From contig CAWGZR010000012.1 of the NCBI GenBank assembly GCA_963827165.1, forward strand, positions 1 to 64,000: a stretch of DNA of 64,000 nt. Reading direction: 5' to 3'. How positions within the stretch are numbered: position 1 is the first letter of the stretch; the number at the start of each line of letters is the position of its first letter. The notes beneath the pieces are model-generated. The model ran no database searches. It was not told where the DNA came from and was given only the letters and a program-made list of their open reading frames with translations. Position numbers and translations under genes: made by a program. This stretch comes from Candidatus Bathyarchaeota archaeon. Lineage in GTDB: Archaea > Thermoproteota > Bathyarchaeia > Bathyarchaeales > Bathycorpusculaceae. Of this stretch, positions 1 through 64,000 are shown in pieces.

Positions 1-1
1 A

Positions 2-550
2 GAAACCGCTCCCGCAATCGAAGTTGCCCCCATAGAAGTTCCAGTGGAAGCTGCCCCCGTTGAGACCCCAATAGTTGAAGTCGCCCCAGTGGAAGCCGCT
101 CCGGTTGAAATTGCCGAGCCTGAAGTTCACGAAGTAACAGTTATCGCGCCAGAAATCGCGACAACAGAACCAGCGATTGTTGAGCCAGCCATTGAAGAAC
201 CAGCGATTAATGTTGAAGCCGCCTTTGTTGAAGTAGCGCCAGTTGTTGAAGAAGCAGCAGTTGAAGTCGTTGAGGTTCCATCTGAAATTGTTGAGGTTGT
301 GAAGGAGCCTGAGGTTGAAGCTGCGATTGATGCTTTCGAAGTTGCGCCTATGGTAGCTGAAGTTGAAACGACTCTTGATAAAATGATGGCGCCAGAGGTT
401 GAACCTGTGATCGCGTCAGTTATACTGGAGGAGGTCCAAGTTCCAGCCCACCCTTTGGAAGCGCCCCAGGCGGCGCAAACGGAAACGGTTCCAGAGCAAA
501 GCGCAGAAGAAACCGCAGCCACAACAGAAGACTCCAATAAGTCAGAATAA
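2..550 (+). CDS. C-terminal part of an acidic, low-complexity (E/V/A/P-rich) protein; 5' end lies outside the window
   Basis: Frame open from base 2 to TAA at 548-550; repetitive EVAPVE-type units; T-rich tract follows. Confidence 0.7.
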   Translation, partial: ETAPAIEVAPIEVPVEAAPVETPIVEVAPVEAAPVEIAEPEVHEVTVIAPEIATTEPAIVEPAIEEPAINVEAAFVEVAPVVEEAAVEVVEVPSEIVEVVKEPEVEAAIDAFEVAPMVAEVETTLDKMMAPEVEPVIASVILEEVQVPAHPLEAPQAAQTETVPEQSAEETAATTEDSNKSE

Positions 551-778
551 ACGTATTCTTCAGCTTTCTTTTTCTTTTTTATTTTTTAAAGTCTTTCAAC
601 TTCGTATTTGTGTTACCTTTTTGAAAAAATACTACCCATCTTAGAGTAGACCGATCCTGTTTAGGGCTTTTTTGGCTGCCTTCCAAAAATTGGGGTGTTA
701 AGCGTTGGTAAGTCATAATTGTCCCTGTCTTTTCCGTACGCCCTCAACCTTGCATCTTTTTCGCTACTGAAAATGAGG

Positions 779-1852
779 CTATAAGCCGTCGCTGTTGATT
801 ACTTTGCCAGAGTTAGCGTCGATGACAAGCACGATTTTTTTGTTTTTGTTGTTGAATCTTGCGAACCAGACTGGAACGTGAAGTAGCTCCACATCGCCAA
901 CGTCAAGGTCAGTGTGCAATGATTGGATCGCTTGGTATTTTGCGTGAGCTTTCTGAGATTGGAGTTGGTCAACTAAGGTTTTTGCTTGGGTTTTGGCGCC
1001 GTCTTCGCTTATGTCGCCGTTTAAGATTTTAACGTCCTTAGGCAGCTTAGCGATGTCGAATATTTCTCTGCCTTCAAGGTTGAATTGGTAGTCGTGTGGC
1101 TGATAGTCTGTGAGGGCTTTTAGTGCGATCACGGGGAAATTGTAGTTTTCATCCATCTGCTCTGCTTTTTTGTTTCCGCCGCCGCGACCCATTCCCATTC
1201 CGAAGGCCATTATCCTGATCCTCTTGAGCCCTAGGATTCCAGCAAACGGGTTATTAGTTTCCATTTGGCTTTCAAAAGCGCGTCTGCCTCCTCTACCGCC
1301 TCTTCTTCCACCACCTCCACCGCCGAAGCCTCCGCCTAATCCGCCAAGAATTACACCCATCAAAGCGGCTGACGTAGCAGTCTGCGCAAGTTGAGCTGCC
1401 TGGTTCGCAACGGTAATGCTTGTGCGGGCTGAAACGCTAACTATCCAGTAAGGCACGAATGTGAGGCTCATTTCCTCCTGCATACAGTCTTCAAGGCGAT
1501 GCCTATGCAGAAAACCATCATTAACCAAAGGCTTAATCAAAGTATTTACTTGCTCGACAGTGGCGACCTTTAGTGAGAGCATTGTTTGCTTCTGAATATT
1601 GGTCCAGCCTTGACCGCCCAAGGTCACTCCGCTGCCACAGTAAGCGCAGGTAATTACCATTTCGCCAAACTTAGGCGCAATCGGACCTCCGCAACTGGGG
1701 CACTTTAAGGATTGAACTCCTGAAGGCGCAATGACTGGTCCAGATGGACTCGTTTTTGCCGATTTAGAAGCATTGACAGACGTGCTTTTTCCACATTTAG
1801 TGCAGAACGCCGTACTCTCAGGCAGCTCAGCCCCACAATAGCCACAATACAC
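779..1852 (-). CDS. Zinc-ribbon domain protein with Gly/Arg-rich insert
   Basis: N-terminal CxxC...CxxC, second CPSC...CAYC pair, GGGGGRRGGRGG tract. Confidence 0.7.
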   Translation of the reverse strand: MYCGYCGAELPESTAFCTKCGKSTSVNASKSAKTSPSGPVIAPSGVQSLKCPSCGGPIAPKFGEMVITCAYCGSGVTLGGQGWTNIQKQTMLSLKVATVEQVNTLIKPLVNDGFLHRHRLEDCMQEEMSLTFVPYWIVSVSARTSITVANQAAQLAQTATSAALMGVILGGLGGGFGGGGGGRRGGRGGRRAFESQMETNNPFAGILGLKRIRIMAFGMGMGRGGGNKKAEQMDENYNFPVIALKALTDYQPHDYQFNLEGREIFDIAKLPKDVKILNGDISEDGAKTQAKTLVDQLQSQKAHAKYQAIQSLHTDLDVGDVELLHVPVWFARFNNKNKKIVLVIDANSGKVINSDGL

Positions 1853-1968
1853 GATTATTCCCCAATAGTTTTCCTTAAAACGTCGTCTAGGTTTCTCTTA
1901 AATTTTCCCCAGAATATACCCAAATTCACAGTTTGTAAGAAAGACATGTGTATGCGTTCTTAACTGCG

Positions 1969-2016
1969 AAAAATAAAAAAACGTCTTTCCCGCCTAATCA
2001 AAAACGGGCAGGAAAG
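1969..2016 (-). terminator. Putative hairpin plus U-tract terminator downstream of htrA-like gene
   Basis: Minus strand reads ctttcctgcc...ggcgggaaag followed by a T-rich run. Confidence 0.4.
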
Positions 2017-2133
2017 CGGTAGTTGAAGGGACTTGGTTTGTTGTGCTGAATTGTGGCGTGGGGTGTGGATGTCTTCGGAGCGGCGGCGACGGCATTGGGG
2101 ATGGTGGTTCGATTTCCATCGGGATATGGTCTA

Positions 2134-3066
2134 TCAGTCTTCTTCTCCTCCGTGAACGGTTGGCACTATGGTTGCTTCCAGCAGGGTTTCTCTTCGGATG
2201 ATTGTGAATTTGGTTTCTTTGTCTATGACGTCTTCTGCTAGTAGTCGGGGTAGGTCGTAGAAGTCTGTGACGGGTTTGCCGTTGAATTTTACGAGCACGT
2301 CTCCCATAGCTAAGCCTGCTTTGCGAGCGGGTGAACCTGCTTCAACGCTGAAGATCATAACGCCTGTTTCCTGGTCTAAGCCAGCTTGCTCAGCGATTTC
2401 TTCCGGTATAGCAACGGTGTTAGCGACTATTCCAAGATAGCCCCTCTGCGAAACGCGTCCAGTCATTAGCCTGTCTGCGATGAGTTTGACTTTGTTGATT
2501 GGGATCGCTATGCCTCTTTGCCAAACGTAAGCTGAGTTGATGCCGATGATTTTGCCTTCGACGTCGACTAGTGGTCCGCCGCTAAAGCCTGGGTTAAGTT
2601 GTGCGTCGGTGGCGATGATGTTTTCCATTTGAGTGGCTCCGCGCCATCCTCTTATTGTGCCATTTACGCTTGTGACCATGCCGCTTGTGGCTGTTGGTTG
2701 ACTTCTGTTGAATGGGTTAGCGAGCGCCAGAACGTATTGGCCAACGTTTAGTTTTTCTGAATCGCCCATTTCAATTGGTGTGAATTCTCCTTTTTCTGCT
2801 TTGAGTAGGGCTATGTCGCTGTATGGGTCTGTGCCGACGATTTTGGCTTGGAAGCTTTTTTCTCCTTGCCCTATTTTGACTGTGCCGCATCCTCCGACTA
2901 CATGGTTGCATGTTACGATGAAGCCGTCTTTTGTTAGAACGACGCCTGTGCCGTGTGCCATCTCAGCTTTCACACTGACGACAGACTTTGATGCTTTGCT
3001 TATCAGCATGCTTGTTGCGTCTGAGAGTGATTTGAGAACCTCTAATGGGTTAGATGTTTGACTCAT
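2134..3066 (-). CDS. HtrA/DegP-family trypsin-like serine protease with PDZ domain, no signal peptide
   Basis: TCNHVV, DIALLK, LNPGFSGGPL catalytic motifs; GYLGI...GSPA..AGL..GD PDZ; start placed at MSQTS. Confidence 0.9.
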   Translation of the reverse strand: MSQTSNPLEVLKSLSDATSMLISKASKSVVSVKAEMAHGTGVVLTKDGFIVTCNHVVGGCGTVKIGQGEKSFQAKIVGTDPYSDIALLKAEKGEFTPIEMGDSEKLNVGQYVLALANPFNRSQPTATSGMVTSVNGTIRGWRGATQMENIIATDAQLNPGFSGGPLVDVEGKIIGINSAYVWQRGIAIPINKVKLIADRLMTGRVSQRGYLGIVANTVAIPEEIAEQAGLDQETGVMIFSVEAGSPARKAGLAMGDVLVKFNGKPVTDFYDLPRLLAEDVIDKETKFTIIRRETLLEATIVPTVHGGEED

Positions 3067-3239
3067 TTTGTTTTTCACCGAAAGAGTATACATCAAAATA
3101 CTATATGTTGACTAAGGAGAGCCCAAACCCAGTCACGCACAGCGCTTGAATTGGACTTGGGATGCCTAATAGAGCAATTAGGCGAGCGCCAACCTGATGG
3201 CTATGGACTTGAAATGATTTTTTTAGGGGTGCGTTTAGC

Positions 3240-3713
3240 CTAAAAGTCTTCCTTTACCAAACGATAAAAGTACCATTCCAAACGTTTGGCTTTATTCTTT
3301 TCATAGAAATCTTGTGCTGACTTGTTCCATTTCAAAACGGTGAACTCTATCCTGCCGCATCCCTCTCGTTTAGCGGTTTCTTTTAGGAAATCAAACATTT
3401 TTTGGCCTACGCCTTTTCTTCTGTACTGCTCCAGAACAAAAATATCTTCAAGAAACAGGGTAGGCATGGCAAGAAAACTCGAATAGGTAAAGAAAAAAAT
3501 GACGTAGGACACGCTCTTGCCACCGACTTTTCCGTTAAAAGCTTGATATTTAGGATTGGCAGACAAACAGTCTCTGCGCAACCTTATTTTCGCCTCTTCA
3601 TTTAGCGGAGCCAGCTTCTCGTACTCGGCAAGTTTGGCAATTAAACCTAAAAAATCGTCAAAGGTTTCAGCATTGACCTCTTCAATAACCACCAAAGTTT
3701 CTTCTTTGTCCAT
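3240..3713 (-). CDS. GNAT N-acetyltransferase (diamine/spermidine acetyltransferase-like)
   Basis: LFLEDIFV..YRRKGVG, VLKWNKSAQDFY motifs. Confidence 0.85.
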   Translation of the reverse strand: MDKEETLVVIEEVNAETFDDFLGLIAKLAEYEKLAPLNEEAKIRLRRDCLSANPKYQAFNGKVGGKSVSYVIFFFTYSSFLAMPTLFLEDIFVLEQYRRKGVGQKMFDFLKETAKREGCGRIEFTVLKWNKSAQDFYEKNKAKRLEWYFYRLVKEDF

Positions 3714-3919
3714 ACAAGTTACTGGTTACTTGAAGAGATAAAAAATTATTGTTAAAAAATTATTACCGAAGAAGATCTGACAAACCCAATTGGGTAGAGA
3801 ATTAAGGTGCCTGAATAACTCCACGATGAGCAGAAAGTCAGCGCTTTATCATTTATAAAAAGTGTTTTTCAAGACAAAAGGTTTTTCAAGAGACAGGGCA
3901 CTTGGTAGCTTGTGGAAAA

Positions 3920-4234
3920 ATGGAGAAAGTTTGGGTAGAACTTAAAAAAATCGAAGCTGAGGCAGAAAAGATTCGCGTCGGAGCTCAGCAGAAAGCCCAA
4001 AGCATTAGGGCTCTTGCCAATCGGGATAGTGAGAAACTGATTTCCAACGGTCAAACTTATGGTGAGGAAGAGGCGCAGCGTTTGTACGCGAGCGCGGTTG
4101 AGGAAGCCAATCGAAATCGCGATGAAAGTCTGAAAGCGAACGAATTGGCCACTGAAAAACTGAAAGTTCAAGCTGGAAAGCATATGGATGCGGCAATTGC
4201 TAAAGTTGTTAATTCAATTATCAAGGAAACCTAA
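3920..4234 (+). CDS. atpH: A/V-type ATP synthase subunit H (peripheral stalk)
   Basis: ~100 aa charged coiled coil (IEAEAEKI), first gene of the ATPase cluster. Confidence 0.7.
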   Translation: MEKVWVELKKIEAEAEKIRVGAQQKAQSIRALANRDSEKLISNGQTYGEEEAQRLYASAVEEANRNRDESLKANELATEKLKVQAGKHMDAAIAKVVNSIIKET

Positions 4235-4236
4235 CT

Positions 4237-5289
4237 TTGAGCCAGACAACACTTTATGCTTCGGCGCTCGCTAAAATCGGAGCAGAAAGAAGCAAACTGC
4301 TCAGTGAAAACAAAATTAAAGCGCTTGCAGAAACCAGAAGTCTCGCAGAACTTACAATTCAACTTCGAGATACCGGCTATCAAGAACAAATCTCGAAAAT
4401 AATACCGCCGCCAACAAGCCGTAAACTGGAAAGAGCATTCTACGAAAACCTTATTGAAACTTACGTAAAAATTATCAAAAACTCGCCAAAGAAAGCAAGA
4501 AACTATCTGGCCTTGTATCTTTTAAAGTTCGAAATTGAGCATGTCAAAATGCTTATGAAAGCAACAAGTGCAAGACTGACCCCCGACCAGAAAATAGCTA
4601 AAATATATTCTTCTGTAGAAGACTATCTTAAGAGAAATTTGGTGATGGATGAAGCCACTAAAGCTTCAACTGTAAACCAATTAATTCATGCTTTTAAGGG
4701 CACAGAATATTGGTCACCTCTGAACATGGGGCTTAAAAATTATGAGGAAAACGCTTCGACCACGGGTTTTGACGTTTTTGTAGATAAGTTCTTCTACGAA
4801 AAACTCTACGACAGTTATGATTCGCTCCCCCAAAAAGAGAAGCCATATGCATTTTTTTATGCAAGCATAGAGAACGACGGCTTCACTTTGTTGACTCTTC
4901 TGAGGGGAAAAGCCCTTGATCACGACCCAAACTGGCTACGACTGGTGATTCCCCAAAAATACTTCAGTCTACATAAGACAATAGTTGAAGCTTTAGTTAC
5001 AGCTGATGATTTTGAATCAGCCCTAAAGATTGTTCTAGAAAGCCACTACGGCAAGTTTTTTGCTAAAGCCCAGAGTCCCGAAGAAACCATAGCAGCCGCT
5101 GGAAAAGCCTTCAAGAAAGCACTTTTACAACATGCTAAATCAAGCGCAATTAGTGAGATTTTTAATATCGGGTCAGCTCTTGCTTTCATGACACAAAAAG
5201 AAGCCGAAGTGTTCAACTTAACCGCTTTGAGCTTGAATGTGTCCTCAGGAATTAAGCCTGACGACGTTAGAAACGGACTTTTGCTCTAA
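4237..5289 (+). CDS. atpC: A/V-type ATP synthase subunit C
   Basis: 350 aa; Y..A.AKIGAERSKLL N-terminus, KEAEVFNL C-terminus; operon context. Confidence 0.85.
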   Translation: MSQTTLYASALAKIGAERSKLLSENKIKALAETRSLAELTIQLRDTGYQEQISKIIPPPTSRKLERAFYENLIETYVKIIKNSPKKARNYLALYLLKFEIEHVKMLMKATSARLTPDQKIAKIYSSVEDYLKRNLVMDEATKASTVNQLIHAFKGTEYWSPLNMGLKNYEENASTTGFDVFVDKFFYEKLYDSYDSLPQKEKPYAFFYASIENDGFTLLTLLRGKALDHDPNWLRLVIPQKYFSLHKTIVEALVTADDFESALKIVLESHYGKFFAKAQSPEETIAAAGKAFKKALLQHAKSSAISEIFNIGSALAFMTQKEAEVFNLTALSLNVSSGIKPDDVRNGLLL

Positions 5290-5300
5290 ACTCATTTTAC

Positions 5301-7349
5301 TTAATTATTTTTCTTTTCTTTTTGTTTACGTACAATATCAGTGTGATCGAAATTCTGTTTAAACGGTTTGAACTCTGATCCTGTACCTTGATAAAACTTG
5401 CTAAACCACTCGTAAAAGTGCAATCTTAGAGTGTGAATGAAAACGATTAATCCTTCAAGCGCAAGGACGAAAATGTTTCCGCCAACGATGACTACGCCGC
5501 TAACAATCAAAGTTACAATTGTAGTAGTTCCAATTAAACCAGCAACCGTGTAAGTCACAAGAAGCAATGCCCAGTGCGCCATAAGCAAAGCAAGAATTCG
5601 AGTGTAAGAAATAGTGTTGCTCAATAAACGTGTCATAAAGTCCCCTCCTTCAAAAAGACTTTGCCCGAATGATCCCTCATGAGCCCCAGGAGCCACCTCC
5701 TCTTCACCTTGAGTTTCAACGGCCTGCATTGAAAAATGCGGAAGATGCGAAACGGCAACAAAAGTCGGTTTAGCAATAACCATTAAAATAAACGGTACTA
5801 CAATAAGCAAAACTGGACCTGAAAACCATAAAGCGATATTTAACTTGTAAACTACGATAAGATAAACTGAACATACATAGAACGCTATTCTAGGAACCGA
5901 TAAGAAAATCGCATCAGCGAAATCACGTTTAATTGCAAAGTTCGCCATCTCCAACACCAACCCGCTTAAAATTTGCGCGACACCTAAGCATAGAGCGAAG
6001 ATTAAGAAGCCGAATACGTTAGTGGTTGGACTGAAAGGGTCGAACCATAGAGGAGTAAATAATGCTTTGCCGAAAAACTCGCCATATAATGCGCCGGCAA
6101 CTATAGCGGCTAAGCCGCAGGTAGCCATAATCCAGCATACGTTTCTTATTCCTTGATTTTTCTTAATCAGGAAGAACATCGCTAATCCACCGACCAACAG
6201 AATAATGCCGTGGCCCATGTCACCGAACATTAAACCAAAAAGGATCGGGAAGCTAATCGCCATAAATGGTGTCGGATCCAATTCGTTGTAGTGCGGTAAA
6301 CCGTAAAGTTTTGTTAGTTCTTCAAAAGGCCTGACAAATCTCCCATGAGTAATCTTCGTAGGCGGATCTTCAGCCACGGCTACTTCGTTACTTAGAACTA
6401 ATACTTTTCCGTCAAGCATTCCAGTGACTTTTTCTGTTAGTTCTTGGAATTTTTTCTGAGGAACAAATCCCTTGACTGTTGCAAGCCGTCCAGACTGCCC
6501 CATTTTTTTCTCCGCGTTTAACAGAGCAAGAATGTTTTCTGTGGTCTCTTTCCATGACGCAAGATTATCTTTGTTTTCATTTCCTAATTTATTTAGAGAA
6601 AGGCAAACCGCTTTTTCTTTTTCAGAGTTTTCTTTTAATTGCTTGGTCACTTCTTTAAGTGCTGCGTTCACATCGTGAGGTAAACTTTTGGGTATATGAA
6701 AGATTTCGGCGTGATACGTTCTCATTATTTTCTCGATGTCTGCTTGACGTTTGTTTGAGCTGGCTAAACAAACAAAAATTGCTTCTTTGGCTAGTGAACA
6801 ACGATTAATAAAAACGGGCATTCCAGCAAGAGCGGTTTCTAAACCATTAAAGTTCTTGACGGGTACACTTGCGATTGCAACAAAAATTTCCTTCAGATCC
6901 TCCATCGCTGAAAGGTCTGCTCCCATTATTTCCATTCTCGTCAGCATTTCTTTGATGTGATCGAGCTCTGATGTTTTTTCTTGCAAGTGAGAGAGAGATT
7001 CATTGAGGCCGTCAGCTTCTTTTTTAAGAGCGACAATTTTTTGGCAGGTGTCTTCCATGAGCGTCTGCCAAGTTTCCGTAGTAACTTGAATTTTAGTAGG
7101 CGGTGTCTCCCTGAAAATGCTAAAAAGACTAGATTTTTCTTGAACAAGCTGCTTAATCAACGCATTGGCATCGGAAAGAGATTCCTCAACTCTCTGGATA
7201 CCTTGGTTGTAGTCAATTACTCCTTCGTCATCTAGAACTGTTTGTTCAATATGGAATTCGCCGAAGTTGTTGAGTGCTTCCAAAACTAACTCTACGTCTT
7301 TTTTAACGCAGATTATCGATGTGGAAGTCATTCTTTCGGGTCGCAACAT
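5301..7349 (-). CDS. atpI: A/V-type ATP synthase subunit I (a), inverted relative to its neighbours
   Basis: DPTP, FGLMFGDMGHG, SNTISYTRILAL (essential Arg), LRLHFYEWFSKFY. Confidence 0.95.
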   Translation of the reverse strand: MLRPERMTSTSIICVKKDVELVLEALNNFGEFHIEQTVLDDEGVIDYNQGIQRVEESLSDANALIKQLVQEKSSLFSIFRETPPTKIQVTTETWQTLMEDTCQKIVALKKEADGLNESLSHLQEKTSELDHIKEMLTRMEIMGADLSAMEDLKEIFVAIASVPVKNFNGLETALAGMPVFINRCSLAKEAIFVCLASSNKRQADIEKIMRTYHAEIFHIPKSLPHDVNAALKEVTKQLKENSEKEKAVCLSLNKLGNENKDNLASWKETTENILALLNAEKKMGQSGRLATVKGFVPQKKFQELTEKVTGMLDGKVLVLSNEVAVAEDPPTKITHGRFVRPFEELTKLYGLPHYNELDPTPFMAISFPILFGLMFGDMGHGIILLVGGLAMFFLIKKNQGIRNVCWIMATCGLAAIVAGALYGEFFGKALFTPLWFDPFSPTTNVFGFLIFALCLGVAQILSGLVLEMANFAIKRDFADAIFLSVPRIAFYVCSVYLIVVYKLNIALWFSGPVLLIVVPFILMVIAKPTFVAVSHLPHFSMQAVETQGEEEVAPGAHEGSFGQSLFEGGDFMTRLLSNTISYTRILALLMAHWALLLVTYTVAGLIGTTTIVTLIVSGVVIVGGNIFVLALEGLIVFIHTLRLHFYEWFSKFYQGTGSEFKPFKQNFDHTDIVRKQKEKKNN

Positions 7350-7404
7350 TTTTAACAGGTTGTTGATTTATCAGCAAACATTTAAAGTTATATTTGGCGA
7401 TAAC
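7350..7404. promoter_or_regulatory. 55-bp divergent promoter region between atpI and atpF
   Basis: Palindromic TTTAAA at 7381-7386 lies within ~20-35 bp of both start codons. Confidence 0.45.
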
Positions 7405-7713
7405 ATGATTGGCTACATAATTGGGGACAGTGACATGACTACTGGCTTTAAACTCGTAGGTGTTGAAGGCGTCGAAGCTACTTCAGCAAAAGAGGCTCAA
7501 CAGGCCTTAAATAAAGCACTCTCACGTCCCGAGATTGGTGTTGTAATCATGAGTGAAACATTCTTCTCTGACTCGTCCATTCGTGAACAAGTTGATAAAA
7601 TACGTCAAGAACGGGCTACGCCGCTGATTATAGCAGTTCCCGGCAGCAGTGGACAAGCAAATGAAATGCTGTTATCAGCTATTATAAGCAAAATATTAGG
7701 AATCAAAGTATAA
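7405..7713 (+). CDS. atpF: A/V-type ATP synthase subunit F
   Basis: IIGDSDMTTGFKLVGV and PLIIAVP motifs; start moved to ATG 7405. Confidence 0.9.
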   Translation: MIGYIIGDSDMTTGFKLVGVEGVEATSAKEAQQALNKALSRPEIGVVIMSETFFSDSSIREQVDKIRQERATPLIIAVPGSSGQANEMLLSAIISKILGIKV

Positions 7714-7715
7714 CG

Positions 7716-8345
7716 GTGAATTTGATGACTGTCAAAGATGGCATTTCAGCAATTTCAAGTGAGGTTTTGGCAGATGTTCAAAAAGAAGCTGAAGCGGTGC
7801 TATTAGCGGCAGAAAATGATGCGAAAGAAAAGTTGAAGCAGGCAAGAGAGCAAGCCCATCAAAATCGTCAAAATATAATCACTCAGGCTACTGCAAAAGC
7901 GGAAGCTGAAAAGCGAAAAATTGCTTCTGTGACTGAGGTAGACATGAGGAACCGTTTGCTTCAAGTAAAAGAAGATTTAGTTTATGCTGCTTTTGACAAA
8001 GCTGATACTGAAATTAAGAATTTCGTAAAAACTGAAGAATACCACTCTTATCTGCTCAAGCTGATAGAAGATGCGAGCGAAAGAATCGGCCAAAAAGACC
8101 TCGTTGTTCAAGTAAATGCTATTGACGAAGGTTGGTTGACGCAGGACGTTCTGAAAAGTTTATCTAAGAAGGTACATTGCCAGTTAACGCTATCCGCTAA
8201 AACCGGCGATTACCTCGGGGGATGCGTAATCCAAACCTCAGACAACAAAATAATTTGTGATGTCACCATAGATAACCGGTTGCAAGAACTCAAACCAGTT
8301 TTGCGCGTTGCAATAGCGAAAATATTGTTTGGAGAGGCGGTATAA
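7716..8345 (+). CDS. atpE: A/V-type ATP synthase subunit E
   Basis: N-terminal coiled coil, LGGCVIQT...DVTIDNRL...IAKILF. Confidence 0.9.
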   Translation: MNLMTVKDGISAISSEVLADVQKEAEAVLLAAENDAKEKLKQAREQAHQNRQNIITQATAKAEAEKRKIASVTEVDMRNRLLQVKEDLVYAAFDKADTEIKNFVKTEEYHSYLLKLIEDASERIGQKDLVVQVNAIDEGWLTQDVLKSLSKKVHCQLTLSAKTGDYLGGCVIQTSDNKIICDVTIDNRLQELKPVLRVAIAKILFGEAV

Positions 8346-8350
8346 ATAAA

Positions 8351-10120
8351 ATGTTTGTTAAGGGTAAGATAATCAGAGTGGCAGGACCAGTCGTAGAAGC
8401 AAATAACATGGAACAAGCCGTTATGCACGAAATGGTCGAAGTGGGCAATAACCGTTTAATCGGCGAAATTATCCGTTTAGAAGGCCAACGAGCTACAATT
8501 CAAGTTTACCAAAATACCACTGGACTCAAACTCGACGAGCCAGTTTTGGGCACGGGAAGCCCTCTCTCAGTGGAATTAGCTCCCGGCATAGTAGGCAACG
8601 TTTTTGATGGTATCCAAAGACCTCTCGAAGAACTAAAAAACATAACAGGCGCGTTCATCAAACAAGCACCTGGAATAACGGCTCTTTCCCGAACTAAAAA
8701 ATGGACCTTTGTACCGACGGCAAAAGTCGGTGCTAAACTTTCGGGCGGCGATATACTCGGCACGGTAAAAGAAACAGATCTTTTTGAACACCGCATACTT
8801 GTTCCAGTTAACGTACAAGGCAAACTAGTAAAGATTGCACCACAAGGTGATTACACAATTACAGAATCAATCGCCACTATCGAATCAAACGGAACCGAGG
8901 TTGATTTGCCCATGCTTCAGAAATGGCCCGTTAGAACACCACGCCCGCATACACGGAGACTATTTGCCACTTCCCCATTAATCACCGGACAACGTGTAAT
9001 CGACACCTTCTTTCCCGTTGCAAAAGGCGGAAGTGCAGCTATCCCCGGCCCCTTCGGTTCAGGAAAAACTGTCACCCAGCAGCAACTTGCTAAATGGTCA
9101 GATGCAGATATCGTCATTTACGTGGGTTGCGGAGAACGCGGCAACGAAATGGTTGATGTACTAGATAGCTTCCCCAAATTAATCGATCCCACAACCGGGC
9201 ATCCACTGATGGAACGAACAGTCCTTGTCGCCAATACAAGCAACATGCCCGTCTCCGCTCGGGAAGCCAGCATCTATACTGGCATCACGCTCGCAGAATA
9301 CTTCCGTGACATGGGGTATGCCGTCGCGTTAATGGCGGACTCCACAAGCAGATGGGCTGAAGCACTCCGCGAAGTTTCAGGGCGACTTGAAGAAATGCCT
9401 GCTGAAGAAGGCTTTCCAAGTTATTTACCCTCTCGTCTCGCAGAATTCTACGAACGCACCGGAGTTGTTGAAGTGTTAGGTTCAGATAAACGCGTTGGTT
9501 CTATTTGCGCTATCGGAGCGGTTTCCCCTCCTGGCGGAGACTTCTCAGAGCCGGTCACGCAGCATACCAAACGTTTCACGCGAGTTTTCTGGGCGCTGGA
9601 CGCTGAACTTGCAGCTGCACGGCATTATCCATCAATTAACTGGATGGACAGCTATAGCGGCTATATCCAAGATCTTGCGGAATGGTGGCACAAACAAGTC
9701 GATAAAAGTTGGAACAGCTACCGCGAAGAAGCCATGCGTATATTACAGGCTGAAGATGATCTCAAGAACATCGTAAAACTTGTTGGCCCAGAAGCCTTGC
9801 CCGACAAGCAACGCCTAATCTTGGAAACGGCCAGAATCATACGCATCGCCTTCCTTCAACAGAACGCTTTAGACCCGATTGATACATACAGTTCCCCACA
9901 AAAACAGTTTAAGATGATCAAGATAATCGTTGACTACCATCGATTAGCCGATAACGTGGTAAGCAAGGGTGTACCAATTTCCAAAGTTACAGAAATGCCA
10001 ATTACCGAAGAGATTTTACGTATGAAAAATTCTATACCGAACGATAAAGTTGATCTCCTAGACGATTTAGAGAAACGAATGTATGAAAGCTTCGGAATCC
10101 TTGAGGCAACAATGAGGTAA
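8351..10120 (+). CDS. atpA: A/V-type ATP synthase subunit A
   Basis: Walker [29 protein letters not shown]. Confidence 0.97.
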
Positions 10121-11532
10121 TGACCATGGCGACGAAAACAGGAACCGGATTAGAGTATAAAGGAGTAGCTTCAATTTCAGGCCCAATTATCGTGATAGAG
10201 AACGTGCAAAATGTAGGATACGATGAACTGGTCACAGTTAGAACCCAAAACGGCGAAACGCGGTTAGGGAAAGTTATTGAAGTCTCCACAAAAGCAGTAA
10301 TTGTCCAAGTCTTCGAAGGAACCACAGGCTTATCACCAGCAGAAACACGAACTCGCTTCCTTAATCATTCTCTGGAAGTCCCGGTGTCCACAGAAATGCT
10401 CGGTCGAGTCATGAACAGCTTTGGCGAACCCATTGACGGACATCCTCGATTCTTCACTGAAGAAAAACGCGACGTAAACGGTTATCCATTAAACCCCGTT
10501 TCCCGAGAGTACCCAAAAGAATTCATTCAAACAGGTATCTCCGCGATTGATGGATTATGCAGCCTAGTCCGCGGACAGAAACTGCCCGTCTTCAGCGGCC
10601 CAGGGCTTGCGCACAATGAACTTGCCGCCCAAATCGTGAGACAAGCTCAGATTCGCAGCGGTGGCGAAGACTTTAACATAGTCTTCATTGCGATGGGTTT
10701 GGAACATGACGACGCTGCCTTTTTCCAAAGAAGCTTCGAAGAAACGGGCGCCATCAAAAACGTGGCAATGTTTCTTAATTTAGCGGAAGACCCCCCAGTC
10801 GAACGCATCATTACCCCCAGAGCCGGTTTAACATTAGCTGAATACTTGGCTTTTGACCAAGACCGTCATGTACTCGTTATCATGACTGATATGACTAATT
10901 ATTGCGAAGCTCTCCGGGAAGTCAGTGCTTCTATGGAAGAAGTGCCTAGCAGGAAAGGTTACCCCGGTTACATGTATAGTGACTTAGCCAGTATATATGA
11001 ACGGGCAGGGCGAATTCACGGAAAGAAAGGTTCTATTACGCAGATGCCAATTTTAACCATGCCAAACGACGATATTACCCACCCAATCCCGGATCTTACA
11101 GGTTACATTACTGAAGGGCAAATCGTTTTGTCTCGCTCTTTAGAGAAACAGGGAATCTATCCCCCAATTTATATTTCCACTAGTTTGTCTCGACTGATGA
11201 AAGATGGAATTGGTAAAGATAGCACCCGAGAAGACCACGCTAACGTTTCAAGCCAACTTTATTCAGCTTACGCTCAGTATAACTCGGTTAAATCATTAGT
11301 TACCATCATCGGCGAGGAAGGGTTAGGTCAAAGAGACAAAGAATACTTGCGCTTCGGCGAAGCTTTCGAAAAAACGCTCATAAACCAAGGCAAGAACGAA
11401 AACAGAACAATTGAGCAAACGCTTTCGATCGCTTGGGATGCACTTTCGCTGTTGCCTGACGAAGAATTGACCAGCATAAAGCCGGAATACATCCAGAGGT
11501 ACTATCCAAAATTTGATAGTGAGGTCAAGTAA
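10120..11532 (+). CDS. atpB: A/V-type ATP synthase subunit B
   Basis: [29 protein letters not shown]. Confidence 0.97.
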
Positions 11533-11537
11533 AAAAA

Positions 11538-12167
11538 TTGTCCTCTGAAAGTGTTAGCCCTACAAGGATTAACTTAATCCAGACGAAAAAGACGCTTAAG
11601 CTTGCGGAGTCCGGCCGCGAAGTTCTTGAGCGGAAACGCGACATTTTGATACGTGAGCTCAGGAACAGCATTTATGAGGCCGAAAGAGCTCGCGAGGAAT
11701 TGGTAGCTGCTCTAGCGAAAGCTTACCAAAACCTACGGGAAGCCAACATAGCAAAGGGTTCCGAAGTTATTGCTAACGTGGCTTTAGCTTCAAGCGCTGA
11801 AGCCCATTACCAAATTGATACCAAAAGCATTATGGGCGTAACCATTCCCAACGTAGAATTTCAAGGTAAACCTAACGTGAAACCCGACTACGGATTCGCA
11901 AGCACTAGCGTAGAATTAGACAAGGCCTTTAAACAATTCTACAGTGTCCTAAAGTTAATCGCTGATTTAGCTAAAGCTGAAGGAGCCACATTTCAAATTG
12001 CCAATGATGTGCGGAGGACTCAACGTCGTGTCAACGCCTTAAACTATGTTCTTATCCCGCGATACCGAAATATAGCCAAATCGATCGAACTAGTTTTGGA
12101 AGAAAAAGACCGCGAAGAATTTGTTAGGACTAAAATAATTAAACGTGTAATTAAGGAACGTGAATAA
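11538..12167 (+). CDS. atpD: A/V-type ATP synthase subunit D
   Basis: PTRINL, LERKRD, TQRRVNAL, LEEKDREEF. Confidence 0.95.
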   Translation: MSSESVSPTRINLIQTKKTLKLAESGREVLERKRDILIRELRNSIYEAERAREELVAALAKAYQNLREANIAKGSEVIANVALASSAEAHYQIDTKSIMGVTIPNVEFQGKPNVKPDYGFASTSVELDKAFKQFYSVLKLIADLAKAEGATFQIANDVRRTQRRVNALNYVLIPRYRNIAKSIELVLEEKDREEFVRTKIIKRVIKERE

Positions 12168-12612
12168 AATGAAGTTTAGTAGCCAAACTATACAAAAAAT
12201 CTTAATTCCCACCGACGGGTCAGATTACAGTATACATGCAGCAGAATACGGTATCAGCATTGCCAAAGTGCATGAAGCACAAATTATGGCTGTTTATGTC
12301 CTTGACGAGGTCGTTATTGAACGGTTTACAAAAATAACTGAACGCGAGGATATTGAAAGAGAACTAAAAAACGATGGTCAACGATACCTCAACTATGTTT
12401 TGAGCTTAGCCGAAAAAGAAGGTGTCAAAGCAACTTCACTGATTGCAAAAGGAAGACCATTCGAGCAGATTGTGCACCTATCTAATGGTTTAAACATGGA
12501 CTTAATTGTTATGGGTTCATTTGGAAGAAGAAGTGCAGAAAGAATCCTTATCGGCAGCGTTTGTGAGCGAGTGATTGAATATGCCAATTGCCCTGTTCTA
12601 GTTGTGAAATAA
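12160..12612 (+). CDS. Universal stress protein (UspA family)
   Basis: KILIPTDGS, DLIVMGSFG, IGSVCERVI...CPVLVVK. Confidence 0.92.
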   Translation: MNKMKFSSQTIQKILIPTDGSDYSIHAAEYGISIAKVHEAQIMAVYVLDEVVIERFTKITEREDIERELKNDGQRYLNYVLSLAEKEGVKATSLIAKGRPFEQIVHLSNGLNMDLIVMGSFGRRSAERILIGSVCERVIEYANCPVLVVK

Positions 12613-12634
12613 GACTGGTTGGTAACTAAATCTG

Positions 12635-12811
12635 ATGAAAAATGACAAGATAGATCAGGATTTTCAGGATTTTAATTTGGATCTTGAGCAGGCCACGCAA
12701 CGAGAAATAATGAATGTTCGAGATGAAATTAAGGCACTCAAAGAGACGGTCGCTGAGATAGGTGTAAGCTTGGAACCGCTCTCTCCAATGAAGAGAAAAG
12801 GTGTTAGCTGA
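12635..12811 (+). CDS. Small 58-aa putative coiled-coil protein (below ORF-track cutoff)
   Basis: Manual translation MKNDKIDQDFQDFNLDLEQATQREIMNVRDEIKALKETVAEIGVSLEPLSPMKRKGVS; fills the usp-atpK gap on the same strand. Confidence 0.5.
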   Translation: MKNDKIDQDFQDFNLDLEQATQREIMNVRDEIKALKETVAEIGVSLEPLSPMKRKGVS

Positions 12812-12865
12812 TAAAAAAGTTAATAGCTAAGTTGTTGTTTGCTGTCGTATCGAAGTGAACATAGA

Positions 12866-13207
12866 TTGAAACCTAAACTAATATTCCTCGTTTTACTTCC
12901 GCTGGTACTTCTACCTCTCATTGGCGTAGCTGCCGGATTAACAGTGACTACTCTTCAAAATCAAACTGCGGCACCTACTTCTGCAGGAGCTTACGATAAA
13001 CTGGGCATTGCAATTGGAGCTGGATTAGCTATTGGCTTATCAGGATTAGGCGCGGGGCTTGCAATTTCCGCTGCTGGTAGTGCCGCAATCAGTGCGTTAG
13101 CCGAAAAGCCTGATACATTCTTTAGAAGTTTCTTGATTGTGGCATTGGCTGAAGCATTGGCAATTTACGGTTTGATTATGGGTATTCTGCTCTGGCTTAA
13201 ACTTTAG
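12866..13207 (+). CDS. atpK: A/V-type ATP synthase subunit K (c, proteolipid), single hairpin with N-terminal hydrophobic leader
   Basis: GAGLAIGLSGLGAG helix, ALAEALAIYG with ion-binding Glu; TTG start inferred. Confidence 0.92.
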   Translation: MKPKLIFLVLLPLVLLPLIGVAAGLTVTTLQNQTAAPTSAGAYDKLGIAIGAGLAIGLSGLGAGLAISAAGSAAISALAEKPDTFFRSFLIVALAEALAIYGLIMGILLWLKL

Positions 13208-13462
13208 ATGACAGCCTTTTCTAAAAGAAGGATTGAGCTGGCAGAAACCAGTTAACCCCTTTTTAGTTTCTGTTACAACCAATAGACAAAAGAGCATAAA
13301 CTTCCTTCGACGAAAGATAGATTGTGGCCTTCAATATTTTTGAATGCATATCTGATTCGGTAGATTGAGATCTTGTTAGCGCCCAATGTTTTCCATAGGA
13401 AATCTGCTAATGCAATAAGTGTTAAATAATACTTCGAAATAAAACAGCGGAAGGGCGAGATA

Positions 13463-13772
13463 ATGGATAAGTGGGCTGATTATTTAATCTCTGCAGTAAA
13501 AACTAGCTCCCGATCAGATACATGTGGATTTTTTAGAATGCCATTCCGATTTTGGCTGTGTAGTTTGCGAGCACATTGTTCTTTCCAGGACTGACATTAT
13601 TTCAAAAATAAAAACGGGGTGCACCTACGTTACAGTGTTTAGAACTGCCATTGGGAAATGGCGCAAAGGTCAAGATGTGCACCTTGTAGTTGTAGATGGC
13701 AAAGAATTCATTAGAACTGATTTAAAAAACAGCGTCGCTTCCGACAACTTTGATGATGTCCCAGAGTTTTAA
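13463..13772 (+). pseudogene. DUF3892-like protein with one apparent frameshift
   Basis: MDKWADYLISAVK in one frame joins ...GKWRKGQDVHLV..DGKEFIRTD...SDNFDDVPEF in the +1 frame near 13510. Confidence 0.65.
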
Positions 13773-14152
13773 TCCGATTACCAAGCATCCATTACAAATA
13801 TATTGAATAGGGACTTGCTCAATCCTCTGTTTAATCTGGGGCATTCTGCTCTGGATTAAGATATGGATAAAATCATTTTTTATCTCATTTTATCCTGGTT
13901 TTTCAAAAAACGGGCCGTTCGAAATTGAGTGGAAAACCCGAATTCTGAATTTGACTGTACGAAATTCTATTATACCAAAAAATTCGCGTATCTGCATATG
14001 ATGACGCGGAAGGCTTCATAAATTATCATCTGTTGTTGCAATCTACAATCACATCGACTTAAGTGTTCGACATACAAAATTAACATGTATACTTTTTGAT
14101 GAATCGGGCTGCATCGTAACCTAGTCGATAAAAAAAATTCGGTGACAAACGA

Positions 14153-15244
14153 ATGCGGGAAGAACTGAAAAAATACGTTTCTGTTTCGTTTCTTATCGGT
14201 TTCTCCGTCTTTGTGCTTTATCTCTTGTTTTTTTCTAACATAGGATCAATTGTGAATGTCCTGGGGAAAACAAGCGTCGCAGTTTATGCTCTGGCGTTTA
14301 TCTGCGTGTTTTGCGGAGTGGTTTTCGACGCTCTCACCTGGCATCAAATCCTCCGCCGACTTTCGGTAAAAACAACTTTTCGCCGTGTTTTCACCTTGAG
14401 TTGGGTAGGCATATTTGTTGACGCGATAGTTCCCAGCGGTTGGTCCGGAGACGTTTTCAAAGCCTATTTGTTGTCCAAGGACAGCGGAGTTGACGGGTCA
14501 AAAACAGCCGCATCGATTGTGATTAAGAAAGTTTTTGAGTTACTAATGACTTTGGGGGCGTTGTTTTTCGGCTTAGCACTTTTAATCTTGAATTATTCTT
14601 TGGATAATGAAACGTTTATTGTAATAGGCGTTCTAATTGTTTTGATTTCTTTACCGTCGGTCTTAATTCTATACCTGAGTATTAGCTTAAGAACGAGTCA
14701 TGTTGTTTTCAGGTTTGTGCGGCGGCTTTCCACTTTAGTGAGAGGAAAAAACTCGAATACTCCCGAATTTGAAACAAACTCAAAAAATCCATAAGCGAAT
14801 TTCACGACGGCATCATGATGTTGAAAACCAACCCTAAAAAGATGTTCCAACCGCTTATCTTTCAGTCAATATCATGGATTTTCAGCATATTGACCCTTTT
14901 TCTAATTTTTGCTTCAATAGGTTACATAATAAGCCCTGACAAAATCGTCATAACGAACTCTATAACATCTAATTTTTCAAACTCAAGGATTTGCGCTTGC
15001 AGGATTTTTGCCGATTATTTCAAGTTTGCTTTACCACATGTTAGGTACCGCGTCGCTTGTGAGTGTGACGTCAAGTTTGCTGGCCAGTTTTCCAACGTTT
15101 TGGTTCAGAGTCATCGTTTCCTTCATTATTTTCCAAGTAATAGTCTTCGACCGCGCCGTTCCTTTCTTGAGGTCAGAAACCGGGAAAATAACGCCCGAGA
15201 TTAAGGGGCTGCTTGACTTTCCTGAAAAGCCAAAATCCATTTAA
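14153..15244 (+). pseudogene. Lysylphosphatidylglycerol synthase TM-domain (UPF0104, flippase-like) protein split by two frameshifts
   Basis: VDAIVPSGWSGDVFKAYLL motif; three consecutive hydrophobic ORFs joinable at an A-run (~14778) and a T-run (~14975). Confidence 0.7.
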
Positions 15245-15380
15245 CTCGTAGAAAAAAGAAACGGCTGAACAAGGTATCATCAGCTTTCCAGACTGAATTA
15301 CTGTCTGCACGAAAGCATAATAATGGCTGATAACTTAGTTTATTTGAGTCGAAGAGAGTTATTTCTCTTGATTTCCTAAG

Positions 15381-16829
15381 GTGCTTAGTTTGCAGGCAAA
15401 TTCACTGTCATTCACAATTGTTCCAGAAATTCCAATGGATTACATCAGCAAGTTCTATGAATACATGAACAAGTTTTTTCTTGCTCCACAAAAAACCCGT
15501 TATGCAGATATTTCCTCGGGCGATTTTTCCATCAGTTACTCGATTTTAGGTGTCGACGGGAAAAAAATTATAAACGTTCATGCTTCCGGCAAAGATGCAA
15601 TCAACGCTGTTATTGAGCCAATCCAATCAGGGGTTCCAGAAGACGAGATCTCCAAGTCGAAAGAAGACGTCAAGATAGCAATAGATGCTTTCGAGGAACA
15701 AGTTAGAAAGAACAGCCTTTTCTTCGCTTGGAGAGAAGGAGAATCAATCGTTCCTGAAGCGGTGACAGGCAAAGAAAACAAATCTTTGCGCCGCATTTTT
15801 TTGGAGACTCAGATCATACTTATTGCGGCGTTCATGAGCGTGGGAATTTTGCTGTTCCTGGTCATTGAGCAGTTTGACGCTTTGTACGTTCCACTGGTTC
15901 CAGTTGTGCTGCTTGCCATCCAATTCGTCTTTGTTTTCTATTCAAACAAAATTGTTGCCCGATCAGCAGATTGGCACATTACACAGAGAGACCCATACAT
16001 CCACATCTTGCAATATCCCCTTTCCGTAGCAACGGATGACGCGAACAAGAAACTTTCGAAAAACGAGTTAACTCAGCTTAAGCAAGAAATCTATAAAGTG
16101 ACCATAGCTCAGAACGGCGAACTTGACTGTGAAAAGGCGCACGATATATTCGCAAAGTTTGGTATTAATTGCAAGACTCAAGATTTGATTGCCCGAAAAG
16201 TAAACGTTTACGACATCGTACAGAGGACTGCCGACAAGTTCGCCTACAAAGTACCCGAGATAATCGTATCTAACACATTGCTGCCAAACGCGGCTGCTTC
16301 AGGGCCTACACCAAGTCGAGGCATAGTTTTGATTACGACAGGAACGTTCTTGCAGCTTAATGATGAAGAAATTGAATCTGTCTTAGGACATGAGTTCGGG
16401 CATTTGAAGGGACACGACCCACTTTGGCTGTACGGTTTATCTGCGATTCAGTACCTTTTCTGGTTCTACATAATCTTTACATTGATAAGAACCAGCTCGA
16501 CGCTTCTGCTAGTCATTTATTTGTGGGCTCTGTTAACACTAACCTATTTTGTCTCAAAGTTCTTTGAGGCGAGAGCCGACTTAATTTCAGCGATGGTTAT
16601 TGGCAAACCGAAGATTCTTGCTGATTCACTTGAAAAAATTGGTTTCCAAAGATTGCTTTACGAGCGTGTGCCATCTTTCCGTTTCCAAGAATGGTTAAAC
16701 TGGGATCCCCACCCGCCGATCTATTTCAGAATTGCAAGACTACGAAACTTAGAGGACCCGTCAAAAATTAAACATCCTCTTCGCCAATCGGCACGGGAAG
16801 TGATAAGAGGCTTCTTCAACAGCTTCTAA
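15381..16829 (+). CDS. M48/HtpX-family membrane zinc metalloprotease with N-terminal extension
   Basis: PNAAASG, VLGHEFGHLK (HExxH), FEARAD, HPP..FRIARL. Confidence 0.9.
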   Translation: MLSLQANSLSFTIVPEIPMDYISKFYEYMNKFFLAPQKTRYADISSGDFSISYSILGVDGKKIINVHASGKDAINAVIEPIQSGVPEDEISKSKEDVKIAIDAFEEQVRKNSLFFAWREGESIVPEAVTGKENKSLRRIFLETQIILIAAFMSVGILLFLVIEQFDALYVPLVPVVLLAIQFVFVFYSNKIVARSADWHITQRDPYIHILQYPLSVATDDANKKLSKNELTQLKQEIYKVTIAQNGELDCEKAHDIFAKFGINCKTQDLIARKVNVYDIVQRTADKFAYKVPEIIVSNTLLPNAAASGPTPSRGIVLITTGTFLQLNDEEIESVLGHEFGHLKGHDPLWLYGLSAIQYLFWFYIIFTLIRTSSTLLLVIYLWALLTLTYFVSKFFEARADLISAMVIGKPKILADSLEKIGFQRLLYERVPSFRFQEWLNWDPHPPIYFRIARLRNLEDPSKIKHPLRQSAREVIRGFFNSF

Positions 16830-17018
16830 AATACAAACTTTCAAAAAATTTTTATTTTTTGGCTGCTTCGCGCACATCAACCGCAACGTATAAAATAGGA
16901 TAAATCACTGTTGTGACAATAAAATCAGTAAGCCCTCAGCAAGCAAATTGTTGCACGATTGTGTAGCCACATACCCTTAAATCACAATTTGAGAGATAAT
17001 TCATTAGAAGGTGCTTTT

Positions 17019-17855
17019 TTGCCAATTAGCAGGCGAGAATTTATTAAAATCGGCGCGGCTGGCGCAATAGGTTTTGGAGTGGCCAGCGCCATTGAAATTC
17101 CAATCTTGGAAAGCGTAATCAGTAGCAAAAGTAACGATGTTAAGAATTTACAAAAACAGGTCACTTCCGCCTCGCAGGCGTTTCTTGCTCTAAATAAAAA
17201 CGAGCAGGCAGAACTTGAGGCCATGGTTGAAACAATAATTCCCACTGATTCAAACGGACCAGGAGCAAAAGAAGCCGGCGTGATATTTTTCATAGACCAT
17301 CAACTCGCAGGAGAATATGGACATAATGGGCGAATGTACATGCAAGGGCCCTTTGTGATGCCTGGCCAAGCAGGTCCCATAACCGTCAACGGTGTTACTT
17401 ATTCAGACGGTGTACCCGCACAGTCGTATCCAGGCCCAGCTTACCAATATAACTTTTTGATGAGGGAATTTTGGAGAAACGCTCTTTTGGCTGTGGAAAC
17501 CTACTCAAACAGCGCTTATGGCAATAACATTGAAAACTTGAGCTCTTCACAAATTACGCAAGCATTAACCGACCTGTATAACAATAAACCAGCAACTTCG
17601 GACTTCAACAATATAGTTCCTCAGGATTTCTTCAACGAATTAATCTTTATGACTTGGTCTGGCTTCTTGATGGATCCCATCTATGGAGGCAACGCTAACA
17701 TGGTTGGTTGGACGCTTACAGGTTTCACAGGCGCTAACAGGGGCGACAGTTTTAAAGAGGGTAGAAACGTCCTGACGCTTATGGTGGCCTCCAAACCCAC
17801 AAAGTGGCCTCCGCATAGCTTAGCAGAATATGAACAATCATATGGAGAAATGTGA
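17019..17855 (+). CDS. Gluconate 2-dehydrogenase subunit 3 (gamma)-family protein with twin-arginine motif
   Basis: SRREFIK Tat motif, IIPTD..GPGAKEAGVIFFIDHQL, DPIYGGN..MVGW...GF.G; TTG start inferred. Confidence 0.88.
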   Translation: MPISRREFIKIGAAGAIGFGVASAIEIPILESVISSKSNDVKNLQKQVTSASQAFLALNKNEQAELEAMVETIIPTDSNGPGAKEAGVIFFIDHQLAGEYGHNGRMYMQGPFVMPGQAGPITVNGVTYSDGVPAQSYPGPAYQYNFLMREFWRNALLAVETYSNSAYGNNIENLSSSQITQALTDLYNNKPATSDFNNIVPQDFFNELIFMTWSGFLMDPIYGGNANMVGWTLTGFTGANRGDSFKEGRNVLTLMVASKPTKWPPHSLAEYEQSYGEM

Positions 17856-17864
17856 GGTAAGAAT

Positions 17865-19676
17865 ATGAGTCAAATCATAAACCATCCTTCTGCCGACGTC
17901 GTCATTCTCGGCATGGGCGCAATGAGCGGCGTTATCGCTGCTGAACTAACAAAAGCAGGTTACAACGTTGTAGGCTTGGAAAGAGGGCCTAAATGGGATT
18001 TCGCAACTGACTTCAATGACACAAAATACGACGAGTGGGGCATTGGCTATATGCGCAAATTCGATATTAACCTGGGCATAACCACCTCTACCATAAGGAA
18101 TAACATCAACCAGTATGCATTGCCAATTCGCAGAAACACCATCGGCTATCCCGGACAAATTATTTCAGAAGGTTGGGGCGTAGGCGGTATGGCCCAACAC
18201 TACGGTGGCGCGATGGGACGATATCCTCCATGGGTCTATACGATGTATTCAAGCACTGTCAGCAGATATGGCTTGGACTTTCTCAATTCAGTGGTGCCTC
18301 ACCAAGATATTCAGGATTGGCCAATGACCTATGATGACTATATGCCTTACTACGAAGAATGGGAGAAGATGTGGGGGGTGTGCGGTACCAATCAGGGGTC
18401 ATTACTTCCAGGCTTCACCAGTTACAATTATCCGATGCCTCCTAACCCTATTACACCTGTTGCAACCCTATTTCAAAGTGCCACCCAAGCCTTGGGTTAC
18501 AGCCCCTTTATTGCCCCCACAGCGTTAGCAACTCAAGGATATGTTAACTCATACGGAGTCGGTGTAAATGGATGCATTTATGAGGGGTGGTGCGGTGCAG
18601 CATGCAACTATGTCTGTGAAAATGGTGCAAAAGCCAATTCAGACTTCAGAACTGTTCCTTATGCGCTAAACACCGGAAAGTTGGATCTGAGACTCAACAG
18701 TTACGTTTTCCGTCTAGACACAGACTCTAGTGGTAAAGTCACCGATGTTAGGTATTACGACCAAAATGGTAACATAAACGTTCAACCAGGCACAGTTTTC
18801 TTCAATGGCTTATGGGGCTTCAACATAATCAAACTTATGCTAAACTCAGGGATAGGCAATCCATACAATCCCACAACTGTAAAAGGCTCTCTTGGAAGAG
18901 GAATAACTATGGGAGTGCAACCGTTGGATGGAAGCACGAGATATGCATTCGGAACTCTTGAAAACATCGGAGGTAACGGATATCCCGCAGGCAATGCCAC
19001 TGGCGGCGGAGTTGAAATTCTGGACTTCGCAGATGACTATTTTGACCACACGGGATTAAACTTCATCGGAGGAGCAGTATTATCAGCCGGCGGTTATTTG
19101 GGAAGTGGACCTGGCAACTTTAATTTTTATGCTAGTGGACCAGCACCCAGCCTGATCGGAAGTACATTCAAAGCAAGCCTTAAAAACGCGTTTTTGCCGA
19201 CAAAAACCCTTGTCGTTCTTTCCCCTTCAGGAATGGAACCTCCTATAACTGACTGGAATGTAGATTTAGACCCCAACTACACGGACATTTACGGTGACCC
19301 TCTGCCTAGAACCACCATAGATTGGACTGCAAACACCTATAACTGCGCAAACTATCTAGCACCAAAAATGGCCGCCATACTTACAAAAATGGGTTGCACC
19401 AACATCACCGTGACTCCAGCCACAACAGCCATGAGCCATGTTCCAGCTTGGCAGGCGCACATGAGAGGCGGCGCAAGGGCAGGCACCGACCCAGCGACGT
19501 CAGTTTTCAACATGTGGCAGCAATGCTGGACGAGCCAAAACCTTTTTGCTGCAGGGGAAATCACTAACACGACAGGCGATAATACTACAGCCGGAACCCA
19601 TGGTGCAGGTCCAGGATCTTATGTCGCCGCAGAAGGTATACAAATGTATCTAAAAAGCCCCGGACCTCTTGTTTAA
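17865..19676 (+). CDS. GMC-family FAD oxidoreductase (gluconate 2-dehydrogenase alpha-like)
   Basis: VVILGMG...VVGLERG, GVGG..HY, QDWPMTYDD..PYY, Cys cluster C..EGWC...C...C, LDP...D.YG.P, HMRGGAR.G.DP..SV. Confidence 0.9.
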   Translation: MSQIINHPSADVVILGMGAMSGVIAAELTKAGYNVVGLERGPKWDFATDFNDTKYDEWGIGYMRKFDINLGITTSTIRNNINQYALPIRRNTIGYPGQIISEGWGVGGMAQHYGGAMGRYPPWVYTMYSSTVSRYGLDFLNSVVPHQDIQDWPMTYDDYMPYYEEWEKMWGVCGTNQGSLLPGFTSYNYPMPPNPITPVATLFQSATQALGYSPFIAPTALATQGYVNSYGVGVNGCIYEGWCGAACNYVCENGAKANSDFRTVPYALNTGKLDLRLNSYVFRLDTDSSGKVTDVRYYDQNGNINVQPGTVFFNGLWGFNIIKLMLNSGIGNPYNPTTVKGSLGRGITMGVQPLDGSTRYAFGTLENIGGNGYPAGNATGGGVEILDFADDYFDHTGLNFIGGAVLSAGGYLGSGPGNFNFYASGPAPSLIGSTFKASLKNAFLPTKTLVVLSPSGMEPPITDWNVDLDPNYTDIYGDPLPRTTIDWTANTYNCANYLAPKMAAILTKMGCTNITVTPATTAMSHVPAWQAHMRGGARAGTDPATSVFNMWQQCWTSQNLFAAGEITNTTGDNTTAGTHGAGPGSYVAAEGIQMYLKSPGPLV

Positions 19677-19723
19677 ACCTTTTTTAGCAACAAAATTTTT
19701 CAAAGACTTAAGAGGAAAAGCAA

Positions 19724-20278
19724 ATGCAAAAGCAACAGCTAAATTCATTCGTAGCGATTGTTCCACCGAAGTATGTTTCGGCACTTTTGATACTTCACGA
19801 AAAATTTGAAGGCAAAAACATTGAGTGGGCAGTAAGCGGAGATCTTGCCGAAGCTTTGAAAGCGGTCAGAGTTAAACCTGACTGTATAGAAATCGTGACC
19901 TCTGAAAAAGGCGCTGAACAGATTTGCAGTGCAGTCTCCGAATTTAATCCTCAAAAAATTGAGTATCGAATCCAACAGCTTCAGCGCAACGCTTTGATTG
20001 GCGGAAAGGAATATCCCGTTTTCATCAGGAGCCACTATTTCGAGTTCGAGGTTAATGGAATCAAAGTAAAAGTTCACGGTGATTTACAATTTGAAGTCGA
20101 CGAGTGGGGTTGGGGCGATAAATTTGAATTCGTTCCTGTTTCAATCTACATTGTAAACAAAAAAACTTCCTTGGTTCCTCTTAACACAATATATGAACTT
20201 TACGAAAACTTAGGATGGAGTGACAGGGCGGAAAAAATAACCGATGTAACTGTGAGCCGCCAACGCTTTCACCGCTGA
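19724..20278 (+). CDS. Hypothetical protein, degenerate nucleotidyltransferase-like
   Basis: WAVSGDLAEAL.AV.V.PDCIEIVT resembles the GS...D.D NTase motif with substitutions. Confidence 0.5.
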   Translation: MQKQQLNSFVAIVPPKYVSALLILHEKFEGKNIEWAVSGDLAEALKAVRVKPDCIEIVTSEKGAEQICSAVSEFNPQKIEYRIQQLQRNALIGGKEYPVFIRSHYFEFEVNGIKVKVHGDLQFEVDEWGWGDKFEFVPVSIYIVNKKTSLVPLNTIYELYENLGWSDRAEKITDVTVSRQRFHR

Positions 20279-20815
20279 AAAGTCTTGAGCAAAAAATTCT
20301 TTAGCGCTTACAGCTACCAGGCTGTGTCGAGAAAGTTGGATGACGTTTCGATAGCCGGTCGGCTTTTGCTCCGTTGGGGTGCAAATAGGAATCGAAGCAT
20401 TTTCTCATTCTCATATGCGGCATTAAAGAATTCGCAAACATAGGTTGAAAAAGGAAACAGCCTGCTTGCAAACAAACCTACATTTCATTAGGCTGGGTTA
20501 ACATGGCGCTTGAATAGGCGTTTTAAGACTTTGTTGCAGTGATAATACAGGGCGGCATATCAGTACTTGGTGTGAGAAATCCACACAAAAAAGTGCTTCA
20601 TCCAGAGCCTCCTCCACGTTTCCATTTAAAGCAGGGCGCAACAAAAAGGAGAATCGATTAACTCAACCGCTTACTTATCACTCAACAGATATCAAAGAAA
20701 GAATGATTTAATCAATAAACTTGAAGCATTTTTTCTTCAGAATATTTTTAAAGGCAAAATTATAGCGTAAATAGAAAATAAGCTATGAATATATAAAAAT
20801 AAAGAACGAAAAGGC

Positions 20816-21388
20816 TTAGAAAAGCCCTTTAACTTTGGTTTTTTGCTTGGTTAAGAAAACTGCGAAACCAGTCACTGCGACCGCCATGAACATCAACGTT
20901 ATTGTTAAGGGAAACTCCGGAACAGTTGATTGTACTACGACTTTTCCATACATGCCAAGTGCAATGTGTCCGGGGAATGTGCATACGTAGTAGAAGTTGC
21001 CTGTTTGGGTAGGAGTGAATTCGACTGATCCTGAACTTCCTACGGGGATGTAATTAGTTAAGTCGATGCCTGCTTCCCATAGTGGTGAAGTACTTGCTGT
21101 TTCGGATGTTGTGATTTCCCATGAGTGTAACATGCCCATATTACTTACGTTGTAAACAGTCATGTTATAGGTTGTGCCGTCTACAAGTGTGAGAGTTGGC
21201 CCAGGCGAAGTAATTGAGCTTGCGCTGTTTCCGAAGCCATAAGCGCTTGATGATACTTCTCCAGCATACATCGTTAACTGTGTGACACTTTGCGCTTTAA
21301 CTGGTACTGTGAAAGCTGATATTAGCCCGATAGTGAGTGCAATTGAAAAAATAATGGCCAATGCTAAACTTTTTCTCCTTGAAAACAT
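20816..21388 (-). CDS. Secreted blue (type 1) copper protein, sulfocyanin/rusticyanin-like, with PEF-CTERM anchor
   Basis: Signal peptide; His (LHSW) plus CTFPGHIALGM ligands; C-terminal VPEF, TM helix and basic tail. Confidence 0.88.
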   Translation of the reverse strand: MFSRRKSLALAIIFSIALTIGLISAFTVPVKAQSVTQLTMYAGEVSSSAYGFGNSASSITSPGPTLTLVDGTTYNMTVYNVSNMGMLHSWEITTSETASTSPLWEAGIDLTNYIPVGSSGSVEFTPTQTGNFYYVCTFPGHIALGMYGKVVVQSTVPEFPLTITLMFMAVAVTGFAVFLTKQKTKVKGLF

Positions 21389-21459
21389 TTAAAATGCCTC
21401 GAAGTATCCTAGCGTTAACTATGTTTAAAAGGTTTTCTGTGATGGTTGAAACTCGCAGG

Positions 21460-22338
21460 TTAAACTAACAATAATTTATCGATCACTAAAGCAAACATTA
21501 AACATGCTAGATAGGGAATTGAAGCAAGAAAGACTTTGAAAGCGTACGTTTCTTGACTTGAAAAAAGTAAACCTCGATTTTGAAACAGAAAGGCACCTCC
21601 GGCAACCGTTGCAATGCCTAAGTAGATGAACCCGGTTAAATGAAAAATGAAGAGTAGGAATGAAAAAGCCACCGTCAAAACGTTCAACCAGAAAACGACC
21701 TTCGAAGCCTTGGCCACGCCGACCTTTACAGGCAACATAGGAATTCCAGCGTTTTTGTAATCATTTATTTTTTTAATGGCGAGTCCCCAAAGGTGGCCTG
21801 GTGTCCAAAGAAAATCAAGCGTGGCAACAAGCAGAGGCAGCAGACTTATGCTGTTGGCTGCTGCTGTCCAGCCGGCCAGTGCAGCAAAGCAGCCGGCGAA
21901 GCCTCCTATAACGACATTCCAAGGGCTGGCGCGCTTTAGCCAAGCAGTGTATATTATTAAGTAAAAGACGGCCCCGAGCGCAACCATTACAAAAGTCAAC
22001 AGGTTAAACAGCAAGTATGAAAGGGTAAAGCTGGCCGAAATCATTGCTAATCCAAAAATCAGCGCTTTATTTGACGCCACTTCACCAGCTGGAATCGCCC
22101 TCCTCGCGGTCCGTGACATCAATTTGTCGATGTCTTTATCGTAAAAGCTGTTTAAGACGCCGCAGCCGCCCGCAGCCAAGTAGCCTACAGCGGCGAACAA
22201 GACAAGTTTAAACCATGTGATGGCTGGAAACGCTGCAAGAACAAAGCAGGTAACGCCGACAAACAAGTTTAACAGCGTTACCTTGGGCTTCGTAAGTTGA
22301 AAATACTTGTTTATTTTCTGGTTCATAATTGGCTTCAC
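21460..22338 (-). CDS. ctaB: Protoheme IX farnesyltransferase (heme O synthase)
   Basis: LTKPKV, N..YDKDID.LM.RT..R.IPAG, YT.WLKR, WTPGHLW.LA, DY..AGIPMLPV. Confidence 0.95.
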   Translation of the reverse strand: MKPIMNQKINKYFQLTKPKVTLLNLFVGVTCFVLAAFPAITWFKLVLFAAVGYLAAGGCGVLNSFYDKDIDKLMSRTARRAIPAGEVASNKALIFGLAMISASFTLSYLLFNLLTFVMVALGAVFYLIIYTAWLKRASPWNVVIGGFAGCFAALAGWTAAANSISLLPLLVATLDFLWTPGHLWGLAIKKINDYKNAGIPMLPVKVGVAKASKVVFWLNVLTVAFSFLLFIFHLTGFIYLGIATVAGGAFLFQNRGLLFSSQETYAFKVFLASIPYLACLMFALVIDKLLLV

Positions 22339-22380
22339 TCAAATCTTTACGAGACGTAGACCCGATTTTTCGGAACGCGA

Positions 22381-22908
22381 CTAAGGAAAAGCTGGACCTG
22401 TCACCGAGCTAACCACAACTGCACCGTACATCCCAGCTGCAACATCCCCTGAAACAGGAGAAATATACCAATAGGTAAAAGCGGCGTTGTCAGGCGTAAA
22501 AATAACCGAACCTGCCTGACCCGGCTGAAGCGGATTGCTTGCTGAACCGACCACGGCGCTAAAAAGTGTGGGAGCTCCATCTTGGGGCATTGTGGTTATT
22601 GCAAATGCATGAGGCAGCTTTCCGACATTCACAACCGTAAGATTAACGACATCTGAGGTTGAAAAGCCAATGGTGGGTCCAGGCGACGTCAAGTTTGTTG
22701 GAGATGTGCCGAAGCCGAATTTGCCATTTGACAGCTCTCCCTCATAAAGCAGGATAACCACCTGTGTCTTGTTTGGACTGGAGTTTACCAATGGGGCCTG
22801 GAGATTAAAAATCAACATAGATGCGGCTCCTACAAGAAACGCTATGGCTAGAATTCCTATCAGAATAAGAGGCAAATGTGATTTGAAAGTGTTAGCCATG
22901 GCGGTCAC
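22381..22908 (-). CDS. Membrane-anchored cupredoxin-fold protein lacking the type-1 Cu Cys and second His
   Basis: Paralogous to 20816..21388 (LYEGE..FGFG....LTSPGPT); ligand loop reads ISPVSGDVAAGM. Confidence 0.7.
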   Translation of the reverse strand: MTAMANTFKSHLPLILIGILAIAFLVGAASMLIFNLQAPLVNSSPNKTQVVILLYEGELSNGKFGFGTSPTNLTSPGPTIGFSTSDVVNLTVVNVGKLPHAFAITTMPQDGAPTLFSAVVGSASNPLQPGQAGSVIFTPDNAAFTYWYISPVSGDVAAGMYGAVVVSSVTGPAFP

Positions 22909-23174
22909 AGCCCCATTGACATCGACATTATAGCTGCAACCATGAGGAAAATTATGCCTATAACGGCGGCTACGGGTAAGATGGCGAGCCGCCAGTCTTC
23001 GTAGCGCAGATGCTGATAGTACATAGCTATTGTTATGGCTTTTCCAGAAGAAATCAAGAGTATAATCACAACAAACAAAGACGCCGCTCCCGCTAAAGAC
23101 CGCGTTGCTACTTCAGCGACAGTTGCAACTACGAGCGCAAACCAAATTCCAACGTACATTTTCATTGTAGGCAT
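22905..23174 (-). CDS. Heme-copper oxidase subunit IV (CtaF/CyoD-like)
   Basis: Three TM helices, K...IAMYYQHLRYE motif, operon position. Confidence 0.85.
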   Translation of the reverse strand: MPTMKMYVGIWFALVVATVAEVATRSLAGAASLFVVIILLISSGKAITIAMYYQHLRYEDWRLAILPVAAVIGIIFLMVAAIMSMSMGL

Positions 23175-23184
23175 ATTTTTTCAC

Positions 23185-23958
23185 CTATATCAAATAGAAG
23201 AGTGGGAAAAGAAACATCCAGACAATATCGACAAAATGCCAGTACAAGCCAATATTCTCCACAGCGGAATGCTTCGTGCTGGTAAATCCGCCTCTAAAAG
23301 ATCTAAAAATAAGATATCCTACTCCAACTAACCCCCCTCCGACATGCACGGCATGAAGACCTGTCAACACAAAGTAAGTGGAGCCAGGCAAACCGCTGCT
23401 TATGGTGAAGCCGTTTCGATAATATTGGGGCCATTCAACTCCGAGCTTTATCACCAGAAAGGAAGCGCCTAAAACAAACGCGCTTACCAACCCGATTCTT
23501 AGACCTTTTATGTTGCCCGCTCTGATTGAGTAAAGCGCGTATACTATCGCCAAGCTGCTTGTAAGTAAGATAATGGTGTTACTCATCCCGAGGATGACAT
23601 CGTGCGTTTGAGTGGCAACAGGCCAAGAACTGCTGGAAAGTCGGACATAGGCGTACGCAACGATAAGTGATCCAAAAATCAGTATTTCAGACATTAGGAA
23701 AAGCCAGATCCCGAGTTTCTCTTTACTTAAAAACTCAAGAGGCCACTTTTCTTCAAGAGATTCTTTGAATTCAGCAAATTTTTCATTAGCGCCCTCTTTG
23801 AACAGCATGAACACTGCTGCACCAATAACTACTGCTCCCGCTATGGCGAGCGGCAGGAAAACTACAATCCCAAAAAGCACCAAAGCAATTCCTGCACCAA
23901 GTATTATTGGCGTGTAGCTAGATTTGCGTTCTTCAGGTTTCCCATAATCTTCAGTCAA
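23185..23958 (-). CDS. coxC: Heme-copper oxidase subunit III
   Basis: [41 protein letters not shown]. Confidence 0.93.
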
Positions 23959-25634
23959 TTTTCAGCCCCCGAATTTTTCCTTAGAGCACTAGATTTGTCT
24001 GCCGCTTCAGCTGAAGTTCCGTTTGGTGGTGTGCAATGCCCCGTCATGCACCAGTACCATCGGCTAGATCGCGTATTGCCTGGCGGATCAACCGAAGTCT
24101 CCGTAATCGCCGCCGAATTCGGCATTGCCAGTGACCCACGGTAATCGCCTGTCCACTCTAATTCTCTTCCTTCCCACGGATTAGAGACTGAGGTTGGGGG
24201 TTTTCTTAAACTTAAAATAAGGTTTAAAACCGCCAATGCAGCTGCTGGTCCGAATATGTATGCGCCGATGGTTGCGGTTAAATTTGAAGTTGCTAATCCT
24301 GAGGTTGTAGTGTAAGTAGATATTCTTCTTGGCATGTCCAACATGAAGAAGTATGGAAGATAGAGAATGTTGAATCCCGCGAAGGAGACAATGAAAGTTA
24401 TGACGCCCCATTTTTCGCTGTATTGCCTTTTAGTTATTTTTGGCCACCAATAGTAAAGACCGGCAATGAGTGCAAATAGAGTGGTTCCAGCCATTACGTA
24501 ATGAAAGTGACCGACAATCCAGTAGGTTCCGCTAAAAGCGTAGTCTAAAACTGGAAAGGCCTGCAAGACGCCAGTGATGCCGCCTAGAGTTACAGTAAAT
24601 ATGGCGGCTAAGCAGTACAACATGGGAGTGTTCAACTTTATGTTGCTTTTGTAAAGTGTAAGGACTAGCGCTAGAACCACTCCTTCGAAAGGTACGGAAA
24701 TTGCAAGAGTGGTGAAAGAAAATGTTTGCAACACGCTGTAGTTTACGCCTGTTGTAAACATGTGATGCATCCAAACGCCAACGCTCAGAAAGGTTACGAG
24801 CGCAAATTCGACAAGAAATGCTGTTCTTGAGAATATGGGCCTCTTTGCAAAAGTTTGGAAAACTTCTGCGATTACGCCCAGGGCGGGAAAAACCACAATG
24901 TAAACTTCGGGGTGACCGAAAAACCAGAAAAGCTCATCCCATAAAATGCCTCCGCCCTGACTTGAGCTAAAGAAGACGGTGCCCAGAAATCTATCGCTTG
25001 AAAGCAGTATTAAGCCTCCGGCTAGGGGCGGGAACGCGAAAATCGCTAGTGCCATCGTGAAAAGAATCGACCAAGTGAATATTGGTAGTCGCCTCCACGT
25101 CACCCCTTTGGCTCGATTTCTCACGATTGTCGTGATAAAATTAATTGAGCCCATAGTTACGGAGAGAGAGAAAAGTACTAAAGCTAATACGGCCAGGGTC
25201 ATTCCTGCTTGGGACGTAAATTCTATTGTGTTAAGAGGTGCATAGAGCGTCCAGCCGGTGTTGGGTCCACCACCAGGCAAAAATACAGTGCTGACAAGCA
25301 TTATGCCACTGAATAGGTACGTCCAGTAGCTTAAGGCGTTCATGCGTGGGAAAGCTAGGTCTTTTGCGCCGATTTGCAGCGGCACAATATAGTTCGCTAT
25401 CCCGACGCCTAGGGGCGTAAGAACCCACAGTATCATTAACAAGCCGTGGAGAGTCACGGTTTGGTCGTATGTGAAGGGGGAGAGGAAATTGTTGTTTGGA
25501 ACAGCAAGCTGTGTTCTCATCATTTCCCCAAATGAACCGGCAACTGCCATGAAAAATATGGCAGTCACGATGTAAAGGATGCCTATCTGCTTATGATTGG
25601 TTGTACTTAACCACTCTTTTATTGAAAATACGAT
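23955..25634 (-). CDS. coxA: Heme-copper oxygen reductase subunit I (A1-type motif); start codon uncertain
   Basis: [47 protein letters not shown]; all six His ligands present. Confidence 0.96.
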
Positions 25635-25639
25635 AGTTC

Positions 25640-26314
25640 TTAGCCTCCTGTCGTTGTTGCGTTTGTTGGCATTTGGCTGGCAAGCCACTGGTTATACGCG
25701 GTTTGACTCATCACCGTCATGGTTGCATCCATGAAAGTGTGGCCAATTCCGCAAAGTTCCTTGCATTCGATATTGTAGGTCCACTCCTGGTTTCCCGTCG
25801 CAATTGGCGTGGTCACCCATATTACGTTGTATCTACCAGGGATTGCCTCTATACTTACCCTGAACTGAACCAAGTACAAGTTGTGCATTACATCAGTGCT
25901 CGTGACGTTGAACATCACTGTTGTGTTTCCCGGTAGGTTCAGTTGATCTAGTGTGTTTACGCCGTCTGGGTATCCAAATCTGAAAGCCCATTGAAAAGCA
26001 GTTACATCAATCACTAAGCCTTTAGAGGCCCCAGCGGGTTCAAAACGCGCATTAGGAGTAAGTTGATAGGACGCTACGACCAGACTGACTAAGATTATGA
26101 TGGAAATCGTGGCAAAAATCATGTTTTCTCTGGCCCGACCTTTTTTGAAACCGAAGTCTGGAATAAATTTGGGCTGACCTTTTTGTTCTCGGTACCTAAC
26201 CATAAAAAAAATCATTGCCCCAATGACAATTGCCAGAGCAATTAACGCTATGGCCGCTGCTAGATCAAAGAAATGATTCCAACCTGAAGCCGAAATAGGT
26301 ACGGGTTGCGACAC
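25640..26314 (-). CDS. coxB: Heme-copper oxidase subunit II with CuA centre
   Basis: Two TM helices, FQWAFRF.Y, STDVMH, CKELCGIGHTFM; no CxxCH. Confidence 0.93.
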   Translation of the reverse strand: MSQPVPISASGWNHFFDLAAAIALIALAIVIGAMIFFMVRYREQKGQPKFIPDFGFKKGRARENMIFATISIIILVSLVVASYQLTPNARFEPAGASKGLVIDVTAFQWAFRFGYPDGVNTLDQLNLPGNTTVMFNVTSTDVMHNLYLVQFRVSIEAIPGRYNVIWVTTPIATGNQEWTYNIECKELCGIGHTFMDATMTVMSQTAYNQWLASQMPTNATTTGG

Positions 26315-26704
26315 GATTAATCTCCTTTTTCAAAAAGCGTAAAACCAAACGTCAGGATAACGGCCCAAATAAACACGTCCAAGCCGCCGCTCACGCCGCA
26401 TTCCCAGTTTTATGGGTCTGTATTACTTCATGGAAGTAATAGCTATCTGCTTGAGATGGCCTAGTTATAGTGAGGTACAGTGAGGTTCTGTTTTCTATAA
26501 TTTGTGCTGCCATTTCATTTTCTCCAAAATCCACACACAATAACTAAACTCAAAATTCAGCGGTTTAAAGTTGTGTTGGTGACACGGTACAGTCACAAGT
26601 AAGGGGTTGCTAACTTGGTGTTGATGTCTAAGCCGCTTGCAATAATGAAAAAAGTGAGCCGAACCCATGTAAAGTTCGCACTCAAGTGAATAGTGGATGG
26701 TCTG

Positions 26705-27067
26705 CTAGTTCTTAGAAGTGGCTTTCGCGTCTGTCTTTCCCGTTGATTTTAGTTGATTGCGTATTATGAGAAAGACTATTGCCAATAGCGCGATGCCAAT
26801 TATAGCCGAAATAATACCATTCACTATCCAGGCTAGCCATGCAGGGACGAACATCATCCAATATTTCAGCGAACCGATAATTATGAAGATAGATGCTGTT
26901 CCGATGAAGGAAGATGCAGTAGCCACCAGAATCATTGTAATTATTGATATTACAAGGAGTTTTTTGAGTCGTGCTTTGGCAGCAGCTTCCATTTTATGCA
27001 GGTATTCTATGACGGCAGCTTTTATTTCGTCTAGGAAATCTTCGACGGTTTTCTTGGTCGATGACAT
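26705..27067 (-). CDS. Small two-TM membrane protein, function unknown
   Basis: Amphipathic N-terminus followed by two hydrophobic helices. Confidence 0.55.
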   Translation of the reverse strand: MSSTKKTVEDFLDEIKAAVIEYLHKMEAAAKARLKKLLVISIITMILVATASSFIGTASIFIIIGSLKYWMMFVPAWLAWIVNGIISAIIGIALLAIVFLIIRNQLKSTGKTDAKATSKN

Positions 27068-27129
27068 ATAATCACCTTTCTAACCTTTGTCTGGCTTGGA
27101 TGTCGCGTTGGAAACAATCGTGAATCACT

Positions 27130-28794
27130 CTATTTCTTGTGAAACTTTGCGATCTCTTTAGAAATCAAAAGTTCATCTATGCGTAGCATGAGCGCTGAAA
27201 CTTCGTAGCCCCTTCGGATGATGGAACGTTTTACTCTTGCGGGTTCAAGGCATACCCCTTCTTCACAGCCATGCTCCGCCACGCCGCAGTTGCAAGACCC
27301 ATCTGCATGGCGCCTGCCAAGCTCAAGCATTGTATCTCCAGGGTTCAAACCATAATTTTCCGCTAAACATCTTGGTGCCTCCATTAACGCGTCTGCAAAG
27401 AATTCAATGGGGATCTGTTCTCTGCCCGAAAATGATTTGGCGTATCTTTTGAGTTCCTGGGCTATCTCCGTTTCTGTTGCGCCTGCACCTGGCAAAACCC
27501 TGCTGTCTTCGCCCAGGAGCTTAAGAATGGTTAGGCTGTTTCGGATGGCAGCTTCCAACTCATCTATCGCCTGAGGCGTAGATCCTCTTAACATAAAAGT
27601 TGACCCATTGCAGCCCTGAACTGTCACGATTTTTTCCGAGCCTATTTGCTCAGCGCAGAGTTCATCAGCAACTCCCAAGTCTCCTTCTGAAAGCTGAGAA
27701 AGCTTCCCAACGATTCTAGCGCCAGTAGCCTCAGAGACTGCTTCTGTATCCTTTTTATCAACTCTATCCAAAGCAAAAATGCCCTGGGCCACTAAATAGT
27801 CCTTCAAATTCGCTTCAAGAAGCTGCTCACACAACAAAACGTTGGCTTTAAGCTCAACAAGCTTTTTTAGTGGCTCCAGCTTCAGACGAGTCTCAGTTTC
27901 CTTGTAAGCCGCTAATTGATCCGCATTTTTGATGTTTAGCCTAATTGGGGTCGGTCCTTCACCTTTCATTTTGAGCTCCAACCGATTTATCCCAGGTTTC
28001 TCACTTGAAATGGCAATTCGAAGGGCATGAAGTCGGTCAGGCATATTCGGATGAGCTTTTTCCTTTTTTAAAACAACTCCATTAATTAAGACTGACTCTT
28101 CGACGCAGCAACCTGGCTTTTTTAGAAATCTGACATTGTCCTTGTCGAATTTCCCTTCGGAAGACGCAGATTTGTATGCTTGCATAATCATCGAGAGTAT
28201 TGGTTGGGTTAAAAGGCCTCTTTTGCAGTCCACGATATTCAAGATGTCGCTATTTACGCTGTTCAATTTGGTTGCATTTTTGTCTATTATTTCCAGTGCC
28301 TTTTTATGAGCCAAATTGTAGCCATGGACGATTGTGTTGGGGTGAATTTTCATGTTTAGGAGTTCATCTGCCTTTTTTAGTAGAGCTGACAAGAAAACTA
28401 CGAAAGAAGCTACTCCGTCACCCGCTTCTTCCCGATGCATTTTGGCGGCTTCAGCAACTATTGTTGCAGGCGGATACAATATTGCCAACTCATCCAAAAT
28501 TGCAATAGGGTCCTTGGTCACTTTGACAACTTCTTCAGGACCACGATTATACGCAATGAGCTTGTATGCGCCTTTGGGACCTAATGTGCTTCGCACCTTG
28601 TCCGCTGCAAAAACGGCTAAGCGCAGGTTATCGCGCCAAGTGTCTTTTCCGGTCTTGCGTTCAATATGCTTAGAAATCACAGAATTTTTAGTAATAATGT
28701 TCTGCATTACATAACCTACGTGGCACCACTCGCTGTTTTGCATGGTTGGAAAACAGGGAGGTCTGCGCATACTTGCTTCGCTTTCAAGGCTCAT
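27130..28794 (-). CDS. Divergent group II chaperonin (TCP-1/thermosome family); start uncertain
   Basis: STLGPKG, GDG motif, LRG, PGAGATE, EP..VK, LRIDELL. Confidence 0.85.
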   Translation of the reverse strand: MSLESEASMRRPPCFPTMQNSEWCHVGYVMQNIITKNSVISKHIERKTGKDTWRDNLRLAVFAADKVRSTLGPKGAYKLIAYNRGPEEVVKVTKDPIAILDELAILYPPATIVAEAAKMHREEAGDGVASFVVFLSALLKKADELLNMKIHPNTIVHGYNLAHKKALEIIDKNATKLNSVNSDILNIVDCKRGLLTQPILSMIMQAYKSASSEGKFDKDNVRFLKKPGCCVEESVLINGVVLKKEKAHPNMPDRLHALRIAISSEKPGINRLELKMKGEGPTPIRLNIKNADQLAAYKETETRLKLEPLKKLVELKANVLLCEQLLEANLKDYLVAQGIFALDRVDKKDTEAVSEATGARIVGKLSQLSEGDLGVADELCAEQIGSEKIVTVQGCNGSTFMLRGSTPQAIDELEAAIRNSLTILKLLGEDSRVLPGAGATETEIAQELKRYAKSFSGREQIPIEFFADALMEAPRCLAENYGLNPGDTMLELGRRHADGSCNCGVAEHGCEEGVCLEPARVKRSIIRRGYEVSALMLRIDELLISKEIAKFHKK

Positions 28795-28965
28795 AAAACT
28801 AAGTGGTTGTTACAATACAACAACAACCGAGAGAGAGCGAGTGAAGCAACCGTTCTTTCCTAGGGTTTCCTAGGGTTTCTAACAAAATTTTCTCTAAACA
28901 ATATCTTACGCTCAGAGAGTTCAAAAGGGGAGAAACAGTTCAATAAAAATGGTGTGGGATGGGTG

Positions 28966-29544
28966 CTAAACGTATTTTTTGTCGTTGTAGCAGTACCATC
29001 TGCTGTACTGTGGTATCCATGTGAGTGGCTTATTGCATGTTGGGCATAACGGTGGGGTGGATTGTTTCGCAGGTGTTTGCTGTGTCGATTCATCTTTGAA
29101 TACTTCTTCCCAATCGCCCTCTGGATTAACATATTTCTTGTCAGTGTAGCAGTACCATCGCTTATACTGAGGAATCCAAGTAAGCGGCTGATTACATGTT
29201 GGGCAAAGCGGTTGCGCAGACTGTTTTTTAGGTTCCGCCTGCGGGGTTTGCTTCATCGGTTCCGACTGAACAACTTGGGTTTCTTCTGTCTTTGCGCATT
29301 CACCTTTGTTGCCCCCCGAAAACTGAGGCTTCAACAAAATGAAATCCGCGGCAGCTTGGATATCTTGCCACTGGATGCATTGGATTTCCCCCTCTGCGTT
29401 TTCCACTGAGAGCGAAATACCGAGCTCTCCAACGACAAAAGCGACATCCTTAACTTTTCCAACTAAATTTCCCTGTGAATCGATTACCTGCATTGAGACG
29501 AGTGCATTTTTAGTTAGAGGTTTATCCGTTTTAGCCATCTTCAT
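28966..29544 (-). CDS. PRC-barrel protein with two C-terminal zinc-ribbon-like repeats
   Basis: QVIDSQGNLVGKVKDV...WQDIQAAADFILLK; twice PLCPTCNxPLTWIPQYxRWYCY. Confidence 0.8.
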   Translation of the reverse strand: MKMAKTDKPLTKNALVSMQVIDSQGNLVGKVKDVAFVVGELGISLSVENAEGEIQCIQWQDIQAAADFILLKPQFSGGNKGECAKTEETQVVQSEPMKQTPQAEPKKQSAQPLCPTCNQPLTWIPQYKRWYCYTDKKYVNPEGDWEEVFKDESTQQTPAKQSTPPLCPTCNKPLTWIPQYSRWYCYNDKKYV

Positions 29545-29592
29545 ACAACCATACTGTGAATAGTAGTCAACTTGTTTAAAGAATTTTCGTTA

Positions 29593-30144
29593 TTAACTCG
29601 AAAGATGCTGTGAATCCAGATTGGTAGGGATTTCCCAGTAGCTAATGATGTCGCCCTTTACCCATTTGCCGCCTAAACTTCTCACAACCTCGTTAATGTC
29701 TTCCCACTCAGCCTTCAAAAACTGAATAGGCTTAACCACAACGCAGTCATCCTTAACTTGGAAGCTCAGCAACTTGCGCTGGTCTGGGCTGAACTCGTTT
29801 TCCCACTTCGTTGTTGCGGCCTTGGTCAGCTGTACGGATTGGGCGGGTTTCGTTATTGCAGGCTTCCCTTCAAGCTTTGGTTCGACTTTTAAGGTTGCCA
29901 TAGACTTGGGAGCTGCCTTTGTCTCGACGGTTTTTGTAAGCTTCCACTCGGGCGCAGGGCAGCCTTCGGCGATATCCTCGAAAGTTTCGCTTCTAACAAT
30001 TGCCTGCACCTGCCTAGTGAATAAGTCAAATTTCAAATCTAACAATTCGGCGTCAGAGGGCATGTTTGAAGCGAAAGCGGAGGCTTCTCCATGCATCAGC
30101 TTCATGAGTTGTTCTGGAGTTAGTTTGATCACTTTGATTTTCAT
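29593..30144 (-). CDS. Hypothetical protein
   Basis: 183-aa ORF, two globular-looking segments joined by a K/P/T-rich linker. Confidence 0.6.
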   Translation of the reverse strand: MKIKVIKLTPEQLMKLMHGEASAFASNMPSDAELLDLKFDLFTRQVQAIVRSETFEDIAEGCPAPEWKLTKTVETKAAPKSMATLKVEPKLEGKPAITKPAQSVQLTKAATTKWENEFSPDQRKLLSFQVKDDCVVVKPIQFLKAEWEDINEVVRSLGGKWVKGDIISYWEIPTNLDSQHLSS

Positions 30145-30226
30145 GTTTGCGCTCTCAAAGGTGCCTTTAGGTCAACGATAACTTAAAAGCATTGTTCCAC
30201 AGGTAAAAGTCAAGAGCTTTTCTGAG

Positions 30227-30940
30227 TTATATGGTGACTTTTCCATGGGTTTTTGCTCTTGTGCTTCGCCACTGGGCAAAGGTTCCCGAGTATATTCCCC
30301 AGCTTTTTAACTTGGGCGTAACGGTCCTTAGCAAAGCCGGGCATACTGCCAGTTGGATGACCAAGTTTAGGCTATAGGTTGAAACGAGAACGACTGTGAA
30401 GGAGAATTGGCCTATAAAATTGAAGGGGAGAATTCCTATGTTAAAGAGGTAAACGTATTGCCACAGGATATAGGTGGTGCCTATGAAAAGGGTTACTGCG
30501 TAAACAATCATGAGTACAATTAGATTTCTTTTTGTTTTCCCTTCTATGGCACTTCGAGGTATAAGAGCCCAGTTTAAGCCGAAAATAATTAATGCAGTGA
30601 CTGATTCTACCCACGCAGCATATGGCGGTACTCCTTCAACATATAATCCTCCAATAAAGGCACCGATCATACTGCCGACTAGTCCTGGCCAGCCGAACCA
30701 TACTGGGAGCACGCCTAGTAGGATAACTGGAAGGTAGAGAAGGGTAAATCCCGGCAGCATACCTATTGCTGATCCATAAAATAATACTGCGTAAAGCGCT
30801 GCTACCATGGCCATTACTGAGATTTGTTTTGCTTTGCTTTGTTTTTGTGGCAACATTACGTTCATCCTGAGTGGAACTTTACGTCTGGAATGGATAATTC
30901 GAATAAAAGGTTTTTGCCGCGTATTACAATCGTAATACAT
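30227..30940 (-). CDS. QueT/ECF S-component-like membrane protein; true start probably downstream of the listed one
   Basis: MAMVAALYAVL, LPVWFGWPGLVG..IG.FIG motifs. Confidence 0.6.
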   Translation of the reverse strand: MYYDCNTRQKPFIRIIHSRRKVPLRMNVMLPQKQSKAKQISVMAMVAALYAVLFYGSAIGMLPGFTLLYLPVILLGVLPVWFGWPGLVGSMIGAFIGGLYVEGVPPYAAWVESVTALIIFGLNWALIPRSAIEGKTKRNLIVLMIVYAVTLFIGTTYILWQYVYLFNIGILPFNFIGQFSFTVVLVSTYSLNLVIQLAVCPALLRTVTPKLKSWGIYSGTFAQWRSTRAKTHGKVTI

Positions 30941-31059
30941 CCATCCGCGAAAACCAGATTTCTTCGCCGACCCTACCTAAAATCCAAAAAACAAATTCGG
31001 CTAAAGTATAATAGTTCCAACAGTAGTATTAAATAAAAATCGCCACACCCGGGTCAACG

Positions 31060-32043
31060 ATGACTTTCAAATATCCACCAACCAAAATCATTTTCGTTAT
31101 AGCGGTCGCCGTCATCATTGCTTTGAACCTTTATACTCTGATTTTGGCTTACCCGCAGACTTACACACCGTCCAACGGGATCACTCCGTCAGCTCCAATC
31201 TTGGCAAAAGACTTTTCAGCGTACTATATGGGTGCTTGGCGACTCTGGAACAATCCATCACACATATACGCTTCCGGCACCCTAAACGACGGAGAACCAA
31301 TAATTCTTCCCCACCCTGAACCCTACAAGTACCTGCCTTCGTTTTTGCTTCTCGTCACGCCTTTTCTGTCGCTGAACTATCAGCAGGCGCTTACGGCCTT
31401 CGACATCGTTCAGTTTCTGATGCTTCCTTTCATGGCGTACTTCATTTACAAGATCCTGAGCGGGAAACCATTGGCAGTGACGTTCATAGTTATTCTTATA
31501 GCTCTTCTTCTTCCCGACCCTTTCACCAAATGGGGCATCTCGCCTAGCTACTATTGGCAGTGGGGCGAAGGGCAAGCCAAAGTTTTCATTACCTTCCTGC
31601 TGCTGCTCTCCTTCTACTTTGGCTGGAAAGGCAAACCAATACTCTCAGGCGTAGCCTACGCGTTTGGGTTCTTTGACCCAAGGTTCGGTTTGCTCGCATT
31701 ACCTCTCTTCGTAGCGTTCAATCGCAAAAACATCAAATTTGCAAGTGCAAGCGCCGTGTTCTCGGTGCTGCTCTCAAACGGGATGCTGCTGGTTTCAGGC
31801 ATTGGCTCAAGCTTCTTAACTATGGTTTTCTCTAATGCAGTAGCAACACCGCTCTTCTACTACTCTTATATCCCTCTAATTACTCTGTCCGTTTTAATCG
31901 CAGTTAACTTCAAAGAAGAAGGACGCGCTTTTGGCCTAATAAGAACCAAGAAAAACACGACAGACCGAAAAAAAGCCACGGAAACTCAAGAAAACGACAA
32001 AACGACTAATCAGAGAGAAGTCCGCATTTCGCCATCACAATAA
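31060..32043 (+). CDS. GT87/DUF2029-like membrane glycosyltransferase
   Basis: DFSAYY.GA, YKYLP.F.LL..PF..L, GQ motif; multiple TM helices. Confidence 0.75.
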   Translation: MTFKYPPTKIIFVIAVAVIIALNLYTLILAYPQTYTPSNGITPSAPILAKDFSAYYMGAWRLWNNPSHIYASGTLNDGEPIILPHPEPYKYLPSFLLLVTPFLSLNYQQALTAFDIVQFLMLPFMAYFIYKILSGKPLAVTFIVILIALLLPDPFTKWGISPSYYWQWGEGQAKVFITFLLLLSFYFGWKGKPILSGVAYAFGFFDPRFGLLALPLFVAFNRKNIKFASASAVFSVLLSNGMLLVSGIGSSFLTMVFSNAVATPLFYYSYIPLITLSVLIAVNFKEEGRAFGLIRTKKNTTDRKKATETQENDKTTNQREVRISPSQ

Positions 32044-32235
32044 ATTCGCGTTAGATTCTTTTTGCGTCAGACGGTTACTCCATAGGCCGGTAATCTTTCA
32101 ATTCATGTGATCTTTCTTTTGCGGTACAATTTTTTTAGGCTTCAAAATACATGTTTGAAACTTTAAAACAAACAAAAGATGATTTATAAAGCCAGCGATC
32201 GTAAAGAAAGCAAAAAGGGAGAGAATTAGCCTCGG

Positions 32236-33105
32236 ATGTTTAGCCAAAAAAGCAAGGCAGTGCTTTTTACAATTCTGGCTGGTGCACTTTGGGGCACCTC
32301 TTTTCCAATCATTAAGATTGGCTTGGCGTATACCGACCCGTTTGCTTTCCTATTTTGGCGCTTCCTAGTCTCCTCTGTCGCGTTGGTCGCGGTGATGTTG
32401 CTTCTTAGAAAGCTTGAATTCAAAAAGGGAGACGTCAAACTATTGGTTTTCCTGGGCATCGCAAACGGCGCCGGCTACCTCCTACAGTATGTAGGCATGA
32501 ATTACACTACGGCGGCGAAGGCCGCGCTTTTCATAAACTTAAGCGCCATGTGGGTTGCGCTTTTAAGCCCTAAACTGCTGGGTGAACGTTTCTCAAAAAT
32601 AAAAATTGTCGGTGTCCTCTTCGGGTTGGTCGGCATCGTGTTTGTGAGCACTAACTTGGATTTTCAAAGTTTAATGGGTGGGCAAATAGTCGGCGACTTG
32701 ATGCTTGTGGTTTCAGGCGTCGCCTGGGCGGTTTTTATGGTTTACAATAAACGTCTGCTCAACATTTCGACTTCGGCGACATTCCAATCTATGACTTGGG
32801 TTCTTGTCTTCACTATGCTTTCGATTTTGCCGTTTTCTTTTTTGGCGGGCTCAAGGTTTTTCGCATTAAGTTTGACTGCTTGGTTGGGGGTTTTTTACAC
32901 GGCTATTGTCTGCTGGGTTTTACCGTATTATCTTTGGCTTGAAGGGCTCAAACACCTGTCAGCCTCTACATCCACGGTTCTTCTTCTTTCTGAAATTGTA
33001 ATTGCGGTTGTTTTGTCAATTCTGGTGCTCAAGGAACCAGTTACCATTTTCTCTACGATTGGTGCCTTTTTCATAGTAGTCGCGATCGCGCTTGTTTCGC
33101 GCTGA
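32236..33105 (+). CDS. EamA/DMT family transporter
   Basis: LWGTSF, FWRF, LLGER, L.LKEP; ten TM helices in two repeats. Confidence 0.9.
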   Translation: MFSQKSKAVLFTILAGALWGTSFPIIKIGLAYTDPFAFLFWRFLVSSVALVAVMLLLRKLEFKKGDVKLLVFLGIANGAGYLLQYVGMNYTTAAKAALFINLSAMWVALLSPKLLGERFSKIKIVGVLFGLVGIVFVSTNLDFQSLMGGQIVGDLMLVVSGVAWAVFMVYNKRLLNISTSATFQSMTWVLVFTMLSILPFSFLAGSRFFALSLTAWLGVFYTAIVCWVLPYYLWLEGLKHLSASTSTVLLLSEIVIAVVLSILVLKEPVTIFSTIGAFFIVVAIALVSR

Positions 33106-33214
33106 ATTCTCGTTATTTAGCGCTATAAAAGTTGCAAGGTAAGCATGCGTGCGTTCTTTGGCTTAAACTTAAATACATAAAGCATGAAAATATGGCTGGG
33201 GAGAAAACAAAAAA

Positions 33215-34051
33215 ATGGCGAAAAGATTAACAATGATCTTAGTTGCTGTAATGCTTATTGTCGGCTTTGGAATAGGTCTCGTTGCTAGCCCGTTCATTGT
33301 CGCAACGAACAACTCTGGCACTGACACAGTGTGGACAAATATTGAGAAAAGAGGATACATCAACGTGGGGTCAGACCCAAGCTGGCCTCCGTACGAGAAC
33401 TTATCAGATACAGGCCAAATCGTCGGGTTCGAAGTTGACTTGGCAAACGCATGCGCACAACAATTGGGATTGACTATTCATTGGCATGATGTAAGCTTCG
33501 ACGATATAATAACGGAAGTTCAGGATGGACAACTTGACATGGGTGTTAGCGGCTTTTCAGTTACGCCGGACAGACTTAACAGCGTCGCATTCACTATTCC
33601 GCACAGCACAACAGAAGCTCAACTTATCATGCTTTCAAGCGAAGTCAGTAAATTGCACATAACCAACAACACCATAACTTCACTTGCTAGCGTCAAAAGC
33701 CTAAGCTTAACCGTTGGAACACAAGACGGAACAACCGAGCAACAAGAGCTCCAAACCGCTGGAGTATCGATGAATTCATGGGATAGCTTTGCTACTGCGA
33801 TTCAAGATATGGCGAGCGCCAACCCAAGTGTTCAGGCAGTTTACGCTGAGACACCAATAACAACCCAATGGATTGCTCAGTACGCATCGCAAGGTGTTCC
33901 AATCAGTGTTGTTTACGAGCATCCGTACTACCCATGTGCATTCGTAGTTGACAAAAACGCCCAGACCTTCCTTGCAAAATTCGACGGAGCAATAACGACA
34001 ATAATCAGCACAGGACAAATGGACCAGTTAAAAGCCAAATGGAACGCTTAA
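33215..34051 (+). CDS. Polar amino-acid ABC transporter substrate-binding protein
   Basis: VGSDPSWPPYE, GFEVDL, FDDII, VTPDR, GTQDGTT. Confidence 0.9.
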   Translation: MAKRLTMILVAVMLIVGFGIGLVASPFIVATNNSGTDTVWTNIEKRGYINVGSDPSWPPYENLSDTGQIVGFEVDLANACAQQLGLTIHWHDVSFDDIITEVQDGQLDMGVSGFSVTPDRLNSVAFTIPHSTTEAQLIMLSSEVSKLHITNNTITSLASVKSLSLTVGTQDGTTEQQELQTAGVSMNSWDSFATAIQDMASANPSVQAVYAETPITTQWIAQYASQGVPISVVYEHPYYPCAFVVDKNAQTFLAKFDGAITTIISTGQMDQLKAKWNA

Positions 34052-34068
34052 GCAAAGCGTGATTAATA

Positions 34069-34719
34069 TTGGACGTTTGGCAATCCCTGATCTATATCTT
34101 AGAGGGACTTCCCCTCACTTTTTCCATTTCTATAATCGCTTTTATTGCGGGTCTAGCAATTGGTTTGCCGCTTGCATTTATAAGAGTATATGAAAAAGAC
34201 CTGAGCTTTGTGGTTGATGCTTACGAGAAGGTTTTTAGAGGAATTCCAGAACTTGTACTCATGCTGCTGTTTTGCTTCGGATTAGGATATTACTTCCCAG
34301 TACCTTTCGCTAACCCATTCTTTACAGCCACCTTCGTTTTAGGCTTAAGAAGCGGTGCTAATCAATCACAGATTTTTAGAGGAGCCATTCGAGGCATTGG
34401 TGACGAACAGATGATTGCTGCACAATCAGGCGGTTTCTCGAAATGGCAATCCATATGGCATGTTATGGTTCCCCAAGTTTTGGCTTATTCGACGCCAGGC
34501 TTAGGGAGCGAGTACGCTTTACTAATCAAGGACTCAGCGTATGCTTGGGTCATTGGTGTTTTAGAGATGATGAAAAGAGCAGAATTACTTTCTGTCCAGA
34601 CCTCTAATCTGGTAGTACCTTTCACATTTACCCTTCTGATTTATGTAGCGATTACTTTCCCCATAGCTCAATGGCTTGACAGATGGGGAAATAGAAGAAG
34701 GAAAAAAATGGGGCTATAG
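34069..34719 (+). CDS. Polar amino-acid ABC transporter permease
   Basis: FRGIPELV, EAA-like loop QMIAAQSGGFS, LIKDSA. Confidence 0.9.
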   Translation: MDVWQSLIYILEGLPLTFSISIIAFIAGLAIGLPLAFIRVYEKDLSFVVDAYEKVFRGIPELVLMLLFCFGLGYYFPVPFANPFFTATFVLGLRSGANQSQIFRGAIRGIGDEQMIAAQSGGFSKWQSIWHVMVPQVLAYSTPGLGSEYALLIKDSAYAWVIGVLEMMKRAELLSVQTSNLVVPFTFTLLIYVAITFPIAQWLDRWGNRRRKKMGL

Positions 34720-34722
34720 AAT

Positions 34723-35475
34723 ATGACTGATATTGTAATGGAAGCTAGAGACGTCTGCAAGAAATATGAAAAGCTAGAAGCAGTAAAGCATGTTTCAATG
34801 CAAATTCGCAAAGGAGACATAAAATTAATCTTTGGGCCAAGTGGCTCTGGAAAAAGCACTTTTCTACGTTGTATGGCCATGCTAACGACGCCCGATTCAG
34901 GCGAAATCTACCTTGGGGAACAATGCCTAACCACTCCAGGTGTGGATTTAAATAAAGCACGTGCGAGAATTGGCTTTGTTTTCCAGCATATTTACCTTTT
35001 CAGGCATCTTACCGCTTTGGGGAACGTTGAGTTGTCGCTCAGGCATGTGCTAAAATTGCCAAAAGAAGAAGCTCGAAACCGTGCTTTAGCTGCAATCAAG
35101 GAAGTGAACGTGTTCGATTGCATCAACAAGTATCCTTCTCAAATGTCTGGGGGGCAGCAACAGAGAGTAGGCATTGCACGCGCAATAGCTCGCAATCCAG
35201 ACATTATCCTACTTGATGAGCCGACGTCTGCGTTGGACCCGGAACTGACCGGTGAAGTCATCGACACATTGCGTGACTTAGCTAACGAAGGAACCACCAT
35301 GCTCATCGTTAGTCATGAAATGCCGTTTGCCCGTGAAGTAGCGGAAGAAATGATATTTTATGATCAAGGCACGATTGTAGAGACTGGTACACCTGAAATA
35401 TTCTTCAATCATCCCACGAGTGAACGCGCGCAAAAATTCATGACAAGAATAATCAAGAGGACGATGCGTGAATAG
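34723..35475 (+). CDS. Polar amino-acid ABC transporter ATPase (GlnQ-like)
   Basis: GPSGSGKST, MSGGQQQRV, LLDEPTSALDPE. Confidence 0.93.
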   Translation: MTDIVMEARDVCKKYEKLEAVKHVSMQIRKGDIKLIFGPSGSGKSTFLRCMAMLTTPDSGEIYLGEQCLTTPGVDLNKARARIGFVFQHIYLFRHLTALGNVELSLRHVLKLPKEEARNRALAAIKEVNVFDCINKYPSQMSGGQQQRVGIARAIARNPDIILLDEPTSALDPELTGEVIDTLRDLANEGTTMLIVSHEMPFAREVAEEMIFYDQGTIVETGTPEIFFNHPTSERAQKFMTRIIKRTMRE

Positions 35476-35479
35476 CTAA

Positions 35480-36157
35480 ATGTTTGATCAATTTGGGTTC
35501 ATTTCGCAATTCTATCCGCAAATCCTGCAAGGTTTCACATTAACCTTAGAGATAACTGCGTTTGGTGTAACTTTTGGCTTATTGTTGGGAACATTGCTGG
35601 CAATAGGCGACATTTATGGAAACAAGGCTGCCCGAAGTGTCATGAGCGTGTATGTAGAACTTTTTAGAGGAAGCCCACTTTTTGTCCAGCTTTTCTTAGC
35701 CGTCTACGGGATACCTGCCATTGTGCATATTCCAATTAACCATTATCTATTGGCGTTTTTGGTTTTCGGGTTGAACAGTGCCGCCTACCAGAAAGGCTAC
35801 ATGAAGGGTGCTATAGAAGCGATTTACGGGGATCAGATGGACGCGGGTCTTTCGACAGGGATGTCAAAAACACAAACTTTATTGCATGTGATTCTTCCAC
35901 AGGCCTATCGAATAGTCATCCCTTCGTGGACTAACGAGTTCTGTTCTTTAACAAAAAGTTCATCCGCGCTTGCATGGGTGGGAATATTTGATTTGACGGC
36001 GGCGGGAGTAGAAATAACGGGAATATATTATGTAGTGCTTCCCGTTTGGATTGTGATAGGCGTCATCTACTTAATTTGGATCTCCGCCATTGCTAAGGTG
36101 TTTGACTACCTTTATGAAAAATGGAAGATTCCTGGCATTGAACTAAATATGCAGTAG
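35480..36157 (+). CDS. Polar amino-acid ABC transporter permease
   Basis: YVELFRGSPLFVQL, NSAAY, VILPQA. Confidence 0.9.
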   Translation: MFDQFGFISQFYPQILQGFTLTLEITAFGVTFGLLLGTLLAIGDIYGNKAARSVMSVYVELFRGSPLFVQLFLAVYGIPAIVHIPINHYLLAFLVFGLNSAAYQKGYMKGAIEAIYGDQMDAGLSTGMSKTQTLLHVILPQAYRIVIPSWTNEFCSLTKSSSALAWVGIFDLTAAGVEITGIYYVVLPVWIVIGVIYLIWISAIAKVFDYLYEKWKIPGIELNMQ

Positions 36158-36161
36158 GGCC

Positions 36162-36752
36162 TTAGGCTTTCAATTTTCTCATTAGCCACGCCATATTTCT
36201 ACCCAGGTCATCCATGGTTTTCAATGCTTCTTCGTCTTTGTCGATTTCTCCCTTCTTGTTTGCTATGCCGATGTTCCAGTACGAGCTGCCTGGAACAATC
36301 ATCTGATTGATAAGGAAGAAATGGTTGATTGCGTCGAAAGTCGTCATAGCGCCTACGCGTCGGGCAACAGCGACTGCTGCTCCAACCTTGAATCTTAATG
36401 CGTCTGGCGTGGCTCGGCAAACGAATCCCGCTCGGTCAATAAGCGCCTTCATCTCAGGCGACATCATCCCAAAATAAGTTGGCGACCCCAAAATCAGGCC
36501 GTCAGCCGCCAACATCTTTTGAATGTAATCGTTAACTTTGTCAGTGGTGATTGAGCAGCGCTGATTCTTCGTTTCAAAACATGCGCGGCAGGCTGAGCAA
36601 CCTTGGATTTGCTCACCCGCAAGCTGAATCAACTCAGTTTCTATGCCTTCCGCCTCAAGAACACTGAGGACACGTTTCAGAAGCACCCAGGTGTTTCCGT
36701 CTTTCCGCGCGCTCCCATTAAAAGCAACAACTTTCATTTCAGCAAGCCTCAA
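36162..36752 (-). CDS. Iron-sulfur flavoprotein (Isf, flavodoxin-like)
   Basis: NGSARKDGNT, CSACRAC...C, GSPTYF. Confidence 0.88.
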   Translation of the reverse strand: MRLAEMKVVAFNGSARKDGNTWVLLKRVLSVLEAEGIETELIQLAGEQIQGCSACRACFETKNQRCSITTDKVNDYIQKMLAADGLILGSPTYFGMMSPEMKALIDRAGFVCRATPDALRFKVGAAVAVARRVGAMTTFDAINHFFLINQMIVPGSSYWNIGIANKKGEIDKDEEALKTMDDLGRNMAWLMRKLKA

Positions 36753-36825
36753 TCCTTACTCATTGAAAATTAAGATAAAAAAGTAGCGGCAAAGAAATCC
36801 CAAGCTTACTTATGCTTTGACAACG

Positions 36826-38154
36826 CTAGTCTAAGTGGTAAGCTTCTTCTCCATGTTGACTCATGTCTAAACCATCTTCTTCCTCTTTGGGGCTGACTCT
36901 GAGCGGCGAGAACCGATCAACTACTTTCAACAGAGCGAAGGTGCCGCAGAACGCGAAGGCAGACACAACCCCTATCGCGAGAAGCTGAACCGCAAGCTGG
37001 TGAACATTGCCATAAATTAAGCCTGAAATTCCAGGGGTAACCGCTGTAGTCGCGAACAAACCAATCGATATTGCACCTATTATTCCGCCGATTCCGTGGC
37101 AAGCGAAGACATCCAGCGAATCATCAATTCTCGATCTTCCAGCCCGCCAGTTAGCCACCAAGTTTGAGATTACTCCAGCAGCCAACCCGATAACTACCGC
37201 AGCCCAAAAACTAACGTACCCTGAAGCCGCCGTAATCGCCGCCAAACCGCAGACCGCTCCGACCGCGATGCCGATTGCCGAAGGCTTTCCTTTGATCAGC
37301 CAATCCATCATCATCCAGCTAACCGCCGCTGCTGCCGCCGCCAAGTTAGTTACAACAACCGCTGAAACCGCGATGCTGTTAGCTGCCAATGCACTTCCGC
37401 CGTTAAACCCAAACCAGCCGAACCACAACAAACCCGCCCCCAAAATCACGTAAGGGATGTTGGTTGGCTTGAACTCTGAACCCATAGGCACGGTTTTGTT
37501 GGTGCCTTTTTGGTCTAAGGATTTAAGCTGGTCTTTCCAGTAAACGCAGCCTTGTCGTCTCCCCAGAACGAGCGCTGCTGCTAGTGCAGACACACCGGCA
37601 GCAATGTGAACAACTATTCCACCTGCGAAGTCCACGGCCCCGAGTGCATGTAGCCAACCGTTTGGATTCCATATCCACATAGCGATTGGCGAATAAATTA
37701 GGGTTGACCACAAAACGACAAAGATTAGAAGCGCCTTAAAACGGATTCTTTCCGCGCATGCCCCGAGAATCAGTGCTGGAGTGATTGCCGCAAATTTAAG
37801 TTGGAACGCGAAGAACAATATTTCGGGAATGGCTGACGCAGACGGGTAGATGCTTGTAAGGGTTATGTTGTTCAATCCGAAAAGTGATAGGTTGCCTATG
37901 ACGCCGCCTACGCTTGGTCCGTAGACGAGGCTGTAACCCCAAAAGAACCAGACGAGGCTTACCACAGCAAAGATTATCATGCACTGTACGAGCGTGGAGA
38001 CAAGGTTTTTTCTTCTGACTAAGCCGCCGTAGAAGAAAGCCAACGCTGGCGTCATCAGCATTACGAGTGCTGTTGACATTAGCACCCATGCTATGTCTGC
38101 TGCTCCCACATTTGTCCCCTCGACAGCGTCCTTATAGCTTATTTGTCCATCCAT
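36826..38154 (-). CDS. amt: Ammonium transporter
   Basis: FFYGGLVR.KN, DFAGG.VVH, LLWFGWFGFN, DD.LDVF.CHG, HGEEAY. Confidence 0.96.
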   Translation of the reverse strand: MDGQISYKDAVEGTNVGAADIAWVLMSTALVMLMTPALAFFYGGLVRRKNLVSTLVQCMIIFAVVSLVWFFWGYSLVYGPSVGGVIGNLSLFGLNNITLTSIYPSASAIPEILFFAFQLKFAAITPALILGACAERIRFKALLIFVVLWSTLIYSPIAMWIWNPNGWLHALGAVDFAGGIVVHIAAGVSALAAALVLGRRQGCVYWKDQLKSLDQKGTNKTVPMGSEFKPTNIPYVILGAGLLWFGWFGFNGGSALAANSIAVSAVVVTNLAAAAAAVSWMMMDWLIKGKPSAIGIAVGAVCGLAAITAASGYVSFWAAVVIGLAAGVISNLVANWRAGRSRIDDSLDVFACHGIGGIIGAISIGLFATTAVTPGISGLIYGNVHQLAVQLLAIGVVSAFAFCGTFALLKVVDRFSPLRVSPKEEEDGLDMSQHGEEAYHLD

Positions 38155-38388
38155 TTCGGCGAACTAATATTTAAACTATGCATTCGCATCGATTGCAGAC
38201 TTAAATATCGACAAATGTCCAATCAGCATGCTCAATAAAAATGAAAGTCATTAAACAATCAAACAAAAAAAGACTTAACCGCGACAAAATTGTCTAAAAT
38301 AAACCACGCAAACTTGAAAATTGTCAAATGACCCGAAAAACAACAAATTGCAAAAAACGCAAAAATAAAAAAGCTTGCTAGGCAAAGC

Positions 38389-39690
38389 CTAGTCAAGCTG
38401 GTATGCTTCTTCGCCGTGTTCGCTCATGTCTAAGCCTGCGTCCTCCGCTTCCTCGCTTACTCTCAGCGGCGAAAACACGTTCACCAGCTTAAGCAGCCCG
38501 TAGGAGCCGAAGAACGCAAACGGTACCACTATTCCTATCGCTGCTAACTGGACGAGGAATTGATGCACGTTTCCGAAGATCAAGCCGCTTGCACCATTTA
38601 TGGCAGCTGATGCGAATATTCCTGTTGCGATTGAGCCCCAGATTCCGCCGATGCCGTGGCATGCGAAGACATCCAATGCATCATCTATTCTGGATCTGCC
38701 TGCTCTCCAGTTTGCTACTGAATTAGAGATGATGCCGCCTATCAAGCCGATTATAAGCGCCGAACCTGCACTGACATAGCCCGAGGCAGGCGTAATGACG
38801 ACGAGCCCAACTACTGCGCCCGTAGCCATTCCTATCGCAGTTGGTTTTCCCTTCCTGACCCAGTCAGCCAACATCCAACTTACCGCCGCCGCAGCCGCTG
38901 CCAGATTCGTAGTTACAAGTGCCGAGACAGCCAAGTTGTTTGCGGCTAATGCGCTGCCTGCATTGAAGCCGAACCACCCGAACCACAACAGCGCTGCACC
39001 CAATAGCACGTAGGGGATGTTTGTCGGCTTAAACTCTTCTGCATGATCCTTTTTGTCTAATGCTTTCATGTGACTTTGCCACGGAACAGCGCAGCCTTTT
39101 CTCCTTCCCACGACTAGCGCCGCCGCCAAAGCTGATATGCCCGAGGAAATGTGCACAACTATTCCGCCTGCAAAGTCGATTGCGCCAAGATGATTAATCC
39201 CAAGCCACCCGTTTGGGTTCCATACCCAGCAGGCTATGGGCGCGTAAATCAGGGTTGACCAGAGAACTATGAAGATTAAGAGTGATTTGAAACGGATTCT
39301 TTCTGCGCAGGCGCCCACGATTAAAGCAGGTGTGATGGCTGCGAACTTTAGTTGGAATGCGAAATAAAGCAGTTCGGGGATTTTGGGGGCAAGTTGCGTG
39401 TTAATTGCGTTTATGCTTAAGCCGTTTAAGCCCAGCAAACTCGGGTTGAACCCGATTAAGCCGGTGCTCGAGGTTCCGAAGACGAGCATGTATCCCCAAA
39501 GAGCCCAGACTATGCTTACAACTGCGAATATTATGAAGCACTGGGCGATGGTTGATACGAGGTTCTTTTTTCTAACTAAGCCGCCGTAGAAGAATCCAAG
39601 CGCGGGGGTCATTAGCATGACTAGGGCTGTTGCGGTTATTACCCACGCAATGCTTCCCGGGTCTGTGCCTGTGGTTGCTATGCTTGACAT
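38389..39690 (-). CDS. amt: Ammonium transporter (tandem paralogue)
   Basis: Same motifs as the neighbouring Amt; both pore His residues conserved. Confidence 0.96.
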   Translation of the reverse strand: MSSIATTGTDPGSIAWVITATALVMLMTPALGFFYGGLVRKKNLVSTIAQCFIIFAVVSIVWALWGYMLVFGTSSTGLIGFNPSLLGLNGLSINAINTQLAPKIPELLYFAFQLKFAAITPALIVGACAERIRFKSLLIFIVLWSTLIYAPIACWVWNPNGWLGINHLGAIDFAGGIVVHISSGISALAAALVVGRRKGCAVPWQSHMKALDKKDHAEEFKPTNIPYVLLGAALLWFGWFGFNAGSALAANNLAVSALVTTNLAAAAAAVSWMLADWVRKGKPTAIGMATGAVVGLVVITPASGYVSAGSALIIGLIGGIISNSVANWRAGRSRIDDALDVFACHGIGGIWGSIATGIFASAAINGASGLIFGNVHQFLVQLAAIGIVVPFAFFGSYGLLKLVNVFSPLRVSEEAEDAGLDMSEHGEEAYQLD

Positions 39691-40084
39691 TTCTCACCAA
39701 TCCTTTTTGACAATCGTTTGACTAGCTGAATTTTTACCTCTACAGCTACACAAAGTTATATTTAAAAGCTGTGCATATGAGACGTGTTTCATCAATGAAT
39801 TGGGTGATTGTCGATTTAACATGCTGTTTGCAGCTTGTTCATCCAATTTTTTATCCACACAGCATCCTGCGCTAGAAAATCGTCCAAAAATAACGTCTAA
39901 ACTGGAAGTTTGCAACCCATGGAAAACCAAGCCAAATCCGCTATCTTACCCAAATATACAGATTCAAATAAAAAATGCCCCGCGCAAATGGCCAGCTTCA
40001 AAGTGAAGAAAACCCGTTTTTTCGTCGATGCACAAAACCCTTATTACTTTTCGACCCCTTCTTTGCTGGAAAAGGGCTCGTCAG

Positions 40085-40990
40085 ATGAAATTTGGCACAT
40101 ATACCTTCAAACCTGAAAAAGCAGTAGGTTTTGATTTTCACGTACTCCGCGTCAAAATCGAAACTGGAGCAAAGCAAAAACCGCTACGAGACATGTACAG
40201 CAACGTCGCCGTTTTCGCTGACAACGCCGCAGTCGAAACACATTCCGACTGGGTATCCCAATCGCCCACTGGACAAGCAAAGATTGGAAACAACAACCTC
40301 AACATCTGGTGGAACATCGTTTGCGCCACTCAGCCTCAACATAGAGCCCAGCAGCTCGACTACATCGCCCAAGTAGATCAGCAGTCGCCGGGCATATGGC
40401 TAACCAACCAGTATTTTGCCGACCAAGGATACTGCACCTGCCCAAGATGTCAAGAACTCTGGAAAAAAAGCGGGTTGGGCTGGATGGATTGGCGTCGACG
40501 CGAAGTCACCGATTATATCGCTCAAATCCGCGACCGCGTCAAAAACGAGTTGGTCTTGTGCATACAGCCGGATCCCGTAAACTCTTTGGAGCGTTATGGC
40601 GTGGACTTTGATGATTTCGCCAAATACGCCGACAAATTCTGTGTTGTTATGTTCAGCAAAAACTACGCAACCCCTTGGTACTTTGAAATGTTGACCCGCG
40701 CCTTTAAAAAACTGCTCAAGAAACCCTTCTACGTTGCCCTCTACGTTTATGGTCCAGGCGACAACCCCAAAGACGTCCCAACCACACAGGAGCTGCTTGT
40801 CACAAGCGTACGTTGTGCACGGTCAGGCGCAGAAGGGCTGCTATACTTAACGGAAGGCGCGAGCCAAATCAGAAACTTCCAAAAAGAAGCAGTCGCCCAA
40901 ACCCAACTAATTGAAAAGTTGAGAACTTACGGCGACCAACCCGTACAGGAATACTTGGATCGGGTTGCAAGCTGGAAAAATTTCTTATAG
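40085..40990 (+). CDS. Hypothetical protein, possibly glycoside-hydrolase-like TIM barrel with Cys cluster
   Basis: YCTCPRC...W.DWRRREVTDY pattern; start placed at MKFGT. Confidence 0.55.
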   Translation: MKFGTYTFKPEKAVGFDFHVLRVKIETGAKQKPLRDMYSNVAVFADNAAVETHSDWVSQSPTGQAKIGNNNLNIWWNIVCATQPQHRAQQLDYIAQVDQQSPGIWLTNQYFADQGYCTCPRCQELWKKSGLGWMDWRRREVTDYIAQIRDRVKNELVLCIQPDPVNSLERYGVDFDDFAKYADKFCVVMFSKNYATPWYFEMLTRAFKKLLKKPFYVALYVYGPGDNPKDVPTTQELLVTSVRCARSGAEGLLYLTEGASQIRNFQKEAVAQTQLIEKLRTYGDQPVQEYLDRVASWKNFL

Positions 40991-41078
40991 CTTGCAGTTT
41001 TAGACGCTAAGGAATCAGAGTTCAATTAGCCAATCTTGAAAATGCCAAAATGAAACCCAAAAAAATGGCTGGAAAAAT

Positions 41079-41648
41079 CTATTCTTTTGGTTTTTCGTTG
41101 TGGTTTTCTGGTACGAAGACAGCTGCCGCGACTGTTGTTGTCCAGAGGCCGTTTTTGTCGCCTGCTGCTGACTGGGTTATGTTGGCTGTTTTGATGATTA
41201 GTCCTGTGGTCTTGAAGAGTTGTTTGCGTTCGTCCCAGGCGGTTTCAGGGTCAAACTGGATGCCCATGGTTGTTGCAAGCATTGTTGCTGCCAAATCCTC
41301 AGCGTAGTCTCCTGCGGTTTCGTCTGTTTGCCCGTAAGAGTGATGTTCGCTCAAGTAACCGTACTGGTCTTTACCGGAAGGGATGGCAACGCCGATCGAT
41401 GACGCTACGAGCCTGTGCGGTTCGTTGGTTGAGTTGCGTGCGATGACGACAAAGGTTATTTCGCCAGGCTGAATCATTTTCAAGCCTTTCTCGCGCGTCA
41501 ATTGCTCACATCCTGGCGGAACTATGCTGGATACGCTAACGAGGTTGCACATTTGGATGCCCGCGTCTCGTAGGGCTAATTCAAAAGATTGGAGTTGCTC
41601 TTTGTGTTTGCCAACTCCTTTTGTGAAAAAGAAGTATTTTGGTATCAT
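41079..41648 (-). CDS. pdaD: Pyruvoyl-dependent arginine decarboxylase
   Basis: [23 protein letters not shown] (Ser-Ser cleavage site), YGYLSEHH. Confidence 0.92.
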
Positions 41649-41937
41649 TTGGATTCGGAAAGAATGATTACAGTATGTATTTAAAAAGTTTCTTATCCCA
41701 AAGACCACGCCTCACGTCAAGTACACGCAAAGGCTAGGCGTGCGCGAAAACAATTTATTTTTTTCAGCCAGCGCTTACCATTCGCAGTTTGAAATGAAAG
41801 TTTTTGAAATTGGAGACTCTTGCATCTCTCAAATTTTTGGATCACCATCGGGTGACTACCGAGAAATTTACGAAATAGATTCCCGATCAGAAACAGGCAA
41901 CGGTGCAGAAGACAAAAAAAATTTACAAAGGAACCTC

Positions 41938-42954
41938 TTATTTTATGTTGCCAACCCGCATTTTATCGACCTCAGCTTTGCCAGGAACGGCAACCATTAT
42001 GTTCCTACTTAGAGCTATTTTGCCAAAGTTCACTTTTACCTCTGAAGTTTCAGCGTCAGAATAGAACGCTGTGAGTTTAGCTGCCCATTCGATTGCTTTC
42101 TTGGTTTTTGATCCCTGCAAAAGGGTGGTTGGACCCACAATATTTGGAAGTTCGAAAAAGAAGTCGAATGGTGCTTTAAGCTGTGTTAACGTTTTGTTTT
42201 CTGCCTGGTTTCTTCCTACTATTATCTTGTTTTTTCCAAGCCGAAAATGCCTGCCGACCCTGAGCAACTCAATATCGTGCGTTGAAACACGTTTCTTGTT
42301 GGCGAGAAGGTCACGTAGTTTCTTTGAGTATTCCTCGCATGTTAAAAGGCATCCGCCGGCAGGAGATGGGTAACTAGTAATTCCATATTCCTTGGCTAAA
42401 GCAAACTGGGGTTTGCGCGATCTACCCTGAATACTGAGAAGCTTAGCCCGGTTAACAAACCCTTTTCTTTCCGCTGCGGTTTCAGGAAGTAACTTCGCCG
42501 AGAGCGGACGCAAAAGTTTGCCTTTCAACCCTGAGTCTACTTCGATTATTCGTAAGGCGGGGTAATGCTGGGATTTGGGTCTTTCGCCTAGAACTTCCCC
42601 TGTGAAAATGAAGCCTGCGCCGATTTCATTGGCATATTTTTTTGCTTTTCTAATCATGAATATTTTGCAGTCGATGCAGGGATTCATGTTTTTGCCATAG
42701 CCGTACTTTGGGTTGCGAAGCATCCGTAAATAATCTTTATCGACGCGAAGTACCTTGAGAGGAACTTTTAGTTGGTCTGCTGCTTGCTGTGCCTCGCTGG
42801 TTCCGTCCTTCTTCGGGACACAAAACGGGGTTTTAACATTGAATGCAACCACTTCGATCCCTTGTCTGCCGATAAGTTCCACTGCAAGGATGCTGTCTAA
42901 ACCGCCTGAAAGTAAACCTAAAGCCTTAACCTTCGCCGTCATCGCCAATAGCAT
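41938..42954 (-). CDS. ThiI/MnmA-like PP-loop tRNA thiolation protein with DUF814-type C-terminus
   Basis: SGGLDS, NPCIDC, GEVLGERP.SQ, PAGGCLLT, GRHFR, IVGRN..EN. Confidence 0.8.
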   Translation of the reverse strand: MLLAMTAKVKALGLLSGGLDSILAVELIGRQGIEVVAFNVKTPFCVPKKDGTSEAQQAADQLKVPLKVLRVDKDYLRMLRNPKYGYGKNMNPCIDCKIFMIRKAKKYANEIGAGFIFTGEVLGERPKSQHYPALRIIEVDSGLKGKLLRPLSAKLLPETAAERKGFVNRAKLLSIQGRSRKPQFALAKEYGITSYPSPAGGCLLTCEEYSKKLRDLLANKKRVSTHDIELLRVGRHFRLGKNKIIVGRNQAENKTLTQLKAPFDFFFELPNIVGPTTLLQGSKTKKAIEWAAKLTAFYSDAETSEVKVNFGKIALSRNIMVAVPGKAEVDKMRVGNIK

Positions 42955-43238
42955 TCTTCAGCCTGAATAATAATATAACGCCGCATTAGATAGGAAACCG
43001 GCGGTCAAACGTCACCGAGTGAAAGAAAGGTTTTTTGATGGCTTTTTCTTCGGAAACTGCTTGGCTTTCTGACTGTTGACGATATTAAATGCATGAGGAT
43101 TTACCTTGTTAAGGCTACTTCACTTGTTTGTGAAGCCTGCTTCGTTCAACAATTCCAAATTGACTTAACTTCTTGGCGAATTTCACCTGTCAAGAAGCCC
43201 TAAATTCGATACAATCTAAACAACCAGTGAGAAAGCGT

Positions 43239-44601
43239 TTGGAGGAGAAAGAAGTGGTCCTTGAACGAAACGAAAAAATAATCGCGTACCAAACTTACGT
43301 GGCCAAAGGTGGAAACACAAGTGCGCCAGCCAGTTACTGGAGCGATTACAAGTGGCAATTGAACAAGTTCCATAAGGTCAATCGAAGCTTTTGAACAGTT
43401 AACCGGCATAAATTTCACAGGAAAACGAACGCGAAAAACTTGAAGAAACAATAAGGAAATTTCCGCTCTGCGTAACCCCGTATTATGCTTCGTTGATAAA
43501 ACAGCAGAATTTCCACTGTGACCCAATATTTAAGCAGGCGTTTCCAGACCCGGCTGAGCTAACAATTTCAAATTGCGACATGAAAGATCCGCTGCATGAA
43601 GACAAAGACAGCCCAGCTAAAGGAATAACACATCGATATCCCGACCGAGTCCTCTTTCTAATCAGCAACAGCTGCGCCATGTACTGTAGGCACTGCACTC
43701 GGAAAAGGAAAGTAGGCGACCCCGAGCAGATGCCTTCAAAACAACAGATAATTCAGGGGATCCGCTATATAGAAGATCACCGGGAAATCCGCGATGTGCT
43801 GCTTTCAGGCGGAGACCCCCTTATGTTGCCTGACGAATATCTAGACTGGATTCTAACTGAGCTAAAAGCATTCCACACGTCGAAGTCGTCAGAATCGGCT
43901 CAAGAATCCCCGTAGTACTGCCCTACAGAATAACCGATGAATTAGTCTACATGCTCAAAAAGCATCATCCGCTTTGGCTCAATACCCAATTCAACCACCC
44001 ACGGGAACTCACCTTGTCCTCCAGAGAAGCCGTAAGAAAACTTGCTGACGCAGGAATCCCACTGGGAAACCAATCCGTGCTACTCGCCGGAGTAAACGAT
44101 TGCCCACAAATCATCAGAGACCTAAACCAAAAACTCGTCCAAAATAGGGTTCGACCCTACTATTTGTTCCAATGCGACCTCTCGGAAGGGCTTAGCCATT
44201 TTCGAACGCCAATTGGCAAGGGCATCGAAATCATGGAATGCCTCGTGGGACACACCAGCGGGTTCGCAGTACCCAGATATGTCGTGGACGCGCCGGGAGG
44301 AGGTGGAAAGATCCCTGTCATGCCAAACTACATCTTATCCCAATCAGCCAATAAAGTGATCCTGAGAAACTACGAAGGCGTCATCACAACTTACACGGAA
44401 CCAGACACGTACACACCTGCTGCATGCGACCAAAACTGCGGCAAATGTGGTATAGAGACAAGATCGTTAACACGCGAGAAGACGGTCGGCATTGGGAAAT
44501 TGCTGCAGGATTCAGGGGAAATATCGTTGATACCGAAGGGAAACGTGCGGATAAAAAGGAGGCTGAAGAAGCAACGTGTGGGAGGTGAATTGGGTGCTTA
44601 G
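43239..44601 (+). pseudogene. ablA: Lysine 2,3-aminomutase (AblA/KamA radical SAM), interrupted by three apparent frameshifts
   Basis: [67 protein letters not shown]-terminal C...C..C; frame breaks near 43366, 43420 and 43866. Confidence 0.88.
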
Positions 44602-45133
44602 GATAAAGAGTTATTTGAAGTTTAAAATAAGAAACATCTTATCCCAAGACATCAAGGAAGTTTACAAGCTGCTTGTTGCAAACAGGCCCTACGTTGGTTT
44701 AAACTCTCGTTATACCTACTTCCTGCTGGCTAAAGATTTCTCCGACACATGCGTCGTCGCCGAACAAGACAACAAAGTAGTCGGGTTCTCTTCCGGTTAC
44801 GTTCCGAAAGAAAGGCCCGATACTTTCTTTAACTGGGAAGTTGTAGTGCACGAAGATTATCGTGGACACGGCCTTCAAAAACAGATGCTTCTTTTCCAAA
44901 TCGAATCCGCAGGCGCAAAATACTTTGAAGGCACCGTTAATCCCTCGAATGTTGCGTCAAAGAGAAACTATTTTGAATTAGCCCAACTATTGAAAACAGG
45001 TTGCGAAGAAAACATTTTGCTCAGCGCAGAAGACTTCGAAGATGATGGACACGAACCCGAAATTCTGTACCGCGTGGGCCCAATCTCTAAAACCGAAATT
45101 CAAACCTTAGTCTACACCCAGTTGAACACATAA
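44594..45133 (+). CDS. EctA-like (diaminobutyrate acetyltransferase family) GNAT
   Basis: [28 protein letters not shown]...RPDTFF.W.V.V...RG.GL, E.T..PSN.AS, HEPE.L.RVGP. Confidence 0.8.
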
Positions 45134-45253
45134 AACCAACCCAATCTCTGACTTTTTTTGGGTAGTGGGCAACTTTTTCCATCAACCTCCAGTGAGGCAA
45201 CATTTTTTTCAGAATAATTTAAAAACCCATTCTATGATAAAATAGATAGGTCT

Positions 45254-46387
45254 ATGTCAAGCAATCGAGGACTGGCTTTGGACATCAGTGTCTTTATCCC
45301 AGTTTACAAAGAGTCGAATCAGTTATCGGGAATGATAAAAGAACTTCTTTCCCAAAGCGAAAGCAAAGAAATCTTTGTCATCGTCGATGAGCCAACTCCA
45401 GAGTTTTCCGAAAAAATAAAAGAGTTCCAGGACGAACAAATAAAACTCTTCGTCAATGCGGAACGAAAGGGCAAAGCAAACGCTCTAAACGAGGCTGTTG
45501 GGTTAGCGTCGGGAAAAGTTCTTCTTTTCTTAGACTCTGACGTTCAAGTAACTAGTGACCCTGACTTCTTGAAGAAAATCATAATGGAGATGCAGATGAC
45601 TGATGTGCTTGACATTAAAAAGGAAGTTTCAAAAGGCAAATCCTTCCTTTCAAGAATGGCCTACTACGAGTACTTCACTTTCAACGTTAGCGCCTGGTTA
45701 TCCTCAAGATACATGAACAAATGCCCCTGCGTGAACGGCGCCGCCTTCGCAATCAAAAAAGAAACATTCGAGAAAGTTGGCGGTTTCCACAAAGTCGTTG
45801 CAGAAGACATTGATTTGGCAACACGAGTTTTCCTCCAAGACGGCAGCTTCGCCTACACTAAAGACGTAGAAGTCAAGAACGTCGTCTACAGCGATTGGAG
45901 CCGATGGTTCAAACAGCGACGAAGATGGGCAATCGGACAAGGCCTATGGACTGTGGATTGGTACCAAGATTTAATAAAGAAATTCGTCAAAAAACCCCAG
46001 GTTTTCCTGCCGAGCCTATTCTTCCTGTACCCAACCATAGCAATTTTCTTAGTCAGCGCACTGATGCCAAGCTTCTGGATGTACAATTCCTTGCTGGTTT
46101 TCTCTCTGTTTTTATCCGTGAAATTTAACCTTATGCTACCGGTTTTCCTAGTTTCCCTTGCCACTGCGAGCCTTCTGAAAATTTTAGCTATCATGCTGTT
46201 AGGTTTCGCTTTAACAGCGGTTACCTTCTATGGTTTATCAAGAAAAATCGGGTTTCGAGAAATGAAGCTGCATGAATTGTTTGTTTACTACTTTTTCTAT
46301 TCTAACCTCTATATAGCGATACAGATTATCGGCTTCTTTCAAGTGATTGTCTTGCGGAAAAAGTCTGGACCCGGCTGGAAAGTTTAA
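45254..46387 (+). CDS. GT2 membrane glycosyltransferase
   Basis: IPVYKE, GKANALN, FLDSD, VAED, QRRRW; C-terminal TM helices. Confidence 0.9.
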   Translation: MSSNRGLALDISVFIPVYKESNQLSGMIKELLSQSESKEIFVIVDEPTPEFSEKIKEFQDEQIKLFVNAERKGKANALNEAVGLASGKVLLFLDSDVQVTSDPDFLKKIIMEMQMTDVLDIKKEVSKGKSFLSRMAYYEYFTFNVSAWLSSRYMNKCPCVNGAAFAIKKETFEKVGGFHKVVAEDIDLATRVFLQDGSFAYTKDVEVKNVVYSDWSRWFKQRRRWAIGQGLWTVDWYQDLIKKFVKKPQVFLPSLFFLYPTIAIFLVSALMPSFWMYNSLLVFSLFLSVKFNLMLPVFLVSLATASLLKILAIMLLGFALTAVTFYGLSRKIGFREMKLHELFVYYFFYSNLYIAIQIIGFFQVIVLRKKSGPGWKV

Positions 46388-46413
46388 CATTAGCCGAACA
46401 ATCTTAGCCCGTA

Positions 46414-47316
46414 TTAAGAGTCTAAAAGTTTCCTCAACTTCTCAAAGTTCTCAAACATGACGCAGTGTCCCGCCCCTTTAAAAATCTCCAGTTGCGACCC
46501 AATGATTCTTTTTGCAATCAAATGCGCATTTTCGACTCGGCAAGTTTTGTCCTCAGAACCCTGCCAAACCGACAATTTGCCAGCTGGAATCCTCGAAAAC
46601 GAAACTGACCACGGCTTCATGAAAGCCTGATGTTCCAAAAGCACGGCTTTGACCCCATCGCTTTGGCGGAAAGCTTCGGCCATGGATTGATACATTAGCG
46701 TCATCCAGGCTGGGTCTGAAAAAAACTTCAAGTCGCTTCTGGAGCACGCGTGAAGCATTTCTTTTCCCTGCCTTGACTTCAAAAACGCGGAGATATCTCC
46801 GTTGGCTTTAAGCACTTGGTTGCTCATCCTTTTCATCGCAAAAAGTCCTAGAAACGGGATTTTCATTATGTAACGTGCAAAAGGCATATTGTGTGCGGTC
46901 GAAACATCGAACGGCAAAGACGGCGTACCCGCAGCTACCGCTTTAGTTACCCGCTCGGGGTGGCACGCTAAGTATGCAAGTGCAAAAACACCTCCGCCAG
47001 ACCAGCCTAAAACTCCAAACTGCTTTATCCCCAAATGCGAAACTAAAAAGTTAACGTCAGGATTGAAGTCCTGGAGGTTTGCTCTTGGATAAAATGTTGA
47101 TAAGCCGTAGCCTGGTCTGTCAACGCTGATTATTTGCAGCCCGGCGGAGTTTGCCAGTTCTCTTAGGAGCAGAACTTCTAGGCGGCTGCTGGCCGTTCCG
47201 TGGAAGTAAATAAGTGGTTTGCCTTTTCCCGTTGTGCAGTAGCCAAGTTGGCGCCCGTCGGGCAAAACGATAACTTGTTGTTCCAATTCAAAGCCACCAC
47301 TATTTTCTGCTGTCAT
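46414..47316 (-). CDS. Alpha/beta hydrolase
   Basis: LPDGRQLGY, FHGT, DRPGYG.S, GWSGG nucleophile elbow, GAGH; start at MTAEN. Confidence 0.88.
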   Translation of the reverse strand: MTAENSGGFELEQQVIVLPDGRQLGYCTTGKGKPLIYFHGTASSRLEVLLLRELANSAGLQIISVDRPGYGLSTFYPRANLQDFNPDVNFLVSHLGIKQFGVLGWSGGGVFALAYLACHPERVTKAVAAGTPSLPFDVSTAHNMPFARYIMKIPFLGLFAMKRMSNQVLKANGDISAFLKSRQGKEMLHACSRSDLKFFSDPAWMTLMYQSMAEAFRQSDGVKAVLLEHQAFMKPWSVSFSRIPAGKLSVWQGSEDKTCRVENAHLIAKRIIGSQLEIFKGAGHCVMFENFEKLRKLLDS

Positions 47317-48062
47317 GCGTTTGCCTTCTTGAGCACCATGTACGAACCAAAAAAGAATGCTAGGCCGAAGCCCGTAAGAGCTGCGAGTGAAAACCAAGGA
47401 AACGCCTGGTTTAAAGCTGCAGCACGCAGGCACTGGCTTGAATGGGTTAACGGCAGGAAGTAAAGTGCGATTTGGACTCCCTGGGGAACCTGTGACAAGG
47501 AAAAGAAAGTGCCGCACAGAAACGTCATTGGTAGATTTACCAAGTTATTGAACGTACTCATGTGCACATGGTTGTCAAACATTGAGGCAACCATCACTCC
47601 GAAAAGAGAGAAAACGAAGCAGGACAAAAGAAGAGTAAAAACAAAAAGCGGGTTAACCACTAAACTCGGCGAAAGAACAACTCCCAGAATCAATATAGCC
47701 ACAGAGCTGATTAAGCCTCGAACAATGCCTATGAGCGCTTTGCCCACGACTATGGAGTACAAGTTGATGGGCGAAATCAAGAATTCGTCAAAGCTGTGGT
47801 AAAAGAGGCGGTCGATTTGAAGTTTTGAAGCTGCTCCGTTGAAGCTTGATGAAAAAGCCGTAAGCGAAACAATGCCTGGGATGACGAATGCAAGATAGCT
47901 GACGCCGTCTATCGTGACGCCTCTGCCTAAACCGTAGCCGAAAGCCAGCAGGTAAAGGACGGGTTGGATGAGGCTTGTGGCCACCGTTGAGCGCCAGTGA
48001 TGGCCCAGGTTCTTTAGGTCAACCCAGAGAATAGAATAAATATCTTTCAGCGGCTCAAACAT
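47313..48062 (-). CDS. ABC-2 type exporter permease
   Basis: YLAFVIPGI, PM.FLCGTFF, LPLTH. Confidence 0.88.
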   Translation of the reverse strand: MFEPLKDIYSILWVDLKNLGHHWRSTVATSLIQPVLYLLAFGYGLGRGVTIDGVSYLAFVIPGIVSLTAFSSSFNGAASKLQIDRLFYHSFDEFLISPINLYSIVVGKALIGIVRGLISSVAILILGVVLSPSLVVNPLFVFTLLLSCFVFSLFGVMVASMFDNHVHMSTFNNLVNLPMTFLCGTFFSLSQVPQGVQIALYFLPLTHSSQCLRAAALNQAFPWFSLAALTGFGLAFFFGSYMVLKKANA

Positions 48063-48921
48063 CTGTGTTGTCAACCCTCTCGCCTGTTTGTTCCAGAAAC
48101 ACATCTTCTAAGTTAGAGTCACGAATGATAGTTCTAACGTTGGCTGGCAACTTCTCAACGTACCTTGTTGCCTCAGTATGGTCACTGAAAAACTGGTAAC
48201 GCGTCTCCCTATTGTCAATCAATAGCTCGACGGCGATGGGCCCCAACTTCCTACGTAACTCGACCGGTGTGCCTAAAGCAATTAGTTTGCCATGATGCAT
48301 GATGCCGACGCGTCCGCAAAGGGCTTCAGCTTCCTCAATGTAATGGGTAGTTAGGAAGATCGTGGTGCCCTCCGCGTTGAGACGGCGAACCAGATCCCAC
48401 AGACGACGCCGAGCCTGAGCATCCAACCCTTCGGTCGGTTCATCAAGAAATAGCACTTTGGGTTCATGAAGCAAGCTGCATACTATCGCTGCTCTTTTTT
48501 TCATTCCGCCTGAAAGAGTATCTACCATCTTGTCGGCGTACTCTTGAAGTTCAACGTATTCAAGCAATTCAGCAATTCGTTTCTTGCGTTCTGAAGCACC
48601 CAAGCGATGGAGGCGAGCATGAAATTCCATGTTTTCACGCACTGTCAAATCCCGATCTAAAGTCAGATGCTGCTGAACAACACCTATCATCCGCTTTACC
48701 TTCGCCGTTTCTTTTACAACGTCGTAACCTCCGATTGATGCGTAACCAGAAGTGGGCTTGGTCAAAGTAGTCAAAACACGGATAGTTGTCGTTTTCCCTG
48801 CTCCGTTGGGTCCTAAAAAACCGAAAATTTCTTTGTAATGCACCTGCAAATTGAGGTCTTTCACGGCTTGCAGAGTCCCATAGTTCTTGTTCAGTTTCTC
48901 TGTCGTTATTGAATTTTCTAT
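48055..48921 (-). CDS. ABC exporter ATPase (DrrA/NodI-like); start uncertain
   Basis: GPNGAGKTT, LSGGMKKR, LFLDEPT.GLD; frame extends upstream through TEKLNKNYG. Confidence 0.9.
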   Translation of the reverse strand: MENSITTEKLNKNYGTLQAVKDLNLQVHYKEIFGFLGPNGAGKTTTIRVLTTLTKPTSGYASIGGYDVVKETAKVKRMIGVVQQHLTLDRDLTVRENMEFHARLHRLGASERKKRIAELLEYVELQEYADKMVDTLSGGMKKRAAIVCSLLHEPKVLFLDEPTEGLDAQARRRLWDLVRRLNAEGTTIFLTTHYIEEAEALCGRVGIMHHGKLIALGTPVELRRKLGPIAVELLIDNRETRYQFFSDHTEATRYVEKLPANVRTIIRDSNLEDVFLEQTGERVDNTDV

Positions 48922-48965
48922 CGCAAGCCCCCCATTTTGCCTGTTTCGTTTCTTGGGTATTCTCG

Positions 48966-49700
48966 TTAGTCTTTTTTCATTGCTGCAGTTTTGAGTTCTT
49001 TAGGCATTAACTCGATGGCATATCTCAAAGCGGTTCGAGGCATAACCGACTTGTTCTTTAATACATAGTCGAAGACCTCTTTCTGGTGCTTCCTGCTTTC
49101 CTCTTTAAGCAGCCACCCGTACCCCTTTTGCACCATTTCATCCTCGTCAACCAGTAGCATGTCGCAGATTTCTAGCGCATCTTCTATGAAACAGCCTTTT
49201 TTGGCTGGAACAATGAGTGAAACAGCCGAAGCCCGCCTAAGCCAGCGGTTCTTATTTTTAGTCCAAGTTTTTATTTCGCTTAGAATCTGAGGGTACTTCT
49301 GGATTAGATCGCCGATTGTGTGGTTGCAGAAGCCGTCACATTTAGCCCAATTGTTGATGTAATGTTCGATCCATCCTTTGAAAGTGGTCAAGTCGCTAGG
49401 TTCAAGATCTTCTATGTAGTTTGGCAGCCAAAACGCCACCACGAAAGCTTCTTCAGTGTAATCCGAACGGTAAAGCTCTTCACACAACCAAAAAACTGAT
49501 TGTTTATCCAGCGTTTTCACTTGTTTCCAATAAGCTTTAGCTATTTTCCCAACAGTGGGGGTTTTAATTCCGTAGTACTTTACATGTTCCTTGAAGAAAC
49601 GCTGAAAGGTTTTCTGAGTCTGTGGGTCAGCGTTGGCTTTCAAGTCCGACCTTAGCTGAGCAAGGATAGTGTCCATGACTGTTAAAACGTTTCTTGGCAA
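48966..49700 (-). CDS. DNA alkylation repair protein (AlkD-like HEAT-repeat family)
   Basis: YGIKTP, INNWAKCD, N.WLRRA, MVQKGYGWLLKE, MPRTALRYAIE. Confidence 0.88.
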   Translation of the reverse strand: MPRNVLTVMDTILAQLRSDLKANADPQTQKTFQRFFKEHVKYYGIKTPTVGKIAKAYWKQVKTLDKQSVFWLCEELYRSDYTEEAFVVAFWLPNYIEDLEPSDLTTFKGWIEHYINNWAKCDGFCNHTIGDLIQKYPQILSEIKTWTKNKNRWLRRASAVSLIVPAKKGCFIEDALEICDMLLVDEDEMVQKGYGWLLKEESRKHQKEVFDYVLKNKSVMPRTALRYAIELMPKELKTAAMKKD

Positions 49701-49764
49701 TAATAGCTTTTCCCAGTGAACTAATCTAAAATATTCGATAACAAGAGAAGCAAAATTGGAGGAG

Positions 49765-50058
49765 TTAATAATCTTCCATTTGATAGAGGTCTAAATCGAT
49801 GTTGAGGGTTTTCTCTGTTTCGTGCGTCTCTTCTAGGTCGTAGAGGTAATGGGTGGCTTTTTCGAGTCTGCTGGTTCTTTTCGGGGGTATCTTAGACTTT
49901 GCCATCCCAACTTTCATTTTGTTTTTTGGCTTTTGAACTATGCCTGAGCCGCGTATAACCCTGGAGTTGTCGATCATTTTTGGAACAACCTCGATTTTAA
50001 CATCTTCAATTGATAGCGGGTTCTTGCATGCTTCGTCGTGCAAGGGGTGTTTAGTCAA
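49765..50058 (-). CDS. 97-aa protein resembling the extreme C-terminus of archaeal FtsZ (no GTPase domain)
   Basis: TTG start overlaps the upstream RHH stop; LSIED...MIDNSRVIRG and terminal LNIDLDLYQMEDY; similarity judged by eye. Confidence 0.45.
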   Translation of the reverse strand: MTKHPLHDEACKNPLSIEDVKIEVVPKMIDNSRVIRGSGIVQKPKNKMKVGMAKSKIPPKRTSRLEKATHYLYDLEETHETEKTLNIDLDLYQMEDY

Positions 50059-50206
50059 CGCCTTTTCGCCTCCAAACCTCGGCACTGATTAAGTCGCGAA
50101 TGGCAACCCTGATGGCTTCGGCACGGTTAGGATAGAACCGTTCTCCGACCAACTGGTCCAAAGCTTTTATATAGGTTTCAGGCAGATACAGAGTGATTAG
50201 TTTCAT
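50051..50206 (-). CDS. Ribbon-helix-helix transcription regulator, CdrS/CopG-like, 51 aa (not in ORF track)
   Basis: Manual translation MKLITLYLPETYIKALDQLVGERFYPNRAEAIRVAIRDLISAEVWRRKGVD; PNR.EAIR.A.RDL signature; GGAGA upstream. Confidence 0.85.
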   Translation of the reverse strand: MKLITLYLPETYIKALDQLVGERFYPNRAEAIRVAIRDLISAEVWRRKGVD

Positions 50207-50419
50207 TAGTTTATCTCTCCCAATTTGTGATTAAACAACAGACAGCGGCTTGTAACCTATACATCTATATAATATGCCTTAAATATGCTTATAACATGTT
50301 GGTGCCATAGCATATAAGCGCAAAATTAGCCATGTTGCAGCTTTCTGTCAATTTCTACTCAGGAACCTTTAAGTTTTTATCCTTTATTGAAATATCTAAC
50401 ATGCTGGTGTACATGGTTA

Positions 50420-51715
50420 TTGCAGGTTTTCCTTAGAAGTTTCGGCTGCTCAGCAAACATGGCTGACGGAGAAGTCTTAGCAGGCTGTCTAAAACAAGCC
50501 GACTTCCAACTTGCTACTTCAGAAGTCGAAGCCGACGTAATAATATTCAACAGTTGCGCGGTAAAAGGACCGACGGAAAACCGCATCATAGACGCCATTA
50601 AGCATGCGCCAAAAGGAAAAAAAATAATCATTGCAGGTTGCCTCCCTATGATAAGTTTTGAAAGGCTACTTCGTGAAGTGCACTTTGACGGTGCAGTCGG
50701 TCCCTCAGTTGGCGCCGCAATTGTCGATGTTGTTAATCGCGTTGCTGCTGGTGAGAGAGTGTTTGATTTAGGTGGGTTGGAGGGTAAGCCCAGACTGGAT
50801 CTTCCTAAAATCAGGTCCAACCCCATTGTAAGTGTGGTCCCGATAAATTATGGTTGTTTAGGTTCCTGTGCTTACTGCTGCGTTGTCCATGCAAGGGGGC
50901 ATCTGAGAAGCTACAGTGTCAAAGAAGTTGTTGACCGAGTAAGATGCGACGTTGCAGATGGCGCAACGGAGTTTTGGGTTACTTCGCAGGACACTGCGTG
51001 TTATGGAAGAGATTTTCACAGCAACCTTGCGGAGCTGATTAAGGCGCTCGATGGGTTGGATGGCGATTTTCATCTGCGGGTTGGCATGATGACCCCCAAC
51101 ATGGTGACTGATATGCAAGAGCAGTTAATAGAGGCTTACAAAAGCAAAAAGGTCTTCAAGTTTCTGCATTTACCCGTGCAAAGCGGCGACGACGAAACAT
51201 TGAAGCGAATGCGTAGGTTTTACACGGCAGCAGAATTCAAGACAATTGCCAGTTCTTTTAGGGTCCAGTTTCCCAATCTGACACTTGCGACCGACATAAT
51301 CGTGGGCTTCCCAGGCGAAACTGAGGCGGCTTTTGAGAACACTCTTAAGCTCTTAGAGGCAGTTAAGCCTGATGTTACCAATGTGTCTAAGTTTTTTGCC
51401 AGACCCAAAACCGCAGCGGCGCAAATCAAACATGGCTTGGTTGAACGAGAAGAGATTAAGCGAAGAAGCACCATTGCTGCCGATCTATCGAAGCGGATTT
51501 CTTTGGCGCGAAATGAACGTTGGGTGGGTTGGGCTGGGGATGTGCTGGTTGATGAGAAGGGAAAAGTTGAAGGCTCATTTGTGGGTCGTAACTTTGCTTA
51601 TAAACCAATTGTCATCAAAAGCACAGAAGGTTTGCTCGGCAAGACGGTCAAGGTTAAGGTTGTTGAGGCTTCGACAACTTATTTGAAAGGGGAATTAGCC
51701 GCATCCTGTGGTTGA
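50420..51715 (+). CDS. Archaeal MtaB/MiaB-like tRNA methylthiotransferase
   Basis: FGCSAN, NSCAVK, AGCLP, GCLGSCAYC (radical SAM), HLPVQSG, C-terminal TRAM domain. Confidence 0.92.
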   Translation: MQVFLRSFGCSANMADGEVLAGCLKQADFQLATSEVEADVIIFNSCAVKGPTENRIIDAIKHAPKGKKIIIAGCLPMISFERLLREVHFDGAVGPSVGAAIVDVVNRVAAGERVFDLGGLEGKPRLDLPKIRSNPIVSVVPINYGCLGSCAYCCVVHARGHLRSYSVKEVVDRVRCDVADGATEFWVTSQDTACYGRDFHSNLAELIKALDGLDGDFHLRVGMMTPNMVTDMQEQLIEAYKSKKVFKFLHLPVQSGDDETLKRMRRFYTAAEFKTIASSFRVQFPNLTLATDIIVGFPGETEAAFENTLKLLEAVKPDVTNVSKFFARPKTAAAQIKHGLVEREEIKRRSTIAADLSKRISLARNERWVGWAGDVLVDEKGKVEGSFVGRNFAYKPIVIKSTEGLLGKTVKVKVVEASTTYLKGELAASCG

Positions 51716-52506
51716 GAGCTAGGAATTTTCCTTTCGAAAGTCCACCTATCCGTCGCATATTTTTCTTTGCATAAGTGATTGGCAAGCTCCAATTCGTAAG
51801 CTGTGAGCTTGGCTGGCTCAAGCTGAATGTTCAAAATCGAGGCAAACCCATTAGCCAACGCATCAGCGACTGATTCTGGTGCAACGGCGTGACCTAACTC
51901 GTTTTCTACGCTTGTGATTTTGCTTTTGGCAATATCCGCGGCTTGTGAGCAACTGAAGTTTTTAAATTTCAGGATCATGAACATTCTTGGCAAATCAACG
52001 CTTTGTAACACAGTGCCATGCTGAAGTACGATTCCTCGAGTGATGGCTTGGCTACTGCCCGAGATTTTCTTGCCGCCCACCGTCATATTGGGACAGTTTT
52101 TCGCGTCCCCGGTGCTAAAATCCGCTGCTACGCCTAGGAGTCCGAGCGCGGCTTGAATTGCTTTGTAGATTTTGTCGTAAACGGTCGTGACGTCTGAAGT
52201 TCCCAGGTCGCTTGTTCTGGCAGTTACGCTGTAAGTAACTTCACCCGCGTAGTCATGGTAAACTGTTCCGCCGCCGCTAATGCGCCTGACAACACCAACT
52301 TCCAATTGCTTACAATTATCAAGGTAAACTTCATCTTCGGGGTTCTGGTTCTTTCCGACGCTGACCGCGGAAGGTTGCCAACGGTAAAAACGCAAAGTGT
52401 TCGGCACTTTATCAGCAATCCGAGCGGTTAAGACCGCTTCGTCGATTGCCATGTTCATGAATGCGTTATTGGTTTGGAGAGGTAATAAGCGCCAAGCATC
52501 CATCAT
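51679..52506 (-). CDS. Lipoate-protein ligase A / octanoyltransferase family protein
   Basis: NMAIDEA, LRFYRW, VRR.SGGGTVYHD, KKISGSSQ, LQHGT. Confidence 0.9.
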   Translation of the reverse strand: MMDAWRLLPLQTNNAFMNMAIDEAVLTARIADKVPNTLRFYRWQPSAVSVGKNQNPEDEVYLDNCKQLEVGVVRRISGGGTVYHDYAGEVTYSVTARTSDLGTSDVTTVYDKIYKAIQAALGLLGVAADFSTGDAKNCPNMTVGGKKISGSSQAITRGIVLQHGTVLQSVDLPRMFMILKFKNFSCSQAADIAKSKITSVENELGHAVAPESVADALANGFASILNIQLEPAKLTAYELELANHLCKEKYATDRWTFERKIPSSQPQDAANSPFK

Positions 52507-52645
52507 AATTCAACTCTCCAGATGAAAACTGTCGTTGGCTTAAAACTATTACGAAATAAGCGAAAGGAAAGCAAGCTAACACGTAGGCAGGTAGATAAAG
52601 CCTTAAAACCTGAACTGCATTTCTTAAGGAAAAGAGGCAAAAAAT

Positions 52646-53527
52646 ATGAAGGTTATCTGTGGTCCAGCATCAAAGGCGCTTGCTGAAGCTTTTTCAGCCG
52701 AAACGGGTTTTGGCTGCGTTCCTGTCGCTTTCAAGGTTTTTCCTGACGGTGAATCCTATGTCCGGTTGGAAGGCAGTGTACAGGGTGAAAACGTCGCGAT
52801 TGTTCAGACTACGTCTCCGCCGATGCAGGATGGGAAGCTTTTCCAGTTAGCGTTCATGGCGGACGCGGCAAAACGTGGAGGCGCAAAAAAAGTAACGGCA
52901 GTCGTTCCCTACTTAGCTTATGCTCGTCAGGACAAAACATTTCTCTTAGGCGAAGGCATAAGCATTGAAACCATCGCAAGAATGCTCAGAGCCGCGGGAA
53001 TTGACGAGTTAGTTACCGTTAACATCCATTCCGAACCGGCGCTCGCAAAGTTTCCGTTTCCAGCCAAAACCCTAAGCGCGGTACCGTTGCTTTCAGACTA
53101 TTTCGTGCAGAAGGGCCACAAGGGAGCGTTTGCCCTCTCTCCTGACAAAGGGGCCATGTACATTGCAGAGCAGGCGCAAAAGGTTTTAGGCGGCGGCGTG
53201 GGGCATTTGGATAAACGGCGTGACCGCTATACCGGACAAACAGTGCAGACTGCGGAGTGCTTAAACGTGAAAGGTGAAACAGTAATAATTTTCGATGACA
53301 TTATTAGCACAGGCGGTACCATCGTAGGCGCAGCAAAGATCCTTCGAGAACAAGGCGCTGAACACATTTTCTGCGGTTGCGTACACGGCTTATTAATAGG
53401 CGACGCTGAGAACCGAATTCTTGATGCAGGCGTCGAGGAAATCGTAGGTACCGACAGTGTACCCGGAAGCGTCAGCAAGGTTTCATTGGCGCCGCTTCTA
53501 AGCCAAGAACTTAAGGCGCAAAACTAG
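52646..53527 (+). CDS. prs: Ribose-phosphate pyrophosphokinase
   Basis: FPDGESYVR, PYLAYARQDK, SPDKGA, DDIISTGGT. Confidence 0.95.
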   Translation: MKVICGPASKALAEAFSAETGFGCVPVAFKVFPDGESYVRLEGSVQGENVAIVQTTSPPMQDGKLFQLAFMADAAKRGGAKKVTAVVPYLAYARQDKTFLLGEGISIETIARMLRAAGIDELVTVNIHSEPALAKFPFPAKTLSAVPLLSDYFVQKGHKGAFALSPDKGAMYIAEQAQKVLGGGVGHLDKRRDRYTGQTVQTAECLNVKGETVIIFDDIISTGGTIVGAAKILREQGAEHIFCGCVHGLLIGDAENRILDAGVEEIVGTDSVPGSVSKVSLAPLLSQELKAQN

Positions 53528-54600
53528 TGGCGAAACTTTTTTTTCTCCTTTCAGGGGAAAGCGAAACTCTGCCTGCTGCTGAGGTTAAAGCGATACTCGA
53601 AGCGGAAGGTTACGGCTACTCGAGTCCTCAGGTTTTGGATCAGACACTGCGTTTAGAAGCAGAGATTAGTTGTGTCAAAGCGGTGCAAGTGCGGGCTGCT
53701 TTCACGAGACTTTGTGCTCTGGAAGTTTTCATCTCAGCTGCCACAGAAACCACCGCATGCGAAGCTGCATGCAATGCCGATTTTGAAGCCATCCTTAAAC
53801 CTGGCGAAAGTTTCTCGGTACGGATTAACCGAATAAAAAACTACGCGGACCAAGACATCAACACGATGCGTCTGGAGGGAAAGCTTGGCAAAGTAATTCT
53901 TCAACGTGCTCCACAAGCCAAGGTCAATTTGAAGTGCCCGGACAAAACGTTCATCGGCATAGTAACCAACGAAAAAATTGTTTTTGGCTTAAAACTTACT
54001 GAAATCCAAAGCAGGACCTTCTCCGAACGCAGACCACGCAGAAAACCCTTCTTTCACCCATCCGCCATGCCGTCTAAACTCGCCCGCTGCATGGTAAATT
54101 TGGCGCACGGGAAAACGGACTCGCTCCTGCTCGACCCGTTTTGCGGTACAGGAACCTCCCTTATCGAAGCAACCTACATCGGCTGCAAAGCCGTCGGCGT
54201 AGATGCTCAGCGACGCATGATTCTTGGATGCAGAAAAAACCTACGCCACTTCAATATTTCCCCTGATGGCTTAATCTGGGCTGACGCACGCCATTTGCCT
54301 CTTTTCAAGGTTGATTGCGCGGTCACCGACCCGCCATATGGCCGCTCATCAAGCACTTTGAAATCAACGACCAAACAACTGGTTGAGGAGGTTTTAGCTG
54401 CTTCACACGACCTGCTTGGAGCAGGGCAACGGATTTGTATAGCCCTTCCCATAAGGATGAACGAACAAGGAAAAGTAAACCGTATGGCTGAAGATTTAGC
54501 CGACTACATCAACGGTCTTGGATACAAAACGATTGAGTCACATTTGGTCTTCATTCACAGATCACTGACACGAGAAATAATGGTTTATGAAAAAACATAA
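53527..54600 (+). CDS. tRNA (guanine-10-N2) methyltransferase with THUMP domain (Trm-G10/Trm11)
   Basis: KPFFHP..M...LAR.MVNL, DPFCGTG, TDPPYGR. Confidence 0.9.
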   Translation: MAKLFFLLSGESETLPAAEVKAILEAEGYGYSSPQVLDQTLRLEAEISCVKAVQVRAAFTRLCALEVFISAATETTACEAACNADFEAILKPGESFSVRINRIKNYADQDINTMRLEGKLGKVILQRAPQAKVNLKCPDKTFIGIVTNEKIVFGLKLTEIQSRTFSERRPRRKPFFHPSAMPSKLARCMVNLAHGKTDSLLLDPFCGTGTSLIEATYIGCKAVGVDAQRRMILGCRKNLRHFNISPDGLIWADARHLPLFKVDCAVTDPPYGRSSSTLKSTTKQLVEEVLAASHDLLGAGQRICIALPIRMNEQGKVNRMAEDLADYINGLGYKTIESHLVFIHRSLTREIMVYEKT

Positions 54601-54994
54601 ATCATAAGTTAAAACCGACGGTCTTTTCAGGCAGTCGAGAAAATGTTAAATTTTAAATTTTCAGATTTCAAGCAGTTAAGAAACTATCTTTTGAATCTCG
54701 CACGCGCCCTTTGAAGGGAACTATACCCGGCTAGGGCAATCCCGCAAGGGTGTCCCTATCTACTTTTTTCCCTTGACAAGCAGCATTTTTATTTTCGCTA
54801 GTGGTCAACTTATGCTGCGGTCAGTAGAAGAGTTATGACTGGCTATTTTCGTCTTTTGTTATGCTTTTTAGATGTGCCCATAGTGACCAATTTTCTCGAT
54901 TTAGGTAAATTCGTCGCCAGCTTTTTTCAAATGGTTAGTGAGGCGCAACATACATAACCAAAACCAACAATTGGGTTTTTGTGTACTGCAATCA

Positions 54995-55030
54995 AGGGGC
55001 CATAGGATTTGAACCTAGACCTCGGGGCAT
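54995..55030 (-). pseudogene. Degenerate 3' fragment of a tRNA gene (possible att site)
   Basis: Minus strand GAGGTC-TAGG-TTCAAAT-CCTA-TGGCCCC gives variable loop, T arm and acceptor 3' strand; no D arm or 5' acceptor strand visible upstream. Confidence 0.6.
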
Positions 55031-55251
55031 TATCGCCAGTTCTAACTTATTTCTATTCAGCCACTTTCCCTTTTTTGACTCAAAAAACAACAGGGCGTGT
55101 TTACTAGATAATAGTCATAAAATTTGGGGTTGTAACGCTATGTGGGTTGCTCTACATAGTCACAAGTAAACGCTTGGTTGTAGTTGCGCTTGTACAGTCA
55201 CACACATAGATTAAGGGCTTGTTTTCTTTTTTTCAGTGGAGAAAAACTCGT

Positions 55252-55689
55252 GAGTATGAATATGGGCGGGGGCACAACGAGCTTAGTTGTTCCTCCCTTT
55301 CTTAAACAAGAATCTTTAATTATGATATTTGTCGCTCTCGGATTAGGAATTGTCGGAATGGCATTTGCAAGAATCCAGAATAAAGGTTCTTTTCAAATGC
55401 ACCAATCGATTATTACGGGAGCAGTTGCATTAAACTTGATTGCGATTTTTGTGGTAATGATTCCTTCGCTTATCTTTTTTTACCTTAGCTCAAGTTTAAC
55501 CGACATTTCATTTTTCTCAACATTACAGCTGATTCACGGCTTAATTGGGCTTCCAACAGTCATTTTTTCGTTAATGTTTGCATTCAATTTCTTACCTATT
55601 CGTACTAAAAATGGATGATAATAACTGCCATTTTATGGTTAACAAGCCTATATTTAGGTGCAGTGGTGTACGCTACCATGCCAAACTAA
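55252..55689 (+). pseudogene. DUF420-like four-TM membrane protein with one apparent frameshift
   Basis: HQ..I..A...N, LIHG..G; last helix WMIITAILW..SLYLG continues in another frame after the A-run at ~55607-55611. Confidence 0.55.
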
Positions 55690-55791
55690 ACCTCCACAAC
55701 AACATTGACTATCAACCGAAATCTCACGTGAACCCCGGTTAAGCGCAGACTTCACAGGACCATAAGCCACAATAAATAAAAAATTAGAAAA

Positions 55792-58700
55792 TTGGTGAAA
55801 GACTTGAGTTTTGCTGCTCTAATTCCCATCTTGATAATGGAAGGATTGATGGCTCTCTTCGCCGCATGGGCTGTCAAGAAGGGCTCGAAAATCAAGGCTC
55901 CAAGGGAAGCTTGGATGCTGCTCTTCCTCCTTTCAATGATGGCTGAGATGGCTATTAGTATCGTAATTTACCTCTACTTTCCCGGAGCACTCTCCGAAAA
56001 TCTATTGTTAAACATGTTTGTGATGATGGTCACAGTCTTCGCTTTTGCTATCTTGTATGTATTTGATGAACCCAAGACCATGGATGAAACTATATCCGGC
56101 ATTGTGCAGGTAAGATCCGTAATAATCGCGTTGATCGTCGCCTTGGTCCTCTTGTCTGAGGTATTCATGGCCTGGACCCTTGCACTCCTCGGGGGAACTG
56201 CAGCCACGGCTGGAAGCCTCCAAGAAATTTTCATTACAATAACTAACTCTTCAAGTTCTTACTTGTTCATCTTCATGAACTCGGCCGAAATGGCAATAAC
56301 ACTTTTTTTCATCAGAAAAAGACTGCCGAAGGAACTTAGCTGGCTCATTGCGTCTCAAGTTATCATAATGATCCTTTCTCCGACCGCGATTATCAACTCC
56401 GCTTGGGCGAGCCTCTCCCTGGCTGCCGGCAGCGCCATCATGACTTTTCTATTCATATACATCTTCAAGTTCCTGTATGGTAGCAAGACCTTGAGCAAAG
56501 GTATCCTGAACTATCTGCTCTTTCTTATGTTGGCCTATGCCATGATGATGGCAGGTCAGTTTATCTGGCTTCTTAACGGCGATGCCGCAGTTTTTGTGTT
56601 ATCCATAATAGTTGAGATGGTTGTGTACTTCGGAATAGTATTAGACGAGAAGAAGCTTATTTCTTCGAAGTTGGTAAACTGGCAAGCGATGCCGTATTGG
56701 GTCTTTGGCTTCCTCTTGCTTGTATTTGTGGTTGAGTTCTTTATGAGTGGGGTCATGGCCATCGAGGTGTACGGCCAGGGCTTTTTCAATGGAATAATAT
56801 CTGCTTCAACGACGTGGCCCCTTACACGAATATTGAGCGCGGGCTTTTACGTAGGAACGATGACTGTCTTCACGGCTTGGCTCATCAAAAAAGGCTCTGA
56901 GATCAAGACCTTAATTGACGCTGGCATTGTGCTCTTCCTCCTCTCGATGATTGCTACGACATTCATCAGTACAGTCGTCTACCTCTACGTTCAAGCGTCA
57001 TTTACACTCCTTGATCTGGTGGCCATTAACCTGGCGGTAGCAGGCATCACAACAGCTGCCATTCTTTTTGCAATACGCAAGGGAAACGATAGTCTCCTAC
57101 AGCTTAAGGTGAGCAACATCAGGCTCATTTTGTTTGTGTCAATCGTTGCCTTGGTTATCATTTCTGAGGTGTTTATGGGCTGGACCTTTGCGCTGCTTGG
57201 CGGTACAGTATCGATTTCTAGCGGTCTCCAATGGGTCTATTCAGCTCTTATACACGCTACGAGCTCTTTTTGGTTCATCTTCATGATGTCCGCCGAAATG
57301 GGAATAACACTTTTCCTAATAAGAGGCAGGCTGCCAAAGCCAGCCGTCTTGATTATGGCATCTCAAACCATAATAATGATTCTATCTCCCACAGCGATTG
57401 GCAACTCTCTTTGGACCAGCATCTCCCTGATTGCGGGCAGCTCCGTCATGATTTTTCTTTTCATTTACGTCTTTGAATTCCTTTATAAGAATCGGACCAT
57501 CAGCTCAGGCATACTGAACTATCTTCTCTTTCTCATGCTGGCCTACGCGTTGATGATGGCGGGCCAGTTCATCTGGCTTCTCACGGGAGACGCCACAGTC
57601 TTCGTACTCTCTATAATAGCTGAAATGATAGTGTACTTCGGAATCGTATTGGACGAAAGAAGACTTGTTTCATCCAAACCCGCAAGTTGGCAAGCAAAAC
57701 CGTATTGGATCTTCGGTTTCCTGGGGCTCCTTTTCGTGGCGGAGTTCTTCATGGGCGGAGTCTTGGACATCCAAGTGTATGGCACAGGCTTTTTCAATAT
57801 GATGATGTTTGCCCCCACTGCAGGGTCATTCATGAATGTTATAAGTGCGGGCTTTTTCAATTTCATAATGTTCTTCACCAGAATCACCATGTCTCCGTGG
57901 TACCTGATAATGATGGGCATAGAGATGGGCGCGCTTGTAGCCTTTAGAATCAAGTATGTACGGGAGATTGAAACTAAGGTAAGGCTCATGCTTTTGATTC
58001 TCGCTTACGCCGTATACAGTATACTCCTGCCCGTCTTCCTAATTCCCGCCCAACTTCTCGGCAAAATCCCCTGGCTAGGCTGGAGTATGGGCATAGGAAG
58101 CTCAGGCGCTATAGCTCCCGCAGTTTTAATTGCGTTGCTCGGCGCATTTCTGATCAGTGGCATTCTTTCCTTTCTTTTCGGTAGCAGGCAACTATGCTCT
58201 GTAACGTGCATGGCTCCCCTCATGTACCAAGGGACAACTATAGATGCCATGAACTCATGCAGTGGAACTTCCAAGCTTGCATGCAAGCTGCACACAAACA
58301 AAATATCATCCGCCTATAAGGTCGTCGTATCGGCGGTGTGGATCTCGCTTCTGGCTGCAGCTTTACTATCCTACTTGGCGTCTGTAGGAATTTCAGGAAT
58401 CTCTGTCTTCGGCATGGATCCAGCCTTCTTCCTGTTCATGTTTTACTTCGGCTTTCTCTGGTACGTTATTTGGATGATGATCCCCTTTGTCGGCACGTAC
58501 GGCTGCGTCTCAACTGGCATGTGTGGCTGGGGAGCTTTCAACCAGCTCATCTCCCGAGCTGGGTTGTTTAGGCTAAAGGTGAAGGACAAGGCGCTTTGCC
58601 GCAGCTGTACGACAAAGGACTGCTCGAAGGGCTGTCCCCTAGGTCTCACAGGTCAGCCGGCGGCGTTCGCTGCGAAGGGCGAGTTCAGAAACTACAAATG

Positions 58701-60003
58701 CATCGGCGACGGGAACTGCGTTTCGGCCTGCCCACACAGAAATATATCCTTCTACGATGTAAGACATTGGTTAAGGGAGCACGCACGTAAACCCATGACC
58801 ACAGGCTCAATCAGCTTTTTGAAGCTCTTATCAAGGAACATTAGAAGACGACCCTTCAGGAACATGGCAACAATACTATGTTTTGCCTTCATTGCAGCCA
58901 GCATACTATCCGCGGGATACCTAATCAGCGGAACCACCAACAGCCTTAACGTTGGAATATCACGAATGGGTGCTGACATAATGGTAGTTCCAGCAAATTC
59001 TTCCGCTGCAGGAGAATCTTTGCTCCTAAATGGACAGCCAACAACATTCTTCTTTAACAACAACCCAGTCCCAGAAATAATGAGAGACCCTGGAGTGGCC
59101 GCCGTCTCCCCCCAATTATACATTGCAACCCTCGGAGCCTCCTGCTGCTCTTACCCCATTCAATTAATAGGATTCAATTCCAGTCAAGACTTCACTATTA
59201 CGCCTTGGTTACAAACAAAACTTGTCGGAACCTTGAAGCAAAATGAAATCATTGTTGGAAGCGCCATTATAGGGAATGTAGGTTCCCAACTCGAATTTTA
59301 TGGCCAAAATTTCACCATTGCAGGAAAGCTGTCGCCCACAGGAATGGGGTTAGACGAGACGGTCTTCATGCGTATGCAAGATGCCTACGCTATGGCCGCT
59401 GAATCAAACACAACAGCGGTAGAACCTCTCAATATTCAATCTGGGCAGATCTCGGCAGTTTTAGTACGTGTGGCACCCGGTAACAGTATAGCAGGAGTGG
59501 CAGCTGTTCTCGGATCTACTATTTCAGGAGTTCAAGTTATTCAGTCGAGCGGGCTGGTAAACACCGTGGCGAACCAAATATCCGCCACTACCCAACTTCT
59601 GTATTTTGCTGCGGCTTCGGTCACTTTGGTTTCTCTTCCGCTGATTGCTCTTGTTTCTTCAATGGTGATTAACGAGCGAAAGAGAGAGATAGGTATTCTC
59701 AGGGCAACGGGTGCCACCAAACGATTCATTCTTAAACTTTTCTTCTCGGAAGCGATTGCTCTCGCCCTAATCGGCGGAATACTGGGTGTTTTTTCCTCTT
59801 TCATCATGATTTACAGCTTTCAGCATTTTATAGCACTTCAACTTCAAATACCCTTTCTCTGGCCGTCTATTGGTCAAACTCTTGCCGAAGCCGGATTGGT
59901 CCTGGTTCTTGTAGTCGGTGCCGGAGCCGCTGCATCTCTATATCCAGCGATAAAAAACAGTCGGTTAGAACCGTACAACGCGATAAGGAGCGGAGAATCT
60001 TGA
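55792..60003 (+). CDS. Fusion: duplicated polytopic membrane domain + NapH/CcoG-like 4Fe-4S domain + MacB/FtsX-type ABC permease
   Basis: CSVTC, CRSC...CSKGCP, CIGDGNCVSACP; then RNIRRRPFR, ERKREIGILRATGA, LYPA...RLEP..AIR. Confidence 0.8.
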   Translation: MVKDLSFAALIPILIMEGLMALFAAWAVKKGSKIKAPREAWMLLFLLSMMAEMAISIVIYLYFPGALSENLLLNMFVMMVTVFAFAILYVFDEPKTMDETISGIVQVRSVIIALIVALVLLSEVFMAWTLALLGGTAATAGSLQEIFITITNSSSSYLFIFMNSAEMAITLFFIRKRLPKELSWLIASQVIIMILSPTAIINSAWASLSLAAGSAIMTFLFIYIFKFLYGSKTLSKGILNYLLFLMLAYAMMMAGQFIWLLNGDAAVFVLSIIVEMVVYFGIVLDEKKLISSKLVNWQAMPYWVFGFLLLVFVVEFFMSGVMAIEVYGQGFFNGIISASTTWPLTRILSAGFYVGTMTVFTAWLIKKGSEIKTLIDAGIVLFLLSMIATTFISTVVYLYVQASFTLLDLVAINLAVAGITTAAILFAIRKGNDSLLQLKVSNIRLILFVSIVALVIISEVFMGWTFALLGGTVSISSGLQWVYSALIHATSSFWFIFMMSAEMGITLFLIRGRLPKPAVLIMASQTIIMILSPTAIGNSLWTSISLIAGSSVMIFLFIYVFEFLYKNRTISSGILNYLLFLMLAYALMMAGQFIWLLTGDATVFVLSIIAEMIVYFGIVLDERRLVSSKPASWQAKPYWIFGFLGLLFVAEFFMGGVLDIQVYGTGFFNMMMFAPTAGSFMNVISAGFFNFIMFFTRITMSPWYLIMMGIEMGALVAFRIKYVREIETKVRLMLLILAYAVYSILLPVFLIPAQLLGKIPWLGWSMGIGSSGAIAPAVLIALLGAFLISGILSFLFGSRQLCSVTCMAPLMYQGTTIDAMNSCSGTSKLACKLHTNKISSAYKVVVSAVWISLLAAALLSYLASVGISGISVFGMDPAFFLFMFYFGFLWYVIWMMIPFVGTYGCVSTGMCGWGAFNQLISRAGLFRLKVKDKALCRSCTTKDCSKGCPLGLTGQPAAFAAKGEFRNYKCIGDGNCVSACPHRNISFYDVRHWLREHARKPMTTGSISFLKLLSRNIRRRPFRNMATILCFAFIAASILSAGYLISGTTNSLNVGISRMGADIMVVPANSSAAGESLLLNGQPTTFFFNNNPVPEIMRDPGVAAVSPQLYIATLGASCCSYPIQLIGFNSSQDFTITPWLQTKLVGTLKQNEIIVGSAIIGNVGSQLEFYGQNFTIAGKLSPTGMGLDETVFMRMQDAYAMAAESNTTAVEPLNIQSGQISAVLVRVAPGNSIAGVAAVLGSTISGVQVIQSSGLVNTVANQISATTQLLYFAAASVTLVSLPLIALVSSMVINERKREIGILRATGATKRFILKLFFSEAIALALIGGILGVFSSFIMIYSFQHFIALQLQIPFLWPSIGQTLAEAGLVLVLVVGAGAAASLYPAIKNSRLEPYNAIRSGES
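55849..57830 (+). repeat. Intragenic tandem duplication of ~1 kb (units start at ~55849 and ~56860)
   Basis: GILNYLLFLMLAYA.MMAGQFIWLL.GDA.VFVLSII.EM.VYFGIVLDE and SEVFM.WT.ALLGGT each occur twice. Confidence 0.9.
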
Positions 60004-60743
60004 TTGTCGTCTCTGAACTTTCAAAAGCTTACAGGAAAGATATTGAGCCAGTTGAAACCAAAAGCTCTGACGGCAGCTCTTACATGCGCACCGTCGACTA
60101 TTTTAGAGCGGTTCAGAATGCCACTTTTTCTGTTTCAAAAGGAGAGTTTGTATTAATTTTAGGCCGCTCTGGAAGCGGAAAAAGTACATTGCTCAGCATG
60201 TTGGGAGGCCTCACCGCTCCCACCGAGGGTGTCGTCAGGTTGAATGACAAAAATCTATGGTCTATGTCTGATGAAGCTTTGTCTCATCTTCGAGCAGAAT
60301 ACATAGGTTTTGTTTTTCAGTTCTCAGGCTTGTTACCGACATTAAATGTTTTGGAAAACGTGATGTTGCCTTCCCTATTCGTTAAAGCGAAAGAAGACCC
60401 AATAAAGCGCGCTCGTAAACTCCTTTTAGATGTTGGACTTGATTCGAAGATCCAGTCGTTTCCTTCTGAGCTTTCTGGGGGCGAGCTCAAAAGGGCTGCA
60501 ATAGCTAGAGCTTTGATCAATGATCCTTTGCTCATCTTGGCGGATGAGCCGACGGGGGATTTGGACGTGGACACTGAAAGGGAAATTATGGAGCTTTTCA
60601 AAGAGATTAATCGGCAGGGAAAAACTATTCTTATGGTTACTCACAACCCGGAACTTTCAAGTTACAGCAGCAGAGTTATTAGAATGGAAAAGGGAAAAAT
60701 AAGTGAGCCACTATTCCATCTGTCCTCAGAAGAAACTGTGTGA
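60000..60743 (+). CDS. LolD/MacB-type ABC ATPase
   Basis: GRSGSGKST, IGFVFQ, LSGGE, ILADEPTGDLD, VTHN. Confidence 0.93.
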   Translation: MIVVSELSKAYRKDIEPVETKSSDGSSYMRTVDYFRAVQNATFSVSKGEFVLILGRSGSGKSTLLSMLGGLTAPTEGVVRLNDKNLWSMSDEALSHLRAEYIGFVFQFSGLLPTLNVLENVMLPSLFVKAKEDPIKRARKLLLDVGLDSKIQSFPSELSGGELKRAAIARALINDPLLILADEPTGDLDVDTEREIMELFKEINRQGKTILMVTHNPELSSYSSRVIRMEKGKISEPLFHLSSEETV

Positions 60744-61037
60744 TATTCGGCCCTTGATGACTTAACATGTTGGTTTATCCCTAAATTGTTTGTTGAAGTA
60801 TGTTTGGGAACGTGCTAGCTCGAAAAGAGTTACGATCGCCTTATTCAGCTTGAATTTTTTTGAGCCTTTTTATTTGCGTGCAACACTGAAAAATGCGGTA
60901 AATATGCAAAGGAAACTTTTGGATATTGTAAATGAAAAACAAATATCGCTGTTGTGAAGACTGGGAACTGAAAACAGTATCTACAGTTACGTGTGCGTAT
61001 TTCTTGGTGCGTTAAAGGTATGTTTAGTTCATCCTTT

Positions 61038-61247
61038 TTATCGCGGGGTCTTTGACGGCTTAGCAAAGTAAACAGCAATTATGCCCAAAATGAATGCGAC
61101 CGCGCCGAGAACTATTAACCCCGATTCGTTAGGCTTATACATCATCAACCAACTCATTAGGGTTTGGGCGCCTAGCCCAATGCCAATGATGATTCCACCT
61201 GCCAACGAAAGGATGCATCCAACATATATTAACCATAATTTTGTCAT
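61038..61247 (-). CDS. Small two-TM membrane protein
   Basis: 69 aa, two hydrophobic helices, basic tail. Confidence 0.5.
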   Translation of the reverse strand: MTKLWLIYVGCILSLAGGIIIGIGLGAQTLMSWLMMYKPNESGLIVLGAVAFILGIIAVYFAKPSKTPR

Positions 61248-61419
61248 AATTAGCTCACAAAATTATCTTTTGGGGCTGTCTAGTACATAAGGTTTGCCAA
61301 ATCCGCGTGCAGGCTTGTCCCGAAATTACTAATGTTTGTTTTGAGAAGAGGGTCTCACAAGCTTCACAAGAAGCCTTGCACGTTGTAAATGTAACATCAC
61401 TTTTATAAATTCTAAGTGT

Positions 61420-61932
61420 CTATCCTGGCAAAACGGTTACGAATCCGCCCATATATCCAATCTGACCAGGTTGACCATCGCTGCCAGTCATCATCGCCCA
61501 ACCACCCGCATCCGTGTCGCATGGAAAAGTGCACCACCAACGGTAAACACCTGCCGTTGCCTCGTTAAACTGGAAATTAGACACCGTCGGAACCCCAGTT
61601 TCGTTGCTTGGCAGAACCACAAAGTTCACCCCCAAGGTTGGGCTAGTAAAGCTATGCTCTCCGTCGTCATAGTTTATAACCGTTAAATTGACTTCTTGAT
61701 CTGTATAAACGGTGAAGTTGCATGGAGTAAAAGCGTCGTGCATTAAGCCGTCGGGACCGAGTTTCACGTCACCTTGAACTACCAACGTTATATCTGCTGT
61801 TTTTGGTGTACTGGAAGCTGTGGCTGTTGCAGGTTTTATATCGTAGCCAATTATCAACCCGAGCACAACGGCAGCCATGACTACGACAACGAAAGCAAGC
61901 CAAACTATTTTCGACAAATCACCATTGCTCAA
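61420..61932 (-). CDS. Membrane-anchored cupredoxin-domain protein with atypical ligand loop
   Basis: N-terminal TM; VNLTVINYD...HSF; GVYRWWCTFPCD...WAMM...GYMGG.V.V. Confidence 0.75.
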   Translation of the reverse strand: MSNGDLSKIVWLAFVVVVMAAVVLGLIIGYDIKPATATASSTPKTADITLVVQGDVKLGPDGLMHDAFTPCNFTVYTDQEVNLTVINYDDGEHSFTSPTLGVNFVVLPSNETGVPTVSNFQFNEATAGVYRWWCTFPCDTDAGGWAMMTGSDGQPGQIGYMGGFVTVLPG

Positions 61933-62450
61933 GGGTAATCATCATAAAAGTTGTTTAGCGTTTATCTAAAAAGATTGTGGTTTTTACCATCTTTATTCTT
62001 CTTTTTAGCGTACTGCATTGTCCAAATATTACGTGTTAATGACGTTAGCTATGATGAAAAAGGACGTTGATTTCGACAAAGAATTCAGAAAGGATCTCAT
62101 TGATAAAATCAATTCTTCTCTTATTAAACTAACAGCTTTTATAGGGTGAAGTATCAACCAGCAACCAGGTAACAGTGATTTCTGAGGACGGATAGCTCGA
62201 TGGGGACAATCCAGAATGTCTATTTATCGATACAGACTCTTGGGTTCCGAAACGGTTTCTTGAATCTCTTTATCGATCTCTTCCAAAATATTTATCAGCT
62301 TATTAGTTAAGTCGTTGCATCTTTGAGGTTTCCTTTTCTGAAACTGGGCAAACATTACCTTAAGCGCATAAATTTGTTGTAATTAGCTTTTTGGCTGCTA
62401 TCGCCATCAATCAGCAAGAGCAGGGATTTTTTTCTTAACTCTATTTGCAT

Positions 62451-62879
62451 TCAAGCCTTGCCTTCCCCCACTTGTCTTTGTTTGATAACTTCTATCATTT
62501 TTGGCAAAAACTCGATAAACTGCTCTTTCTCCGCATAAATCGATTTTTCAACTACCTCAATCAAGTTGTTAACTAAGATTCTACAGGCTCGTGTAACAGC
62601 CTGTAACTTGTATTCAGTGACCACATGAGTAAACGTGCTCCAGGCTTCTGCTTTCCCAGAATCGAAGAGAAAAATAACATTGCCCTTGATTTCGCCATGA
62701 ACGCTTTTCGATGTATCCGGTTTCCACAGAACAATCAAGCTTATGCCTAACTGATCGAGGCAATCCTGCATCTGCTTCTGAACTAAAGCAAATTGAGCTT
62801 TGGTCTTTCTTATGTTGACGCCTTTAATAGCGGAGTTTGAGAACGTATCTCGACCCTGAACTTCAACCATAACTTTCAA
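62451..62879 (-). CDS. Hypothetical protein, possibly degenerate zincin-like
   Basis: HGEIK..VIFLFD....AW.TF.HVV.E; tightly packed with the upstream ORFs. Confidence 0.5.
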   Translation of the reverse strand: MKVMVEVQGRDTFSNSAIKGVNIRKTKAQFALVQKQMQDCLDQLGISLIVLWKPDTSKSVHGEIKGNVIFLFDSGKAEAWSTFTHVVTEYKLQAVTRACRILVNNLIEVVEKSIYAEKEQFIEFLPKMIEVIKQRQVGEGKA

Positions 62880-63166
62880 GGTGCCTCCTTATCGTCATGG
62901 CTATGTATGTCAGTGAAGGATGGTTGAAAAGACGCGTTTGTGAAGGTTCGCTTTAGTGCCTGGTAGCAATTCTCACAGCGTCTAAGTATGTCTTTTTGAG
63001 GCGTCATGATTTGCTTTGTGACTGCTAAAGCTCCGCAATCTTCGCATTTTTCGCCGCTTGGAAGCTCTTTAACGTAAAATATAGGCTTTTGCTTATTTGC
63101 TTCGTTTTCGTTACTGTTTCTTTTGATTGCCTTCGCCGAATATAAGCGAATTGCCGCTGTTTTCAT
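62876..63166 (-). CDS. Small zinc-finger protein
   Basis: CEDC...CENC. Confidence 0.5.
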   Translation of the reverse strand: MKTAAIRLYSAKAIKRNSNENEANKQKPIFYVKELPSGEKCEDCGALAVTKQIMTPQKDILRRCENCYQALKRTFTNASFQPSFTDIHSHDDKEAP

Positions 63167-64000
63167 TCTTCTCTGAAACTACGGGGTTTACTGGCTCTTG
63201 CTTTTCTGGTTTGCCGTTTGTGCCGTCTTTGCCGACCTCAGAAAAGGAATCCCTGCCCTCCGCTTGCTCAGTTCTTTCCGTTTCATGGGGTGGGTGTTCT
63301 TTTTTAGCGTCGGCAAGGCAGGCAAGAGCGGCAAAACCGTTAGTTACCTTATGTGCTTCCACCAGTTTTGCCGTTTGATAGTATCCTCGATTGACTTTTA
63401 CCAAGCCTTCAGTTTGAAGAATAGCCATGAGAGGGCGGAGCTGGTTTTTCTCTGTCAGCTCAAATTTGGCTTTGATTTGCTCTTGTGTTGTGCCGCCGGA
63501 GAGCAAGATGAACTTTAGGATTTCAATTAACTTTTCAGTCTCTATGGGTTCCTTTGTCAACTGCCCTTGAATTCTCCGCAGCAGCAATTCTACATCTTCA
63601 AGCGTTAGCCGCTCCATGTGTTCGGTTTGCGCTAGGGCGTTTAGACCTGCTCGGCTGTACTCCTCTTCTAAGGTTTCGCAAACGAGCGCAACGTGGTCTT
63701 TTGTTACGATTAGCTGGGTGAAGTCTTCTGTTGACAGCGTGAGGTAAGCCATTGAGACGCTTAGGCGTGCCAGCTTCCATTTCATGTCCGCGGAGATTAT
63801 AGGGATTTTGTCATAGTGGAACTTGTTCATTAACTCTGTTGCTTTTTCAAGTAGGTATGCCTGAGCATCTGGCGTCCATGTGATTTGAGTCTTGGCGATC
63901 CATGCCCATTTGAGCGCTTCAGCCAGCAACTCCAGTTCTGGTTCATGTTTAGCGTCGGTTGCTTTGTTGATTTGCTCAGGCGTTACATCCCGTTGGTCTG
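63111..64000 (-). CDS. C-terminal part of an MCM-like AAA+ protein with probable winged helix; 5' end outside the window
   Basis: Frame open to the window edge; KLARLSVSMAYL....VTKDHVALV resembles the MCM lid (LIRLSEA.A....VT.EDV). Confidence 0.55.
   Translation of the reverse strand, partial: DQRDVTPEQINKATDAKHEPELELLAEALKWAWIAKTQITWTPDAQAYLLEKATELMNKFHYDKIPIISADMKWKLARLSVSMAYLTLSTEDFTQLIVTKDHVALVCETLEEEYSRAGLNALAQTEHMERLTLEDVELLLRRIQGQLTKEPIETEKLIEILKFILLSGGTTQEQIKAKFELTEKNQLRPLMAILQTEGLVKVNRGYYQTAKLVEAHKVTNGFAALACLADAKKEHPPHETERTEQAEGRDSFSEVGKDGTNGKPEKQEPVNPVVSEKNENSGNSLIFGEGNQKKQ

Follow-up and report, generated by a model that had tools for sequence, protein, structure and literature searches.

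Positions 17019-26314 of the 64-kb window analysed here (the window being the whole stretch of DNA under study) carry the terminal-oxidase genes of a bathyarchaeon from soil or peat. Clustered there are the genes for an A-type heme-copper oxygen reductase, which has four subunits and takes up electrons at a CuA site, for its heme O synthase, and for two rusticyanin-like cupredoxins, of which in this clade only one, cupA, keeps a type-1 copper site. The genes converge on a cassette for an archaeal counterpart of the membrane-bound FAD/Fe-S sugar dehydrogenases of bacteria, one that lacks cytochrome c. The identification of the oxidase and of the cupredoxins is held with high confidence. As a whole, the region is best explained, though tentatively, as encoding a cupredoxin-fed oxidase for which the dehydrogenase would be an accessory input. 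The oxidase itself is of a known kind; the proposed dehydrogenase input is new, and plausible.

The oxidase operon and its host

On the minus strand, the genes run in the order cox2-cox1-cox3-cox4, cupredoxin, heme O synthase and second cupredoxin. Subunit II (cox2, 25640-26314; PF00116, E 5.8e-11; TIGR02866, 134.3 bits) carries a full CuA site, whose ligands H..C-x-E-x-C-x3-H-x2-M align to those of R. sphaeroides subunit II. Subunit I, of A-type with the GHPEVY motif (cox1, 23955-25688; PF00115, E 2.9e-132), aligns to 7rh5_R with E 3.9e-120 and retains all six His ligands as well as the cross-link Tyr and, within GHPEVY, the Glu. Subunits III (cox3, 23185-23958; PF00510, E 5.5e-27) and IV (cox4, 22905-23174; PF03626, E 4.7e-9) follow, and ctaB/cyoE (21460-22338; TIGR01473, 261.9 bits against a cut-off of 210.3) encodes the heme O synthase; ctaA was not found within the cluster. 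The complete CuA-bearing oxidase of a preliminary description of this DNA is thereby confirmed, every gene it named being found in place, with the families, the CuA ligands and the six His as described. Elsewhere in the window, on the plus strand, lies a DUF420 (CtaM-like) membrane protein gene (55184-55686) that is apparently frameshifted, since tblastn recovers it as two segments in different frames with a junction near 55609. Its relative in locus L018 matches PF04238 (E 4.2e-7), and the gene adjoins cox2 in 24 loci of relatives.

The source genome was seen as 64 kb and its relatives as 20-kb stretches. All 34 bathyarchaeal-type loci repeat this order of oxidase genes as far as their contigs extend, so that the arrangement is not due to chance. 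A bathyarchaeal host, previously only supposed, is borne out by the 29 best COX1 loci (66-89% identical), 25 of which are labelled Bathyarchae*, the other four having the same gene order. Nor does the contig look chimeric, with a GC content of 0.39-0.49 throughout and genes on both sides shared with loci L001 and L024. The nearest named relatives are peat MAGs of GTDB o__B26-1, f__UBA233, g__PALSA-986 (Baizomonadales/Bathy-6), scored as cox-positive in a supplementary table (PMC12296737).

Oxygen use had been put forward as notable for the group, a view that does not stand against the literature: coxABCD genes and a (micro)aerobic lifestyle are already on record for Houtuousia, a genus from soil (PMC10321748), and for the peat 'Ca. 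Paludivitaceae' (PMC11619403). Houtuousia belongs to o__40CM-2-53-6 and not to the order of the window's nearest named relatives. In the searched text of these two papers, Rieske, complex III, copper and GMC go unmentioned (PMC10321748, PMC11619403). In turn, a study of Bathy-6 (UBA233) genomes describes the group as anaerobic, and found in them no known quinone synthesis pathway and no identifiable terminal electron acceptor (PMC11697101).

It could be asked whether the enzyme mainly scavenges O2, shielding an anaerobic, Wood-Ljungdahl-based metabolism rather than supporting aerobic growth. Indeed, the aligned cox1 of the window has Gln where the D-channel entrance Asp would stand and Val in place of the K-channel Lys, and in all bathyarchaeal loci the canonical Asp is Gln or Arg and the Lys is missing. 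Moreover, the nearest named relatives, SPRUCE 561, 602 and 459, were scored positive for cox-type O2 respiration, archaeal Wood-Ljungdahl and acetogenesis (PMC12296737), scores that hold if the trait rows follow the header of supplement sheet 2. We nevertheless regard such a role as unlikely: the four subunits, the pumping Glu and dedicated carriers are all present, ATP synthase genes adjoin the oxidase cluster, and the K-channel substitution is common to Nitrososphaerales and haloarchaeal loci, that is, to aerobes.

Two cupredoxins and no cytochrome c

No CxxCH motif occurs in the 310 stop-to-stop frames of at least 60 aa of the whole 64-kb window; no Rieske-like CxH...CxxH motif was found in the window either, and no cytochrome b or Rieske Pfam family among its scanned ORFs of at least 110 aa, in agreement with what had been noticed before. 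Across the 34 bathyarchaeal-type loci, 1635 frames gave eight CxxCH matches, all in frames of 80-116 aa, and no CxH...CxxH match of Rieske type such as occurs in the bacterial loci, where the same scan returned typical cytochrome c motifs.

The type-1 blue copper protein cupA (20816-21388, minus strand; PF00127, 30.3 bits against a cut-off of 21.2) carries an N-terminal signal that contains RR and, at its C-terminus, a membrane tail, which scores 17.6 bits with the PEF-CTERM model TIGR03024, under its cut-off of 23. Its ligand set (H88, C136, H141, M146) is invariant in all 26 of the 'outside' cupredoxins, and among solved single-domain proteins it comes closest to rusticyanin (1a8z, E 3.7e-15). 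Electrons probably reach CuA from cupA. A second protein, cupB (22381-22908, minus strand; Pfam Cu-oxidase_3, E 3.3e-10), with an N-terminal membrane anchor and rusticyanins likewise as closest solved relatives, is encoded between cox4 and ctaB. In the window clade the alignment places Ser or Ile at its copper Cys and Asp at its copper His; these degenerate forms make up a 7-row clade with 99% support, and the C..H..M set is retained by the cupB of 19 of 30 relatives. The two genes represent paralogous families, present together at each locus and split at 100% in the tree. Hence, the single surface-anchored blue copper protein reported earlier stands as cupA, while the count has to be corrected for cupB, which lacks the copper Cys and His.

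The window resembles the rusticyanin-type oxidase cluster, in which a rusticyanin-like cupredoxin and then ctaB follow the oxidase subunits (PMC10654088), and its cupredoxins are nearest to rusticyanin among solved structures. It differs in having no Cyc2, Cyc1 cytochromes or ctaA, in an in-operon cupredoxin devoid of copper ligands, and in missing the rusticyanin equivalog cut-off (50.3 against 146.7). With the sulfocyanin systems of Sulfolobales and Ferroplasma, the plastocyanin-like systems of Nitrososphaeria and the halocyanin systems it shares a CuA oxidase, a gene for a blue copper protein within the operon or next to it, and the lack of CxxCH. Unlike them, its cupredoxins reach neither the SoxE Pfam cut-off nor that of the sulfocyanin equivalog (23.4 against 168.4), the bathyarchaeal loci carry two paralogous cupredoxin families, and no Rieske/cytochrome b genes lie near the bathyarchaeal oxidase. 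A copper relay in place of cytochrome c is usual in related archaea: a type-1 cupredoxin-like ORF follows cox3 in 17/25 loci of Nitrososphaerales/Thaumarchaeota type.

The likeness to rusticyanin raises the possibility that the surface cupredoxins draw electrons directly from one-electron donors outside the cell, for example Fe(II) or the reduced hydroquinones of humic matter in acid peat, a role suggested for both rusticyanin and the sulfocyanin of Ferroplasma, with the dehydrogenase as a bystander. Besides the structural relatedness of both cupredoxins, cupA matches rusticyanin (His85/Ser86/Cys138/His143/Met148; PMC10654088) in its His-Ser pair and in the spacing C-x4-H-x4-M, and the relatives come from bogs and soils. 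We consider this source of electrons quite improbable, given equivalog scores far under both cut-offs and the absence of Cyc2 and Cyc1 equivalents from the cluster.

A three-gene dehydrogenase cassette

The plus-strand cassette consists of a small subunit with a Tat signal, a GMC flavoprotein and a nucleotidyltransferase-fold gene. The small subunit, of the gluconate 2-dehydrogenase subunit 3 family (PF13618, E 3.6e-25), has an ORF at 16959-17855 with a likely true start at 17019; an identical 278-aa protein in the searched collection starts 20 residues after the ORF start. Within its twin-arginine motif SRREFIK, R25, R26, F28, I29 and K30 are invariant in all 21 orthologues, and no Cys lies downstream of the RR motif in the window protein. 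The catalytic subunit (17865-19676), predicted to bind FAD and an Fe-S cluster, has no signal peptide of its own. Since its match to Pfam GMC_oxred_C is weak (17.3 bits, below the cut-off of 24.6), assignment to the GMC superfamily follows from PDB matches, in sequence to the fructose dehydrogenase large subunit (7w2j_A, E 2.5e-15) and B. cepacia FAD-GDH (6a2u_B), and in fold, for an AF2 model with pLDDT 68.4 and pTM 0.78, to 8k6j_A (Foldseek E 5e-31, TM 0.67/0.75) and 6a2u_B (TM 0.66/0.74), with pyranose oxidases at a TM of about 0.5.

Among the systems compared, the catalytic subunit is thus closest to B. cepacia FAD-GDH (gamma-alpha-beta) and Gluconobacter japonicus fructose dehydrogenase. 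It shares with them a His aligned to the covalent-FAD His, a Cys-rich loop at the 3Fe-4S position, and a hitchhiker type of export, the twin-arginine signal being on the small subunit and none on the catalytic one. Unlike these enzymes, the bathyarchaeal pair has no multihaem cytochrome c subunit gene nearby, is always accompanied by the nucleotidyltransferase-fold gene, and belongs to an archaeal host in which the cassette lies beside a CuA oxidase and cupredoxins. The Cys spacing, C-x5-C-x3-C-x3-C, differs as well; C237, C243, C247 and C251, like H112 and H532, are invariant in 30/30 sequences, and because none of the four Cys has a disulfide partner, the protein could possibly hold a 4Fe-4S cluster. 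We are fairly confident in placing it among the FAD/Fe-S "direct electron transfer" dehydrogenases, in this case devoid of the cytochrome c subunit. A sugar or sugar acid as substrate would be a guess at family level.

The GMC tree contains two groups separated by a deep split (100/100 support) at the same genomic site, group-I homologues bearing Nitrososphaerales names. In group II, a fifth Cys of the catalytic subunit pairs with a single Cys in 13 of 14 small subunits; the four group-I pairs, that of the window included, have neither (4/4). This covariation fits the inter-subunit disulfide alpha-Cys213/gamma-Cys152 of B. cepacia GDH (PMC6719666).

The third gene (19724-20278, plus strand) encodes a cytoplasmic protein whose AF2 model (pLDDT 89.5) has as best Foldseek match TM1012, a putative nucleotidyltransferase (2fcl, E 4e-14, TM 0.72/0.84), and which falls in PF10706-like clusters of Bathyarchaeota and Nitrososphaerota in the Atlas. 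It is present in 23/23 GMC-positive and 0/8 GMC-negative relatives, and its product may possibly act in maturation. Both genes of the Tat-exported FAD dehydrogenase pair described earlier therefore exist, although the unit is not a pair, the third gene being part of it.

Electron routes to the oxidase

In the path that we propose, the catalytic subunit would fold in the cytoplasm with its FAD and Fe-S cluster and be exported via Tat, riding on the twin-arginine signal of the small subunit, to oxidise a sugar, polyol or glycoside outside the membrane. Its Fe-S cluster would reduce cupA directly, taking the place of the bacterial multihaem subunit; cupA, tethered to the membrane outside the cell, would pass electrons one at a time to CuA, the part played in other archaea by sulfocyanin, halocyanin and plastocyanin-like proteins. 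Electrons would thus flow from CuA to O2, bypassing the quinone pool, with energy conserved by the oxidase only. The step from dehydrogenase to cupredoxin is a tentative proposal, perhaps somewhat short of an even chance, for which comparative genomics provides moderate support.

That support comes from the position of the cassette. It adjoins the oxidase in 23/31 informative loci, at 0.6-2.5 kb from ctaB in 22 of them and on the opposite flank in L028. The adjacency survives the inversion in L028, a shift of cupA to beyond the cassette (L002, L024) and the turnover of outer neighbours (atpK, NfeD, TatAC, M48); tatA and tatC adjoin the cassette in L023, L027, L028 and L043. Furthermore, L019 combines a cupA, third gene, GMC and small subunit of the window-clade type with a COX1 and ctaB of another clade (AU tests, on groups named after the trees were seen: p = 6e-6, 2.6e-9, 1.6e-61), so that the cupredoxin-plus-cassette block is of foreign type; the block is contiguous DNA, and its co-transfer need not imply co-function.

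Inherited gene order might alone account for this pattern, the exported dehydrogenase serving outside the cell as an auxiliary redox enzyme in the breakdown of peat or lignocellulose, with quinones of humic matter or lignin, Fe(III) or O2 as electron acceptors and no specific link to the oxidase. Cassette and oxidase genes are convergent and hence not one transcript; the genes for the thermosome and the ATP synthase are just as conserved in the neighbourhood, so that much of the adjacency may be inherited; and no cupredoxin or cytochrome fusion occurs among the best 120 matches of either dehydrogenase subunit. Likewise, the next-best Foldseek matches of the GMC model are pyranose oxidases and a C-glycoside oxidoreductase, and Bathy-6 genomes are reported to encode AA3 and further redox enzymes for which an action on lignin has been proposed (PMC11697101). 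This reading is somewhat unlikely in view of an adjacency kept through inversion, cupA relocation and changed outer neighbours, of two deep GMC groups sharing one site, and of a surface Fe-S motif, invariant in 30/30, that argues for a protein partner such as the bacterial complexes have.

The co-occurrence expected from the preliminary description is therefore real but partial, for 8/31 informative relatives have no cassette and yet retain the oxidase, cupB and cupA, which also favours an auxiliary enzyme. Counting against the link as well, none of the 45 non-bathyarchaeal loci has a GMC or small-subunit match within 10 kb of COX1, although group-I GMC homologues bear Nitrososphaerales names; a cassette beside the oxidase is thus confined to the bathyarchaeal loci. 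The PEF-type cupA clade comprises three cassette-positive and six cassette-negative loci; cupA is thus not dedicated to the dehydrogenase, the short chain is at most one input among others, and another, unseen donor must reduce the cupredoxins. In ammonia-oxidising archaea and haloarchaea, cupredoxins are coupled to Rieske/cytochrome b complexes. By this precedent, a quinol:cupredoxin oxidoreductase of that type, encoded elsewhere, could reduce the cupredoxins in a conventional branched chain, and the dehydrogenase, if respiratory, would feed quinone through a membrane partner. With the genome covered over 64 kb and each relative over 20 kb, there is room for such genes; we nonetheless hold this arrangement, too, to be somewhat unlikely, as no Rieske or cytochrome b gene was found in the window and no Rieske-type motif in the 34 loci, and others found no known quinone synthesis pathway in Bathy-6 genomes, which came from reactor lineages outside this genus (PMC11697101).

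The cupredoxin-fed oxidase with an accessory dehydrogenase input thus remains our tentative preference. In a group usually called anaerobic the oxidase is already on record; the dehydrogenase link proposed here, which would bring electrons to it from outside the membrane, is not.

The oxidase cluster and its host

The oxidase genes lie on the minus strand in the order cox2 (25640-26314), cox1 (23955-25688), cox3 (23185-23958) and cox4 (22905-23174), followed by an in-operon cupredoxin, cupB (22381-22908), the heme O synthase gene ctaB (21460-22338) and a second, outer cupredoxin, cupA (20816-21388). On the plus strand, a cassette of three genes converges on them: a small subunit of the gluconate-2-dehydrogenase-subunit-3 family (PF13618) carrying the motif SRREFIK (start at 16959 or 17019, end at 17855), a GMC-like flavoprotein of 603 aa (17865-19676) and, from the ORF listing, a third gene with a product of 184 aa (19724-20278). 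ORF listing and family scans bear out the gene content given in the preliminary description. A-type ATP synthase genes (3902-13207) lie in one flank of the oxidase region and a thermosome gene (27130-28794) in the other. The 537-bp gap between the third cassette gene and cupA holds short, unremarkable ORFs only. Searches for tRNA genes and Rfam families across the window gave no match. Bacterial-type promoters and terminators, sought in 16500-27200 with models ill-suited to archaea, remained at or near shuffle level.

One COX1 scan of species-representative genomes (one genome per species) yielded 79 loci, designated L001 onwards, and the gene order of the window is found in 34 of them, namely the best 29 plus L031, L038, L043, L049 and L064. 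COX1 identity to the window is 66-89% in 31 of these loci and 50-52% in L038 and L064, both fragmented; for Nitrososphaerales, haloarchaeal and Aeropyrum loci it is about 44-53%, and for bacterial ones about 38-42%. Thirty of the 34 are labelled Bathyarchaeia or Bathyarchaeota. L004 (Limnocylindrales), L013 (Nanoarchaeia) and L028 (Sulfotelmatobacter) present the bathyarchaeal gene order with 66-78% COX1 identity, their odd labels probably reflecting mis-binning or mislabelling, and L029, also with the window's order, is labelled "uncultured archaeon". Mostly in long-read assemblies, the GMC gene (L009, L014, L029, L064) or cox1 (L022, L024, L025, L027, L038, L064) is split into pieces, which could be due to homopolymer errors or to gene decay, and a score of "present" has to be taken with this in mind for those loci.

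The contig shows no sign of being chimeric, with an even GC content and with flank genes on both sides shared with L001 and L024 at 80-89% protein identity. According to the accessible part of the source, the nearest named relatives, SPRUCE 561, 602 and 459, belong to GTDB o__B26-1, f__UBA233, g__PALSA-986, with 42-44% GC (PMC12296737). B26-1 corresponds to Baizomonadales and 40CM-2-53-6 to Houtuarculales (Hou et al., PMC10321748, in the part available); the described aerobic genus Houtuousia (o__40CM-2-53-6) is rejected as the probable host on this placement of the nearest named relatives (PMC12296737, PMC10321748).

In subunit I, aligned to 7rh5_R, the six His ligands (two hemes and CuB) and the cross-linked Tyr are present; these positions were examined in the window and in every locus. 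In subunit II, aligned to R. sphaeroides 3om3_B, the CuA ligands H, C, E, C, H and M are all found, a set that occurs in oxidases with one-electron donors and is missing from quinol oxidases. We regard an oxidase with CuA entry, and cupA as its electron donor, as well founded. The window has GHPEVY, and the Glu of this -GHPEV- motif is the A1 signature of A-type heme-copper oxygen reductases. Among the 34 bathyarchaeal-type loci, 33 share GHPEVY, the exception being the fragmented L064. At the positions assumed here to be the canonical D-channel entrance and K-channel residues, Asp is replaced by Gln and Lys by Val in the window. The Gln is shared with the window's clade and L022, most other bathyarchaeal loci have Arg, and most loci of Nitrososphaerales and haloarchaea keep the Asp. 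The Lys is missing from all archaeal loci, aerobic lineages included, and in most archaeal loci an acidic residue stands two positions earlier. The CtaD_CoxA and CoxB scores (548.5 and 134.3) are below the NCBIfam equivalog cut-offs of 670.75 and 147.7, respectively; the Pfam models are passed. The only heme gene of the cluster is ctaB, the COX15/CtaA family not being found among the window ORFs scanned.

A C-terminal tail of cox1 (about 35 aa, window about 23955-24090) bears a conserved WYWC-x4-C motif in most members of the window's clade, namely the window, L001-L004, L024 and L025; it is partial in L016, and the other bathyarchaeal loci are devoid of it. A divergent DUF420 (CtaM-like) gene is located beside cox2 in 24 relatives and 29 kb away in the window (55184-55686, plus strand), where it consists of two frames meeting near 55609. 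A 1403-aa protein within 55792-60743 (plus strand) combines a 4Fe-4S dicluster domain (residues 930-985) with an FtsX permease domain at its C-terminus, and an ABC ATPase gene follows; a 1005-aa homologue lies beside cox2 in L004, L011 and L019. Elsewhere, the window contains two neighbouring ammonium transporter (Amt) genes (36826-39690, minus strand) and a lysine 2,3-aminomutase-like gene (43493-44601, plus strand) with a frameshift near 43900 that separates a radical-SAM half (43493-43915) from a LAM_C half (43951-44601), the gene being either missequenced or a pseudogene.

Bathyarchaeal oxidases are already on record, as far as the accessible parts of the sources go. Hou et al. 2023 (PMC10321748) describe the soil genus Houtuousia as devoid of PFOR and of the Wood-Ljungdahl pathway and as the one that "exclusively" has genes for cytochrome c oxidases; the point is restated in a 2025 review (PMC12694404). 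Moreover, aa3-type coxABCD has been described in the peat clades BC38-41, termed facultative anaerobes (2024, PMC11619403). The Bathy-6 (UBA233) family, in turn, has been termed anaerobic, its terminal acceptor not being identified (PMC11697101, available part). In the SPRUCE paper, the text available treats O2 respiration for a FEN-987 MAG only, and the trait rows of SPRUCE 561, 602 and 459 in the supplement (0,1,1,0,0,0,1,1) read, if the header of sheet 2 applies to them, as cox-type O2 respiration, archaeal Wood-Ljungdahl pathway and acetogenesis (PMC12296737). Judging from these parts, the oxidase of this Bathy-6 genus appears to be on record only in a supplementary table. In one rival explanation, the oxidase would serve for O2 scavenging in a Wood-Ljungdahl organism.

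Copper carriers

The cupredoxins of the loci fall into two families separated with 100% support, cupB (29 rows) and cupA (28 rows). The window's cupA scores 30.3 against PF00127, above the cut-off of 21.2, and carries an RR-containing signal; the type-1 ligands His, Cys, His and Met are invariant in 26/26 cupA-type proteins. At its C-terminus, the tail aligns with all 25 positions of TIGR03024, the PEF-CTERM sorting-domain model for archaeosortase substrates, at 17.6 bits, under the cut-off of 23; the L020 and L001 tails give 15.9 bits and no match, respectively.

The Cys..His..Met set of cupB is kept in 19 of 30 relatives; Cys is changed to Ser and His to Asp in the window, L001-L004, L024 and L031, and separately in L028, the His is changed to Asn in L008 and L027, and two further copies are truncated ORFs. 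As the copper Cys and His are missing, the window's cupB is ruled out as a plastocyanin/azurin type-1 copper protein, and therefore cupA alone can carry blue copper in the window's clade. The copper ligands have been lost at least twice, once in the seven-row clade and separately in L028, and the degenerate gene is still intact, which suggests a new, non-redox role.

Among solved structures, rusticyanin is the closest relative of both proteins, as a single domain for cupA. This likeness accommodates a rival explanation, in which a rusticyanin-like carrier would directly oxidise Fe(II) or reduced humics; at the level of family models, cupA is rejected as a rusticyanin (TIGR03095, 50.3 vs a cut-off of 146.7). 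Neither cupredoxin qualifies as a sulfocyanin (SoxE): cupA reaches 17.8 vs 21 with PF06525 and 23.4 vs 168.4 with TIGR03094, and cupB 16.6 vs 21 with PF06525, a label that some relatives' proteins bear in precomputed annotations.

A type-1-like ORF follows cox3 in 17/25 Nitrososphaerales/Thaumarchaeota-type loci vs 0/14 bacterial loci, which show cytochrome c motifs in its place; a copper relay instead of cytochrome c is therefore standard among these archaeal lineages and no novelty. A third cupredoxin-like ORF of the window (61420-61932, minus strand) scores 25.0 bits with PF13473, just under the cut-off of 27, and has a His and two Cys, though not the Cys-x-His-x-Met set.

A dehydrogenase cassette without a heme subunit

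Pfam barely detects the GMC domain of the flavoprotein. Its best sequence matches in the PDB are the large subunit of the membrane-bound fructose dehydrogenase (FDH; phmmer E 2.5e-15) and the alpha subunit of the Burkholderia cepacia FAD-dependent glucose dehydrogenase (FAD-GDH; 2.8e-10), and its AF2 model (pLDDT 68.4, with low values in the cofactor loops) gives Foldseek TM values of 0.66-0.75 to FDH and FAD-GDH and about 0.5 to pyranose oxidases. C237, C243, C247 and C251, together with His112, are invariant in 30/30 homologues, several of them Nitrososphaerales-named. In the alignment, the four Cys coincide with the Cys of the FDH Fe-S cluster, an insertion altering their spacing, and His112 with the His of the FAD loop; the Fe-S cluster is a predicted one.

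In the B. cepacia enzyme, as described in the available part of the source, three Cys hold a surface 3Fe-4S cluster passing electrons to the multiheme subunit, and the fourth forms a disulfide with a "hitchhiker" subunit carrying a Tat signal (PMC6719666). In the loci studied here, the RR-x-FIK motif of the PF13618 small subunit is invariant (21/21) and the GMC proteins, whose N-termini begin at the FAD fold, have no signal peptide; we infer that the latter are exported by the twin-arginine signal of the former. The GMC proteins are split deeply into two groups. Group II has a fifth Cys and exactly one Cys in 13/14 of the partner small subunits, while the window's group I has neither of them (4/4). 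An inter-subunit disulfide predicts precisely such a pairing, with both Cys in group II and none in group I, and on sequence grounds this leaves four Cys for a putative cluster in both groups.

In FAD-GDH and FDH complexes, a multiheme cytochrome c subunit lets the electrons out and anchors the enzyme in the membrane; the window cassette has none. The preliminary description had noticed neither cytochrome c motifs nor a Rieske/cytochrome b gene, and both observations hold over the whole 64 kb: CxxCH occurs in 0/310 stop-to-stop frames of at least 60 aa, no Rieske-like motif was detected by motif scan, and no Rieske or cytochrome b family is found among the scanned ORFs of at least 110 aa. For the 34 related loci, the CxxCH scan gave no ORF that could credibly be a cytochrome c, and motif and Pfam scans of their flank clusters, the latter covering mostly genes found in at least three loci, showed no Rieske/cytochrome b or cytochrome c beside the oxidase. 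In a rival explanation, a Rieske/cytochrome b complex would be encoded at another place in the genome; for the Bathy-6 family, the available part of the literature gives no known quinone synthesis pathway (PMC11697101).

The third gene encodes a TM1012-like nucleotidyltransferase fold and is present in 23/23 cassette-bearing loci and in 0/8 loci that lack the cassette. The assignment of the cassette to the FAD/Fe-S dehydrogenase family, minus its heme subunit, is well founded.

The oxidase and the use of copper carriers are in themselves nothing new. The cytochrome-free cassette beside a cupredoxin and an oxidase is a candidate novelty, undescribed in the literature searched. With subscription journals and preprint supplements outside the scope, no publication was found on a heme-copper oxidase in Bathyarchaeia by that name or on an archaeal gluconate 2-dehydrogenase with blue copper. 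Matches for plastocyanin and Bathyarchaeia deal, by title and abstract, with other subjects, and the enzyme term is absent among the literature matches listed for GMC oxidoreductase in named archaeal groups. Word searches for Rieske, complex III, copper or GMC in the accessible text of PMC10321748 and PMC11619403 gave no match, and a search of the supplement of the latter for the KEGG numbers of complex III and gluconate dehydrogenase gave only cox rows.

The link between dehydrogenase and oxidase

Among the 34 loci, the cassette adjoins the oxidase in 23 (the best GMC segment being partial in four of them), is missing in eight, and three loci are too short; no GMC match occurs near COX1 in the 45 other loci. 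The adjacency is kept despite an inverted oxidase block in L028 and, more loosely, despite a thermosome gene inserted in L023, L026 and L027; in L002 and L024 the cassette sits between ctaB and cupA. The outer neighbours of the cassette/oxidase block differ between loci, and tatA and tatC adjoin the cassette in four. The site is shared by two GMC groups that a 100/100 branch separates, that of the window clustering with Nitrososphaerales-named proteins. L019 has window-clade types of cupA, GMC, the small subunit and the third gene beside a COX1 and a ctaB from a different clade; the vertical alternatives are rejected in AU tests (p = 6e-6, 2.6e-9 and 1.6e-61, for groups named after the trees had been seen). 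The kept adjacency, the varying outer neighbours, the tat genes, the site shared by the GMC groups and the L019 data count in favour of a link. A badly posed AU test of L019 with group II in the GMC tree (p = 0.375) is superseded by that of L017, L018 and L019 together.

A rival explanation is an inherited neighbourhood in which the dehydrogenase would be extracellular and non-respiratory. The block transferred in L019 is simply contiguous DNA and is counted against a functional link. Conservation beside the oxidase extends to the thermosome and ATP synthase genes as well. Cassette losses look repeated on the COX1 tree (L001; L003 and L004; L031; L020 and L049; L021; L011), and the PEF-type cupA clade comprises six loci without the cassette vs three with it; because cupredoxins persist in loci devoid of the cassette, the dehydrogenase input would be accessory at most. 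No fusion of a dehydrogenase with a cupredoxin or cytochrome was seen among the best 120 of 411 and the best 120 of 607 matches, in searches covering lengths of 331-1056 aa and 163-522 aa for the two dehydrogenase subunits; the sole long GMC match, P0076 (681 aa), was rejected as a fusion, its extra part being a low-complexity tail. The convergent orientation, the losses, the make-up of the PEF-type cupA clade, the other conserved neighbours, the lack of GMC matches near COX1 in the 45 other loci and the missing fusions all count against the link. A complex prediction of GMC and the mature small subunit with the cupA domain as partner, run without controls, gave no answer either way on binding (score 0.00, mark 0.32).

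For an exported enzyme in a cell without c-type cytochromes, transfer from the Fe-S cluster to cupA is the simplest outlet. That the predicted cluster reduces cupA is, in our opinion, a tentative proposition, somewhat on the doubtful side. The preliminary description had proposed a chain from a sugar or sugar acid through the GMC flavoprotein and blue copper protein to CuA and O2. In its present form, a Tat-exported FAD/Fe-S dehydrogenase would reduce a membrane-tethered blue copper protein, which would pass the electrons to the CuA of a proton-pumping oxidase, a short circuit devoid of quinone and cytochrome c, in a putative Bathy-6 host, the Wood-Ljungdahl pathway being scored as well in its nearest relatives. 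The blue copper protein would take over the function that the multiheme subunit has in bacterial dehydrogenases of the "direct electron transfer" type, and cupredoxin, nucleotidyltransferase-fold protein, GMC and small subunit may constitute a four-gene module moving between lineages. All these steps taken together, we consider the whole reading rather unlikely.

Biosensors make use of "direct electron transfer" dehydrogenases; should the dehydrogenase of the cassette reduce the cupredoxin, this would be a natural heme-free outlet for such enzymes. If the short circuit were true, it would supply the terminal electron sink for Bathy-6 that earlier genome work, in its accessible part, could not identify. 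A copper-fed oxidase would alter the models of carbon turnover for Bathy-6 at the oxic-anoxic boundary of peat.
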